In this document: piece after piece, positions 1 to 64,000 of the stretch
How the letters are laid out: the number at the start of each line of letters is the position of its first letter
Numbering within the stretch: the stretch's first letter is position 1
From: Selaginella moellendorffii
Taxonomy: Eukaryota; Plantae; Lycopodiophyta
Assembly: GCF_000143415.4 (NCBI RefSeq)
Contig: NW_003314340.1
Location: 490,161 to 554,160 of the forward strand
DNA: 64,000 nucleotides
Direction of reading: 5' to 3'
Position numbers and translations under genes: made by a program
The notes under the pieces: generated by a model
Told to the model about the DNA's origin: nothing
Seen by the model: the letters and a program-made list of their open reading frames with translations, nothing else
Databases searched by the model: none

Positions 1-111
1 AGTCATAATAACGATCTCTCTATTCTATAATTTCTTTTTCTGAATGCAAAGACTCCGGGCAGGCACCTGGCCTTCCAATTCCATCAACATGAAAAGTCCA
101 GCGCCTTCAAA

Positions 112-225
112 GGGTCCATCGGGCTGGTTGGAGAGCGATTCGATGAGCGTCGGCCACTGCATGCAGTCCATGATGCTCAGATCGAGGATGTGGATCTTGT
201 CGCGCGACTGGACGGCAGCAGCGTT
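112..225 (-). pseudogene. GRAS-domain (VHIID motif) gene fragment, SHR/SCL32-like
   Basis: Manual translation of the minus strand gives AAAVQSRDKIHILDLSIMDCMQWPTLIESLSNQPDGP, matching the GRAS VHIID..QWPTL motif. The flanks do not continue as GRAS. Confidence 0.7.
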
Positions 226-1189
226 CTGACTATCATCAACGACAAGAGTGCACTGGACAATGGAGCGCTGTAAGTCGATGGTTATGCTAGATTTTGTTTC
301 CTAATGTTTGCTTCAGGAGCACAAAAAATATCTCGATCGACGGAAAGAAAAGCTGAATGGCATCTTGGTTGTAATCCGCAAGAGACAGCAGCAATTGTGG
401 CGCCATGAAGCGTAAACCAGCAGGCACTGATCAAGAACCAGAAAGAGATACAGCGGAGATATGACATGGAGACGGACCCAAAGATGCGAAGGCTTTTGAA
501 GGAAATTGGAAAGGACTTGGACAACTGAAGAGGAGGTGGAAGAAATACTGAAACTCTTTCTCCAGTGACCTGACCCTTCAAGCTCTTACGTCGCTAGCAT
601 GCGGAGCTAGGAAACAGGGTGAAACTCTTGGCGATGAGGAGATGAAACGCGTTGAGAAGATGAAAGAGAAGTATAACACGCAGGAAAAGAATGAGGAGTC
701 CAAACCTGCACCGGGACGATCCCCTCCCTAGCTCTCCCCGCTCGATCGCCGCCCTGTCTTCGTGCTTTGAAGTCTGGTTAGCAAGTACTCCGATTCAAAA
801 CCTTCAAGCCGTGGTTGCGATGGTTGCGGTAAGTTGCATGGATTATTTTTTATTCTTTTCTGACAAGGTTTTGATATATGGTCACTTTCTTCTCTTTACA
901 AAAGTGCGCCTCAATAAAAACATAGAATCGAATCGCTCGAACAAAGAAAGCAAATAATTGGTTCGAATGGAGTCACTCGAGCATCAGTAAGCTTGTCGGC
1001 TTCTTTTTCCTCTCACTTGCAGAATGAGGAGCAGAAAGTTTCTCCCGTGGCGCATCCAGAGAGAAGTTGTAAAAATGCGGTTGAATAATTAACGAGGCAC
1101 AGTGCCAACTTGAAAACTAAACCGCTTGGTCAATGTGAAGTCACGAGCGTGAACTCATTTTAATTCGTTCAAGTTTGATACATTTAGAG

Positions 1190-1600
1190 TCTTGAATACA
1201 AAGATTTTCATTCCTCTATCATATATCAAGTCTATCGTCGTTAAACTTTCGACCTCAAACGTTCATGAGTTGGGTCTTCATTTTACTTACTATGCAGTTC
1301 TTCTGGTGCTTTTGCTGTTTTGCCGTAAGTTGAATACTTCGTACAGGAGATCGTTTTCCTGCAAGTGCCTCTGAAAGCCTTCGTCCAGGAGCCTTCAGAA
1401 GGCATTGAGCACGAGGACAAAGCTCCCAAGACACTCGAGAGCTGGAGGCCCATGACTCTCTTCGAGCTCAGCGTAGAAAGCAGCAAATTCCAAACTGTAC
1501 CAACAGTTTGATTTGCGTGAGCACTGATGACAATCTGCCACAGAACCTTCATCGCGCTGGCCTTCTCCACACCACTAACGACTCTATTCCAGGGACCAGA
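1190..1600 (-). pseudogene. Internally deleted tandem copy of the adjacent IFRD gene
   Basis: 1261-1380 is near-identical to 1851-1995 (gttcatgagtt...ctatgcagtt...gcaagtgcctctgaaagccttcg). 1405-1580 matches 2375-2585 with large deletions. The 1283..1645 ORF contains frameshifted IFRD peptides (VLWQIVI, LLLSTLSSKRVM). Confidence 0.85.
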
Positions 1601-1786
1601 CGGACAGCGCGAGCGAAAGAAAAGAATTCGAATGAAATCCCTCAAGCACTAGTGGTTCCTTCAAGCTTGTCGATCTCAGGTGCGGCTTCTTTTCCGCGCG
1701 GAGCAGAAAGTTTCTCCCATATGAAAATGGCGTGATGTTGTGAGGTTCTTTCTCAAGTTTAAAACATCTTATTAATTATGAATGCA

Positions 1787-3070
1787 CTAGAATATTTCAA
1801 AGCTATCATAGCTGAAGTTACGACTGGCCTCAAGGGCACATCTTCTTTGGTTCATGAGTTGAGTCTTCATTTTACTCACTATGCAGTTATGGTGCTTTTG
1901 CTGTTTGGTTGTCCCCTTGTAAACCACGGCATCACTTGGAACAAAGTTGAACACTTCGTGCAGGAGATTGTTTTCTTGCAAGTGCCTCTGAAAGCCTTCG
2001 CCCAGGAGCCTCCGGAAGGCATTGAGCTGCACGGTTTGGCTCCACGTACTGATCTTGAGCGAGTCACCATGCTTGAGCTTGAGACAAGTCTCGTGACATG
2101 CACCACCTTCGAGAATCGCCACCATGTCCCTGAAGCTGCTTCTCTGCTCGGATCTTTCTTTCTTTGTCTGGCCCTTCCGGCTGGAAGAGGCAGCCAGCGC
2201 TTTCATCTGATCCACCACCTGCAGCTCCATCGCCATCGTCTTCGTTGTTTCACCTTCGCCAAGAGCTTGCGGCAAGAGGTGGATATCGCCAAGTTCGCAG
2301 AGAAGAGCGATGGCTTCCCCAGCAGCCTTGCGAACACCTAGATCTGGATCCTCGAGCAACGAGGACAGAGCTCCCACGACACTCGAGAGCTGGAGGGCCA
2401 TGACTCTCTTGGAGCTCAACGTAGAAAGCAGCAAACTCCAAGCCGTGATGGCGGCCGCCTTGACTGGAGGTGGGGGTTTGCTCGTACCAAGAGTTTGATC
2501 TGCGTGAGCACTGCCTTTGTGGATGACAATCTGCCACAGGACCTCCATCGCGCTTTCTGTGGACGCCTCAACGCCACCAACGAAAGTTAACATCCCGAGA
2601 GCCTCAATCGCTGAAACCCTCACGGCAGAATCGCGTCCAAGCTTGGAACTCCTGGAGAGATGAGGGAAGCTAGCCTCGAATACGTGCTCGGCCACTTTCC
2701 CTGCTCCCGCAGTGATGGAAACCATGGCCAGAGCACGCCCCGCAAGAACAGCCTCTGTCGAAGAACTCTGCTTGATTGACGATAGGATTTGATGAGTCAA
2801 CGTTTCATACTTGTCGTCGATGAAGTGGGTCATCACCCTCCCCCGCAAAGCGTCGATCATGCCCTTCAAGCCGGCCTCTCGGGTGCTAGATCTCTTCTCG
2901 TACAAACAATCCAAGCTTGCCTCCAAGTCCAAGAGTGTGGACGAAGAGTCGTCGTCCATATGCTTCGTGTCACACTCGTGGTGTTGTTTGAGTTTGTTCT
3001 CCTTCTCTTCGGCATGCCTCTTGCACTTCTTCGACACTCTCTTTGACGATCGTACCTTAACGCACTCCAT
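1787..3070 (-). CDS. Interferon-related developmental regulator (IFRD) family protein, intronless
   Basis: Motifs LYEKRSSTREAGL, AAAITAWSLLL, RKAAGEAIALLCE, KERSEQRSSFRD and GFQRHLQENNLL. The ORF-track start at 3100 is GTG; the first ATG is at 3070. Confidence 0.85.
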   Translation of the reverse strand: MECVKVRSSKRVSKKCKRHAEEKENKLKQHHECDTKHMDDDSSSTLLDLEASLDCLYEKRSSTREAGLKGMIDALRGRVMTHFIDDKYETLTHQILSSIKQSSSTEAVLAGRALAMVSITAGAGKVAEHVFEASFPHLSRSSKLGRDSAVRVSAIEALGMLTFVGGVEASTESAMEVLWQIVIHKGSAHADQTLGTSKPPPPVKAAAITAWSLLLSTLSSKRVMALQLSSVVGALSSLLEDPDLGVRKAAGEAIALLCELGDIHLLPQALGEGETTKTMAMELQVVDQMKALAASSSRKGQTKKERSEQRSSFRDMVAILEGGACHETCLKLKHGDSLKISTWSQTVQLNAFRRLLGEGFQRHLQENNLLHEVFNFVPSDAVVYKGTTKQQKHHNCIVSKMKTQLMNQRRCALEASRNFSYDSFEIF

Positions 3071-3199
3071 CGCCCTTTTGCTGACTGGAAGAATGAGCAC
3101 GCCCTAGTTCTTGGCGATATTTTATGCTCGCAAAAGGAGCCTTAATTTAAATGTCATTAAAAGGTAATTAGTTTTAAACAATCAGTTAAGTAAATACTT

Positions 3200-5057
3200 T
3201 TTCTAATTGTTTTTTTTTTTCCTCCGTTTTTTGTTTCATCCCGAGAGTATTGCTGTGCAGGATATGAAAGGCACTGCTCAGGAAATGATGGAGCAGGCCA
3301 AGGACTCGGCTTCGGACGCGTCCCAGAGGACGGAGGACAAAGCTGGTGAAACCAAGCTAGAGGTATGCTCCAGCAGGTAAGGAAAAAACCTTGGAACCAA
3401 AGATGAAGGGACACCTCGAAAACTTGGACAACTGGTTCCTGCCGTCGATTCCCTGCTTCTGTGATACAGGACCTTTAACTTGCAAGCGCCAGTGGAGCAC
3501 GGAGAGGAGGAGGAGCCTCCAACATGAGAACCGGAGGTAGCGTGGTTGATGCTGCTGCTTTCTTTTGCTGTGTCGAAGCCACGAGACGAGGCGGAACAAT
3601 CTCAATTGCTGCCATCCTCTGCCAGGTCCGCTTCCTTCTCCATGGAGAATTTGGTCGGGTGTATCTCCAGCGCTGAAGCAGTGATTTCAACGAAAGACTT
3701 CCGTGAGCCTGTGAATGAAAGTTCCATAGGAAACATTTGGAATAGAGCCCAGTTACTTACATATGCGTGAAGTGTCGCTTCTGCGATCATGCCAGTCCCT
3801 TGCCATGACCTTTCTGATATAGCAGGATCTCCTAGAAGTGCGGCTGCAATGGCTGCTTCCCGACCGCATTAGCAGATCTCTAGCAAAAACAAAAACGAAA
3901 AGAAGTGAAAAGCTTGCCGTTAAACGGGTCATCTCTCCGTGTGCAGCAAGGCTCAGAGAAACATGTGCCCGAAGAACGGTAGGATCCAGAGCACCTTCGA
4001 CAGCAGCAGTCACTGCCAGCTTCTTTAGCGCTTCAGTTGAGATCTGAGATTGAGTGGTGGCATCGGCGGCATCTACCAGCTCAAGAAATTCCTCAGAAAA
4101 CTTCACAATTTTCTCCTTTGTTATCAAGGCTAATCACCTTTTGTTCCAAGAGTTTTGCTATTGCTTAGCGTGACGAGGCATTGCAAAGCTCTCTTTAATT
4201 CCCCACCCTGCCATACTCCAGCCTAAAGAAGCAAGAACCGAAATGTAAGTGACAAACCTCTTCGAAATGCCAGGCAGATCGTAGCATAGAGCAAGGTCTC
4301 TCGTCCAAGCTTGAAAGCGCTGCAAAACATGGAATGCCAGTTTAAAGCAAGTACTATCAGGATGACTAAGCGGCAACCATGAAGCTGTCGTACAAGTGCA
4401 CGTCCACACACTTGTCGCCATTCCATACAACATCGGTAGCCTGGAAATTCAGAGAGTTAACTACGCTCTCTATCAATCCGAAGGCTCTAACATACCTCCC
4501 GGCTAGACGTCATAAAAGTCATGAGACACACGACTGATCCCTTGTGGATCACAAACATACCATGCAGGCGCTTTGTTTTCCAGGATTTGTTTAGGAACGT
4601 CCCGAGAACGCATTGTGATGAGATCCCAAGAAGATGGCTGTGTTCTCGCAGCAACCCGAAGAACCGGGTGGAGAGAACTAATGAGCGTCTCCCGCAGCTG
4701 TCCAACTGATCCACCATTGCCAGAAGCGCACATCGTCATCGTCAAACTGATGTGCTTCACACTGGCAAAGGCAAAGAAGAAGAACACCATTAGAACCAAG
4801 GAAAGCCTGTCACGCAAGACTTCATTACCTTCCTCCACGAATCGCCTCGGTAGACCAACAGAATGGATCAAAAGGTGCGAGAGACGCATCCAGATATATT
4901 TTACCCGGATCTCCCTCGGCAGCTGTGCTCCAGCGAGGCGCTTGGCATCCACGCCCCCAGCATTGAGCTCATACCCGAATCTATGAGATTTCCCGATTTC
5001 CCGAGCAAGACCTCACCTGGCGATGCTCCCAGTCCCAGACGACGACGGCGGATCCAT
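3200..5057 (-). CDS. Hypothetical multi-exon gene, family not recognised
   Basis: ATG at 5057 (MDPPSSSGTGSIAR), several ~50-60 nt GT-AG introns and open exon frames (e.g. ITKEKIVKFSEEFLELVDAAD). The 3' end and reading frame are unresolved. Confidence 0.45.
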
Positions 5058-6560
5058 CAGCAGCTCTGGGAAGAGAAAAAATAAATTAGGGCATTTTTAA
5101 TAAAAACCTGTGGGAGACTGATTCGCCACCTTAGTTGGACTCGTATAACAGTCCACTTTTACATTTACCTGATAGTCATGTCTGATATACTTAAACCAAA
5201 ATCCATGGCGCATTTTCAATGCTCGAGGCTGGCACTTCGTACTTGACAGAACCCCTTCGCGGAGGTCGAATCTAAATTGGTCGATCTTGCACTTGATTGT
5301 TGTGTTGAGTTGAAAAAAAGAGCCCAAAAAGCACAATTTTTTCAAAAAAGAGCAAAAGAAATGATATAACGTATCCACTTTTGTGGGGAGTATATATAAT
5401 TGATGCCATTAGTGTAATGGCACATATTAGGCGCATCAAAGGCATGTGATGCCTTCTTCTGTGATATATTTTATGCCATATATCAATACCACTTCCTTAC
5501 GTTGATAGATACGCTCTCCTGAGTTTGCTCTAAATCCCCAAGCTGATTGAAGCAGAATATATGTCGTGTCTTCTCGAGCACAGGTTGGTTTCACCATTCA
5601 CCTCCACTGCCTTGCGAAGAAACTTGAGCATCGCACCAAGCATCAGCGTGCTTATTCTGTGATCCGGGAATCGAGCACAAATGTCCCTGGTAAACTCGGA
5701 GTACTTGATAGAGTTACAGTTGACGACTGAGTGGAAACACCTCAAAGCTAGTACGGATCTGCGTTACCATGAAGTCTACTGATGGCGTGGTTGTGGGCGA
5801 GCGGAGGTGGGGTGCTGGATTTCTTACGGGACAGCTATGGGCAAGACACTGACGGGGATGCACTTGTGGACGACACTCTGGAGGCCCTACGAACTAGGTC
5901 TGTAATTCATGCCACTGATCTTGATTTGCACGGATTAATTTGTTTCTGTTACCTAGGCCCTTTTGTTGTTTGTGTGCTTCTGATTGAAGTGGCGTGTTAA
6001 TCATTTCCCAATGCTCGAATTCTTCAATGTTTGTCTGATTTTGAAAGTTGTGTGGTTTTTCTTTTCTAAGATGCAGTTGTCGAAAAGCTTTTTGAGCTAT
6101 ACGGGGAAAAGGTGAGGGTTGGGTGCAAAAGGCCGGGACCGGAAAATGTCCATGCCTTGAACTGCACAGGCCCAAGCGAGCAGGATGTTATCGGCCGCTA
6201 CTTTAGCATATTCATGGACGTGATGAAACATACGATGTACTTTTGCGAGGCTCAGTGAGGATGTATTCTCCATCCGAATGCAACTGCTAGGATACTAGAT
6301 CATGGTAAAGGACTAAGTTGTACTCCAAAGACGCATGCCATGTCCATAACGTCTTCCTGTGAAGGGTGCTGGCCTAAGAGTGGAGAGGTTGCGCCAGTTT
6401 TGTGCCCACCCTCGACTTCCCAACGTCGCCCCCGGGAATGCAATCATCCCAATGAAAAAAGGTCCATTTTGCAAGAAGTCAGAAATAGAACCATCCGCAT
6501 GAAACACAAATAATAATTAGGCCAAGTCGCGTTTAGCCGCTCTAAAGAGGAACACCGTAC

Positions 6561-6930
6561 TTAATAGTCTTTTGGATTCTTCGTGAGCAGCAGGCCCAAT
6601 TTGATCGCTCCAGCAGCCACTTTGTCATAGTCGACTCTAAGAGACGAGTCCTCTAGGTTTGCGCGCTGCGTTTGCTCTGGCAAGCCGGTCAGCCACTTCG
6701 TGGCACACGTTTTCTCATCCTCGTCCAGACAGTGTCGTGGCTCTTCTGCAAAGCCAAAGAAAGATTAACGCAACACTAAGCATTCTGCACTCACCTCGGG
6801 CCATGTTCCAGACGATCATCATGTAAAGCTGTAGTAACAGTTACATAAACAACACTAGGAAGAGAAAATATCAGATTACCGTTTGCATTTTGTCGCTGGA
6901 GGTGTTCGAGTATTTCAGATCGAAAGACAT
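6561..6930 (-). CDS. Predicted 3-exon 89-aa orphan ORF immediately downstream of ABCF3
   Basis: Exons 6930-6880, 6828-6795 and 6745-6561, joined by 51- and 49-nt GT-AG introns, give MSFDLKYSNTSSDKMQTLYMMIVWNMAREEPRHCLDEDEKTCATKWL...NPKDY*. Confidence 0.45.
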
Positions 6931-6989
6931 CCTATCAGCACCAATCGGGAAAACAATCCTTCGTAACTCTGAAAAGCGTACCGTTATGT

Positions 6990-9900
6990 TCATGCGACAC
7001 GCAGGGTCCTTTTGTAGTCCTGGAACGAGCCGTGAAATGGCGATACTTTTCCTTCTGTCACAACCCAGAGCTCGTCCACGCTTCCGGATATCAGGTGCTC
7101 GTCATGGCTCACCTGTTGTAAAAAATCATTAGAAAAAACAAACACAATGTTCTCATACCATTAAAACTCCTCCCTGAAAGAGTGCTAGGCCTTGTATGAG
7201 TGCTTCCACGGCGTCAAGGTCCTATAAGCATGCAAACAGCAATATCAAGATAGTGTTGGAAGACAATAGCAGATTCTTACAAGGTGATTTGAAGGCTCAT
7301 CCAGTAAAAGAATGTGTGGTTTGTTGAATGTGATTTTTGCAAAAGCGACACGACTCTTTTGCCCACCTGTATAAATACTTTTAGTCAAGGAAACAAGTAG
7401 TTCATATGTTATACCTGATAGAGTATACATGGCTTGAAGCGCCAGGTTTCCCGAGAGACCAAACGAACCCAAGTGAGCGCGAATCTTCTGCTCTGGGGCA
7501 CCCTGTACCAATGAACGGTCATAAACTGATAACACGCAAGACGAGTAGCAGTGACACTTACAGGGAAACAACGTGACATGTAGAGGAGAGGCGTTGACGA
7601 AAGGTCAAGGCCGTCTACATGGTGCTGACTAAAAACAGCCATGCGCACCTGGACAATGGCCGCCTAAGAATGGTTATACAAATCTTCCAGGAGTACCTTT
7701 GGAGACCGAAAGACAGTTCCAGACACAGGCTCCAATTCACCAGAGATCAGCTTCAGCAGTGTTGACTTCCCAATACCATTAGCACCAACAACTGAAATAT
7801 CAAACGTTAGAGCCCAATGTTACCAGCGGTATAACATTACCAGCTAGGCGACTGTCCAAGTCGAGGCCAAAGTTCAGGTTTCTAAACAGGACTGGACCTC
7901 CTGGATATCCAAATGACGCATCACTGTAGAACATTTTTTAAGTCAAACACAACACAAGTCATAGATTAGTTACCTGAAGCTAATTATGGAGCCGGATGGT
8001 CGATCGTCTGGAGTCGGGAACTCAAACTTGTAGCTGGAAAAAAAGAAAACCATATTAGAAGCAAACTTAATGAGCACAAAACATACTCTGGATCATTCAC
8101 AACAGCATCCACGTATCCAATTCGATCCAAAGCCTAAAAATCCACACAAATATAAGAGAAAATCGTGACGAAGGCATGGGCTTACTTTGATTCTTGACTG
8201 AACCAGCGACGCACGTTTTGCGTTGTATCTAAACTTGTCCACAAATGCCTGCAAATAGGCACGAGCGGTTACAATCGGTCAAATGAATGTAAGAAAGGCA
8301 AACCTGGATGTGCGCTCGAGTACGCTCATTCGATTCGTGTGCCTTCTGTTGATTTGATAGACGTTCTGCGCGCGTCCGCTCAAATATGTCATAATCTCCT
8401 TTGTAAGTGACTAACTTTTGCCCGTGCAAATGTAGTATGTCTGTCACCACCTGTGCTACCAGCTCGATAGATTTCGAAACATATTCAAACATACCGCATT
8501 GAGAAAGTTTCGAGCATGGGACACAACGATAAGTGTCTTTGGCCACTTCAAAAGATACGTCTCTAACCACAATACTGCGTGTAGGTCCAAATGATTCTGC
8601 AGGTATTGATTTTAAGACAAAGCAAGATAAGTATGTTACCGTACCGTGGGTTCATCGAGCAGTAGAAGGTCGGGCTGTATAAACAATGCCCTTGCCAACG
8701 CAATCCGCATGCGCCAGCCTCCAGAGAAAGTCTTAGTTTCTCGAACTTGCATATCGGACGTAAAGCTCAAACCCTGCAACAGTTTTTCAGGACCGAGAAT
8801 TTGGAAAAAGAATTCCTACTTACAGCTAATATAGAAGCGGCACGAGATTCGGCCGTGTAAGCGTCTATTTGTTCCAGCCTCTTGTAAATCTGAGCAAGCC
8901 TTTCAGAAGCTGCATCTTTGGAACTTGAAGTATCGTTTGCACTTTTCTGGGAAGAGTAATTAATCAGTAAGACAGAAATAGGAGCTAAAACTGTTGACTT
9001 GCACCTTTGCATCAACCAGGCTCGCCTCCTCTTCGAGCAACTGCGTACGTTCAATATCGGTGCTCAAGACGCACTGCAGAACTGTCGTAGAGCTTCCGAC
9101 CACCTCTTGCTCGACATGTAAGATCTGACAATTCTTTGGTAGTCCATCGATAGCATGCATTGCCATGTGCTTGAGAAGCGTGGTTTTTCCGGTCCCGTTT
9201 CTCCCAACAAGACCTTAAGCCACACCACTCAATCAATCCGAGTTATGGAACACAAAACGAAAATGCTCACCATATCTTCTACCATAAGCAAGCGTGACAG
9301 AGGCACTGTTGATGAGCTCCCTTCCGCCCATAGAGATGCTGAAGTTCTCCATCCTTATATCTTTCGGTACGTTGGCATCTCCGTCCGTGTTGTGAGTTAC
9401 GTAAAGACCAGCCATCCCAGCAGCTGCGGCATCCGCTGCAGCAACATGCGCTTCATAGTCTGCCTGTTTATCACAAGAGAAATGAAAGGTGCTAGAAAAG
9501 AAAGAAGAAACAAGCCACAAACCCGTCTCTGGCGTTCTTCTTTTTTCCTCCTCCTCTCGAGCTTTGCCTGGTCGCGCTCGGAGATTTGCGGGAGAAGATC
9601 CTCGTGGTGTGCTGTGCCCGCAGCCTCGGAGCTACGGAGACCCTCTGACATGCGCACCGGAGCAGCCAGACTTCGCACCGATAGTTTGTTCTCGTCAATA
9701 CTTCCTCGGTAGAATTTCTCAGCGAGCTTCTTGCAAACCTGGAACACAAAGCACCAAAAAAATTTCTATAATCAGTACATGAAAAATTCCATCCCTTGAC
9801 TACTTACTCCAACACTCACAACTTCTCCAATTCATTCTTCCTAATAAATTTTCTAGCTGCGCAATTTCTGTCACTCGTTCTAGATCCTAGGAGCAGGGAA

Positions 9901-10127
9901 GAAGCACATACCCATCGCGCTTCAGCATCGTCGGCCACGCACTCGGCCTCGACGAGCAGCGGGCCGAGCGCCTCGTACGCATTCTCGCCCGACTTGCCGA
10001 AATCGAAGGTGTCGTCCTGGAGCACATTGATGATGTAGTCGACGATGATCGAATCGACGTCGGCGTCGCGAATGCGCCTCCCAATGAGCACCAAAACCTC
10101 CCCCTTGACGCTGCCGTCTATCCCCAT
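6990..10127 (-). CDS. ABCF3: ABC transporter F family member 3 (GCN20 homolog), multi-exon
   Basis: N-terminus [20 protein letters not shown]; Walker [10 protein letters not shown]; LLLDEPTNHLD; second [26 protein letters not shown]; C-terminus [16 protein letters not shown]...TLRVA* (stop at 6990). Confidence 0.93.
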
Positions 10128-10295
10128 CACTCCCAAAAGCCCTAAACCTTTTAGATCAAGGGGATAAAAGGTTAATAAAGCTCAAGTTTCGTTTAAGTTG
10201 GTTTAAAAGCTAATAAAGCATAGTTTAAGTTGGTAGAACTTTTCTTCGTACTAAACGCTCGACTTGGTATATGAAAGGTCCAAGCATTTTTTTGC

Positions 10296-13200
10296 CTAGA
10301 AGAACATCATCGTTTCTTTAGATGCGAGAAGCTTTTGCGCTCGTTGAGTTCCCACGATTCTCTCGAGCTGGAGAAAATTACGAATCAGTAGTGGAGAAGG
10401 AAACAGAGAAAAGCTTACTTGCAGTTTGTCGAATTTGGAGTAAATTACAGTACAGGAAGGATTCTGTCCGCCGCCAAGCATATTGACCATCTGTAAAAGG
10501 ATATGAAAACCGGATCGATCGCAAACGAGCTGGTACCTCGGAGTAGAAGTTTGCGTGATCCGGTAGTGAGTAGAATATCAGTTCGCGTATGCCCCGTATC
10601 TGCAAGGATAGCTCTGATGTACCACACGATGAAAACTTCACGGGAGCTTACTTGGTAGCGGTGATAGAAATGTGCGCGCTCAGTGTACAGCATGATTCTT
10701 CTTTGGCCGTGGAAAAACCAGGTTCGTGACCGGGAAACATCGCTTGATTTTGTATACCTGCGTAGAATTGTTACAAAAATAGATCGGGATTTGGGTATTT
10801 GTTAATGCTCACTCTCCCAGGAGACAAAAGGATGCACTTTCGGCCTTGAGAAAGTTTCGGAGCCGTACGAAGTCAAAATAAGAACGAACAAATAGCATGG
10901 TTCCTCCCTGTAAAAGAAAAATTGGTCGATCGTTTAACGTGAACTAACGTGACTGACCTGCAATGACTCCTTGATCCTTGGAAAGAGCTGCAAGATCATG
11001 CTAAAGTCAGCACAAGTTTTTGCCAGCGAGTTAGCAGCGTATGAAGAACCTGTTTTGTAAAAAATTCGAATCTTGCGTCATCGACGTCTGTAATTGATTC
11101 ACACTGCACACCCTCATACACCTGCGGGAAAAAAGTTGAAACCATAGAAAAGTAGAAAAGCTGAAGACTGACCTGACGAACTTGCAACATTATATTTGAA
11201 AGCACGCCATCGTAACGACATTGTAACTTGGCCTGAAGCTTAGAAGATCAGCACGTGAGAACGGGCATCGCGAAATACCTTGCCCGTATGATTGACACAC
11301 TGCCGAAAAAACAAAGCATTGATAGCTGCAAAAGATCGTTTCAAGAGATTGTTCGCTATCAAAGACGACACTATTACCTGCATCAGGATACGATGAAAGA
11401 AAAATCGTTTGACGAAAATATCGTGCATGACCATCCAAGTACCTTGTAGCAAATAAAATGTAAGACGAACTAGGAAGTCATAGCGACTCACCATTCGCGA
11501 ATTCTCATTATGTCAGTATCATGCTGCTTTGAAGGCATCTTGTTTATGTGATCAAACAACGACACAACGTGTGACCAGTTCTGTCAAACCAGACCATTTC
11601 AGAGAAAATGAAAGTTTTAAAATAAAGAACATACCTGCATCAATATTACATCCGCAAAATCTATGACCAAAATTTCTATGGAAGATAAAAAGTCGATGTT
11701 TTTACTGGTATCAGCTTTTGCTTCTTGAATGCTCTGCACATCATGCTCAGTACTTAGCACTTGGAGGATGCCGAACTTACAGTAGTTAGACCGAGAGGTG
11801 ATGCAAGTATTATATCTGACGATAAGAAGTCGCTGTAAAGTTTGACCGCTTTTCTGCAACGCAGGACCCTTTAGTTTAGAAGGACAACTTTTACCTTCTA
11901 ACCTCGTAAATTTTATTCCAATCCTGAAATGATCGTCATTGTTCCCATCGAATATAAACTTAAAATCTGCTGGTTTTGAGGCTTGCTTATCGTCTTTGTC
12001 TTCTTCACCCAAACCAAAATCATCGAAAAACCGTTGCTTGAAATCAACGGTAGCCTGTAAGTGACCCGTTAATGACCTGTACACGATGAAACGTTAATTT
12101 GCACCTTTTGTGTTGGAGGAGCCAATGCTAGAAGACGCTTCACAAGCTTCAGTGCTAAGTTTCTCATGGGCAACAATACCAGAACCTGCAAAAATCTCAA
12201 TATTATGGAGAAGACATGCATTGCGAAATGAACAACCTTGGGACGAGTGAATCCTTGATCTCGAGGACTGTTAAAAACACCAGTAGGTTCACGATTATGC
12301 AACTTGTCGTTGTTCTTGCTGACCAGATCTTTTGTTTTCAAAACATGGTTTATCTGGTCACAAATAATTGCCGCATCAGATTCACACCGATAGTAATTAC
12401 GTACGATATGAAGAAGGCAGGCATCCATCGTTTCAGAAGACAATTTCTTCCCTCCTTTCCTTGTGTGTAAAATATCGTAGTAACTGTTGCCTGTAAGAAA
12501 GAAACCACCGGTGATGGAGAATAATATAAAGAATTAGCAACTTACACAAAGAATAAAATTGACACTGGTGCTCACTTTGAAAATCCCCAAACTTTCGCTT
12601 CGCCACATTCGCCCATTGACTTCGCAACCGTGCTTTGACATTGTAATGGGAGAGTTTACTTTCCGCCTGCAAGATGTCGTGATTGTAAAAAATCTGTGGC
12701 ACGAAAATATCTGTACCTTGGGAAACTTTTCCTTGTCGATAATCCATTTCGAATTCAAGAAGCCCGAAGCAATATTTTCCACATTCAGTTTGGACTTGGC
12801 GCTATCAAGCTCAGCAATTTCCCCTTCTCCTAGTTTGTGATCTAAGTGCACTTTGAATTCGCTATAGTGTTAAAAAGGAAAAACAGACAATGAAATCAAA
12901 TATCAGCAGCAAAAATTCAAAGCGTTACGTACTCGACAGTGCTTGTCTCCAGATTCTCGTCGTCCACTTGCTCCTCTAGAATTTCGTCACCATCGTCATC
13001 CTGGAACTCATCATCAGACTGATCTGGCTCGGTATCTGCGATAAAACGTGAGAAACTTCCAGAACGAAGAGAAGTTAGCAGCTACCTTCTTTGTCCGAAA
13101 GTCCACCATTTCTCTCGGTATCAGCATTTGGCACATCGTCACTGCTATGGTCCCTTTCCTTCGTTTGAAAACCACAAGTTTGCCCCCCACCACGCGACTT

Positions 13201-13482
13201 TAGCGTCGCGATAAGCGTGCTGTATGCCGTAGCCGCATCCAACTCTTCCGAGGTAGACGGACTTGGATCTAGGAACGTTTGAACTGTTCTAGGGATGAAA
13301 CACGACAAAAAGGATCTTACCTCGCACGTCGTCACGAGAGAGATCCCGAGAGACAATCCGATCTACAAATTCTCGGTTCAATGCGCTGCATTCTCAATCG
13401 AGGCGAAATCCTTACCTCCAGCCGCAGCCGCTGCTGCTGCTGCTGCTGTCACGGTGCCATTGCGCTTGCGCTTGAGCGCCAT
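10296..13482 (-). CDS. UTP25: U3 snoRNA-associated protein 25 (UTP25/DEF/NOF1), multi-exon
   Basis: Motifs RDQGFTRPKVLVLLP, FDGNNDDHFRIGIKFT, DFLSSIEILVID, LYTERAHFYHRY and LIFYSLP. Start MALKRKR at 13482. Confidence 0.9.
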
Positions 13483-13494
13483 CGCGCTCGCCTA

Positions 13495-13510
13495 AAACCC
13501 TAAACCCTAG
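13495..13510. promoter_or_regulatory. Telo-box (AAACCCTA) pair upstream of UTP25
   Basis: aaaaccctaaaccctag lies just 5' of the ATG. Telo-boxes are typical of plant ribosome-biogenesis genes. Similar motifs occur at ~15272 (APC5) and ~62244 (APH-1). Confidence 0.6.
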
Positions 13511-13707
13511 AATGGAGAACTTCGTTTTAAACTGGCATACGTTTATTTCTAGTTTCGATCTAGTATCATTTTGGAGGGAAAGTCACAGAGCTCCAATTCT
13601 CTCGCATGAAAATCACAGAGTTCCAATCTTCTCGCGAGCAAATCCTTGAAGCTTGATACTTCCAAAGACCACCCTGGAAATCCTTGTTCTTCGAAGGACA
13701 CTCCTCT

Positions 13708-14979
13708 CTATAAGACATCTCCTGGAAAGACCACTGTACTCCACTTCTCGCTCGTGAATCCCAGCTCCTCCTCGGAGAACTGGTGTGGAGGAGCTCCCGC
13801 GAGGATGGAATTCCTCGACGATGGTTTGTGACCCACGAACAGCGAGAGGTGGCCGAGCAGCTTGTCCTTGCGCGAGAAGCTCGTCCCGCAAGAACACATC
13901 CACTTCTCGCGGCCGCAGTGCTTCTCGTGCGTCCGCAGATCCGCCACCACCGAGAACTTCTTGCTCCGGCACTTGCTGCAAGTGAGCATCTTCGGGCAGT
14001 GCGATCGCCGGTAGTGGTTCTTCACGCAAAGAACAGTCTTGAGCGGCGAGAACTTTGGATGGAGCTTGTGGCGCTTGCAGCCCTCGAACGGGCATGAGTA
14101 GCGCTTGCTCCGGCTGGCCTGGACGAGCTGTTCTTGGATCAAATGCTTCGGCTTGGACAGCGCCGCCGCGGTCTTGTACTCGTCGCCGTGGCCTCTCATA
14201 TGCATGCGCAAGTTGGCGTCGCGCTTGAATCCTTTGCCGCAGATCTCGCAGAAGTGCGTGTGCTCGGCGAGGATCTCCATCGCGTCCAGCTCGATGAGAT
14301 CGTAGGAGCCGGGCAGTAGCGTTTCGGTCTCCTCCTCGAGCTCTTCCTTGCGAGGATCGCCGCCGCTGGGAGCGACGTTCCAGACCGCTGGAGCGAGAGT
14401 TTCTTCCTCGTCCTCGTTGAGGTCTGTGAGATATGCCATGAACTCGTCCGTGTCTTGGCCTTCTTCCAGCTTTGGAGCGCTGAGCTGCTGCTGCTCTCGA
14501 TCGCGATCCTTCTCGAGATCATCGAAGACGATGTCAAGGCCGAATTTTTCCGTGAGAGATGGCGTGCTGCTGTCGCTGCTGCTGCTGCTCCCAGTTCCAA
14601 ACAGTGATGAACAGTGAAAGCCCTCGTCCTTCTTGATCGCTCCAGTTGGAGCTTTCACGTCCTTGCTTTCCTCCTCGCCATGTTTGAGCTCCAGGATGCC
14701 CTCCATGAACCGATCGAGCAGCTTCTCGATCTCTCGCAGCTGCTGCTGGCTTGAATTGTCGGGCCGCGATGCCAGCTGCATCGCCACCGCCTGGAGGTAG
14801 CCAATCTTCTCGAAGAGAGTCGGGCAGCCAGCGCTGGAACGCCGGGGGCTCACCGAAGGACTCATTGGAGGATTGGATGTGGAAGCTGTGACCCTTCGCG
14901 GAGGAGAAAGAGGAGAAGTATCAAACGCTTCCACTCCCAGACCCAAGAGAGAATCTTCACAGTAAGAAGAAGACTCCAT
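13708..14979 (-). CDS. STOP1: STOP1-like C2H2 zinc-finger transcription factor, intronless
   Basis: Motifs [61 protein letters not shown] and [13 protein letters not shown]. Confidence 0.88.
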
Positions 14980-15314
14980 GTCCCCAAGAGCTCCTTAAAG
15001 ACAGTGAATAGCGCTCTTGGTCGAAGGAAGAGGGCGACTCCCTGTCACTGCTCTTCTCTCGCCTGGATCTAAGGAGCTAAAGTCTGTACTGAGCAAGATG
15101 GGAAGCCACTCACTGTTCTTCGGTCGAAATTTGTCGCAAAGTCAGCACGAAGCATCTCAAGAAAAATTGCTCTCTCGCCGTCAGAGAGAGCCATCCAACC
15201 GAATTGCGGCACGATGCTGTCCGATGGTTTAGCGCTTTGACCTGCGATCGCTCCGATCCACCACGCCCGATAAACCCTAAAATATTTGGGGAGAAATTTC
15301 AGGGTTCATGAGGA

Positions 15315-18300
15315 ATGGCAGCGGGATTTGTCTTGACGCCCCACAAGCTCTCGATGTGCGTGCTTCTCCAGCTCTACGCGGCGCCGCCCGCGCTCACGCC
15401 TCCATTCCCTCTGCCGGCGGCGGTGCGGCATCAGCTGGCGCTCTTCCTGCTCGGATTGGCCAAGGTAAGCACTGCGATCCAAATCGAGAATGCGGCAATC
15501 CTAGACGCAGGCCTGCGATGGATTCCTGGAGCCGACGCTCGAGGACCTGGGAATGCAGCTCAAGGAGTGCCTTGGCAGCATTGGCGAGGTGATTGCCGAG
15601 CAGCTGGCGAGTCGATTGCTGGGATTTTCATCGCCGGAGGACTTGTTTACCTTTGTTGTGCTGGGACTGAGAGGTAAGCTATTTGTATGCAAAGTTCTTG
15701 CGGTTTAAATAGAGATGTTCCAGAGATTGTTGTCCCGGCTCCATACACAGTTCCTGAGCGCGGTGGTGGCAACGAAGATTCATTGCTGGTAGAACACAAT
15801 AGCCCGCTGGGACAGTTCTTGCGAAGATGCATCTTGTCATTCAACATTCTATCCTTCGAGGTATGTTCTTTTCTCTTTTTTTACTATAGAGTTAGATGGA
15901 TCTTCACTCGGTTGATTTTCTTACTGTAGATCTAGTTGGATCTTACGCTGACTGCTTTTCTTTTTTTTTTCGTGTTTCCAGGGAACGTGCCGGCTTCTAG
16001 CTGAGCTTGATGCATATCGTCGGCCGGCTTTAAGTATTGGTGATGGAAACATAGTTGCAAAAGATTCCTTGTCTTGCCAGCAAGCAGAAGGTGATGATGA
16101 TGAAGACGAAGAAGAAGATCGGCTAGAAGACGATGAAGACGAAAATGTCATCGCCTCCGTGACACCCGTTCACGGCAGGGAAAGACATGGAAATGGTCGG
16201 CGGGCATTCGGAGTTCCATTGATTCCGACTGAAGGTAAGGTCAATGGATCTTTTTGTCCCGGCTAACTTGAGCGACTGCAGGAAGTGAAGAGCTGGAACT
16301 GCAAGAGTTCACGGACATGCAGGAGCTCGAAGGTTTTGGTGCAAACCATGTGGGAAACGGTGGAGGTGTTCGAGACGGTGGGTTTGCATTTGCATTTGGT
16401 GATGCTGCAAGCAGGGGCGAGCATGCAACACAGGGTAGTTTTCTGCGGACATATGGTCAGGTTGAAGCTTTCATGAAAGACCAAGCCATACTTATAGCCA
16501 AGTAAGTTTTCAAGAGTCCTATTGGGTTTTTAGTGGTTCGCTTACTTCCTTTCTTAGAGAACTTGGAACAACGAACAAAGTAGATCTGGACACTAAGCTC
16601 AATCTTATAGAAAACTTGGCTCCAGAGATGCACCGGGTACGCGTCGCTTTACTGCCGTTGACAGGTTTTGTAAAACGTGTTGAGCAGGTCCACTATCTTC
16701 AGTATCTTAACTCTATTCATCATGGAGACTATCCAGCTGCTATGAGCAGACTCCATCAGTACTTTGATTATAGGTAGGGCCTGCGACGTGTTTCACTTGA
16801 TCTTAATCTTAATATTCTTTTATTTTAGTGCGGGACGAGGAAACATCGCACCCGGCATCGACGCAAGTGTCGGAAGGTTCCAAGCTGGCCTTCTCACTCT
16901 TGGATCTATGCACGCACACTTTGGTCACGTCACTCAAGCGTTACAGGCAAGTGTTTGTTAAGAGTCCTGATTGTATTGAACTGTGTTTTGTTTGCATGCA
17001 GGCTCTCAGTGAAACTGTTCGCATCGCTCAACAGGTACAAGTTTTCTGCTCTCACAATCCATCTAACTTTCTCCATGCAGAACAACGATGATACTTGTCT
17101 TGCGCATTCTTTGGCTGCTTTGTGCCACTTACTATCGGAAGTGGGTGTTGCTGCCGAAGTTACAAAGGCCGGTGCAATCGGCGACTTTGATCGTAGTATT
17201 GGTCCACAGCTCGCTGCTCAGCAGCATTTGCTTCTTTCTTTAAACCGGTGCTTAAAACGAGCATTAGAGCTGAAACTTCCCAATCTAGTTGCATTCAGTC
17301 GCTTGGCTTTAGCGAAGTTTGATCTCCAGGTAATCAGAATATCAGGTTTAGTACATATTTATTGATGATTGAAGATGATATGCTGCGTAGCATGTTCGCA
17401 GGTTGCCTCTGATCGGAGGGCTGAGAAGCTCCGAACAACTTGGGACATCGCCAGTTGATGTTTGCAAGGTAATACTTTGGATTAGTTATATTAGCTAACG
17501 TGTTTCTTCCAGACTCTCAGAATCAGTCCATATCTTCTAGGCGACCTGGTGCACAGTATGTCGTCATCCGGGTCGCAGCGGATCACTTCTGGGGCTTTCG
17601 GTCAAGCACCTGGAATGCCCGGAAACTCTCAAACAGGAAGGCTGGGACCTTTGTCAGAATCACTGTTGAAGCTGGCTGGATCCTCGTATCTTCTTCGATC
17701 TTGTTCGTGGGAGTTGTATGGCAGGTATGTCGTTTGTTTTGTTTGTCTGTACATCGTTCTGAAACTCTTTTGTACAAGCGATCCGATGATGCGCGCGAGT
17801 ACCTTGGTTCATGCGTACTGCTACTCCAAATCCGCAAGGTTTGGCCTTGGATTACGCTTGAGTGGAAATGTTTTTCCAACGCTTGTTCTGTCCAGTGCAG
17901 ATGATTTATCGGTAGCCTATGTAAAGCTTGCCCATCATTTAGCAGCTCATAAGGGATATAGAGGTATCATTAAGCTTTCACCTTGGCCTTTTACGTAAAA
18001 GTTTTGCTGTTTCAGTCGCTTTAACTGCGCTGGAGCAAGCAATGAAGAAGTTTCCACTTCATGCTAGATCTTCTTTGCGATCAGTTCAACTTCAATTTAT
18101 TCATAGTCAGGCTATTAACCGGTATGTTTAGAATAAACCTTGTTTGTGATGTTTCTGACTCATCAAACCTGCAGTGGAAATACCAGGCTTGCATGGGTAG
18201 CATGCTCCGAGCTTGCGGCAATGGCTTCGCCAGTCCTAGGCGTTGACATGGAACTAAAGTTTGAAGCTAGTTATCGCCACGCACTAACGCTTCTGGCGTG

Positions 18301-19114
18301 TAAAAACTACAGTGAGGTACACGTTTGGCTGGCGCTCCTGTTTGCTTTGGTAACGTGTCTTGGCTATGGCAGGCAGCGACTTCAGCAGGAGAACTGTTCG
18401 CTTTGTGCTACAAGTATGACATGCAGCTACATGTTGTCAAAGTCTTACTTCTTATTGCTGAGATTCACAAGGTCTTGATTCTTTCGTTTTTCTTTTCGAT
18501 ACTGTTACTCATTCTAAAGAACTCTTGCCCGTCCAGAAATCCGGGAGCGCTGTCACGGGGCTACCATACGTACTAGGCAGCATAACACTCAGCCAGTCAC
18601 TCAACCTGGACCTTCTCCATGCGGCGTCCAGGGTCAGCTTAGCAGAACTCTGGCTGGACCTTGGAGCCGACCACGCTCAACGAGCACTCGACCTTCTCCA
18701 GCAAAGCTTACCACTTGTCCTCGGCCATGGTAGCCTCGAGCTTCGTGCGCGGACCAACCTCTGCATTGCGCGGTGCTACGTAAGCAGCACAGACTTCGCA
18801 GGTATCATTTTCTTCTTTGTTAGACTTTGCGGACTTACGTAGTCTTCTTCTTTTGTTTGCAGTGGCTACAGCTCCAGAGCTTGTACTTGATCCACTCCAA
18901 CTCGCTGCGGAAGAATTCATGAATTTAGAAGTAAGAAACTTTGATACTTACTGGCAAGGCCTTGATTTCAATCGCTCCTCACTTTTTCCAGGACAAAGAC
19001 CAGGCATCCGAAGCTTTCTACTTGCTGGCCACCACGTTTAACTCGATCGGTCGTATGGAAGATCGAGACAAAGCCGCGGAGAAATTCCAGCAGTGCGTGG
19101 TAGAAGAACCGTAA
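15315..19114 (+). CDS. APC5: Anaphase-promoting complex subunit 5, multi-exon
   Basis: N-terminus FVLTPHKLSMCVLLQLY; PLGQFLRRCILSFNILSFE; GSMHAHFGH; LAGSSYLLRSCSWELYG; C-terminus LDPLQLAAEEF...KFQQCVVEEP*. Confidence 0.9.
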
Positions 19115-19282
19115 GGCCAGGCCAACGAGCGATAACCAGCAAGGATTCTTCTTCCAGTACGGAGATTCATGTGAATCGCCAAGGTTCCCGATTCCTGTAC
19201 GTATGTGTCGGTAGCCACGTGTCCATGACGTGTCTGTAATATCTTTTTCTCCTTTTAAAAAACCACCTAGGGTTCTTCCGCT

Positions 19283-20989
19283 ATGGTAGCTATGGCGCCC
19301 GCATTGCACGATAAGGCGGCAGCAGCGGTCCTTCCAGAGGAAATTTCGATCGATTCTTGCGGCATTGAGCCGGATCTCGAGGGTGCCGATGCGATCGGCA
19401 AGCTGCGCGGCGAGCGGGAGATTGTTCTTGGCAGGAATTTGCACGACCAGTGCTTCTCGATCACGGAGCCCGAGCACGACGACGAGGAGACCGGCGAGAA
19501 GGATGTGTACATGGCTGGTGTTCTTGCGCGCTACCGGAAGACGCTGGTAGAAAGGACGAAATATCACCTGGGTAAGAGATTCTCTTCTTCTTCCTTGCTG
19601 CTTTGGAGTGTTTGTTTGAGCTCTTGCGATTGGAATGCAGGGTATCCATACAACCTGGATTTCGACTACGGTGCTCTCTCGCAGCTACAGCATTTTTCCA
19701 TCAACAATCTGGGAGATCCTTTCATCGAGAGCAACTATGGTGTTCATTCTCGGCAATTCGAGGTCGGTGTTTTGGATTGGTTTGCGAGATTGTGGGAGCT
19801 GGAGAAGAACGAGTACTGGGGATATATCACAAACTGTGGGACGGAGGGAAATCTTCACGGCTTGTTGGTCGGGTAAACTTATTTCTTTCCTTTCTTCTTC
19901 ACGGACTTGTTCTTACTTTGATACTTCTTTTTTCCACAGGAGAGAAGTTTTCCCGGATGGCATCCTCTATGCCTCGAAAGACTCGCATTACTCGGTATTT
20001 AAGGCAGGACGTATGTATCGGATGGAAGTCGTGAAGGTTGACACACTTCTATCCGGCGAGATCGACTGTGCCGATTTTCAGCGCCGACTGCTGGAAAACC
20101 AAGACAAACCAGCCATTGTGAACGTTAACATAGGTGAGTGAGAGAGCGAGTGAGTGAAAGTTCTATTGTCTAGTTCTCGGATATTGATTCATAGTACTGT
20201 TTCAGGTACCACTGTCAAAGGAGCAGTGGACGATCTTGATGGTGTGATTAGAACACTGGAAGACTGTGGCTTCTCCCAGGACCGCTTCTACATCCACTGT
20301 GATGGTGCTCTCTTCGGGCTCATGATGCCGTTCGTGAAGAGAGTAAGCTCCACAAAGTTCGTGTTCTTCGTGTTCTTAAGCGCAAGGCGTGTTTTTTCTC
20401 TTCTTTCCAGGCACCAAAAGTGTCTTTCAAAAAGCCTATTGGAAGTGTCAGCGTTTCGGGACACAAGTTCGTTGGCTGCCCGATGCCATGCGGCATCCAA
20501 ATTACCAGGATCGAGCACATCAACACGCTGTCCAGGAACGTCGAGTATCTGGCATCCAGGGACGCGACCATCATGGGAAGCCGCAATGGCCACGCACCAC
20601 TCTTCCTCTGGTACACTTTAAACCGCAAAGGCTACCGCGGTTTCAAAAAGGAAGTGGAGAAGTGCCTGGCAAACGCGCACTACTTGGCCGGTTGCCTCCG
20701 GGAGTCCGGATTTGGGGCCATGCTCAACGAGCTCAGCAGCACCGTGGTGTTTGAGAGGCCGCAGGACGAAGCCTTTGTTCGAAAGTGGCAGCTCGCGTGC
20801 CAAGGCAAGATTGCGCACGCGGTGGTGATGCCCAGCGTCACGGTGGACAAGCTCAAAGTTTTCCTCAAGGAGCTGATTGAGAGCCGGAGCCGGCTCTTCC
20901 CGGACGGGAAAATCGTGGCTCCCTGCGTCGCGGATGAGCTGGGCGCGAAGAACTGCGCTTGCGTCAAGCACTCCTCCTGTTCCTGGTAA
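19283..20989 (+). CDS. SDC1: PLP-dependent serine decarboxylase (group II), multi-exon
   Basis: Motifs [50 protein letters not shown] and [17 protein letters not shown] (PLP lysine). Confidence 0.92.
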
Positions 20990-21182
20990 GTTTTTCTAGC
21001 TTTGGTTTCCTCTTCTCTGATATCTCATTGTTCCAGAGCTTGGCGCAAATCTCTCGGGTGTACGTATCTGCGTAGAAGAGATATTATGCTAGTGGATGGG
21101 CGAGCCAACTTTTTCTCGAAACTTTGGACTCCATACAATGATAGAGCTGTTGGATTTCCAGTCAAGAAATTTAGAAAGACAG

Positions 21183-21462
21183 GGTCATGCTTTTGAGACC
21201 TTGAAAGAAAATTAAACTGAGAAGAACCCCAGAAATTTTCTACAGACAAGATCATGCTTTTGAGACCTTGATAGAAAAATCAAACTCTATAATAGAGCTG
21301 TGGATTTTCCAGTCAAGATCATCCTTTTGAGACCTTGATAGAAAAATCAAACCCTATAATAGAGCTGTGGATTTTCCAGTCAAGATCATGCTTTTGAGAC
21401 CTTGATAGAAAAATCAAACTCTAGAATAGAGCTGTGGATTTTCCAGTCAAGATCATGCTTAA
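21183..21462. repeat. 67-bp minisatellite: 3 near-perfect copies plus degenerate flanking copies
   Basis: The unit gatcatgcttttgagaccttgatagaaaaatcaaactctataatagagctgtggattttccagtcaa starts at 21250, 21317 and 21384. A partial copy is at 21451 and a degenerate one at 21183. Confidence 0.9.
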
Positions 21463-21729
21463 AAGAAAAATCAATCCTTGTGATAGAAATCCAAGAGTAT
21501 CATGGGCGATTCTTCTTCGAGAACTTTGATCGTCAGTAGGGAAGTTACTAAAGCAATCCATCCATTGAAGATGAAACAATGTACACATTCTTCACCGAGA
21601 GAGATCTTCCCAAGCCAAGAAGGAAAGAAGAAGAGGAGGGAAGAAGATCATATAGAATTCTCTACTTATCTGGAAAGAGAGCGAGCGAGCGATTAGATTC
21701 CCAGAGTAGCGAGCGATCTTCCTCCTTGA

Positions 21730-22122
21730 TCAATTGTCATAGACCCGGCACTCATCCGTCTCTGGATTGTCCTTGCAAAACGCCTCCAGCGGATCCTTGC
21801 CCTTGTCCTTGTCCCTCTGGTGAGACGCGGCGGCGCTCACCTCCTCCACCTCGTCCCACGCCACCACGCACTCGGCCGACGCTGGATTCTCCGCGCACAC
21901 CTCCTCCGCCTGCTTGATGCTCTCCTCCACCTTACCCTCCAGCGGGCTCGCGCACGCGATCGTCGTCGCCATCCTCCTCCTCCGCGACACCAATCGAATC
22001 CCCCCCATTCCCCCTCGCGCCGCCGCGCAGGAGCTCCTCCTGGGAATCGCGGAGATCTGCTGCTGCTGCTGCAAGAATTGGGGCTGCTGGAGCGCCATCG
22101 TTGTAATCGCGATGGACGCCAT
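21730..22122 (-). CDS. CP12: Calvin cycle protein CP12, chloroplastic, intronless
   Basis: Transit peptide followed by CAENPASAECVVAWDEVEEVSAA...DPLEAFCKDNPETDECRVYDN. ATG at 22122. Confidence 0.95.
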   Translation of the reverse strand: MASIAITTMALQQPQFLQQQQQISAIPRRSSCAAARGGMGGIRLVSRRRRMATTIACASPLEGKVEESIKQAEEVCAENPASAECVVAWDEVEEVSAAASHQRDKDKGKDPLEAFCKDNPETDECRVYDN

Positions 22123-22217
22123 GAGCGCACGAGCTATCGATCGATGCGAGGATCTCTGTCCCAAGAGCCCTAGCTCCAGGGCAAACGATCACCACGCAAG
22201 GAGGAAGAGATATCACT

Positions 22218-22227
22218 GCCACGTGGA
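22218..22227. promoter_or_regulatory. G-box upstream of CP12
   Basis: gcCACGTGga lies ~100 bp 5' of the CP12 ATG, consistent with light-regulated Calvin-cycle genes. Confidence 0.5.
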
Positions 22228-22582
22228 GTCCGCTGATTGATCGACAGCACGGCAGGTCTATGGCTTCCAAAGCTGCAGGAAGTAGACCATGGAGAGAGAA
22301 GGGGAAAATATAGACCGGGTGCTCTAGGAAAAAATCCAACCCATGGTTCCCACATTTCACTTTGCGAGATTTTTTCTTTGTTTTGCCTTGCCTATCAATC
22401 GCATTCTCGGGCTCGCTTGCTCAGGCGTTTTTTTTTTTCTCGAGAATTATTCAGGAGTAGCTCTATGATTGATCTGGAACGAGGAAAACTTCGATCTTCT
22501 CAAGCGTAATAACAAGGAGCTTACTTGTCGTGATCACGAGCGCGAGCCAGGCGACGAGAACTTTGCGTTGTTTCCCCTCTTG

Positions 22583-24092
22583 TCATGACCCAGGCGCTAC
22601 TTCTTCCTCGTTTCTCTGGATGGCAGCAATCTTAGCTCTGGACGAGTCCCCTTGGCCATCATCTGGAAAGAAAACCAATGAAGTTAGTCACTACTGCTTG
22701 ATCGAAGAGAAAGAGAAATCCTGGAAACCAAAGCTAGAAGTTGGAAACCAAAGTGAGTGTACTACTACCTGCGACAATCCTGCTTCTCTTGCGTGACATC
22801 CGCTTGACAAGCCCCTCGTAGAGCTCGACGAGGAGCTTGGGATCCTTCTCCGCGTACATGCTGTAGTCCCCGAACGTCGGCAACACTTGCATGTCCATGG
22901 AGGCCGTCCGGAGCACCGCGTCCTTGACAGTCTCCGAGTCATACTTTCGAGCCAGGTCCAAGAGGTTGATGGCGTTGTCCCGGGAGACGTTGCTGACTAG
23001 AAACTCCTCGCACACGGCCTTGAGGAGCTTGACGCCATATTTCTCTGCAGCACAGAAGAGAGACGCGGCATGTTTCTTGAGCACTTCGGGACACACTGTG
23101 GCGGTGTAGAAGAAGCGCACAAACGCTTCCAACACATCGTGCGAGAAGTCGTCGATTCGGACGACACCGCTTTGGGCTTCCTTCATTTGAGCACTAAACA
23201 TGGCCTTAAACACAGGTGACTTCCCCGCCTGCGCTAGAAACAGGCAGACAAACAAAAACCACAGGGGCGCTCACATGTGAAAAAACATGTGGGATTGAGA
23301 GCTTTTTGTTTGGCAAGGCTGCACTGCTGAGCATCTCTCTCACTCAAAAGCTTTAGAACAAAGCTTTCAAGGAACACACACACACACAAAAAAAAAAAAA
23401 AGAACTCGAAGCAAAAAACGTAGAAAACCTCTCATCCCGTTCTCTCTCACGCAAAAGGTTTAGAACAAAGCTTTCAGGGAAGGCAAAAGCAAACAACAAA
23501 CAACCAACACAAGAAAATGGAGACAAAAGCAAGAAGAAAAAATTCTCATCTCGTTCTAGTCCCAATTCTAACAAAGAAAAAGAGAAAAGTCCTTGCAAGC
23601 TAATCCACCCAGAAAAATGGTTTTTCCCGACTTCTAAAGGAAACAAAAACACAAAGAGCCGCAAAAATTCATTCCAGGAAGATCACGAAGAACAATCAAG
23701 CACGCATTACTATCAAAAGCCCAAGGAAACCAAAGGAAAGAAATAAACTAGATGCTAAGCTAGGGCTTGAGAGAAAGATCGCTTACCAGGATCGCCTTGT
23801 GCGCGCACACATCCGGCCCATCACACGCCTTGAGCGTCACATCCGACAGCGGCAAATCGAGGGTGTCCTGGTCCCAGGCGCGAAGGAATTCGGCCTGGCG
23901 CGCCACGGCTTGCAGGCGCCGCTCCTCGTCCCGGAGGCGCTGCTGCGCGGCTTGCAAGCTCCCCACCAGCGACTCCAGCCTGTGGATCCGGCCCCTGTGG
24001 CATCGATCACAATACGCGAACTCCACCGCGTAGGAGCGAAACTCGTACCCTGAGAGGAGCCTCTTGCAAAGCACGCATTCCACGCGAGGCAT
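22583..24092 (-). CDS. BTB/POZ domain protein with N-terminal CxxC..CxxC and coiled coil
   Basis: Exon 1 MPRVECVLC...CDRC...SDVTLKACDGPDVCAHKAIL; ~555-nt intron; exon 2 AGKSPVFKAMF...AEKYGVKLLKAVCEEFL. Probable last exon DDGQGD...APGS* (unspliced stop would be 22734). Confidence 0.85.
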
Positions 24093-24140
24093 ATTCCTCC
24101 TCTCTCCGTGTGCCCTAGAGGGAATTTTTTCTAAAAGATT

Positions 24141-24186
24141 TTTGGCGCCAAGGGCGTTTCGCGCGGGAACGGTTCGCCACGTGGCG
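24141..24186. promoter_or_regulatory. Clustered E2F-type sites plus palindromic G-box in the BTB/PEBP divergent intergenic region
   Basis: TTTGGCGC (24141), TTTCGCGC (24157) and cgcCACGTGgcg (24175-24186). Confidence 0.5.
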
Positions 24187-24377
24187 TGTTTGAAAACGTT
24201 AGAATTTAGGTTAGGACTAGATAAACAAAAGGGTACCATTAAGAAAGAAAAATTAGTCAAATAAAATTGAAAATAAAATCGAAAAGGTGCCAAAAAGGAA
24301 TACATAAACCCTATGTTAAAAGGTAAATCACTATATAAATCTAGGTATCAAAGCGATCACAACACAACAAAGGATCA

Positions 24378-24968
24378 ATGAGGAAGCTTGTGGTAGTTGC
24401 TTTCTTGGCTATATTCTTTGCAGGAGCTACTTCTTCGCGATTGTTAGCGTCTACTCCACCACGATCTCCATCGCCAGGATCTCTAGCAGTGGAGAAATCG
24501 ATCTCTATAGCTGTTTCTTACACAGGAAAGGATACCTTCGCCGATGGAACCCTTTTGACGTGCCCGCAAACCGCGATTCATCCCAACGTTATGGTCCCCG
24601 GAGATGTTGATCCTGCACAGCTTTACTCCATCGTGATGATAGATAGGCGAGCTTCGCGGTCGATGTTTACATTGGCAGATCAATTCACGTACGTCCACTA
24701 TTGGATCGCCAACATCCCTGGATCAAAGGTTGACGCTGGCACCATTTTGGAGGAGTATATGAGGCCTGCACCCCACGATTTCATGCAGCACAAGTACGAG
24801 TTTATACTGTATAAGCAGCAAGGGCAGATCAATACGCCTCTCGCGGATAGATTCGTCAAGGACTGGGAAGCGGTCGCAAGCGCTTACAACCTTGGCAGCC
24901 CAGTAGCAACGACTTCCTTTGTCGCGCAGCTCACCCTAAACTTTAGAACGAGAATGTTCCAGTGTTAA
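24378..24968 (+). CDS. Divergent PEBP (RKIP/FT-TFL1-MFT superfamily) protein with N-terminal signal peptide, intronless
   Basis: LYSIVMID, YVHYWIANIPG, YMRPAP, HKYEFILYKQ and YNLGSPVA match PEBP motifs. Hydrophobic leader MRKLVVVAFLAIFFAGATSS. TATA (ctatataaat) at ~24332. Confidence 0.85.
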   Translation: MRKLVVVAFLAIFFAGATSSRLLASTPPRSPSPGSLAVEKSISIAVSYTGKDTFADGTLLTCPQTAIHPNVMVPGDVDPAQLYSIVMIDRRASRSMFTLADQFTYVHYWIANIPGSKVDAGTILEEYMRPAPHDFMQHKYEFILYKQQGQINTPLADRFVKDWEAVASAYNLGSPVATTSFVAQLTLNFRTRMFQC

Positions 24969-25118
24969 ACAGGTGGCTTCTTTGAATCATTGCGTGTTGT
25001 TCGAAACTAGAGAAAAGAGATTCAACTATTGTTAGAACAAGATCGTCCCAATGTTATAAAGGTGGCGAGATTATAGGTTTGAATTAAGAGAGAACGAAAA
25101 TAGAGAAAAGAGATACGA

Positions 25119-26664
25119 TTACAGTTTAGAGTGGTGTATGGTGTTGTTTCTCAAGAACACTGTCCCGGATAGGACGACTTTGCCTCTCTCTTTAACTTTG
25201 CACTTGAAGGAGATCCTGAAAGAAGACGCAAGCGTTACGGGGATGGTCTAGAAACGATTGCGGGCGCTTACTGCGAGCTCTCGCCTTGTTCTTTCTTCAT
25301 CAATGTTACGAGCGTTTCGCCCGGATAGACGTGGTGCAGGAACCTGGAGCTGATCGTCGCAATTCTCGTCGGATCGCCGTCGCAGCAGCACCGAATTATA
25401 GCTCGCACGGCATAGCCAAGCGTGCAAAGCCCATGAAGAATGGGACGCTGGAAGCTGTGTTTTTAAATCCCGTCACAGACGTCATTCGCAAGAACAACGC
25501 TTACCCCGCATCTGCGGCGAACTTTGGGTCCGAATGCAAGGGATTCATGTCTCCTGAAAGACGGTAAAGTAACGCCTACATCACGGACGAGTAACTTTTA
25601 CGCTCTAAAAGGAAAAACAAAAAATTAAAATTAATCTCTCGTTACCTGGTTCGGCCTGATTTGATCTTCAAACTCGAAGTCTGGAGGAGTTGCGTCGAAT
25701 TCTTTCTCATTGAAACTGATGGCTGGAAACTGCGACGATGTTCGCGACGAGAAGGAGAACGGGCTTCCAGGACCTGCCGAGAATCCGCCAGCACCGCGTA
25801 AAAATGCCAAAGTCCTGCAAAATTGTTGACTTAGCGCTAGGCCTACTCTCCAATTGTACAAAAGCTACAACACCTTTGCAGACATAGCAGTTCCCCGGTA
25901 TCGATGTCTCGGTGCAAGAGTTCCATTTCAATTAACGCGGCTTTCCCTAGAAAAGTGACGCTCGGGCCTATCATTTTTGCGCATGAAAAACGAAACAGTC
26001 GTACCTTTGTCGTGAAGACCCGAAATTCGTTTGCTGCTACGAACCTGAGATAGAGACACTCGGACATGAAGGAAAAAAGAGAAAGGAGAAACCTTACCCG
26101 TGCACTCGTTGGAAGAGGTTTGTAAATCTCCACATACTGTTCACCGTGCAACAGTAGCTTCGGATCAAAGCTGCAAATTATATACATTTTTTTCCAGGCT
26201 AAAGTCAATGAAAACGAGAGATGGAACTTACAACTTACTTGAGGCCGCGAATATCACCAAAAGTTCCCACAAGCCTGTTATTGAAAAGTACTGAAAACGT
26301 GGGAAGAACCTACGCATGATAACCTCTAATTGTCAATGAGAAGAAGAAAAAAACTTCCCTTGCCTTGATAAACTTCTGGCCATTCGGATGATAGACATAG
26401 GAAAGCTCCACGGGATCAATCGGATCTACCGCCGCCGCGCCGACGCCTAACGCATAGAGCGCCACATCCCTGACCCAACGAACAACGAAATTTAGGAGAA
26501 AGAAGCGCGATTTCGTCATACTTCTCGGTGTAGCTCAGATCATCCTGCCAAGGACGCGATCAGACAAAATTCTGGTGAAATTTCAGCTGGAATACCTCTG
26601 GAAATCGATGCGTGAGTACCTCCTCGGCCACAATCGGGGGTATCGGCTGTCGCCGCTCCTCCAT
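25119..26664 (-). CDS. ECH2: Peroxisomal enoyl-CoA hydratase 2 (MaoC-type), multi-exon
   Basis: Motifs YTEKDVALYALGVGA, FDPKLLLHGEQYVEIYKPLP, FLRGAGGFS, YRLSGDMNPLHSDP and LHGLCTLG. Ends in PTS1 -SKL*. Confidence 0.92.
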
Positions 26665-27185
26665 GCCTATCACACAGGACCACGATAAAAAATTAGGGCT
26701 CTAGCGAGTCAAATGACCGGGTCTTGACTCATTTTGACTCAGTCAGCGATGGTAAATGAGAAAGCCACTAGATCTTTCTTTTAATCGCGTGAGAGAAACG
26801 TTGTCAAACGCAAACGCGCGTGCACGTACTTTCACCGTGTGTAACCGCACACTGCCAAAGAGTTAAAACAAGTAGAAACTTCTCCTATGAAAGGAAGAGG
26901 AACCTAACGCAAATTAAAATTCGCCAAAGTCCATTTTGCCCGCGCCTTGACGAAATTGCGCCTTCTTTTTCTCTCCACTCGTTCCGGGGTCGGCATTTAA
27001 CCACAGTGATTCCCGTCCTTTCATCTTCCATTCCCCCATATTCACGATTCCCTCGTCGCGCGATCGATCGGTTCTAGTTAGCGCAGCGCTAGTTTCGTGT
27101 TAGATTCTTCACGCATTCCATCCATCATCCATCACTCGATCGATCAGTGGGCAAATAGGGTGGAATTGATCGAATTCTTGCAGCA

Positions 27186-27923
27186 ATGACGGATCGAATC
27201 CATCCCGCGGCATCGCCCTCCGCCCCGATCCTCGAGGAATCCAAGCGTCTCAATGGAGCGTACCAGCAGAAGATCCCCGATCAGCTCTTCCCGCCCCATC
27301 CCGCCGCCTACGTCCCGCCGGCAAGGCGGCGATCGCGCCGCTGCTGTGGCGGCCTCTGCCGCTGTCTCTGCTGGCTGCTCGCCCTCTTCGTCATCATCGT
27401 GATCCTCCTGGGCATCACCGCGCTCGTCTTCTGGCTCGTCATCCGCCCCGTGCGATCGCCCAGCTACAACGTCCAGGACGTGTCACCGGTGTTCACGATC
27501 TCCACCGATTCCAATCCGCCGCTGCTGGATGCCATCGTCTCCTTCACGGTGCGCGCCGAGAACCCAAACCGGAGGATCGGGATCTACTACGACCGGGTCG
27601 CGATCTACCTCTACTACGCGGGATTGCAAGTCGGGGAGAGCTCCATCGATCCGTTCTACCAGGGCCACCGCGATGTCAGGTTCCTGAGGAGCAATCTCAC
27701 CACCACGGATCTGCCCCTAACCCAGGAGCTGGCGACGAGCTTGAGGAACGATATCGCCCAGAATCGCGTCCCTCTGGACGTTCGCGTGAGGGTCAAGGCT
27801 AGGGTCAAGATCGGCGCGCTAAAGTCGCCGCGAGTCAAGGTGAGGAGCCACTGCAGTGTTGTTGTCCGCCCAGACGGGGCGGGGCTCTTGGAAAGGAATT
27901 GCAGGGTGAGAGTGCGACTCTAG
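27186..27923 (+). CDS. NDR1/HIN1-like (LEA_2) membrane protein, intronless
   Basis: Cys-rich juxtamembrane segment, TM helix, ENPNRRIGIYYD and PFYQGH. Confidence 0.9.
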   Translation: MTDRIHPAASPSAPILEESKRLNGAYQQKIPDQLFPPHPAAYVPPARRRSRRCCGGLCRCLCWLLALFVIIVILLGITALVFWLVIRPVRSPSYNVQDVSPVFTISTDSNPPLLDAIVSFTVRAENPNRRIGIYYDRVAIYLYYAGLQVGESSIDPFYQGHRDVRFLRSNLTTTDLPLTQELATSLRNDIAQNRVPLDVRVRVKARVKIGALKSPRVKVRSHCSVVVRPDGAGLLERNCRVRVRL

Positions 27924-29749
27924 AGGAAGAACGCCCTGCAGTATATACTCGCGCTTGTTCATTTCCGTAAAAAAAAACATTCTTTTGCATTTGTTTAATT
28001 CTTTTTTAGCCTTTATTTTTCAATAAAGTTCAGAATTTAGGAGAGGTTTGGAAAAGATCAAAGAAATAAATCCACTGGGAATAATTTGATTTTTGAAGAT
28101 CAAGATTGGTAGAAATCAAAGAAAATAATTTGTTTTGCTTAGTAGTAGCAAGGCTTGGTTTGCTTTAATAATACAATTACTATCTTGATAAACTTTTGAA
28201 TATTTTATAACATATTTTTTCCTTAGAATTTTCTTAGTGTAAAATGTTTTTAAACCAAATGCTATTCTGATTAGAGAACAAAAGAAAAATTCCAAGCATT
28301 CACATGCATGCAAGAAACCTTCACAAATAAATGACAAGTTCTTAAAGATTATATTTCCTCTTTGATCCATAAAGTTGTAGTTGTCTGCAAGATAAAGGTT
28401 CAAGTAATTCTAGTCAGAGGTAAGCATTGGAATAATTGGTCAAGTTGCAAGGTTATGGAGCTATTCTCTTATCGACAACAACTAGAAATTAACTAACTAG
28501 GCAATGTAGTATAAGGTGCCATACTCCTCGACTGTCAGCACAATCTTATTGACATTCATTGTGGCCCTCTAGCTGCTAAGGAAAATGTGTTTAGATCTTA
28601 TTTTTTCCTCTTTAAACACACAGGAGCGAAAGGCAAGAAACGAACTCCAAATCCAAAACAGACGCATCGCACGCAAGGAATCGCAGCTCCGCGAACTAAC
28701 TGCCAAGCTCTTGACCCTGGAGGTTTGCTTCTATGTGCTAGCGAGTCTCTATGTCATGTTACTCTCCAGTAATGCCAAAGAGAAGCCCGTCACTCGTCAC
28801 TCGCACGCTACCAAACTTTTATTTTTCTTCTAGCTCGGGATTGTGTTTAGGCAATCGCTATCGATCAGCAAAGACAAGGCTATCCTTTGGTGAGGTCGTG
28901 GTTTTCCATACATTCCTTTAATCGCATCTATGGTCGAGAGCCTCCACAGGTCCAACGCTCATCTCAATGCTGGACGAGGCGCTCTGAATGGTGGAGAGGC
29001 TGTCCTGCTGGAAACTCAAGGCACCCAGCTCCTGCGCGACGAAGCCTCTCGAGACGAGGCCTGGACGCCGGCCTTCTCTGCCGAGGATTAAAAGTTGCGA
29101 CACGACATAAGTTTACCTTATATTCCATTTTAGATTCTTTTTTATTTGAAGTGCGAGGCAACTCATGATTAGTAGCACCTCTTGGCCCGTGGTTTGAGGA
29201 ATAGAGCAGCACTTGGATTGCCTTAGGAACTGTGAGAAGGCTCAAAAATTTTGGAACCAATTGAGCAATCAAATGTGGCACAGTAGATTTAGTGTTTCTA
29301 ACTCAACAACCTACTATAGCATGATTCAGTTTTTTCTTCGACTCCACGTACAACTATCATGTCGACCAAGTAGGGGCAGCCTTGCTCAATAGCAAGCAAA
29401 GAAAAACAACAAGAGGTTCTCTCATGAAGCAAGCTTGTTTGTCTTGCTTGAGTAGCTCATATCGCTAGAACTTGATACTAGAAATGTCCTCCCTCAACAA
29501 TTGTAAGTCCTCTTGTATTTGAGAAACAAGATGATTAGCATTTTCACATCTTGCAAATCTGTAGTCATTGGTATTCAAAATGACTCATAACAATATTTCT
29601 ATCTAGATCTCTGCAAGAACTCGAGAAGAACACACCTTGGCTTCCTTATGCTTGGCATTTCACTCAACAAGACCAGAAAAGAATTGATCTCTTTTAGTGT
29701 TTAACTCACTACCAACTTGCTTCACAATTCAAATTAATCAGTTATTGTT

Positions 29750-30200
29750 CTCATGGCGATTAAAGGCTTCGTATGTACGCAGCTTTATGCAGCTTGGGAG
29801 CCTAGAAGATCACTTACATAGCTTGTATATTGTTTCCTACATATAAAACTAAGTAAGCGTTACATGCAGACGTGCTAGCCAGAATTGTTGGGTTGGAATG
29901 CAAAGATGAAAATACAAGAGCTCCCAAAGGACTAAAGCACTTGTGTGCCAAAGAAAATCCTCCAGTTATTTATTGGAATTTCAAATCTTACTCAAAAAGA
30001 ATATCATCCCAAGCTTTCAAATATTGGTCTTGCAAAGCTGAGTCCAATCACACGCAAAACACACGTTTGAACCTATGTAGTGCCAACTTATGGATATTGT
30101 GCACCCAAGTATCCCATGATAGGACTTAAGTTGGAGATTTGGAGCTGTTCTTTTGGAGCTAATTATTGGACGGGAGGATTTAGAAAAAATCTTGTTGCCT
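29750..30200 (+). pseudogene. Decayed RLCK-VII (PBS1-like) kinase fragment
   Basis: Frameshifted peptides FMQLGSLEDHLH, PKGLKHL..KENPPVIY, PKLSNIGLAKLSP, TYGYCAPKYPMIG and FGAVLLELIIGR. Confidence 0.8.
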
Positions 30201-32493
30201 GAATAAGCTTATATGCTCCTTTTTTTCCTTCTTCCATACATAAATGTTTAGGCTAAAGCTTTAGCCAGTTCGCAAATGGACAAACAAGGAACTCAGCATT
30301 GATTTTATCGAGATTGCATGTTATGGGGGAAGCATGTTCACATCATGCTTGATGTCGGCTGTGATGTCTTGGAGGTTTTTTGTTTGATAAGTATTCATTT
30401 ACTCCATAAGACGAACACAAAGCCGAAATTAAGTGGAATTTCAGTAATTCTTGTAGTATATATATGATTATGTGGCATGTAAATGGTATGCATTTATTTT
30501 TTTAGCACTCCAATGGACAAAAACAAACCAAAAGATGTACAAATGTGGAATCACCTTTATCATCACGAGTAACTAATAATATGTATTGATTGTTAAAAAT
30601 CTATTTGTACGTTTTTTTCAATTGCTCTAAGAGAACTTCTCGTCACCTCAAATCTACATAGATCAATTTGAGGATGGATTTTCTTGTTGTAACTTAAAAG
30701 AAGTATCTCTCTATAATTACAGCATAAATCTGTTTCTTGCCAAGTTTGATTTTCTTCATGCACTTCAATGTAGGTTAAATGGGAATGAAGAAAAGAGTAG
30801 AAGCAACTGGTCATCAAGGCCTGGAAGTACTTTGATTTTATCTTTTGTTTTCTATTGTTTTCACACAAGATTTTGGCTTTTGGCACTAGAAAATTCCTAG
30901 AGCCTAGACTTCAACTCAGTATAATTCCAGTGTTCTCCAAGTAAACAACCCTTGTACCTAGAGAGTTCTGAACGATCTGTGCAAAGAAGTTTGATAAACA
31001 GCAAAGAAGCATATGAACCAAACCAAACACGAAATATCAAAAAGAAGGAAGAAAAACTGATCATGTAAGAACAACAACGTGAAATAAGGCCAAAACATTG
31101 GAGGAAGAAACAAGGGGAAAGCCCAAGGAAAGAAGATTTCACTTATACCAGATCGAATGAGTTCTATCCCACTAAACACGGCGAAGGTCAAACAGTGAAA
31201 CCATTTCAGCTCGGCATGTGCATCTGGTCATACGAATCGAGCAGAAATACTGCGACTCTTGAGCGCCTTCTCTGACTATGGCTTGCAAAATCATCACGCC
31301 GATTCTTTTCTCTCCACTTTGCTTTGCAGACCCAATCAGCAGGATGGGTGGTTCGCTTCCGAAGTGGAGTAGAACGAAAGCAATCCTAGATTCGCGAGCT
31401 CGAAATCCATTTTTATAGTAACGGTGCCCTATTATATTGGCGGTGATGGAAGCTCGAGCATTGGGGTTCTCCTGGTTACGACGCTCTCCAGCACAGGCAA
31501 GAACACAGGCAAACACACAGGCAACAGGATTGAAGATCCTTCTCCTCGAGGTGTGTACAGCTCGCCATTTTTTCTTGTTCTTTGACATTTTTCGCGTGCA
31601 GGCGACTCCTGCCGCAACAGCGGACAAGAAAGCAGGGGATTACCAAGCACTGCCCTTGCAGCTCGAGGCAGTGATCGCCAGCAGTGGCCCAGCATCAAGT
31701 GTTCCCAAGTATGATGCACCTATACTCGAGGAGGATGACGAGCATGAGTGTTCCCGAGTATGATCCACCACCATTACCTGTACTCGAGGGTGACAACCAT
31801 GATTCGCAAGAGGTAACTCGAGAGCTAAGACGGTTTGTTTGGAACCGCACCAACCTTCTCTTGCAGCTAGAGGCGGTCATGGTTGGCATTGTGGATTCAG
31901 TTCAGTATACTTCTCTCGGTGGCAAGACTCTTGCAATCAACGACGACGATGACAACCTGAGCTGGAGGAGATCTAGAGCTTCTTTCAGACAACAGGCCAT
32001 CCAACCATAGCTCCAATACCATGTTGTAAAGGGATCTGGACAAGCCGGGGATTGAGAACTCCTCCCTGGTTGTGTGCTTGTTCAGCTTAGTTCCAACAGG
32101 ACATTCCCGTTGGTGCAGCTACCATCCAGAGCCGAAATTCATCTGGAGGTGGAGGAACTTAAGAAGCTAATTGGAGAGCGGACTTGGAAGCTACCGACCA
32201 CTCTTCAGTCGATAAAAGAAGAAATGTGGAGCAGGCTTCTGAACGTGGGACGTCCCAGGAATTATGGGAAGAACTCAAGAACTTCCGGGGGTGGCATCAA
32301 TTCCCAGTGACCAGTTCCCGACAAATGCTTCTGGAAGCATCACCAGGACATGGACCTTCTCTATTCCGTGGGGTGGATCGCTTCATAGCTCCACCCCACG
32401 GAATAGAGAAAGAAATTTGATCCAGAAATCCACCCCAAAATTTCTGGATTTCAGAAATTTGCAAAAGCAGCACAACAAGATGGAGAAGAACAA

Positions 32494-32930
32494 CCAGTTT
32501 CAGTCTTTTGGCAGAGGTTGCAAGGCAATGGCACCAGCACCGTGAGAAAGCACAGGAGGCCTCCAGACAAGAATAGTGATGAACAAGAACTTGTGGCAGC
32601 AATGGCCGAGGAGTCATCCTACAAGGTATGTCTCTGTGAACAGGAATCAGATATGTATTTGTACTAAGATGTACACTGAACAGGTGCTAAAGTCTCATGC
32701 AGCAGCAGGATCTCGAAAGTTGAGGCAAGTTGATGTTTCATCGACACCAGTTTGGCAGAGCCTGCGAGGCGATGGCACCAGCACCGTGGGAATGCACAGA
32801 AGGTTTCCATACAAGAATAGTGAAGAACATGCAGCAGCAATGGCCGAGGAGTCATCCTACAAGATATGTCAGGAATCAGATGTATTCGTACTAAGATGGA
32901 CATTGAACAGGTGCTAAAGTCCCATGCAGC
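32494..32930 (+). repeat. Diverged tandem duplication of an exon+intron unit (~200-250 bp)
   Basis: atggcaccagcaccgtg...gcagcaatggccgaggagtcatcctacaag...tactaagatg...gaacaggtgctaaagtc occurs at 32494-32703 and again at 32747-32930. Confidence 0.85.
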
Positions 32931-33877
32931 CACAGGAATTCCATCTCAGAAGTTACTGGCCAGTGGCACTGGTGACACTAAGGAGGCTAGCAGCAATGCT
33001 TCACCACCACCAGCATCGCCACCACCTTTTATGTGGCGGTGGTTCCCTCGAAGCTTGGGCGAGGATGGTGGGAAGGAAGGCCAAGAGGATCAACACCGAA
33101 ATGTTTCAAGAAGCTGAAGAGACTTCAATATCAAGCTCTCAGAGTTTAGTGTTTGCGGGGTGAGCAACGGCAGCAGCATTGCCAGTGAATTCATCCAGTT
33201 ATTTGAAGGAGAAGGCATTAGCAGCAGTGATGCCATCCTGAACTCGCTGTTGGAAGGCGAAGGTGGCTGCAGCAGCAGCAATGCAGATCTTCGGCTGGCT
33301 TCCTCCAATGATCTCAACTTGCAAGCGATGGCTGTGGCGGCAACCCCGCTGCTTCTTCCAATCCATGCCGTGGTGCTGGTTGCGCTGCTCTTCCTCTTCT
33401 TGCTCTCCTTCCTCTTGGTGATCAAGAGGAGGTGGGGGAGGAGGAACAGAGGGCTCCTGAGTTCCACCTTTCGATGCAAATGCATCAGGATGTGCAGTGG
33501 ACGGGATCAAGTTGTCGCAAGCATGGCTAGGTACTTGGATCAAAACTTGAAGGCGGTGGCCTAACACTGCGTGATGATCCCCATCGGGAGTGATAGAACT
33601 TTGGTGGCAGATTTTCATCGGCTGGAAGCAATAGTTACATTGCCAATAGCTTTGTGTCGCAGCTGATGCCAAAGGATGAGAAAGGATGCATGCAAAGCCT
33701 TTTCTCGTGCAAGCCAGGAACGAAAGGAAGAACAGTGAGCGAAAGAAACTGTTTTGTCAGCTGCGGCCATGAACATCACCTGAAGAGTGAATGCGCAAAC
33801 AGTGCCTCCATCAAACCCCCACACAAAGGTTTTCCCAATGTTTGTAGCGGCAGCTAAGAGCATTCCATCCCCACTAT

Positions 33878-34945
33878 CAAAACAAAGCTGTGTGATCAGC
33901 ATAAGTTCTAGAAAAACTACGCAATGGATCCAGAGAGCCACTTCGTACCTGAAGTCTAGGGACTTCAACTTAGCCGATCCAATCGCACAGTGTTCGTCAA
34001 GCAAAAGCTCCATGGAGATGTCGTGTGAAAAACATCCGAGATAAAAATTAAGAAGGAAACAATCCGCACACCATTCCCTCAATTTTAAACATTGTTCTGT
34101 GGACACAGCTCTCACTATGAAGGAGCCAAGTTCCATTGGGATGAATTGGAGCCCGTATGGAGCGAATAGGAAACCATTTTCGATGCACTGGATTGACAAC
34201 CTGTTCCAAAAAACTTGATTTTAATCATTTTCCTTCATTTAAAAGCATCTAGGCACATATTCAATCCCCCTGATTAAAACACGTACGTTGGTAACGCTTC
34301 AATTTTGATTTTAGTTGCGCTTCTTTCTTAGGACTGCTGGTCTATCTCTCTATTTATCCCTGCATTTTAGTGCTGTTCAGCCAGCATCAGATCAAGATTG
34401 CCTCCTCTTTATTGCGTTAATTCCTCTGCAAAGAAGTAGCGAGCATAGATTTTCACATTCAAGTGGTAAGAAAGCTTCTTAATATAATTCCTTCTTTCTT
34501 TCCATCCATCTAAGATTTTTGAAATCTGGCAGGAACCACATCTCCTGAGAGTCTCAATATGAAGTTTGCAGCAATGGTAATGCGATACTATAGTGTTACA
34601 AAACCTTCTTGCTGGTTTTATACCTAGCCATGTAAGTCAATGTACAAGAATGTTCCAAATGGTGTGACCTTCACAGAAAAGGTGAGCATAAAAGTTTCAG
34701 AAGGCAAACTCTCTCAATAGCTTAATGCTAATTGTCATTTTTTCACATCTAAACTTAATATGCAAAGAATATTATAATAGGATCTTGTCATTTAGGGCTA
34801 AAATTGCAATACATCATTTTATTCTAATTGAGAATGCTCATTTAATCAAGGTTTATGTTCATTGTCGATTATTAAAAGAGATTAAAATTTTATATGCCAC
34901 TGTTGATTGGGTGCTACACTACCCTACAAATCTGGATGGGCATGC
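33878..34945 (+). repeat. ~1 kb segment, inverted copy of 56415-57407
   Basis: Reverse-complement identity, e.g. the shared peptide SFIVRAVSTEQCLKLREWCADCFLL in ORFs 33615- and 57119+. Confidence 0.92.
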
Positions 34946-36181
34946 TAACAAGTTTTTTCCTTCTTTTAGGAAAATATTCGGAATGTGACGAGAAGTGTGG
35001 AGAATGCAAGAGCTGCAAGGCCAAGGCCACTGGCTCTCCAAGGCCAAGTTGTTCCTTAAATTTTCTCGCTGCTCGACAATTAGGAGACAACGTAAAAACT
35101 TTTGGTACATTTTATCTTTGACTTACGATAAGTTGTGAGCCTCTCCTCGTTGTTTCTAGTGAGCATTAACCTCCAACGTGCGACCTGCTAGTCGGCTAGC
35201 TCTGCGTTTCCCAGAAAACCAAATCCTGTTTTTTCTCTCGGCATCCCCACCCAAATCCAGAAATTCTCACCACCACTCGATCAGATCAACAGTATCGAAG
35301 GAATCCAAATCAAGGCAATGCTGGAAAACAACCTACTGCAGGTATTTTGCGAGTTACATAGGAAAAATCTATGTAGTCCTCCGTGTAGCAATCACTAGAG
35401 AAATGCTCACCTTATGACAACATGTTGATGCATTTGATCCATTTTGCATCCAACATCTTCGTTGCTATTCCCTTGACGATCCAATATTCAACTTCATCAT
35501 CAGAATACCAAATTAATAAGCTATATATTGGAGTGTCTAAGATTTTGTTTTAAAGAGGATTAAAAATATCCATCAGGAATTATTAAACTCTATGCAGATG
35601 GTATTGAAACTGATGCATGAAAGATATTTTAAATCCTGGAAATGCTCGATGGTGGTGACGTTTTCCAGCTTTCTATTTTAATGATTAACCATTTGTATAT
35701 CTACCAGCAATTTCTTCAAATTTTGCTATATATTTTTAGCAAAGTGTTGATTCAAATTAAGGGATGATTGTATTCTTAAGATGATAAAAATTGGTAATAA
35801 TGTATTGCAACATTTTGTCACCAGGGTTACATCCATTGGCAGAGAAATGTTGATGTCATTATTGTTACTACTATTGTTACATTAGACCACTAATTTATCA
35901 TAATATTCCACTGTAGCATGGCCGTGGAGATATAGGCACCCAATGTGGACCTTTTAACCACTGAAGGTATATGTTCAGCTTACAAGTTTCTGTCGTCCTT
36001 CTAACTCTTGTGCTTCTGGGAGCATCTCCATAAAAACAAATTCATGTGTGCATATCAGCCAGCCAGCTGGCTGAAATCAACGTTTCTGTCGTTGCTGCAA
36101 GCTTCGAGCTTAAAAGCCTATGCAAGCCTCTGTTCAATCTCGCTGGGCTCGCATATATATTTCTTATTTGCACAATTCTAC

Positions 36182-36454
36182 ATGATGGCACAATCCAAGC
36201 TGTTTCTTGCGCTTATGATAGCACTTGTTGTTGCTGCTGCTACTGGCACTGCTGGAAGTTGCGTTGAGGAGCGCAGCGCGCTTGTTGGAGCTGGCTGCGA
36301 TGGATGCCACTGCACCGAATGCGTTTGCCCGGTAGGAGTTGGACCGGGATGCACTCCCGCGTGCCACTGCAGTGCTTGCGTTTGCCCTGCCTCGCTGCTG
36401 GCTCAGGAATTGCTCGGGGCTCAGTTTCTTCATGTTTCCGTTAAGCATGCTTGA
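36182..36454 (+). CDS. Orphan secreted cysteine-rich peptide precursor (90 aa)
   Basis: Signal peptide MMAQSKLFLALMIALVVAAATGTAG, then two repeats GCDGCHCTECVCP and GCTPACHCSACVCP, then a 21-aa tail. AATAAA at 36541. Confidence 0.75.
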   Translation: MMAQSKLFLALMIALVVAAATGTAGSCVEERSALVGAGCDGCHCTECVCPVGVGPGCTPACHCSACVCPASLLAQELLGAQFLHVSVKHA

Positions 36455-36659
36455 TCTCTCAGAGCTCATGGGAGAAGCCACCTGATATGTGTGTACTCGT
36501 ATCGAATGTAATGTGTTGCTGGCAACACATTGCTGCATCGAATAAAATATGTTGCCATTTCATAGAAGAAGAGTACTAAAAAGAAAGAACTCCAAAAAAT
36601 TCAGCTAAGACCGCACAATCCAATATAACAAAAAAGCCTATCAAAGTCTCTCGCATCTC

Positions 36660-37072
36660 AATACGTCTCTTCCTCGATCCTCCTCCAAACCCAGCGCCGC
36701 CGCCTGGAGCGCCACCACCACCACCACCCTGGTACATTATCGCGATCACCAGGTTGCAGATCCCCTCGAGCGCCTTCTGCTTGTCCTCGAACTCCTCCAC
36801 CTTGCTGGGACCCTTCTCTCCGGCATTCCTCCGGCTCCCAGGGGTGTCTCGCAGATCACGGTTGCGTTGCCAATGGTATCCTCAACGTTTGAGAAGTTCA
36901 AGGCGGAGGACGACGAGGCGAGGAAGAAGATCGACGCCAGGAACGCGCTGGAGAATTATCTATGCGTACACCATGAGGAACACGATCCGGGACGACAAGG
37001 TGGCCGGGCAAGAAGAAGATCGAGGAGGCGATTGACAAGACGATCGAGTGGCTGGATGCGAATCAGCTGGCG
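36660..37072. pseudogene. Rearranged cytosolic HSP70 3' fragment (one part inverted)
   Basis: Plus strand 36802-37072: LSGIPPAPRGVSQITV, ANGILNV, EKFKAEDDEARKKIDARNALENY, KKIEEAIDKTIEWLDANQLA. Minus strand 36801-36660: VEEFEDKQKALEGICNLVIAIMYQGGG. Confidence 0.9.
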
Positions 37073-37676
37073 TATCTTGGCAGTTTGGACATCTGCATCG
37101 CACATGAATAAGGAAGACAAGTGGTACCTAAGCAGACCTTCTCGACGTACTAGCCGGGGAAGGTACTTCTTTTCTCCTGAAGGAAAAATCACTCGGTACA
37201 AGCTGAACATATGGTTCCGCGAATACAAGACGTCGTTTATTTGGGATTGGGGCTACAAGGTCTGGCTGCTGACTGGTGTTGACTAGCGCAGGCTTTGTTG
37301 ACGTTGTCCATACACAAGCTGCAGCAGCTTTTTCACTGCCAGCGTGCACACGGTGAAGAGGTGAGCTTTGCCAACTCTCGTAAGGACCTTAAACCTTAGT
37401 GTTTTAATTATATTCATATTTCCAAGTAATATTTTTGCATTTATTTAATAAGTATTTATTCATAGAAATTTTACTTTTTCTTGAAATTATATTAAAGGTT
37501 TCCAATCTACATCCCAGGTTCTTAATTAGATTTCAGGTTGAAATTGATCACTATGTTATATTGCCTAGCAAATGTTGGGTGAATACAAAATCAATAATTT
37601 TATTCAATGTTTTTGCCTAAAAATAAAAGAATTTAACCCCTTTTTTATAATAAAGTTTAAATTTAAAAATCTGATA

Positions 37677-37728
37677 TACATGGGCTCTGCCCGCGCGAGT
37701 TCGAATCTCCCAGGCGAGCTAGGTTTTT
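37677..37728 (+). pseudogene. 3' half of a tRNA-Ser gene (GCT-type variable arm and T-arm) with T-run terminator
   Basis: tacat-gggctctgccc (variable-arm hairpin)-gcgcgagTTCGAATctcc-caggcga, followed by TTTTT. The 5' half is replaced by AT-rich DNA. Confidence 0.7.
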
Positions 37729-37808
37729 ATTTACTCGAATGGCGCATATTCTTCTAGATCCGTTTTGATCTTCACGAGTATTTCTTCGCCCTACGCATCT
37801 ATCTCTCC

Positions 37809-40243
37809 ATGGCGCACAGGCATCGCGTCGCGAGGCTGCTGCGATGGAAATGGCGGCGCGCTGGACCTGCGATGGCTCTTGTAAGTCACTGCCAGGAATC
37901 CTCCAGCTCGTGGATTGGATTGCGGGAGTTTTGGCTCGGGAGGATTGGCCACGGATCGCGATTTCCATCTCTTTCTCCATCGAGGGGCTATTCCATGGCT
38001 TCTGCGTCCACACAACCGCAAGAGAGTGAGAATGTGATGGCCGTGGACATGGGGCTAAACATTCTCAAGGACGGCGTGGATGTCAAGAGCGATGCTTTCC
38101 ACGCAAATCGCAAGGCTATGGAAAGACTCGTCTCCGAGCTTCGTGAGAATGTCCGCAAGGTGCTGCCGATCTTTCTCTCGACGTTCTCTACGTTTTCATT
38201 GTTTTTTCTTTGTTGAAAGGTTTGCAATGACAGGGACCCGAAGACTCTCAGCCGCCATAGAGCAAGAAACAAGCTCCTGCCGCGAGAAAGAATCGACCAA
38301 CTTTTGGATGCTGGATCGCCTTTCATCGAATTGTCCCAGGTGATAACAGTGTCACAGTTTTACTTCCTTTTCCTCTGATAAAATGTGACAAACTCTTGTG
38401 AGCAGCTAGCGGGATTCGACATGTATGACGAGCAAGTTCCTTCTGGAGGGATTGTCACAGGGATTGGATCGATCCACGGCCGGCTGTGTATGCTCGTCGC
38501 CAATGATCCAACAGTAAAAGGTGGAACTTACTATCCTATCACGGTAAAGAAGCACCTTCGAGCTCAAGAGATCGCAGCTCAATGCAGCCTCCCTTGTATA
38601 TATCTTGTGGACAGTGGAGGCGCAAATCTCCCCCGGCAAGCCGACGTTTTCCCGGATAGAGATCACTTTGGCAGGATTTTCTACAACCAAGCGCGGATGT
38701 CCGAGGCTGGAATACCTCAGATAGCGCTTGTTCTGGGCTCGTGTACAGCAGGTGGTGCTTACGTTCCAGCCATGGCCGATGAGAGTGTCATTGTGAAAGA
38801 AAATGGGACGATTTTTCTTGCTGGACCTCCCCTTGTCAAGGTACGGCTTCGTTCCTTTGTGGCTTCGTGGCTTTGTTCTCGTGCTGCTTTTGTTTTTGTT
38901 TTTCTGGCTTTTCCGTTTTCGTTTCTTTAACTTTCTTTCTGTGTGCTTTCTCAGGCTGCGACCGGAGAGGAAGTCACTGCTGAAAATCTCGGAGGAGCCG
39001 ATTTGCACTGTAAAGTATCAGGAGTAGCCGACCACTTTGCGAAAGGTAAGGATCTTTCAGTTCGAATGTTTGCTCACAGTTTTTATGTTCACAGATGAGC
39101 TGCATGCTCTTGGAATTGGTCGAAAGATTGTCCGGAATTTACATCTTGCTGCGTCAACTCCCAACGTAAAGCTGGACGAAGACGCTGTCGTAAGGGAACC
39201 ATTGTATGATCCTTCTGAATTGCATGGCATCATTCCAGAGGATTTGAGGCAGTCTTATGATATTCGCTCCGTCATTGCTCGAATTGTGGACGGAAGTGAG
39301 TTTCACGAGTTCAAGAAGCTATATGGAAGTGTAAGCTTTTTCGAATTTGTCTTCCTTCAAAACTTACTGATCTCAAATCTTCCAGACGCTGGTCACAGGA
39401 TTTGCAAAGATTCATGGACAGTCCGTTGGGATTCTGGGAAACAATGGAATTCTTTTCACTGAGTCAGCCTTGAAAGGTGCTCACTTCATTCAGCTCTGTG
39501 CTCAACGCCACATTCCGCTACTATTTCTTCAGAATATCACTGGCTTCATGGTTCGTATCAACGAACTTTATCCTTCTATCCATTTCATGTGATTTTATTT
39601 ATGATAATTTTAGGTGGGATCCAAATCCGAGGCTAGTGGTATTGCCAAAGCGGGTGCCAAAATGGTCATGGCTGTTGCTTGTGCCAAGGTTGCTTTGAAA
39701 AACTTTAGATAATAGTTTCTTACCTGTTTGAAACTTTTCTAGGTGCCCAAGATTACTGTGATAGTCGGAGGGAGCTACGGCGCCGGGAACTATGGAATGT
39801 GCGGACGTGCTTACAGTCCCAACTTCCTTTTTCTGTGGCCAAACGCTAGGATCTCGGTCATGGGAGGCAGCCAGGTATGTTTCTTCATATAGTTTTACTT
39901 GAGTCAGCGAGAGCTTTTTTCCGATCAGGCAGCAGGAGTTCTCGTGCAGATTGAGAAGGAGCAACGCTCCAGGAAAGGAAATCCAGTAAGTGTTTCTCGT
40001 GAACATTTCTTCTCTTGTATGATGGTGGCTCTGTTGCAGTGGAGCAAGGAAGAGGAGGAGCTGTTTAAATCCAAGACTGTAGAGTCTTATGAGCGAGAGG
40101 CCAATCCTTATTATGCTACTGCCAGGCTTTGGGACGATGGCGTGATTGATCCTGCGGACACGAGACAAGTTGTAGGACTGTGTCTCAAGGCCGCATCTCA
40201 AAGCTCTCCACAAACTTCGAAGTACGGAGTTTTTCGGATGTAA
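37809..40243 (+). CDS. MCCB: Methylcrotonyl-CoA carboxylase beta subunit, mitochondrial, multi-exon
   Basis: Motifs [50 protein letters not shown] and [18 protein letters not shown]. Ends YGVFRM*. Confidence 0.95.
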
Positions 40244-41339
40244 CTACAGAAGATTGGATCTAACAAGATCTGCAAGATGAATACTATTTTATAGTCCTCA
40301 ACTTTACTTATTCATTCTTATTTAATCAGGGTACAAAAATGCAAGTGAAGTCTGAGAACTTTACTTTGTTCCACGTTTAGCTAAGTCACTCGCTATCATG
40401 TTTCTAAGCCTAACATATCTAAAATAGTATAAATAGTAGTATAATTATAATAAGGCTTACTGTTAATATCTAGAGAAGTGAAGACAATAATTACTACTAA
40501 AATACTAAAGCAATAGAAAAGAAAAGATAAATTTATATGAATACTCTGACTTTAGAAATTAATTAAGTTTATATCTCAAGTTAATTTAGAAAGTTAAACT
40601 CTTCATACTAATTCTAAATACTCATTCATGTGCATTTTTTATTTTGAGTTTAAATCTGATGAATTAAGGTTTAAGGTTTAATTCCCACAACAATCAGTAG
40701 TGGTGAATATACTCTCAATAAATACAAAGAGATGACAAATACATAATATTATCCCCCTAATGTTGAGAATCAAGCAACAACTAAAGTGGTGTAAGACCAT
40801 GCTTAAGTAGATAATATTGATGGAGATTCACAACAAACTTAAAAGCATAAGCATGATGAGAAACAAACTCTTAAGTATGATTGTTAGGAAAATATCCAAG
40901 TTAATCAATTAAATAATAGAGTTTGGCAGCAACCTTAAATTTCTACTCTGCAATAATAACCATTGGTGGTGATTGGAATATAAACAAAATCAAAAAGGGC
41001 ATAATAAAGTTTTAATGAAGAAAAATGAAACATTGTATGAATGGAGAAAGATTAAGTCAATAAATGATTTAGATATGTGAGAAAGCAAAAAGAAAGAACA
41101 CAATCATTGATAATCTAACTTGCTACAAGGGCATATAGTCTTTCAATAATAATGAAGAAGTTAAAGGCTTAAATTGGTAAGAATAATGAATAGTACAATA
41201 ATGAGAGAAAGGTGACGGTGAACATCTATCATCTCATGAAGATAGAACTCATAAAGAGAATTTAAAGGAGTAGCATGAGCAATAATAAAATTATTTATAA
41301 GATCTAGTATTAAAGGAAAATAAATATAACCAATGAGGA

Positions 41340-42100
41340 TTAATGTTATAGTTGAAAAAGAATGAAAAGTGATGTTTTAAAGAATACTAAGAATTATTAT
41401 ATACAAACTTAATAAAAAAGATTAACTCAATCATTTTGTTAATGGGAAATAAAATATTAAAGATATTGCTCTTTTATCTTCTATCTAGTCTTCTCCAATC
41501 TAAGGTTTAGATTAACTCAATCTAAACCTTGAAAGCTTTAGAAATTTATTTATATGGATTTCCTTACTAATCTTCTACCTTCTTAAAGATTTGATAACAT
41601 CTTTGTTGTGGTCAATTAGTTTTCCAAAATGGCACGTTTCTTGGCATGTCAAAAGAATATTAATGAAAAACAGTTGGTTAAGCTTATTTATAAAAAGATT
41701 TTCCATCTTTATGGACTACCAAATGATATTTTTAATGATTAAAGGCTTTAATTTGTTTTCACATTTGGTGCTAGTTTATTTCCTTTTTTGTCAAAAACAA
41801 ATTGTTAACTTCTCTTAGACTAATGGGTAATGAACAGGTATTATTTAAAATATTTGAGTAGTATCTTGATGTTTTATTTCCCATCAATAACATAATTGAA
41901 TTGATTTCCTTTGTTGTATTCAGTTTACTTATAATAATTTTTAGCATTTTTCAACACATCACTCTCCATTTTTTGTGTACTATGGCTTTAATCCTCATTA
42001 GTCATATTATCCTTGTTAGCTAGAAAAACACTACAAGAAAATATTTGCCAAACTTCTTGAACAAATAGATGGGTCGCTTAAACTATTTCAATTTGCGACT
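41340..42100 (+). mobile_element. Highly decayed Ty3/gypsy LTR-retrotransposon integrase remnant
   Basis: Broken peptides MDFLTNL, FDNIFVVVN*FSKMARF and FTYNN...HFSTHHSPFFVYYGFNP in strongly AT-shifted DNA. Confidence 0.7.
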
Positions 42101-42499
42101 TAAAGAGTGATCAAGAGGAGTAGAGAGCTATACAAAGAAATTAATTTAAAAATGAAAGAAATCAAGGAGAGTTTTATGTTGGAAGTCAATCACAAAGTTT
42201 TTAGGTGAAGGTGTGAGATAATTATATATCAAGTAAGAGCATCATCTTTCCCATTTGTTTTTCTTGAATGATGTATAATTGTAAATTAAAAACATGATAG
42301 TGATTATAACTGTCAAGCCTGTCACTAATTGAAAATATGTGTCAAGGACAAATATTGAAGATCTTTGGATCATTATATTATAAGATATAAATCTCTAAGT
42401 CCTAAAGTAGAGTTGAAAGTGTACTATGTGATAGCTGAAATGAAAGTTCAACAAGTGTTACAAATTTGGACTAAAATGTTTGATTTGAAAAGTTGAGAG

Positions 42500-43565
42500 T
42501 AAGAGTGAAACTCTCAAAGAAGTGTTTAAGGAAAAAGGATGAAGTGATTGATAGGTGATTCTCTAGGAAGGGATAAAAAAAAAGATTGACACGTGGCAAA
42601 TGTTGAGATTGAGTTTAAGATCAAGATTGAATTTGATATGGAGTTCAAGATCAGATTCAACTCTATTTATTGGCTAAAGGAATTACTCCACATATTGAGA
42701 TTAATATTTGACATTTTAATTTGCTCTAGCTAGGCTTGAGAATAAAGTTTTTTGGAGAACCATAGCTCTCAATTTCTATTCATGAAAGTGTGAACTTAAA
42801 GAAAAGCATGGTAAATTGTAAAAAAAAACTTGAGACACAATATATAAGAGTTAAAATATAGAGGGAAATGGCTCATTAATAAGTGTATATATACTTGTTT
42901 CAATCTGTTAAAAGTCTTGGAATACTTAGGTAAACATAAGTACTATTAGCTTGAATGACATCCCAGAAGGTCCGAATTCAAAAATTTAAATTTGGTATAA
43001 AAAAGGTTTTATATCTAATTCATCATTTAAATACAACCTTAACTCTTTAGGTTATTTCATCATTTAATAAAAGCAGCAAAGTTACTATTTCAAGGATATA
43101 TATTTGACCTCCTATAGTCATCAATTACATAAGAATAATTTTATGACTAATTTATTGTTTAGGAGTTCTTGTCCTTCTTGTCCTTCTTTTAAGTGATCCT
43201 AACTATACTTATTTACTATAATTATATTAAAATCAATTTATTTAATCAAACTCTTATATATATCACATCCTTAAGCTCTCTAATGAAAACTTTTTATGAT
43301 TCCCAAGATCTTAAAATTATTCCTTTTTTAACCTTTTTTTTAAGTTCATATATGAATTAAAGTGGAGAGCTATGTCCTCCTGACATGCTACTCCTTGAAT
43401 ATACCCCCACTCTTGGGACCTTCAAATGTCAATATCAAGTGGAGTTATATTTAACTATCAATAAAAGTTAGATTAAAGAATAACTTCAATACTAAGTTGT
43501 AAAATTTTTCATTATACTTTAGTTACTCAATCATGCCTTTAACCACTTAAAGAATTTTCACTCAC
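42500..43565. repeat. Degenerate inverted repeat (arms ~42500-42852 and ~43250-43565)
   Basis: Reverse-complement anchors tatataagagtt/aactcttatata, catagctctc...gaacttaa/ttaagttc...gagagctatg and gagtgaaa/tttcactc. Confidence 0.55.
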
Positions 43566-45227
43566 AACCTCTATAAGTACTTATCCTGACTTAAAGAACT
43601 TATTAGCCCTTATAAGTAATCTCAAATCCATGTTAACGAAGCATTTGGTTTGTGTTTAATCTCACTTTAGACACTTAAAGGTATCATCAAAGTGTTAACC
43701 TTTTACATTAAAGCCCTCTTTTCTATTAATCTTATACATTAAGGCCATATTTTCTAGTCTTACTAGGGTTGACCTAGACCCCACTTTTGCCTCATTGAGA
43801 TAATGGTTGCTTTTACTGCTGGTGAAATATTAGTGCCTAAAACTTATACATAAGTGTAACACATTCTATTTCTCCTCCTTTAAAAGGTTTTAAGAATGCA
43901 TAGTGATAGTATATTTAAATCTAATTCCATCATCATAGGGTTATACTCACCTCCCTTTAAAGATGGCAATTAATCATTCACTTGTACCTCACATACCCTA
44001 CAAGACGAAGGACATACTCATAGATATAATATTTATAATTTTGATTTTTAAGGTAAAAAATATACCTTGTCCAAGGGTATTATATTTTAAATAGCCATTA
44101 ATCAATATGAATTAAACCTGTGTTATTTGCTCTAATATCATATCTTTTCTTTTAAGCCAAATGGAAAAAAACAGCAATTATTTAATGAGAGTGGCTATTT
44201 TATTTATATCCTCTAAAATTCCAATAACAATATATTCAAATTTCATCTCATAAACACATACTCCAAGAAATTAAATTCTAACTTGCAGCAATAAAAGATG
44301 CATAGCAAAAAAATGGCACTCACTGCTGGTTTCTTCCATTCCTGCTGGGGGGAAACTTGTGACCCTCCACACTATCCTAATTATACTTGTTTAGATGCTT
44401 TGAGCGACAAAGAAATACACGCAACTATGTGACGCTTGCATGGGGAGGCCTATTTTGCTCCACCACCTACTCTGCAACACTGATGGTGCAAGGGATGGGC
44501 ACGCCATGCTGCTTCATTACTAGCCAGCTACCCCAAGATTGGAAGAAGTATTTTGCTGGGAAATTGGAGATCCAGGGCCAGCCGATCAGGTCTATCGGGT
44601 TGCTGATGATGTGTCACATGCCCCATATCTTCCCTTCAAGGCTGACTCCGTGAAAAGAATCCCAACCTCACTTCATTCGGAGCTCTGTGCTCAACTCCTG
44701 GTTCGTATTATCCATCACTTGTGATTTGGTTTGCCCATTGGAAGAATGATCAATAGCAAATTTCCAAGAGTCAAGCCAAGAACTAGAGTCTTTTCTCTCA
44801 CCGAGAGTCTGAGCTTCTTGGGCTGCATGATTAAAATTTTCTCTTTCTCGTGAGTTAAAGGCTATAACTGATAAAGGAGCCCCAGCTCCTCAAGTATGGA
44901 GGAGAGGAAAGTCAAAGTTTTGCCCATTCTGGCTCTCCGATGTAAATGAAAAGCTCAATCAATCGAAAGATCTCTCCACTGCTTTTTTTCTGCTGAAGGG
45001 AGTAGTGCCAAACTTTTTCCAGGATGGATTTGTCTCAGCAAAAGAAGATGAATCAACTGCGCCTGAATTGGACTGTGACACGAAGATGGCAACGTGCTTT
45101 TAAGCCAATACGAGAGGATGATCTTTCTATAAAGAAAGTAGAAAGTCAAGCTGCGCAAAAGGAAGGAAGAAAGTCGTGAGATCCAGCAACAAGCAGTGAA
45201 GATCAACAGCAAAAGAAACTAAAGAAC

Positions 45228-46298
45228 TTAACACGAGAACCACACAAGCTCCACTTGTCCTCGAGCTCCGCTCAAAACATCAGAGGCATCAGGAGCTGCC
45301 CTCAACACATCCGGCGCATCAACCTCTGACCACCTCCTGGAATCAACTCCATAGTGCACAATGCGCGACTTGGCCACCAGCCATACACTGTCCTTCCCAT
45401 CGGTGCATGTCAACTTGTCCCGCAGTGACGGATCACGAAGCTCCTCGTCAGAGTACGACACAGCCTCCCACTTCCCTCCCCGCGCCTCAGCGACAACCAG
45501 CCCCATCTGTTCCATGTCTTCGCTCACCAGCAGAAGTCGGTCCCGATCCAGCTGAAGGAAGCACCAGCTATAAAGTCCCAGCTCCAACTCGTTGGCATCA
45601 ACCTGGAAAACCCGCCAGGAACCATCCCACACGTTGTATCTCGCGATCCTCGAGGCCCTCGGGCAAAACTGTACCACCTCACCGTGATCCAGCATCGGAG
45701 AGAAGGCCTTCCCTTTGATAGTAGCCGATACATCTGGGCAGTCTTTGCGCCTGGACCACTCGCCACAAGCCGAGTCGTAGATGTGCATCGAGAGCGAGGG
45801 CCTGTCGAACCTAGGGGGCCTGTTGAAGCTAGCAATGCAAAACTCTGGCGTCGATCGATCCCTCTCGCGGCTGTACACCACCATGCTAGTTCCATTGCTG
45901 ACCACCGGCGGCAAAGGGACTCTCACCGGTGAGGAGTTGAGATCACTGTAGCGCCACACGAAGATGGAGTTGGGGCGCTGGAACTCCACAACGGTAGCCA
46001 GGCAGAGCAAGCCGGCGTCGCTGCTGACAATCCTCATGCCCTCCGGGAGCGTCTGGAAGTGACGCCACTGGCCGCTGCAAGGGGAGTTCTCCACCGGCTT
46101 GACGAAGAGGGACGAGCACCAGGCAATGCGGAGGCAGAGGAGAGGGATGCAGGCGTGGGAGCGCGCGTACCATTTACGGAAGCTGGGATCGTCAATTGTT
46201 CGTTGCCAATCACGGCACACGCACCTCGCCTGGCACCGATCGATTGCAGAAAGCCTGAAGAAGACGAGCTCCACACATTCACCGCTGCCTCCTTGCAT
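45228..46298 (-). CDS. F-box protein with F-box-associated/kelch-like beta domain, intronless
   Basis: ECVELVFFRLSAIDRCQARCVCRDWQRTIDDPSF (F-box), VSSDAGLLCL and IYDSACGEW. First ATG at 46298. Confidence 0.85.
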   Translation of the reverse strand: MQGGSGECVELVFFRLSAIDRCQARCVCRDWQRTIDDPSFRKWYARSHACIPLLCLRIAWCSSLFVKPVENSPCSGQWRHFQTLPEGMRIVSSDAGLLCLATVVEFQRPNSIFVWRYSDLNSSPVRVPLPPVVSNGTSMVVYSRERDRSTPEFCIASFNRPPRFDRPSLSMHIYDSACGEWSRRKDCPDVSATIKGKAFSPMLDHGEVVQFCPRASRIARYNVWDGSWRVFQVDANELELGLYSWCFLQLDRDRLLLVSEDMEQMGLVVAEARGGKWEAVSYSDEELRDPSLRDKLTCTDGKDSVWLVAKSRIVHYGVDSRRWSEVDAPDVLRAAPDASDVLSGARGQVELVWFSC

Positions 46299-46340
46299 CC
46301 TGTGTGCCCAAGTTTGCTCTAGGTGTTTCGTCAATAGCTT

Positions 46341-46530
46341 GCCTGTTGGGATTCTGGTAAACAATGGAATTATTTCCACGGAATCAGCCTTGGAAGGTGC
46401 TCACTTCATTCAGCTCTGCAACGCCACTGTTTCTCCTTGAAAAAAAATTCTCACCGAGATGGCGTTTGAACATTTCGATCCTGCGGACACCAGACACGTT
46501 TTAGGTCCGTGTCTCAAGGCTGTGTCTAAA
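46341..46530 (+). pseudogene. Collapsed partial copy of MCCB
   Basis: 46341-46427 matches MCCB 39421-39511 (GILGNNG...GAHFIQLC). 46476-46530 matches 40147-40200 (DPADTR..VGLCLKA). Confidence 0.88.
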
Positions 46531-47079
46531 CGAGTACAATTATTACAAGTACACTTGTTGACACCACGTTTATTTTTATTTTGCATATGCAAAACTTATA
46601 AATATTATAATCACAGATTATAAAGAATCAAGTATGGCATATTTATAGAGAGGTCATGGCATGCAATTTGTAAAAAAGTGAGTGTTACTGTGGTAAATTT
46701 CACTCACAATATAGTGTCTATGTGGCAGTTTTCTATTGGTTCAACATTAAATGTCATTTGGATGCCTCATGGATGATGGCCGATGTCCCCATAATATGAA
46801 CAATGTGCTAGACATAGATGCCACATATCATCAAATTTAACCCCATGACATAGGGATTTATCAAGTCATCCTTGCTTTAGCACTTTGCTTTAGTGCTTTG
46901 TTATTCGGCATGTTTCTTGGTAGCAAATATGGAAGGTAACTTGATTTGCTAATGATTAGTTTCAAATGTTTTTGTGGGTAGTGTTGGAAGTGCCTTTGAT
47001 TTATTACTAGATTGCTCTCTATAAACTTCGAAGTTCCTATAATTCCCTCCCTAAATTTGTGTCACTAAAACTTTTTCTT

Positions 47080-48740
47080 CTAGGTTTACTGGAAGACGTG
47101 GAGGAAGAGGAGGTGGATGGCCTTCCATCCAATTTTAATGATTCAAACTGTGGTTCAGGTGTGGATAATGACAACAATGCACTCTTAGAGGTTTGCTTAG
47201 TTTCCAACCTCTTAGATTTATAATTTGCACATTTCTAGGCCTTCTATAATTTTTTGCGATCGAGAGGATTCGGTAGTCCAGCTGCATTTGGCACTTGGAT
47301 ACACCTGAAGATCCTCAAGACTAAGACTACTGCTTACTTTAGCTATCTTAGAATTTCCAAGCCAACACTGTACAAATACATGCGGCTTGTTAATCCAAAT
47401 TGAAGAGGTGTATATTACAGAGCACCACCCGAAGAGGTACTTCATCACATTCAGACTAACAATGCTATGAATCAAGGTGACACAAATTGGGGGATTATCA
47501 ATTCCCAATTTCGCTATCGAACTAGAGGATACCAGTTTAGCCAATGCCAAATTCGTGAGGCATTAACCACTCATGATCTAACTAGGCCAGAACAAAGGCA
47601 CATGACAAAAATTCGATGATGGATTTACAGGAATAAGGACTTTGCCATATGGATTGTGAGTATTCTTTCATTTCTGCTTTTTTGTTAGCACATGTGGTAA
47701 CATGTTTATTGTAGCATATTGCAAACTTGTAAGCTATGGTTTCTATGTATATGCTATTATTTGTGGGGCAACTCATTATATTGTAGCTTGCAAGCTAGCT
47801 ACCTCCAAAGAATCCAATGCAATATTCAACATATATGCATAAGTTGTTCGTCAATTTGGAAGGCCCAAGTGCATCCGGAGCGACAATGCTCCAAAGAACA
47901 ATGAGGTTGAAAGGGACATGGTCCATTGTTAAGGTCCTGTAGCTAAGAGTTTCATACGTGGGACATCAACACGTAACTAAGTACTCGCAACATTAGAGTT
48001 TTTCTAAATAAGGATTAAATCAAATTTATTTTATAGAGCATTTATGGAGAGAGCTTTTTGAGCGCATGATTTGGTTTTATAAACACCTTTTTGAGTCCAT
48101 GGAAGATATAAGAATTCTCGATGTATCTAATCCATGGCACAACCAAAGTCTACGTTGTGTCTTTGCTCTGTACCTCATGAAGGATATTTCACACTGGGTT
48201 GCAACCTAAAACCTCTATGAGGTCTATTCATATTGATATGGTGATTATTTCAGACCATCTTATGTTCTTACAAACTTATTTCAACCAATGGAACAAGAGT
48301 TTGGGTAAGAATTTTGGTAATGTTACAGAATTCTTTATAAATTGTGCTTTTGTAGGATTATGCCAACTGTTGGTGGAAAAGATATTGAAGACATACTTGG
48401 ACTATTTCTCTCCAATGTCAAAGGTGCAACTCTATTAAAGGTAATCTTTAGAGCAAGAATAGAATAATTTCTTTTAATCTATTTCGTTATGCTTGGCTAC
48501 TTTACAAACTCTTAGCACTGTTCGAAACCAAGCATTTTTTATGTATCGGGAGGGACTCAACTTGGATGAGTAATATTTACTTCATTTGGATTTAACAATG
48601 GAGTGTGTAATGGTTGATGTTGCGAGTGTAGATTTACCACTTTACATTGAGGGTGCCTTGCCTATAGCAACACCAGTGACGTGATGAGCTTTGGAAAAAT
48701 TATACTTGGCCATACTTGGAGAAAATTGAGTGTTCTTTAG
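47080..48740 (+). pseudogene. Spliced integrase-core (IS3-like) DDE transposase with stops/frameshifts
   Basis: RTRGYQFSQCQIREAL...KIR*WIY; HMD|SYCKLVSYGFYVYAIICGA; FGRPKCIRSDNAPKN; SFIRGTSTRN*|IEHLWRELF...FYKHLFESMED..ILDVSN. Confidence 0.8.
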
Positions 48741-49309
48741 TGTACATTTCAAATTTAAATTCAATTCTTGATTTCCTCAATTTTAGGGTTCCCATGTTTG
48801 GGATTAGGGTTTACACTAAGTCCCACCCATATTAAATGTGCCTTGGATATAGGGCAATTTTATTTTATGACATGATCTTGTCGATGGTTCATTCATTCTT
48901 CCAATCGATTTATGTCATCTAACTGGAGGCAAGGCTTCTAGTGCACACTCCCCCGATCGCAGGACCACCACCCAAGCAAGAGCGTCATAACTGTGATGGT
49001 GGGTAACTTCTCCTCGATCAAGTTTGCATAACCAATTCCTTGTGGTTTCCATGCTCAAAGCAAGAACACCACACACCTCAACAGCAATAGACACTATGCA
49101 GAAAACACCTCGTGAGCATGCACCCAAGCACTCGATTTTTTACAATCGATACAACCAATAGTCCCACAAGACACACACCAGCCACTTGATTTTCCAAGCT
49201 TTGCAGCAGGGACATCAACTCCAATAGCATCCTATCCATAGCTCCCAAGTGCATTTAAGCAAGCAGAGTGCCACTTAATATTGCATACACTGCAACATAT
49301 GTGGAACCT

Positions 49310-49604
49310 CTAGATGCTTTATTTCGTTAAAGTGGGACTTATTCAGTAAAGTGGGACATTAATTAGCATGTATCCACATGCCATTTCCTAGTACTTAATT
49401 AATATTTATTAATATTTCTATCAGTTTTTTAATTTATTTTTTATATTTCACAATATTATAACACAAAATCATATGAAAAGTTTTTAATTTATAAATTATA
49501 AAGTTAAAACTTCAATTTTTTATTGTTGTTATAAAAATGGCATGTGGCCACACACCATAAGTGGGATAATGAAAAGTCCCACTTTAATGAAATAAAGCAT
49601 CTAG
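49310..49604. mobile_element. ~295-bp MITE nested in the large element
   Basis: TIR ctagatgctttatttcgttaaagtgggactt / aagtcccactttaatgaaataaagcatctag (1 mismatch in 31). Subterminal ccacatgccattt/aaatggcatgtgg. AT-rich core. The TSD reads as TA or CTAG. Confidence 0.88.
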
Positions 49605-49656
49605 CATGTTTCATTTTCCTCGCCTTCCTTGGAAAGCAGCAGCCCGAGCGTCCGAA

Positions 49657-52600
49657 ATGAGCAAATTCGGACACCTCATGCCCATGGTGTTGTCCAATCT
49701 AGAATGCTACCACCAACACCAACTACAAGATATGCTCATGAAAGCCCATATAGTGCCACTACTACCAGCCTACAACTCCACTAGCCGCTATAACTCTTGT
49801 AACTCCATTTACCAGTACAAGTGCCAATATTTGGCCATCTACCTCCCGAAGCAACAAGTGGTCTAGCTCGGTAAGTTTTTCATTTGTACCTATCTTTTTT
49901 CTATGTGTTTTTCTACATAGGGTGAGTTGACAATACCACCACACTAGTGAGTTCATAGTTCCCATCAGCATTCCACAACTACTCCCAAGGATTGACATCG
50001 TCATCTAGTGGAGCTTCAACATCTAGATATATTCAAGTTAACCCTCAAGGCGGGCTGCCATGTGAGCCACAGATATAACATGACCCCATGCACTCTTCAA
50101 ATTTTTATTTTTTTTGGATTTGTTTGATTCATTTTCATTTCACTATGCTAGACTCTCTCACCGTTTGTGGCTACAGTGCACATCTATGCCAATAACAATT
50201 GGCAATTCTCGATTTTAAATGGAAGATTGAAGCTAAAAAATAAAATACATGAATATTAAAAGAGATGATCATTTTTAATTACACAAAACACTTGGATAAT
50301 GTAAAGTATAAAATATCTTGTTGTCGTGGACCATCGTGGCAACCAATCCAAAGTCATTGGTGGGATGTCATCTACGACACCCTTGGTCCCCCAGCCGTTC
50401 ACTACAGTCCTTGTCACCAAGTGGATTGCAATCCCGAAGACTTGGTATGTACACTTGTATGGGCGGAAAAGAGAGCCATCTGTGAAGGTGACAGAACTTG
50501 ATGAGCTGGCAATGGCCCTCCCAGAGTGTCTCATATGGGGTGGCTTATACTCCAATATTCCTTTCTAGCTCGGTACGGCCTAACATGCGATTCTACTATC
50601 ACTCCAAGCCTCAAGAATCCAACCTTCATCCATGACCAACCCATGAGCATTTGTCCAGTGTGCAAGGCAGTCCAATGGTGGTAAGGCCCATGTTGAGTTT
50701 GCAAAATTTGGCCTCAGCTCTATCCGGCCTTGCTATTGACCTCCTCAAACATGATAGGGAGCTATAGCAAACAAGGCCAATGGCAACTGGGCAACAGTAA
50801 TATACCTATACAATGTTATGGAGCATCTTACTAACAAACATTAGCTAAGTTATCAAAAGTAGGCCCAAGCACTTGAGGAGAAAGATATTCGTGAATGTAA
50901 GTCATTATTTTTTTTAAGTTCCTTCTTCACAAATATATGTTGTGGCCTTTTCAGTTATAGTTGCTATAAATACCTTGATTACAAATGATGATCCCTTGGT
51001 GATAGAGCCATTTCTCTCAAGGCCAGCCATGCAGGAACCAAACTAAGATGAGAATAATGAAGAAGACTCTACGGATGAAGAGGATATTTTTCCATTACCG
51101 GAAGAAACTCTCCCCACACAAGACAATATGGACATCACCGGAGTCAAAAAATAAGGTGATTGTGAGGATGAACCACACCAAGGATCTCCAGAGACATCCT
51201 TGTCACCAGAGATAGTGGCTCTAAGCCATATAACTGGTAAGAAGTATAAACATAAATGAATATTTCCTTCACTTTCTAATTTTTGAGTGTAAATAGGCCA
51301 ATAGTATTATATGATAGTGATAGTGGAGGCCTTGAAGACCATGGTGTGTCTCCACCCCCCTTTTTAGAGGGAAGTAGCTCCACTCTACTTACTCTTATGG
51401 AGTTACTTGACATCTTTTCTACAATAGAGTAAGATAATTGAAAATTGTACCATTCGAAATTGAACTAACGTTTGCATGTAGATTGTTAGAGCGTCAACAA
51501 CGATGGATTGATGCCACCAATACATTTAATAAAGTTATTCAATTAACCACTTAGGATAGTGCTAACTTCATCACACTACAGCATGAGGAGTTTTTTGCCT
51601 TACAAGATGCCCCCATAGCCCTTGAGATGAGGGCACAAGGGGATGCTGAAGTTCTTTCATAAATGGAATGGCTGAAACACAAACTTCTTGGTTGCTTTAG
51701 CATAGAGAGCACAAATGACGAGGACATGCTAAACACTGTTGCTACACACCTTGAGTTCCATTGAGCTAGTGGTGAAATATTTCTTTGCTTTTCAGCCAAG
51801 CCATGCTTCATTGACAAGATTGAGAGAGTGTTCTCTTTAAGCTTGGCCTTTCAAAAGCACAATACGAGGGTGTGTTTTGTGATAACACAATCCAACAGCT
51901 CCTTGCTAAAGGAAGCATCAACGTGCCTCCTTCAATTATTGAGTCCACAATAACATGGTTCATTAAGAATAGGTAAGTATATCTATTTTTTAGCACTTAG
52001 TACCATCTTATTGTTTTGTGCAAGGACCTACGTAGGAATTGGGCGGCTACACAATAATTAAGAGAACTATTTGATATTGCTGAAACACTGTATTGTAAGT
52101 TCTCCCGTTTTTACATCGAGAAGGCCATGTTTCGGCCATACAGACTTGCTCGTACACGTTTGAGGCCGTCTCACATTCTGGATTGCCTATGAATTGGAGT
52201 TCCCTCACTTGTCCTTCCAAATTACACTAAACAATGAATTCAGTTGTTTCCAATTCACTTTCAATACTAATCTCCGCACATCGAATTACAAAGTGGTCTA
52301 TGCGTATGAGATTGGAGGAGCTTTGGTGTGGGAGGATGCCACAATAGATGCGGGTGGGCCACATGCAAAAGCCATTAGAGAGGCTGTTCACCAAATTCTA
52401 GGATCGGTAAGTGTAATTTTCACTTAGTTCACTAGAGTAACTTTGTGTTACAGACACATGGACTATTTGTGCTTAGGGAAGGAGCCACGTATTAGCATCC
52501 CAAGATGCCAGTGCATTCTAGGACGTTGCGACAAGAAAAGTGGGATGTGGTAAGTTAAGTTTAAAGCACAAGTTTTATATGCTCCTTATTTCTATACGCA

Positions 52601-53526
52601 CAGACTATCTTTGTGGGCTGGTTGCTATTCCAAACATTTGAATCTAATGCATAGGTATCTCGCAGGTGTACAATTGCAACATTGGCAATTACAGTCGGAG
52701 AGGTTGCAAACGAGAATGACCGACAACTTGCCCGAGGAGGACTATATGAGATGGACCTCAAGGCATGCGTGTTGCATATCTGAAATGCACTCAACCAATT
52801 GCAAAGTGAATCAAGCCTAAAGGAGGAGGGCGATTAGCGCAAGTGTGTGAATTCCATCTTAGAGAACCCTACAATTACCGACTACAATGCAATGCTTGAG
52901 TCTAAACTCACCAAACTTAGTGAAGGTTATAAATAGGCTGTGGAGGCATGTGTGGTTGCAATGGTCTAGCGTTATTTATTCATTGAGCCAAATGTAGTGG
53001 GAGACTTACTTTGAGATGGCTTCCAACATTCAATGCACATGGAAGCTTGTCAGAGGCTATACAAGAGTCCAACATTGCTAGGTAAGCTTTCACTCATTGG
53101 GACAGATGCTTTATTATAGGTCCTCCAGGTAAGGATGATCATTCCTCCCACGGAGTTCATCAAATGCCTGATGTTTGATCAAGACTTTGGAGAGAACTTT
53201 CGCAGCTGGATTATGGACATCATCTAAGGTAACTATTTACTTTCACAAACAACTAAAACTCTTGTATGTTTGAACATTTTATAAATATGAACCCGAAAGA
53301 GTTACCCAAGTTCCATCACTTTGTGGTTGATTCTCCATAGTTCCAACTGGGAGAGCCTATTTGGATCTAAGTTGAGAGATAAGGTACATCATTTACTCGA
53401 TTTCCTAGGTTTTCCACATGCACACGAAAAGTTTTCTTCCCTTTAACATACCTGTCAATGGAGTGGACCAAACACAAGATTCACCAGGCACTCCAAAATC
53501 CAAAGGGCTTGTATGGATTGGGCTAA
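49657..53526 (+). pseudogene. Spliced HECT-domain E3 ubiquitin ligase gene of the transposon, decayed
   Basis: WEDATIDAGGP (52329-52360); FGENFRSWIMDI..MNPKELPKFHHFV; C-terminus FPRFSTCTRKVFFPLTYLSMEWTKHKIHQALQNPKGLYGLG* (53401-53526) containing the catalytic-type Cys. The 5' boundary is uncertain. Confidence 0.75.
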
Positions 53527-55569
53527 TGTTGTGGAAGTATTATAATCAAGACACTTTCACAATAAAAATAGATAATTGTCTTGAAGTATGTTTCACACTT
53601 TGAAAGACAGTTCATTTGCAAAGTTAAAGGTAAGAATATTCAAAATATTCCATAAATGCCCATTATAGGCACTTGTGGCCCTTGGTACCCTTTTGGCTTA
53701 TGCTTGCCTCACCAAGGATAATCACTATAGCTTCTAAAGCAACTCCCAATTTAAGATTTGGGTCAAAACTATCAAACTTAGGTGTTATATGATCCCCATC
53801 CTCGCTTGAGGAACTCTTAACCTATTTCATGGTAGAACCAAAATCACCTTCTGGGTTTGTGAACTCGTCCTTGCTTACATCTTGAGCAGTAACATATCCC
53901 TCACTGTCACTTTTTTCAGCAGAACCTTTCCCCTCGGTGATTGGTATAACATTAGAAGTAGTCTTGGGCTACCTTGTCAGAGGGATTGTCGAGCCTTGAG
54001 AGGAGGAGGCATCATATAAAATCTTTAGTCCTCTCCCCTATTGGATCCATTGTTGTGCCTCAAAGAAGTTATAGAATCCTTTTCAGTTTGCCATGTTAGG
54101 AGGAAACCTAGAAACCTCAAATATTGCAAAAGGGTTAGAGCATATAGGAAATTGTCACAAATCTACTCTTACCAAAATGAGCATGAGCTTCCAATCCCTG
54201 AAAACTCTAGTTCTTCAGCCGTAGCATACATTAGATAATTTTGCCCCATGCTTAGAAACCCTTTTTACAAATTTCAAAATTTGAAACGGTTATAATTGGA
54301 AAATGTTGAAAGTGTCTATTGTTATTGCTCTTCATGTTACTACATACAATTGCAACTTCCATATTCTCAAATCTCCTTCAGCATGCTCCTTTTGAGAGAA
54401 CTCCAAGTCTAAACATCAACACTATACACCTTTGTGTAGTACACAATTGAAGTATAAGCCCCACCAATTCATGGAATTGGTTAAACTTCAACCTACTTTT
54501 GAGTCATATGCAAATCTTCTAAGCATCATGGTACAAAATTAAAGCATTGAGAGAGCTACATTGGAAATCAATGGCAACAAAGGATAAACTCAATGGGATG
54601 CATTAGAGACATGACTCCAGACAGTATATATTTATGGCTTTGCAATGGGGCTAGATGGAGTTCACTTACACTTGCTATGAACACTATGTTAAAAGAGGTG
54701 TGCCAAAAAAGGATAATTCAGTTCTTTTACCATAAGTCCCAAGAGCAAGAAGTGAGAACATAGTGCTCTAGATAAGATAGTATGGTATGCAATTTGATTG
54801 ATTGTCCATTTGGTTTGCAACATTAACAACTTGCTAGAATGCATGGGATGAATGGGTCTATAGGCCATGAATGGCTCCATTCTATATATAGCACGGGTTA
54901 TTGCTATGGGCATGATGCCCCATCCGGGGCATAAGGATTGGATATTTGTAAAATATTCTATACCTATGTTTTTTTCACACTCATAATACACGTGGACCAA
55001 TAGCAGCCATACACATGGTGTGAGTGAAATCCACTGCTGTAAAATCCACCCTTTTACGAATTGCACACCATATTATAGCTCCCCAACAGGGGAAGTGTAC
55101 TAATATGCTAGAGAATTCAATTATATTACAAGATAAATTCATTCATTCCTTCGTTCATATTTTATTTGTATGATCTTACAGAGGGATTTAAATAAGCTTT
55201 ACAAATGATTTTCTCCAGTGTTTGGCAGCCAATATCTGTCTCCACCTCTAGTGTTTCTAGTATCACCCAAATCTCTTCCTCTTCCTCACTGTTACCCTTT
55301 GGGTAATGGTTGATGTAGTGGAGCTTTAAGTGTAAATTCAAGTTTGAGGCTCTACTTCCTTTTTCGTCCTGCAACTCTATCCTTCTTTTCTTCGTCATCC
55401 ACTTCATCCGTGTGTGAGCAGCATTTCTTAGGATTGGAATGGAAGAACCTCTCTTCATAAACTCTTCCTTATGTTTGAAACTCCGCACCACTCCAGCTCT
55501 TCCGCGCCATGCAGAAAACATCACATTCTTTAGTGTCGCCTGCAGAATCGCAAGCATCCCATCCATCGC

Positions 55570-55780
55570 GCAGGTGCGGATATTGCTCGGGATCATCCTG
55601 GATCACGGATTACCCGAGGACACTCCCCTGGACATCAATATGTTTGCGAAGTGTGGGAATTTGGAAGCCGTGAGGAGAGTCTTTGAGGAGATGCCGATGT
55701 GGGACATTAGTGGAATTAGTGGGGATTTCGAATTGGCACCCAGATTCGAGCACTTCGGGCATCTGGAAAGTGCACTACAT
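55570..55780 (+). pseudogene. PPR (PLS-class) gene fragment
   Basis: INMFAKCGNLEAVRRVFEEMP motif in ORF 55439..55819. Confidence 0.7.
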
Positions 55781-56414
55781 CCTGTAATAAAGGAACTTGC
55801 TGGAGTTCCAACTCGTTGATCCTTGATTGCCTTTATGGTCAGGCGACTATGGATTTTTACTGCAAATGAGATGGATTTTAACTTTTCTTTTCTTTCAGTA
55901 TTTATTGCCAGTTCCATTAGAAATAATGAAAATAAAAAATTATGACTAAGACTTAATATTTAATAATTTCTCCTTTCTTTTTAGATTAAAGATGTATATT
56001 CCCAACATGACATGTATCAGAAGCATCATGTTCTACTACTAATAGTGTTCTATCTACTGTAGTCAAAAGTCATTAATCTATATTTGCAAATCAATTGACC
56101 TAAATTTTACATTAGCACAGATCCCAATATTCTTGAGTTAACCCTCCGCATTCTAAATGGTGCTTGCGAAGATGGTGATAATATTACGTTTGGACAGAAG
56201 TAAGAAAGAAGTATTACCATCTTTGACCAGAGTACTCTTCCATATCAAATCATGAGAATATTATTTAAATAGGATTCTCTAAAATCCAACTTATGGTTTT
56301 TCATGTGTTGCAATTCATGATTCTTCATTTTTTTGCCTGATCATTCTTTGGTCTAAATTCTCGGACCACTGCTAAAAACTTGAGTCAGAGAAAACCTTTT
56401 ATATACTTACTAAG

Positions 56415-57407
56415 AATATGCCCATCCAGATTTGCAGCAGCACCCAATCAACAGTGAGGAAGAGCCGTAACTTCCTATTATAGTATTCTTGCATATTAAG
56501 CCTAGATGCGCTCAAAGATTTCATTAGTGAAAAATGTCTGTTGTGACCATAATTAGCATTGAGCTATTGAGAGAGCTTGCCTACCAGTTCCGGTCTGAAA
56601 CTTTTATGCTCACCTTTTCTGTCAAGGTCACACCATTTGGAACATTCTTGTACATTGACTTACATGGCTAGGTATAAAACCAGCAAGAAGGTTTTGTAAC
56701 ACTATAGTATCGTGTTACCATTGCTGCAAACTTCATATTGAGACTCTCAGGAGACGTGGTTCCTGCCAGATTTCAAAAATCTTGGATGGATGGAAAGAAA
56801 GAAGGAATTATACCAAGAAGCTTTCTTACCACTTGAATGTGAAAATCTATGCTCGCTACTTCTTTGCAGAGGACATCAAGTCCATTAACGCAATAAGGAG
56901 GAGGCAATCTTGATCTGATGCTGGCTGAACAGCACTAAAATGCAGGGATAAATAGAGAGATAGACCAGCAGTCCTAAGAAAGAAGCGCCACTAAAATCAA
57001 AATTGAAGCGTTACCAACGTAGGCACGTGTTTTAATCTGGGGGATTGAATATGTGCCTAGATGCTGAGTTACTGTTTTAAATGAAGGAATATGATTAAAA
57101 TCAAGTTTTGTCAATCCAGTGCATCATAAATGGTTTCCTATTAGCTCCATACGGGCTCCAATTCATCCCAATGGAACTTGCTCCTTCATAGTGAGAGCTG
57201 TGTCCACAGAACAATGTTTGAAATTGAGGGAATGGTGTGCGGATTGTTTCCTTCTTAAGTTTTATCTCGGATGTTTGTCACACGACATCTCCATGGAGCT
57301 TTTGCTTGACGAACACTGTGCGATTGGATCGGCTAAGTTGAAGTGGCTCTCTGGATCCATTGCGTAGTTTTTCTAGAACTTATGTTGATCACACAGCTTT
57401 GTTTTGA
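56415..57407 (-). repeat. Inverted copy of 33878-34945
   Basis: Reverse-complement match with small indels. Confidence 0.92.
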
Positions 57408-57999
57408 TATATGAAGTCCATCTCTTGTAAGAATTCATATAGTTGGATTGTCCATTTTGTACTACCAACAATGACATGGTTAGAGCCCTAAGGGATTGTT
57501 TATATGTCAGACAATTGTTGACAACATGGTTCACATCCTCCACCTTTTCAAGACAAGTAGCTCACAAATCAATGTTTGGATACAAATGTTTTTCAAATGC
57601 ATAAGTATGCATTGGCATGCATGCCATGTTTGCGTGGTTTTGTACACATTAGTGCCATATAAGAATTTTTGTTGCATCTCAGCAAGTGAGAAGTCACACC
57701 CTAATTGGGGTCTCATTATAACATATAGACACCCTTTTTCCTCTCTAAATTGACACTAAAGTTATAAGCTTGTCACCTTTTTCTCTTTAGCTTTTGTTTC
57801 TTACCTCATAGAGGAAACTTGCACTATCAATTAGATTAATAAATAATAAGCACTACTATTAAACAAACCAAGCATTAGTACATGTAAAGTGCACTAAATC
57901 ATTTTGAATTGTGGATGGAGAGAGCAATGTCATTTAGAGCAACTGGAATCATCTAGAAAGTTAATAGGATTCAGAGTTCTTCGTCTATCACTCAATTAC

Positions 58000-59460
58000 A
58001 CACCTCATTGGTGCTGTACTTCTATTTGAACAACAGGGCTGAAGAAGACGGCCGCATTGTAAATGAGATATAAGGAATGCTAGGTGAAGTTCAGCACCTG
58101 GAAATCGAAGTTAAGTCCCATGACGATGCAAACATTCGAAAACTAGCTTGAGAAAAGAAAGCAAAACGCAAAATCGAGGAATAGGAATAGTTTTCTTCCA
58201 GCGGTGATCAATGCGTGCCTCTTTGGCCGACAATTGAGCAGCACTTGCGGATAGAAGCTGATCAACCACACTGAGAACGCAAACCATCCAAGAAGTTGAT
58301 AGATCACATAGATTGCCAAGACGTCATGCTGTTGAAAGCTGGAGTGAACAGTGCGAAGTGCGCCACTCCTAGAGTCACAAGGTGAAAGTTTTTCATTTGC
58401 TCCCAGATTTGTATTTCTATGTGCTGAAGGTGGGAAGCTCTCCCGATAGTGAGGCTGTCTGCATGCAATCTGGTGGTGGAGAAGTGTCCATCTTGTAAGT
58501 GCATTTATTTATTTCGAATTGGAGACTGATTTGAGTTCCTTCTCTTTCTAACAACCACCATGAAGTTACAGCCATCCTCGTTCTGTTCAGCGGTGGGGGC
58601 AGAGGCATCGTCAGGCAGCACGTTGCTTGTTTTCTCCAGATTTTGGGAAAGAGACTTCATGCCAAGCTGCAAAAGATAGACAGAAGTAAAATCTGATTGC
58701 ATATAACTTGTCACGAACCATGCCTCGGAAGCCGCTAGCTTCCGAGGCAAATACATTAGGCTGATGCTCTGACTAAGCTTGATGAGAAGCTTCCGTAGCA
58801 AAGGACTGCGAGTTGCAACGGGCGAGTCAGATAGCGTACTCACTTCCTTCCATGCAACAGGTGCAATTTCCAGAAGAATGATACGATCCCCGACCTGCGT
58901 AGAATGCGTTAACGCAGGGGACAGCAAGAACATCTCAACTTAAAAATTCTAGCCTGTGCATTGACAGTACCAGGGATAAGAAAAAACTCCAGTAGAGCTG
59001 TCTTGGGATGTTTTCAGTGCATCGGGCCATGAATGCGCCGAGAAGAACGCAAGCTAATTACGATCATTTACAAGAACTTATTCGTACCCGAGAACATGAG
59101 AATGAATATCTGGCTGCGTCAAAAGCCCGGACAGAACGACTCCAGCCATTTCGCGAACAGGACCAGAGCATGACAAGAACTGCTTGCAGAAGTTCAGCAT
59201 TTTCTAGACGAGAGGCGACGAAGATGCTGTGCTCGTTGTCAGGTACCCCAAGGCAGTGAGGGCGACTGTATACTTCGAGTTCTGATGGCTGGTGAGGGAA
59301 GAACTTGACCACCGTCTTGTAGCCACACACCGTGATGAGCTTGTGAATGACACAAGTCGGCATCTTGGATGTTCTCAAGCTGCTAGATTAGAGCAAAGAA
59401 CTTTCACGAGAGGAACAACAATCACTTCCAATGTGGCTTGAGGAGGTGCTGATACTTGTT
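58000..59460 (-). pseudogene. Tubulin-folding cofactor D (TBCD) fragment, intron-containing and truncated
   Basis: IHKLITVCGYKTVVKFFPHQPSELEV and VATRSPLLRKLLIKLSQSISLMYLP. Far shorter than a full TBCD, and the frame is disrupted. Confidence 0.75.
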
Positions 59461-59891
59461 GCTAGAAAAGTCACTCATTGATTGTTCACAACAAGATTTT
59501 ACAATACTTTGTGCAATTTTGTCTATGCTAAGCTTTACAGCTTTATGGATTGTAAATTGAATTGAATCATTGAATCATTCAAAAAAATAATAGATGATAT
59601 CATAATTTAAATGTGACTACGTACATTTTTTTCTAACATTGGGAATTTTATAGTTTTCAATTGCACAACATGAGTTGTTTTCTTTCCCTAAAGGCTAAAC
59701 TCTAGTCAATAGCCCATGCACTAGAAGTCCAGCTGGGGGTGTGGAAAATTAAAATATCCAAAAATATTCTAAATCCTTATAAGTAATATTAAAAATTCTT
59801 AATTCTGAGATAATGGATTAAATATTTTTTCTAATTAGATTCATTGAGACTCATTAATTTAAATAGATTGCTTATGTTTTAGGGCTCGACA

Positions 59892-61746
59892 ATGGATTCC
59901 TTCCGGAAGCAGCTGGACGCCCTCATGGGCGCCAATCGCAACGGCGATGTCCAGGAAGTGCAGCGCAAGTTCTCCGATCGGGATGTCTGTCGCCTCTACC
60001 TTGCTGGCCTCTGTCCTCACGATCTCTTCCAGCTCACGGTAATCATCGATCAGAATCCACAGCGCTAGATGTTATTGCATCTGGTTTTCCACAGAGAATG
60101 GATTTAGGCGTCTGCCCAAAGATCCATTCCTTGCAACTGCGAAAAGAGTGAGTAGATCAATTTTTTCGCTCTCGTTTTTTCCTCATTACGATGTGTTCTC
60201 AGGTATAACGAGCAGACCAAGCAGTGTTATAATAGAGAGCTGGAAGAATGCTTGGAGAAACACGTTTTGGAGTGTGACAGGAAGATCCAGCGTGCTTTGA
60301 AGCGAATAGAAGAGGATGATGTGAATGCTGCTACTGCTATTGCAGTGTCGGAGGTGACCAGGGTGAGCGTTGATCGTCTTTGTTGGTTTCAGAGTTTCAT
60401 CTTCGCATCACTGTGGCAGTCCTCGGAAGCACTCGAATACACAAGACAGATCAAAGAGAAGCTTAGAATCGCCGAAAATCTAGGTGAGAGTTGATGATCC
60501 TGGGGATGCTAGCTAACATTTTTCTTCCATTTTAGAGCTGGAGGGGAAAACCGATGATAAAATCAGAGTGATGGGAGAAGTGGAGGCGCTTAGATCCACG
60601 AGAGCAGACAGACAAGTATGCTTTCTTCCTTTTTTCAAAATTTTGTTTTCCTTTTGAATGTCATTGTTTTTATTCTCAGGCTCTATCTCTTCTAGAAGCG
60701 TTCAACAAGGACAGAGCTTTACTTTTGCAAGGAAATGCGCCTCCACTGGCTCCTCTTCCATATATGCCTTTTCCTCCCGATGCAAGGACCCAGGATATGA
60801 TCAAGGAGAAGCTGAACAAAGCAGAAGTGTTGGGTAAATATATTTCTTTTAGAGATTGTTGTGTTTTCCTCACTGGTTTGGATGTGATCTAGGTGAGCAA
60901 GGCTTGGTGGATGAAGCGCAAAAGACCTTGGAAGAGGCAGAAGCGTTGAAAAAGGTACCACTTGCGAGAATATTTGCAATAAGTGTCAGGCTAAGAATCT
61001 GATATGCCGCACAGCTTGTCTCGAGGTATGATATGGCTCCGGACCCAAACAAGGTGCTTCAACAGGACGCACGAGCTGTTCGTATATTGATACTCCTAAC
61101 TTGTGTGGTTATGCTAATCCGTGATAGTTTACAGACTGATCAGAAGCTACGTGTTTGTGATATATGTGGAGCATATCTTAGCATCTACGACAGGTACTGT
61201 AGTTTGATGTGGTATTCCTGTCAAATTCTCATTTCATGTCATGCAGTGATCGACGGCTCGCTGATCATTTCGGTGGAAAGCTTCACCTCGGATACATGCG
61301 CATCCGCGAAAAGCTCGGCGAACTTCGGGTAATCTTCCGGATGATTGCTAGTAGCTCGGCCTTTCAACTTTAACTGCAGGAGGAAAAAGAAAAGGCGCGG
61401 AAACTTGCAGAAGAAAAGTAGGAGTGTAGTTTTGGCGTCTCGAGGCTGAGCTTAACCGTGTGTGCTTGTGGAGCAGGGCTCGAGAACGGGCTCTGGCAAG
61501 CAAGGAGCCCGACGAGAGAGAAAATGATCGCAGAGAACGCAGGGAGAGATCTTACCGTGACAGAGAAAGAGAAAGAGATAGAGATAGAGGATACATGAGG
61601 GAGCGTGGTCGCAGGAGGTAAGTTCTCGTTTGCTTTCTTGTGCTAAGTTTTGGTTCTACAGATCAAGGTCTCCTTCTCGCGAGCGTATAAGGGAGAGGTC
61701 GAGAGATCTTTCACCCCGCGACGTCCGTAGAAGTCATTGGTGGTAA
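59892..61746 (+). CDS. LUC7: U1 snRNP protein LUC7 (LUC7A/B type), multi-exon
   Basis: MDSFRKQLDALMGANRNGDV..DRDVCRLYLAGLCPHDLFQLT; DQKLRVCDICGAYLSIYD; RLADHFGGKLHLGY; RS-rich tail. The 3' end is approximate. Confidence 0.93.
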
Positions 61747-62257
61747 GATCCAAAGTGGACGAGAACATGATTCTAATCGCGCGTGTGCGCGTGTGTGTGT
61801 TTTGCACAGACAAGCTTGCGTTTCTGAGAGAGTCGGATCATCACGAAGATGGGATGAGCAGTCATCGTTTTTACTCTTTCCAAATGTGCGTGGAGTGCCT
61901 CTCTCTTTCTTTGATTTTAGCAGCAGCATATAGCTCTATGGCTACTTAGCATGCATGGTTTGTGACGTGGTTTGCACCTTATTCTATTTCCCAGGACTCC
62001 TTGACGGTCTTTTGCAAACTCCCAGAGTGTTGCATTCTCATGTACTCGGTGGGACAATCTGTAAGTTATAAACTTAAATTCTTTACGCTTCTCTAGAAAT
62101 CTCTTTGATATACTCATCTAGCTTGTTCGTCTTGGCGGACAGAGAACAGAGAAGAAGATCGAAAAAAATCGAAGAACAGATGAAGAGCTCGAAAAAAAAA
62201 TCAAAGTTTTTAGAAGATGGGGAAAAGGTCTAGAGTAAATTTCTAGGGTTTGAGGTG

Positions 62258-63300
62258 ATGACAGTAGCTAGCGGTGTGGGGTACACACTGATCGCGCTTG
62301 GGCCGGGGTTTAGTCTCTTCTTCCTCTCTATCGTGTCCAAGCCCCTTCTTATTCTTACGCTCCTTGCAAGGTATGGTCTTGATAAGTTGATACATCGCAT
62401 TGATTTTCCTTGGTGTTTTTTTTTCAGCACGCTGGTATGGCTCGCATCTCTCGTCGCGCTTGCGATCGTTTGGAGGGGATTTCTTCCTTTGGGTTCTTCC
62501 AGTTGGATTTGTTTGCCACTTCTAGCTTCGTCGGTGGCTCTTCAGGAGTTTCTTAGAGTTCACTTCTGGCGAACTTTCAAGTAAGAGAGCTCTTTCTTTG
62601 TTGTTTTTTTTTTTTCGGAGGTGGAAATAAGTGTTGATCAGGAAAGTGGAGTCTTCTCTAAATGGTGTTGCGGTCAGGATCTCGAAGCCTCCTCTTAGAC
62701 CCAGTGAAAAGATCGAGATCGCCATTGGTAAGCTTGAAAAAACTTGTTTTTTTGTATCATAGATAGTCTGAATCTCTTGATGGTTGCAGCTCTGGGCTTT
62801 GGCCATGGTTTGGCTCACTCGATCATGTTTTGCTTGAGCCTGCTTACACCGGCGTTTGGACCCGGGACATTTTACCTTCGCTCGTGTCCTCAAATGCCAT
62901 TTTTTCTTGTGATTTGTAAGTAAAGTTTGGTCTCTTTTTCTCAAGGTTTTTGCTTTTTAATTGGTGTGTGTTTTCGTTAGAACAGCTGTCATCTCACTCG
63001 GATTTCTATTGATCCACACATTTTCAATGGTTATATTCTTCAAAGGCTACGAAGACCACAACAGTGGCCTCCGATTCTTCGTCCCCGCTATGCACGCCGT
63101 GGCTTCCTCGCTGGTAAAGTTCTTGCATAAAATTTCTAAGAATCGAGAAGTAAAAATTGCTTTCTCTCTTCGTATTTTTCCTGTAGACTTTGGTGAATCT
63201 CGTACAGAACGGGTGTGTAATTGGCACTCCCCTCGTGATGCTGTGCGCGGCACTGACGCTTTTCGTGTGTGGAAAATCCCTGTGGCAAAAGGGGGACTAA
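62258..63300 (+). CDS. APH1: Gamma-secretase subunit APH-1, multi-exon
   Basis: MTVASGVGYTLIALGP, GFGHGLAHS, LTPAFGPGTFY..SCPQMPFF and FLLIHTFSMVI. Ends WQKGD*. Confidence 0.92.
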
Positions 63301-63738
63301 ACAGGATATTCTTTCACAGAAAAAGAGGAGACAATGGCGCTTGACATCGCGAGCTTTTGGATGCCAGGAACTTCGCAATCAATGTCCCTTTTTTGACAAA
63401 ACGTACCATGGTTTTAAGTCCTATAATTCCCATGGTAGAAATGTCCCCAGGGTGAAATATAAAAAAGTGTGTGTTTTGAGTAGTGTTGTCTTGTTTGGGT
63501 TTGGACTCGCGCACGCGTCTAGGGCGCCAAGGTGCGAGGCTATGGCGGACGGGGATTCTCGGCGCGCTGTTGCGCGGGCGTGCTCGCAGGTAGCGTGGCG
63601 CTGCTAGTCCTTCCCTGCCGAGAATGGTGTGAGCTGCGAGGGGGAATTTCTAGGGTTTTAGGTGGAGGAGGAGCAGCAGCGGAAGCCGGCAGGATAGGGT
63701 TTTCTGGGAAGTGGGCCTAGGGTTACTCCAATGGCGGA

Positions 63739-64000
63739 ATGGATGGAGCTGTGAGTAGCGCGCGCGCGCTTGGTTCCGAGGTCATGTCTTCCTCTCAGAG
63801 TAATAACGATGCCGCCACTCAACTCGACTTGAACTACCTTCAGGTGAGTCTCATTGTTCCCGCAAGGATTTATTTTTTTGTTCCTCCTTCTCCTTTGGTA
63901 GAAGTAGCGATTTAGCAGTAGCTTGCAGCTAACTGATACTGAATTTTTCTCCCCCTTTTTTTTCGCGATTGGTATAAGAGTTTGCATCTGCTTGCGGTTC
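63739..64000 (+). CDS. Probable 5' exon of an unidentified gene running off the window
   Basis: MDGAVSSARALGSEVMSSSQSNNDAATQLDLNYLQ followed by a strong donor cag|gtgagt at 63843. Telo-like tagggttt motifs lie upstream. Confidence 0.35.

What the first reader, a model, noticed from the sequence alone, without database searches (positions are those of the whole stretch)
24378..24968. Secreted, intronless PEBP with a remodelled anion-binding pocket
Seen: an intact 196-aa ORF with TATA box, a signal peptide and a Pro/Ser linker. The DPDxP motif is replaced by DRRAS and GxHR by MQHK. Established: FT/TFL1/MFT proteins are cytosolic/nuclear, usually have 4 exons, and keep DPDxP and GxHR. Secreted PEBPs are known in animals (PEBP4, OV-16). 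Inference: a lineage-specific extracellular PEBP class, from a retrocopied MFT or an ancient/horizontal origin, possibly a protease inhibitor or lipid binder.
Basis: partly seen in the sequence, partly recalled or inferred. Interest (0 to 1): 0.72.

Follow-up and report, generated by a model that had tools for sequence, protein, structure and literature searches.

The report
Secreted pocket-altered PEBP gene in spikemoss
This spikemoss (Selaginella) gene is intact and conserved, and it encodes a relative of the flowering hormone FT that carries an export signal and an altered binding pocket; it belongs to a small, old family seen so far only in clubmoss relatives, and its function has not been studied.

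Summary
Window 24378-24968 (+) is an intact single-exon ORF of 196 aa in Selaginella moellendorffii (GL377644.1). It has a hydrophobic N-terminal signal-like segment, a Pro/Ser linker and a confident PEBP fold. DRRAS replaces DPDxP and MQHK replaces GxHR.

It is not an isolated decaying copy. It belongs to a "DRxAS" PEBP family with at least four S. moellendorffii lineages, a tandem array copied from this locus, and members in metagenomes from an unknown organism. A signal-bearing Diphasiastrum protein is its sister group.

Selection is purifying: dN/dS is about 0.29 against a 54%-identical paralog, and a young copy differs by 6 synonymous changes against 2, both in the signal peptide. Pocket-equivalent positions are the best conserved in the family, and the Asp/His/His/Tyr core is kept. 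The pocket is remodelled, not lost.

Protein trees cannot place the origin. However, two relatives keep a phase-1 intron where plant FT/MFT genes have intron 3. That favours descent from plant PEBPs with later intron loss over a retrocopied MFT or horizontal transfer.

This scan already found the family on other DNA of this genome (s1-420264, s1-430214).

The parts
24333..24340 (+). Candidate TATA box (TATATAAA), 45 nt upstream of the ATG
   Evidence: Read directly. Paralog P0005 has the same octamer 63 nt upstream of its ATG. The transcription start was not mapped.
24378..24968 (+). Complete single-exon coding sequence, 196 codons plus stop. It equals the RefSeq 'protein D2' type model. The JGI locus is SELMODRAFT_426014.
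   Evidence: It is 100% identical to GL377644.1.
24378..24437 (+). Predicted signal peptide, aa 1-20 (MRK + LVVVAFLAIFFAG + ATSS). Candidate cleavage sites are after A17, S19, S20 or A24.
   Evidence: Hydropathy and the -3/-1 small-residue rule. Equivalent hydrophobic N-termini occur in P0005, P0028, P0163, P0014, P0160-P0162 and P0031. No SignalP run.
24438..24497 (+). Pro/Ser-rich linker, aa 21-40 (..STPPRSPSPGS..), a likely hydroxyproline O-glycosylation region
   Evidence: Sequence. pLDDT is 57-63 here, meaning disordered. Paralog P0005 has a longer SPPPPP/TPPP linker. Glycosylation is inferred.
24498..24965 (+). PEBP-fold domain, aa 41-196
24642..24656 (+). DRRAS, in place of the DPDxP motif. 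D89 and A92 (PEBP1 D70 and A73) are kept. R90 is conserved in 6 of 7 family lineages.
   Evidence: Alignments; column counts.
24783..24794 (+). MQHK, in place of GxHR. H138 (PEBP1 H118) is invariant in the family, and K replaces R.
24561..24563 (+). Cys62, conserved with the C-terminal Cys in the window protein, P0005 and P0006. Candidate disulfide partner.
   Evidence: Alignments.
24963..24965 (+). Cys196, the last residue. Candidate disulfide partner of Cys62.
24201..26237 (.). Segment (the gene plus part of the downstream MaoC-hydratase gene) that was copied to scaffold GL377595.1 and amplified there in tandem
   Evidence: blastn: 95.8%, 87.9% and 92.7% identical copies in L001. Only gene fragments flank those copies, whereas whole BTB and MaoC genes flank the window copy.

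Best explanation
This is a functional gene for a small protein of the secretory pathway, most likely extracellular, with a PEBP fold. It is the parental locus of a young tandem array and belongs to an old lycophyte family, here called the 'DRxAS PEBPs'.

The family most likely split from the plant eukaryotic-PEBP (MFT-like) stock. It then gained a signal peptide and a Pro/Ser linker and lost introns stepwise.

The classic anion pocket is kept in its core (Asp89, Ala92, His107, Pro132, His138, Tyr140). Its rim is rebuilt: Pro to Arg90, Pro to Ser93, Gly to Arg129, Gly to Ala131, one residue deleted, and Trp to Tyr105.

The most likely mechanism is that the mature protein binds a small anionic ligand outside the cell in this more basic pocket. 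Candidates are a phosphoryl or lipid head group or another acidic apoplastic molecule. It would act as a binder or sequestering protein, not as a 14-3-3/FD-dependent florigen-type regulator.

What is shown: an intact ORF, the fold, the family, purifying selection, pocket conservation, and intron positions in relatives. What is inferred: secretion, glycosylation, the disulfide, the ligand class, and the descent from MFT-like genes.
For: - ORF and fold.
- Family. Careful tree: DRxAS clade 100/98, plus Diphasiastrum 96/91.
- Purifying selection: dN/dS 0.29 against P0005, with dS saturated at 1.65. Against the 416303 copy there are 8 substitutions, of which 6 are synonymous and 2 are conservative changes in the signal peptide. 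The mature proteins are identical.
- Pocket-equivalent columns have mean identity 0.80 against 0.56 for the rest (permutation p = 0.0004).
- Secretory features recur in divergent paralogs: hydrophobic N-termini, SP/TPPP linkers, a conserved Cys pair, and NxS/T sites in the P0028 type.
- There is no KDEL/HDEL, no second hydrophobic segment and no hydrophobic C-terminus.
- Intron evidence: the Diphasiastrum homolog has a phase-1 intron 8 codons after the Pro of 'NIPG', and Selaginella P0028 has a phase-1 intron in the same loop. A beetle PEBP and a Coccomyxa PEBP have no intron there.
- Plant FT/TFL1/MFT genes have conserved exons 2 and 3 of 62 and 41 bp (PMC6514984, PMC7151754, PMC10156061). 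With FT residue numbering from my own knowledge, this puts their intron 3 at that offset and phase.
- In the best tree the family sits with green-lineage PEBPs, at weak support (29/54).
- A consensus TATA box lies upstream of two diverged paralogs.
Against:
- No signal-peptide predictor and no localisation data were available.
- Model coordinates could not be read, so the orientation of Arg90 and Arg129 and the Cys62-Cys196 distance are unknown.
- Best outside hits by score are arthropod secreted multi-domain PEBPs. RefSeq names the proteins after nematode antigens ('protein D2', '26 kDa secreted antigen-like').
- AU tests reject neither a plant affinity (p = 0.35) nor an arthropod-type affinity (p = 0.37).
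- The intron homology rests on one exact match, one near match (3 codons off), and FT numbering recalled from memory.
- The family plus Diphasiastrum grouping joins long branches.
Confidence: 0.6

Rival explanations
1. Extracellular protease inhibitor. The protein would block secreted or pathogen proteases, as yeast Tfs1 inhibits carboxypeptidase Y and mammalian PEBP1 inhibits some serine proteases. Tandem amplification would reflect a defence role.
For: - The PEBP fold matches the carboxypeptidase Y inhibitor (1wpx) at Foldseek E = 2.6e-08.
- The family is secretory-type and locally amplified.
- Secreted PEBPs are enriched in rust-fungus secretomes (PMC3253089).
- This reading is compatible with a conserved pocket rim used as a contact surface.
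Against: - Sequence similarity to Tfs1 is the weakest among PEBP hits (E = 0.21 for the single sequence, 8e-4 for the profile).
- No inhibitory element is known to map to the changed residues.
- The young copies show purifying rather than diversifying change, unlike many arms-race inhibitors.
Confidence: 0.2
2. Horizontally acquired animal-type (arthropod or nematode) secreted PEBP that later spread within lycophytes.
For: - The top non-family hits are mite, thrips and leafhopper secreted PEBPs at 33-35% identity.
- Language-model neighbours are arthropod 'protein D2-like' and 'conserved secreted protein' clusters.
- The gene is intronless.
- The AU test does not reject the grouping (p = 0.37).
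Against: - High scores of the multi-domain hits are summed over 2-4 domains.
- The family profile scores animal PEBP1 (7e-15) and rice Hd3a (4.6e-14) about equally.
- Relatives carry a phase-1 intron at the plant intron-3 site that the beetle gene lacks.
- The best tree puts the family beside green-lineage PEBPs.
- The motif YNLGSPVA is identical to Hd3a.
- Presence in two lycophyte orders implies great age.
Confidence: 0.07
3. A non-functional or barely used gene copy: an unexpressed ORF that has survived by chance or through gene conversion with the tandem array.
For: - Expression was not shown.
- Some array copies are visibly decaying or mis-modelled (P0003, P0004).
- High identity among copies could reflect gene conversion.
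Against: - dN/dS is 0.29 against an ancient paralog on another scaffold.
- There is a 6:2 synonymous excess with identical mature proteins against the 416303 copy.
- The pocket is the most conserved part across lineages.
- The TATA box is intact.
- The window copy is the one with intact flanking genes, so it is the source locus.
Confidence: 0.08
4. Enters the secretory pathway but is retained inside the cell (ER, vacuole, or membrane-anchored by an uncleaved signal) instead of being extracellular.
For: - Only sequence features support export.
- Cleavage-site candidates are several and none was scored by a trained predictor.
Against: - There is no H/KDEL and no obvious vacuolar or GPI signal.
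- The h-region is 13 residues, which is short for a membrane anchor.
- Pro/Ser linkers of this kind are typical of wall and apoplast proteins. This is established knowledge, not tested here.
Confidence: 0.1

Closest known systems
Plant eukaryotic PEBPs (MFT / FT / TFL1; e.g. rice Hd3a 3AXY, Arabidopsis FT 1WKP)
   Same: - Same fold: TM by target 0.74-0.79.
- Similar length of the 'Y-x-x-P-x-P..H' loop and an identical YNLGSPVA stretch with Hd3a.
- Relatives share a phase-1 intron at the intron-3 site.
- The best tree puts the family next to green-lineage PEBPs, at weak support.
   Different: - It has a signal peptide and a Pro/Ser linker.
- It is a single exon.
- DPDxP is replaced by DRRAS and GxHR by MQHK.
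- It has a C-terminal Cys.
- It scores below most arthropod PEBPs in phmmer. Only one clearly MFT-like protein (P0090) appears in the top 150, at rank about 90.
- The published survey of 701 plant PEBPs reports only MFT-like proteins in lycophytes (PMC8408984).
Secreted animal PEBPs (nematode Tm16 5TVD, Onchocerca OV-16/D1-D3, Toxocara TES-26; arthropod 'protein D2-like')
   Same: - An N-terminal signal plus one PEBP domain.
- Tm16 is among the best sequence and fold matches (2.5e-10; 1.1e-11).
- RefSeq names the Selaginella proteins after these antigens.
   Different: - The animal proteins retrieved here keep canonical DPDAPSR and GxHRY.
- The beetle gene has different intron positions.
- No Pro/Ser linker was seen in those inspected.
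- Grouping with them is neither supported nor rejected.
Mammalian PEBP1/RKIP (2IQY, 1BEH)
   Same: - Best solved-structure match by sequence (1.5e-12).
- The pocket core residues D70, A73, H86, P112, H118 and Y120 have identical equivalents.
   Different: - PEBP1 is cytosolic and has a C-terminal helix over the pocket.
- The window protein instead ends in short strands and a Cys.
- The rim residues P71, D72, P74, W84, G108, G110 and P111 are changed or deleted.
Diphasiastrum complanatum O6H91_12G012200 (P0031)
   Same: - It comes from a lycophyte and has a signal-like N-terminus.
- Its DPDxP is degenerate (VDLDSS) and it has a 'PLADRY' stretch like 'PLADRF' here.
- It groups with the family at 96/91.
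   Different: - It keeps GIHRY.
- It has two introns.
- It is only about 30-35% identical to the window protein and sits on a long branch.

Membership tests
PEBP superfamily (Pfam PF01161) | Profile match at or above the Pfam gathering score | tested here: met
   26.3 bits against a cut-off of 24, E = 1.1e-05. This is borderline but is backed by PDB phmmer at 1.5e-12.
PEBP superfamily (Pfam PF01161) | PEBP beta-fold | tested here: met
   AF2 pLDDT 86. Foldseek probability 1.00 to PEBP1, FT, TFL1, CEN and Tm16.
PEBP superfamily (Pfam PF01161) | DPDxP and GxHR signature motifs | tested here: not met
   DRRAS and MQHK align to them. Only D, A and H of the motif residues are kept.
PEBP superfamily (Pfam PF01161) | Pocket histidines (PEBP1 H86, H118) and Tyr120 | tested here: met
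   H107, H138 and Y140 are present. H138 is invariant, and H107 and Y140 are each kept in 6 of 7 lineages.
Plant FT/TFL1/MFT (EuPEBP) clade | Four exons with conserved 62-bp and 41-bp middle exons | tested here: not met
   The window gene is one exon. The relatives P0031 and P0028 keep one intron at or near the intron-3 site. Exon sizes are from PMC6514984, PMC7151754 and PMC10156061.
Plant FT/TFL1/MFT (EuPEBP) clade | No signal peptide (cytosolic or nuclear protein) | tested here: not met
   A hydrophobic N-terminal segment with a signal-peptide layout is present. Localisation itself was not tested.
Plant FT/TFL1/MFT (EuPEBP) clade | Phylogenetic placement inside streptophyte EuPEBPs | tested here: inconclusive
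   The best tree puts the family beside green-lineage PEBPs at 29/54. Forcing it with streptophyte MFT-like rows gives AU p = 0.35. Only three or four streptophyte comparators were available.
Plant FT/TFL1/MFT (EuPEBP) clade | 14-3-3 / FD interface residues of florigen | not tested
   No referenceable FT or Hd3a sequence was available for a residue-by-residue comparison.
Secreted animal PEBPs (OV-16 / TES-26 / Tm16 / PEBP4 type) | Signal peptide plus a PEBP domain | tested here: met
   The signal is judged by features only.
Secreted animal PEBPs (OV-16 / TES-26 / Tm16 / PEBP4 type) | Common descent with those animal proteins | tested here: inconclusive
   AU p = 0.37 for a forced clade with the arthropod-type block. 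Intron positions differ from a beetle gene.
Processed retrocopy | Intronless copy of an intron-bearing parent, with a poly(A) remnant or target-site duplications | tested here: not met
   The gene is intronless, but no A-run follows it (24969-25130). It has its own TATA box, and the 54%-identical paralog is also intronless with a TATA box. Target-site duplications were not searched for.

The most novel reading that the evidence does not exclude
Lycophytes carry an old extracellular branch of the florigen (MFT/FT) protein family that has not been described. It gained a signal peptide, kept the His/His/Tyr/Asp pocket core, and rebuilt the rim with conserved arginines. It would act in the apoplast as a binder or signal carrier for an anionic ligand. 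That would be the first extracellular role for a plant PEBP.
Probability: 0.4. Interest if true: 0.65.

Novelty: new variant of a known kind. Interest (0 to 1): 0.5.

Why it matters
Plant PEBPs are studied almost only as intracellular regulators of flowering and dormancy (FT, TFL1, MFT). The largest survey concludes that lycophytes have only MFT-like members, while admitting that divergent ones could have been missed (PMC8408984).

A conserved, selectively maintained PEBP family of secretory type in lycophytes would show that the fold was also recruited outside the plant cell, in parallel with nematode and arthropod secreted PEBPs. It would also provide a natural experiment on which pocket residues are indispensable.

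The practical value is modest until expression, localisation and a ligand are shown.

Tried and rejected
- **NCBIfam:** no match, as expected for a eukaryotic protein.
- **Word-index search with the Diphasiastrum protein:** found only itself and one weak metagenome hit, so it supplied no canonical plant MFT sequences. The tree therefore has few streptophyte comparators (Coleochaete, Chenopodium and one MFT-like Logan protein).
- **treekit:** failed to load twice and then worked.
- **Sigma-70 promoter/terminator scan:** irrelevant for a eukaryote and ignored.
- **Paper searches:** locus tags and secreted plant PEBPs returned nothing on this family. A search for '201 bp' exon 1 returned nothing, so the phase of the FT intron relies on exon sizes from three papers plus FT numbering from memory.
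- **Organism behind the ENA metagenome members (ERZ10343xx, ERZ27227292):** could not be identified. GC is 58% in the gene against 40% in the 5' flank, which only says 'eukaryote-like'.
- **Rejected readings:** bacterial YbhB-type origin, because there are no bacterial-type hits in the PDB profile search.

Full report
**Where the window lies.** The window matches Selaginella moellendorffii scaffold GL377644.1 (GCA_000143415.2) at 100% over the 20.7 kb compared, and window position equals record position minus 490160. The gene sits between a BTB gene on the minus strand (about 22583-24092) and a MaoC-type hydratase gene on the minus strand (about 25119-26664).

**Observation.**
- The ORF at 24378-24968 (+) is intact at 196 aa and is the only copy in the window.
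- It scores just above the Pfam gathering score for PF01161 (26.3 against 24 bits). It hits solved PEBPs clearly: rat PEBP1 at 1.5e-12, then Tm16, Hd3a, FT and TFL1.
- An AlphaFold2 model built on a 108-sequence alignment has mean pLDDT 86, with most of residues 41-190 above 90.
- Foldseek returns PEBP1, Tm16, FT, Hd3a, TFL1 and CEN at probability 1.00.
- HMMER aligns DRRAS with DPDAP and MQHK with GLHR.
- The N-terminus is MRK, then a 13-residue hydrophobic run, then small residues (AGA, TSS). The linker STPPRSPSPGS follows and is low-confidence (disordered) in the model.
- TATATAAA lies 45 nt before the ATG.
- The old JGI model (SELMODRAFT_426014, 195 aa, P0169) removes the last conserved strand through a short 3' intron. 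The uninterrupted 196-aa reading keeps 'VATTSF.QL', which is conserved in paralogs and in PEBPs generally.
The caveat is that the signal peptide is judged from features, not by a trained predictor.

**Family.**
- The word-index search found only S. moellendorffii proteins.
- The exhaustive phmmer search over 1.84 billion representatives found just 289 proteins at E <= 1e-3 and 5 at E <= 1e-30.
- A motif scan of all retrieved proteins shows that the D-R/Q-x-A-S/L replacement is limited to two groups (plus P0005 read by eye).
  - S. moellendorffii: the window gene; the GL377595.1 array; P0005 on GL377591.1; P0006 on GL377631.1; and the more divergent P0028/P0163-P0166 group.
  - Metagenome-assembly proteins from ENA: P0010, P0014, P0015, P0156-P0162.
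- A profile search added more of the same and nothing from another named species.
- The organism behind the ENA contigs is unknown. The genes are uninterrupted ORFs, GC-rich against an AT-rich 5' flank, and several carry long hydrophobic N-termini.
- A Diphasiastrum complanatum protein (P0031) has a signal-like N-terminus and VDLDSS in place of DPDxP, but keeps an intact GIHRY.
- In a careful IQ-TREE analysis (61 rows, 170 columns, LG+C20 PMSF) the DRxAS proteins form a clade at 100/98. Adding Diphasiastrum gives a split at 96/91.

**The window copy is the source locus.** On GL377595.1, units of about 5 kb repeat window 24201-26237 at 88-96% identity, together with a piece of the upstream BTB region. 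There the flanking 'genes' are fragments such as a 91-aa MaoC piece, whereas the window has the whole neighbours. At least seven gene models belong to that array; some are intact at 196 aa and some are truncated or mis-modelled.

**Selection.**
- Against P0005 (54% identity by BLASTP; different scaffold) the Nei-Gojobori estimate gives dN 0.48 and dS 1.65 (saturated), a ratio of about 0.29.
- Against the 416303 copy there are 8 substitutions in 591 nt. Six are synonymous third positions and two are conservative changes (V6L, V7A) in the signal peptide, so the mature proteins are identical. About three quarters of sites are non-synonymous, so 2 or fewer of 8 has a binomial probability of about 0.003 (my calculation).
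- Within the seven-lineage alignment, positions equivalent to PEBP1 pocket residues have mean identity 0.80, against 0.56 for the rest of the domain (permutation p = 0.0004).
- The mapping to PEBP1 residues comes from the alignments. The list of PEBP1 pocket residues comes from established structural literature as I recall it.
- Kept: D89 (D70), A92 (A73), H107 (H86), P132 (P112), H138 (H118) and Y140 (Y120).
- Changed: R90 (P71; R in 6 of 7 lineages), R91 (D72; variable), S93 (P74), Y105 (W84), R129 (G108; R or Q in 6 of 7 lineages), A131 (G110), one residue deleted (P111), and K139 (R119).
- The pocket is therefore a constrained, remodelled and more basic site, not a decayed one.

**Origin.**
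- Similarity scores do not decide it. The single sequence scores animal PEBP1 above plant FT. The family profile scores PEBP1 (7e-15) and Hd3a (4.6e-14) about equally. No bacterial-type PEBP appears.
- The best outside hits are multi-domain arthropod secreted PEBPs, whose scores are summed over domains.
- In the best tree the family lies with green-lineage PEBPs (Coleochaete, Chenopodium, Coccomyxa and allies), but at 29/54 support.
- Forcing it with streptophyte MFT-like rows (AU p = 0.35) or with the arthropod-type block (p = 0.37) is not rejected.
- Gene structure is more telling:
  - The Diphasiastrum gene has a phase-1 intron in codon 109 (NIPGSVTSTE^E).
  - Selaginella P0028 has a 49-nt phase-1 intron in codon 98 (NIPAGTS^G), in the same loop.
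  - A beetle gene has its nearest intron at HWL^VVNIPG, phase 0.
  - A Coccomyxa gene has none in that loop.
- Plant FT/TFL1/MFT genes have three introns at conserved positions, with exons 2 and 3 fixed at 62 and 41 bp (PMC6514984, PMC7151754, PMC10156061).
- With a phase-0 first intron, this makes intron 3 phase 1. Using Arabidopsis FT numbering from my own knowledge (P94 ... F101^G102), it lies 8 codons after the Pro of the 'IP' motif, exactly as in Diphasiastrum.
- This favours descent from the plant EuPEBP stock with stepwise intron loss, so the window gene's intronless state is secondary. It argues against a retrocopy at the root of the class and against transfer from animals. It is one character and needs checking on real lycophyte MFT genes.
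- No poly(A) remnant follows the window gene.

**Secretion.** This is inferred, not shown. Three things support it.
- N-terminal hydrophobic segments recur in paralogs whose N-terminal sequences are otherwise unalike (P0005, P0028, P0163, P0165, P0014, P0160-P0162, P0031).
- The linkers are Pro/Ser/Thr-rich, reaching SPPPPP and TPPP in P0005.
- A Cys pair (Cys62 plus the very last residue) is shared by the window protein, P0005 and P0006. N-glycosylation sequons occur in the P0028 group.
- There is no ER-retention motif, no second hydrophobic stretch and no hydrophobic C-terminus.

**Mechanism.**
- I commit to an extracellular small-ligand binder that uses the conserved pocket core with added arginines, so probably for an anionic head group. 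I put about 0.35-0.4 on that specific function, within the 0.6 I give the whole best explanation. The protease-inhibitor reading is at about 0.2.
- A florigen-like intracellular role is unlikely given the signal peptide and the loss of the motif residues. The 14-3-3 interface was not examined.

**Literature.**
- The largest plant PEBP survey (701 sequences, 208 species) reports a single MFT-like clade in lycophytes and notes that divergent sequences may have been missed (PMC8408984).
- Full-text searches for secreted or apoplastic plant PEBPs and for the locus tags found nothing on this family.
- Secreted PEBPs do appear in rust-fungus secretomes (PMC3253089) and in a predicted Orobanche secretome (PMC11606015).
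- The proteins are in public databases only as 'hypothetical protein', 'protein D2', '26 kDa secreted antigen-like' or 'FLOWERING LOCUS T-like'.

**Earlier notes of this scan.** Two findings on other DNA of this genome already describe the family. s1-420264 covers a tandem cluster of secreted, pocket-altered PEBPs. s1-430214 covers a diverged PEBP gene co-amplified with an nsLTP gene. I saw the LTP neighbour of P0028 myself. This report adds:
- the source locus of the array;
- the Diphasiastrum and metagenome relatives;
- the selection and pocket-conservation tests;
- the intron evidence.

**Limits.**
- There was no SignalP run and no access to model coordinates.
- Few streptophyte comparators were in the tree.
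- FT residue numbering is from memory.

**Verdict.** This is a real and probably functional gene. It is a new variant of a known kind, already noticed by this scan, and of moderate interest.

Noticed in passing
window 24201-26237 and 23728-24068; L001 (GL377595.1) 4319-6611, 9430-11837, 19752-20591: A roughly 2-2.5 kb segment holding the PEBP gene, part of the MaoC-hydratase gene and a piece of the BTB gene region was copied to another scaffold. There it was amplified in tandem units of about 5 kb, 88-96% identical. The window copy is the source.
   Followed up: partly
window about 24909-24978: The GenBank/JGI model SELMODRAFT_426014 (195 aa) uses a short 3' intron that replaces the conserved last PEBP strand with an unrelated tail. 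The unspliced 196-aa reading fits the family.
   Followed up: yes
L011 (GL377631.1) 4323-4838: For the paralog that RefSeq names 'FLOWERING LOCUS T-like' (XP_024514883), the annotated first exon gives a non-hydrophobic N-terminus. A contiguous 171-aa ORF instead starts with a short signal-like segment (MNLFRSSVLTVFCQSIVLSQS), so the model may be wrong.
   Followed up: partly
L004-L008 (ENA assemblies ERZ1034375, ERZ1034391, ERZ1034395, ERZ1034399, ERZ27227292): Several distinct DRxAS-type PEBP genes with long signal-like N-termini occur on low-coverage eukaryote-like contigs in a series of metagenome assemblies. The organism is unknown, and in the tree they are sister to the S. moellendorffii members.
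   Followed up: partly
L010 (Diphasiastrum complanatum CM055103.1) 4001-4877: A signal-bearing PEBP with a degenerate DPDxP (VDLDSS) but an intact GIHRY, and two introns. A near-identical second copy (P0173) lies on the same chromosome.
   Followed up: partly
window 33875-34701 and 56594-57409: An inverted repeat pair of about 830 nt at 91% identity, probably copies of a dispersed element.
   Followed up: no
window 21165-21460 and 32507-32937: Short internal direct repeats: units offset by about 67 nt at 21165-21460 (86-88% identity), and an 82%-identical pair within 32507-32937.
   Followed up: no
window 40001-44000: A markedly AT-rich block (GC 0.29, against 0.37-0.55 elsewhere in the window).
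   Followed up: no
L009 (GL377582.1) 1-674 and 3001-3583: The divergent PEBP paralog P0028 lies next to an LTP_2-type lipid-transfer-protein gene, in line with the earlier scan note on LTP/PEBP co-amplification.
   Followed up: no

Follow-up and report, generated by a model that had tools for sequence, protein, structure and literature searches.

A decayed element of Selaginella moellendorffii, very probably a GingerRoot/IS3EU DNA transposon, with a DDE transposase gene and a second gene ending in a HECT domain

The GingerRoot transposons were described from Selaginella lepidophylla, occur in bryophytes and lycophytes, and are characterized by 6-bp target site duplications (TSDs), terminal inverted repeats (TIRs) of 100-150 bp, TA..TA ends and a mean size of 8.6-8.9 kb (Cerbin, Wai, VanBuren and Jiang 2019, PMC6839031). 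In S. lepidophylla, 28% of these elements contain captured host gene fragments of 84-1654 bp, and the description makes no mention of a second gene, HECT or ubiquitin (PMC6839031). GingerRoot and IS3EU elements form one lineage with a bootstrap value of 99 (Kojima and Bao 2023, PMC10045372). IS3EU elements encode a DDE transposase without an HHCC finger and have TAYGG..CCRTA ends and a 6-bp TSD (PMC10045372, PMC12730594), and multi-gene members are known, including fungal elements with TET/JBP and alpha-kinase genes (PMC10045372; Kojima 2025, PMC12730594), while the 7.9-kb Styx of Zymoseptoria has four ORFs (PMC10853768). The accessory genes described for IS3EU encode TET/JBP, alpha-kinase, GATA, CCHC and DUF3577 functions but not HECT (PMC10045372, PMC12730594, PMC10853768). 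A search of the accessible literature found no paper that combines IS3EU and HECT, and HECT cargo on GingerRoot/IS3EU elements appears to be unreported in the searchable literature.

The window analyzed here, a 64-kb stretch of S. moellendorffii DNA, contains at 46655-55072 what is very probably one old, inactivated 8.4-kb copy of a cut-and-paste DNA transposon of the GingerRoot/IS3EU type, which is present many times in the Selaginella genome. The copy is composed of TIRs, a DDE transposase gene and a same-strand gene ending in a HECT domain. An earlier note on this DNA had proposed an IS3EU-like TIR transposon in a land plant with two same-strand, intron-containing pseudogenes, one for a DDE transposase and one for a HECT ligase, and this is confirmed by the TIR alignment score, the match to the Pfam rva_4 family and a chain of HECT HMM matches. 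The proposal of a plant lineage of IS3EU-like elements holds as to the type of element and its presence in a land plant, but the lineage had already been named GingerRoot in 2019 from lycophytes and bryophytes (PMC6839031). The element resembles the S. lepidophylla GingerRoots in host genus, transposase type (core motifs near those of SL_GR-020), a TA-ended right terminus, long TIRs, a size of about 8.5 kb and the presence of many copies. It differs in its host, S. moellendorffii, in its somewhat shorter TIRs (80-90 nt alignable in this decayed copy versus 100-150 bp), and in that a whole HECT-ending gene occupies 3.9 kb, whereas the S. lepidophylla elements have captured host fragments only. 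A host gene of the window has its nearest relatives among S. moellendorffii proteins, which places the host within the known range of GingerRoot. With IS3EU the element shares a DDE transposase without an HHCC finger, a right end of the TAYGG..CCRTA type and the occurrence of multi-gene members.

The element extends from about 46655 (or 46633) to 55072, over 8418 bp. Its right border is placed at 55072, and not at 55112 as first suggested, because the matching of other copies in the same organism ends exactly there: in two DNA runs, contigs of other copies enter unlike sequence beyond the right end (...CACACCATA). The comparison with reads and contigs of other copies was confined to 49151-55150 of the window. 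Each DNA run yielded 1167-2153 contig pieces, which are 80-99% alike and together span all of 49151-55072. Neither a second copy of the element nor tandem repeats were found within the 64-kb window.

The left TIR lies at 46655-46743 on the + strand, starting cATGGCATGCAATT..., and the right TIR at 54993-55072 on the - strand, ending ...AATTGCACACCATA, i.e. ...CCATA. Alignment of 46656-46743 with the reverse complement of 55071-54993 gives a score of 65, compared with a mean of 24 (sd 4, maximum 40) for 500 shuffles, and includes a 53-nt core at 75% identity within an alignable length of 80-90 nt; the insignificant similarity that the earlier note had allowed for is not what was found. The degenerate TIRs reported there, at about 110 bp, are real. 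The aligned left arm begins at 46655/6, opening cATGG at 46655, and TATGG belongs to a separate 8-mer (TATGGCAT, 46633-46640, + strand), which the note had taken as the left end, 22 nt farther out. TAYGG..CCRTA termini are expected for IS3EU, and this 8-mer fits the terminal consensus TATGGYGT, with an A at position 7 that is common to the copy at 46655-46662. It is either the true end, separated from the arm by a 22-bp insertion, or a local duplication. Outside this copy, the terminus reads GAATTGCACGCCATA or ...CACGCCATA. The hexamer TTATAG directly after the right end (55073-55078) is a candidate TSD, and an identical hexamer at 46643-46648, 6-7 nt (AGAGGTC) outside the left arm, is a possible displaced counterpart; the immediate left flanks read AGAGGT (at 46655) or ATCAAG (at 46633). 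The view that no clean TSD survives is shared, TTATAG being present on both sides and displaced at the left. A copy of the terminal 14-mer with one mismatch (TATGGTATGCAATT) also lies internally at 54781-54794 on the + strand, 278 nt from the right end; it consists of the motif alone and not the whole TIR, and is possibly a subterminal binding site for the transposase.

The DDE transposase pseudogene is of the GingerRoot/IS3EU type (Pfam rva_4) and occupies 46929-48440 on the + strand, both outer limits being approximate. The integrase-core triad noticed earlier could be located, with the first D in HMD (47646-47654), the second in RSDN (47876-47887) and the E in IEHLW (from 48033), all on the + strand and spread over three frames, and the piece at 48012-48206 matches rva_4 with E 8.7e-9. 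In a tblastn search, the intact rva_4 protein P0009 aligns at 47708-47977 and 48033-48230. All three motifs of the triad can be aligned with the published IS3EU and GingerRoot cores; identity to the GingerRoot core SL_GR-020 is about 47% over some 106 positions by hand count, with HMDSY.KL, IIDGAT..IVAC, IFN.YA and IEH.W in common. The N-terminal HTH-like region (47335-47616, + strand) gives weak matches to HTH_17 (E 0.09) and HTH_22 (E 0.18) on ...RISKPTLYKYM... and aligns at E 0.001 with its counterpart at L002, a distant metagenome locus. A 59-nt GT..AG intron lies at 47656-47714 (+ strand); introns of host size had been taken to imply long residence, and this one fits residence in the host but gives no date. 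The reading frame is interrupted by stops at 47401, 47617, 47840, 47930, 48207 and 48234 and by a frameshift upstream of HMD.

Assignment to Ginger1/Ginger2 or to an LTR-retrotransposon integrase was rejected, as the rva_4 match is far better than the weak match to Pfam rve (E 0.049), no Pfam zinc finger (HHCC) matches upstream of the transposase core, and Pfam found no HHCC, GPY/F, chromodomain, RT/RNase H or LTR on either strand of the element. With the integrases of Ginger1/Ginger2 and Ty3/Gypsy the window element has the integrase-fold DDE core in common, and it differs from them in the missing HHCC and the HTH-like N-terminus. A phmmer search of 1.8 billion representative sequences with a 65-aa piece of the transposase returned 12 weak matches and no Selaginella copy. 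Queries with P0009 and the L002 C-lobe retrieved nothing apart from themselves or close relatives.

The second gene, ORF2, is a multi-exon, HECT-terminated pseudogene at 49657-53526 on the + strand, with an ATG at 49657, a stop at 53524-53526 and GTAAGT donors at 51964 and 52406. Its N-terminal 2.6 kb contains no domain recognizable by Pfam, and the decayed region 49657-52278 gives no zinc-finger match in particular. The HECT domain at 52278-53526, delimited by a chain of HMM matches and interrupted by 7 in-frame stops, comprises the start of the N-lobe (...VWEDATIDAGGP, 52278-52405), further blocks at 52646-52810 and 52961-53053, and the C-lobe at 53284-53526, all on the + strand. The codon for the catalytic cysteine (FPRFSTCTRKVFFPLTY) lies at 53419-53421 on the + strand, 35 residues before the stop, in the HECT-type context P-x-x-x-T-C...L-P-x-Y and at the expected distance of about 35 residues from the C-terminus, which bears out the claim that the gene ends in a HECT C-lobe. 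Two other C-lobe candidates picked by eye, at 51906-51947 (LKEASTCLLQLLSP) and 54050-54160, do not rise above shuffles, and the region downstream of the gene (53527-54992) gives no match on either strand. Judged from its sequence, ORF2 is a putative, very divergent HECT-type ubiquitin ligase gene that is missed by Pfam.

The four family-specific HMMs behind this assignment were built from the HECT gene of loci L002, L014 and L015, which at L002 is sited beside a distant rva_4 transposase. Pfam HECT (PF00632) recognizes this source gene at E 1.8e-8 and 1.2e-12; in a PDB sequence search at E<=0.01 the gene matches only the HECT domain of UBE3C, not that of G2E3. The HMMs match the window collinearly on the + strand at 52278-52370, 52646-52810, 52961-53053 and 53284-53466, and hhalign on the window HECT gives P 0.0076; compared in pairs, block by block, the window and the L002-family HECT are not significantly similar, significance being reached for the chain only, and nothing in the window corresponds to the upstream portions of the L002-family gene. 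A Pfam scan of all stop-free pieces (at least 28 aa on the + strand and at least 40 aa on the - strand) found nothing beyond rva_4, the weak rve and the weak HTH matches, and PF00632 matches no stop-free piece of the window (24-90 aa, decayed) at E<=1. The comparison with integrase-core and HECT models that the earlier note had suggested therefore succeeded with rva_4 and with the family-specific HECT chain but not with the general Pfam HECT model.

In-frame TGA, TAG or TAA stops are present inside every homologous block of both genes. The observed/expected ratio of CpG is 0.35 in the element, whereas most of the window's other 8-kb bins have 0.7-1.0, and the window reads T/A where other copies read C/G. 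The stops in both genes are of the transition type, reflecting methylated-C decay, as their earlier description as CpG-type had implied. This copy is long dead, is unable to transpose or ubiquitinate, and affects the host through its bulk only. Nested in it is a 291-bp MITE at 49309-49599, 58 nt upstream of the ORF2 ATG, with TIRs of 31-39 nt that start CTAGATGC and are 97% identical; other copies of the element lack the MITE, their contigs joining 49308 to 49600, and the MITE itself is found at very high depth.

The pairing of a HECT gene with an rva_4 transposase is confirmed in one other, distant family only, an unnamed locus represented by the eukaryotic metagenome contig L002 and a 31.5-kb JGI contig. 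As in the window element, the two genes at L002 share a strand and are no more than 4 kb apart, and the HECT domain belongs to the same compact, divergent type and is able to detect that of the window. The L002 locus differs in its order, HECT preceding the transposase, in its transposase, which is 32-37% identical to that of the window, and in the unlike upstream parts of its HECT gene. L014 and L015-L018 carry a related HECT gene without an rva_4 gene within 4.5-10 kb downstream. A metagenome scan yielded 3 short loci and a viral scan none, an exact look-up of an F-box ORF gave no match, and a HECT at L011, hinted at weakly by tblastx, is unsupported by the HMMs.

It is scarcely credible that decayed non-coding DNA has come to resemble a HECT domain by chance, even though Pfam, PDB sequence and ESM Atlas searches with single pieces of the window returned nothing useful and the two look-alikes picked by eye were insignificant. 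When all six frames of the 64-kb window are ranked, the matches of the four independent HMMs come 2nd, 3rd, 1st and 1st; they share a strand, follow the order of the domain and fit within 1.2 kb, and their chain scores 16.3 bits against -6.6±2.2 (maximum -2.5) in 31 shuffled or reversed windows (z about 10). Moreover, the motifs D-x-GGP, GF..M, P..STC....FP..Y and a terminal ...GLYGLG-stop are placed as in a HECT domain. A GingerRoot remnant lying side by side with a separate HECT-bearing element or gene, both enclosed by TIRs through an accident of nesting, would agree with the irregular left end and the internal copy of the terminal 14-mer at 54781, but is very unlikely given the other copies, whose coverage is unbroken from 49.6 kb to exactly 55072, whose recurrent breaks among the loose ends and joints listed are the MITE borders and 55072 only, and whose single contigs bridge 54781 (54517-55072 and 54288-54852).

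Passive, 'Pack'-type capture of a host gene with no role for the element is unlikely as well. GingerRoots are known to acquire host gene fragments, as 28% of them have done in S. lepidophylla, and L014 and L015-L018 have a related HECT gene with no transposase close by. The reported captures, however, are fragments of 84-1654 bp, whereas the window element holds a complete gene of 3.9 kb, from ATG to stop, and the HECT domain is too divergent for Pfam, which misses even the N-lobe of the intact relative L014, and does not look as if it had been copied recently from a conserved host ligase. Many different contigs from other copies (about 10-27 at the sites listed) also cover ORF2, as they do the terminal stretch as far as the right end, and a HECT gene accompanies the L002 transposase despite an identity of just 32-37%. 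A tentative reading is that the HECT ligase may be an old, functional accessory gene of IS3EU/GingerRoot elements, kept beside the transposase through deep divergence, both here and in the unrelated eukaryote of L002, and redirecting the host ubiquitin system, possibly against silencing or repair factors.

In active members, the transposase would bind the TATGG-ended TIRs, excise the element and reinsert it with a 6-bp duplication, while the HECT protein would accept ubiquitin from a host E2 onto its cysteine and hand it to a host or element protein. The HECT protein would most likely serve as an accessory factor aiding the element, e.g., by marking for turnover the transposase itself or a host factor involved in silencing, chromatin or repair. 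Plant KI-MULEs and CACTA elements carry a ULP1 SUMO-protease domain and likewise keep an enzyme of the ubiquitin/SUMO system in a TIR transposon, although ULP1 is a protease that removes the modifier, HECT is a ligase that attaches ubiquitin, and the superfamilies differ. Transposon enzymes that rewrite host regulation are rare and informative, as exemplified by the TET/JBP dioxygenases of fungal elements, which are thought to erase silencing marks. If the accessory role is true, the HECT gene would represent a class of transposon-encoded E3 ligase that is to our knowledge undescribed and would account for the content of the roughly 8.5-kb GingerRoots beyond the transposase. Annotators would also be warned that transposon genes may underlie the many orphan gene models named "HECT-like" or "G2E3-like" in repeat-rich genomes, and a ubiquitin ligase kept in a DNA transposon family would add both an example of this host-regulation strategy and a source of very divergent, compact HECT domains.

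The decayed transposon copy at approximately 46655-55072 carries two pseudogenes, and no long ORF is present on the + strand across 46.6-55.1 kb. The first pseudogene encodes a DDE transposase, and the HMD, RSDN and IEHLW triad read from the sequence alone in the earlier note is indeed found on the + strand, spread over three frames. The interval 48012-48206 matches the Pfam model rva_4 (PF24764) above its curated cut-off with an E-value of 8.7e-9, compared to a weak E-value of 0.049 for rve. Two blocks, 47708-47977 and 48033-48230, are covered by alignment with P0009, an intact rva_4 protein of soil-metagenome origin. A 59-nt GT..AG intron (47656-47714, +) links HMD to SYCKLVSYGFYVYAIICGATHYIVAC, a stretch that matches LWHMDSYDKLAVYGFRFHGIIDGATRFIVAC residue for residue in SL_GR-020, the published GingerRoot transposase core of Selaginella lepidophylla obtained from the supplement of PMC10045372. 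Identity to SL_GR-020 is approximately 47% by hand count over a core of approximately 106 residues, whereas the animal IS3EU sequences in that supplement appear by eye to be far less identical. The oyster IS3EU entry listed there under the Repbase name IS3EU-1_CGi_2p has its transposase as the second listed protein, with another listed first. Upstream of the core, 47335-47616 is alignable with the N-terminal part of a transposase on the metagenome contig L002 and has a weak HTH match; a zinc finger was not found in this region with Pfam.

The 2019 description of GingerRoot, based on S. lepidophylla, gives a 6-bp target site duplication (TSD), terminal inverted repeats (TIRs) of 100-150 bp, TA..TA ends, lengths of 3.9-12.9 kb that average about 8.6-8.9 kb, 221-364 copies and hosts among bryophytes and lycophytes (PMC6839031); GingerRoot forms one lineage with IS3EU (PMC10045372). 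The IS3EU affinity proposed for the element stands, and the plant lineage to which it belongs is therefore not new.

The element is bounded at 46.6-55.1 kb by an inverted repeat with a 53-nt core that is 75% alike in a repeat search. In a gapped local alignment, 46656-46743 pairs with the reverse complement of 55071-54993 at a score of 65, far above the 24±4 (maximum 40) of 500 shuffles, so that the proposed TIRs are real, with approximately 80-90 nt still alignable. Other copies were sampled as contigs of three DNA runs from the same organism, matched to 49151-55150 with a likeness threshold of 80%; this interval received 1167-2153 contig pieces from each run, mostly 80-95% alike, with approximately 10-27 distinct contigs per position among the variable sites listed. 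In two of the three runs these contigs pass into mutually unlike sequence exactly past 55072, and another copy reads GAATTGCACGCCATA followed by unrelated sequence. These breaks place the right end at 55072 (...CACACCATA), 40 nt further in than the 55112 given earlier, and it carries CCRTA, the terminus reported for IS3EU (PMC12730594). By symmetry with this end, the left arm begins at 46655 (cATGGCATGCAATT), and the TATGG at 46633 previously taken as the left end is part of a separate TATGGCAT that lies 22 nt upstream of the arm and represents either a 22-bp insertion within the terminal repeat or a local duplication. The hexamer TTATAG, which directly follows the right end, is found again at 46643-46648, where 6-7 nt separate it from the left arm; the displaced pair hints at a TSD that, as first noted, is not clean. 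The terminal 14-mer recurs internally once, at 54781-54794 (TATGGTATGCAATT, 1 mismatch), oriented like the left end and at a distance of 278 nt from the right end. There the motif alone rather than the entire TIR is repeated, and it is possibly a subterminal site for transposase binding.

The second pseudogene, ORF2, was approached through metagenome relatives. An rva_4 transposase fragment, P0003, sits on L002 and on a 31.5-kb contig that also bear a HECT C-lobe ORF (Pfam HECT, E 1.8e-8), which lies 4 kb upstream of it in the same orientation; the L002 and window transposases are 32-37% identical. The Pfam HECT model matches no piece of the window, and detection was achieved only via family-specific models, namely four small HMMs built from this HECT gene and its relatives on L014 and L015-L018 for the N-lobe start, mid N-lobe, hinge region and C-lobe, and searched against six frames of the entire 64-kb window with stops as X. 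Two C-lobe candidates picked by eye had failed a shuffle test and were dropped. The HMM matches at 52278-52370, 52646-52810, 52961-53053 and 53284-53466, which rank second, third, first and first window-wide, are all on the + strand and in the correct order. Chained collinearly, they reach a best score of 16.3 bits, compared to -6.6±2.2 (maximum -2.5) in 31 locally shuffled or reversed windows, and the C-lobe piece alone gives an hhalign P of 0.0076. The C-lobe translation reads ...KFHHFVVDSPxFQLGEPIWIxVERxGTSFTRFPRFSTCTRKVFFPLTYLSMEWTKHKIHQALQNPKGLYGLG-stop (x, stop codon); the codon at 53419-53421 (+) encodes the predicted catalytic Cys, which lies 35 residues short of the stop codon at 53524. 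The chain and the Cys in place uphold the earlier reading of a HECT C-lobe pseudogene. The ATG at 49657 and GTAAGT donors at 51964 and 52406 are consistent with a multi-exon gene at 49657-53526, the first 2.6 kb of which match neither Pfam nor the upstream parts of the L002-family HECT gene. The best lone N-lobe-start match in the window, at 18130-18231 (+; 7.3 bits, E 0.19), has no partner matches from the other three HMMs nearby and is therefore probably due to chance.

Decay is evident throughout the element. Gene 1 is interrupted by one frameshift and six or more in-frame stops. CpG observed/expected is 0.35 in the element, compared to values of 0.7-1.0 for the majority of 8-kb bins elsewhere in the window, and TpG and CpA are over-represented. 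The listed sites unique to this copy versus essentially all others are mostly T/A here and C/G there. A 291-bp MITE at 49309-49599, inserted 58 nt ahead of the ORF2 start codon, has TIRs of 31-39 nt (CTAGATGCTTTATTTCGTTAAAGTGGGACTT...) and TA or CTAG at its junctions; it is missing from other element copies, and in the DNA runs its word depth reaches 10-50x that of the element, the MITE itself being extremely abundant. Near 50205-50345, a segment of approximately 140 nt is swapped for approximately 35 (33-36) other letters in several other copies, marking a variable or rearranged spot within ORF2. Outside the element, an intact-looking F-box ORF of 383 codons (45228-46379, -) ends approximately 275 nt from the left end; its exact protein is not on record by exact look-up, and its two nearest relatives, both F-box proteins of S. 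moellendorffii, share 54-59% identity with it. The 4-kb block at 40001-44000 has 29% G+C compared to 37-55% in the rest of the window.

Outside Selaginella, the HECT-transposase linkage rests on one family. No rva_4 gene lies up to 4.5-10 kb downstream of the related HECT gene on L014 and L015-L018, where it adjoins host-like ORFs (323, 307 and 710 codons) and a reverse-transcriptase-bearing insertion (L015 1231-6650 and 11038-20219; L014 7676-8824). DNA conservation between L002 and L015 is confined to coding parts (64-73%) and stops at the stop codon, which suggests that the related HECT gene may be under selection in these contigs. The function of the ORF2 ligase is a matter of inference only. 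Neither HECT nor ubiquitin nor a second ORF is mentioned in the GingerRoot paper (PMC6839031), and the literature searched yielded no paper that contains both IS3EU and HECT and none relevant to a link between IS3EU and ubiquitin. Multi-gene IS3EU elements are known from fungi, including those with TET/JBP and alpha-kinase cargo (PMC12730594) and the four-ORF element Styx (PMC10853768), and their cargo differs from the HECT cargo of the present copy.
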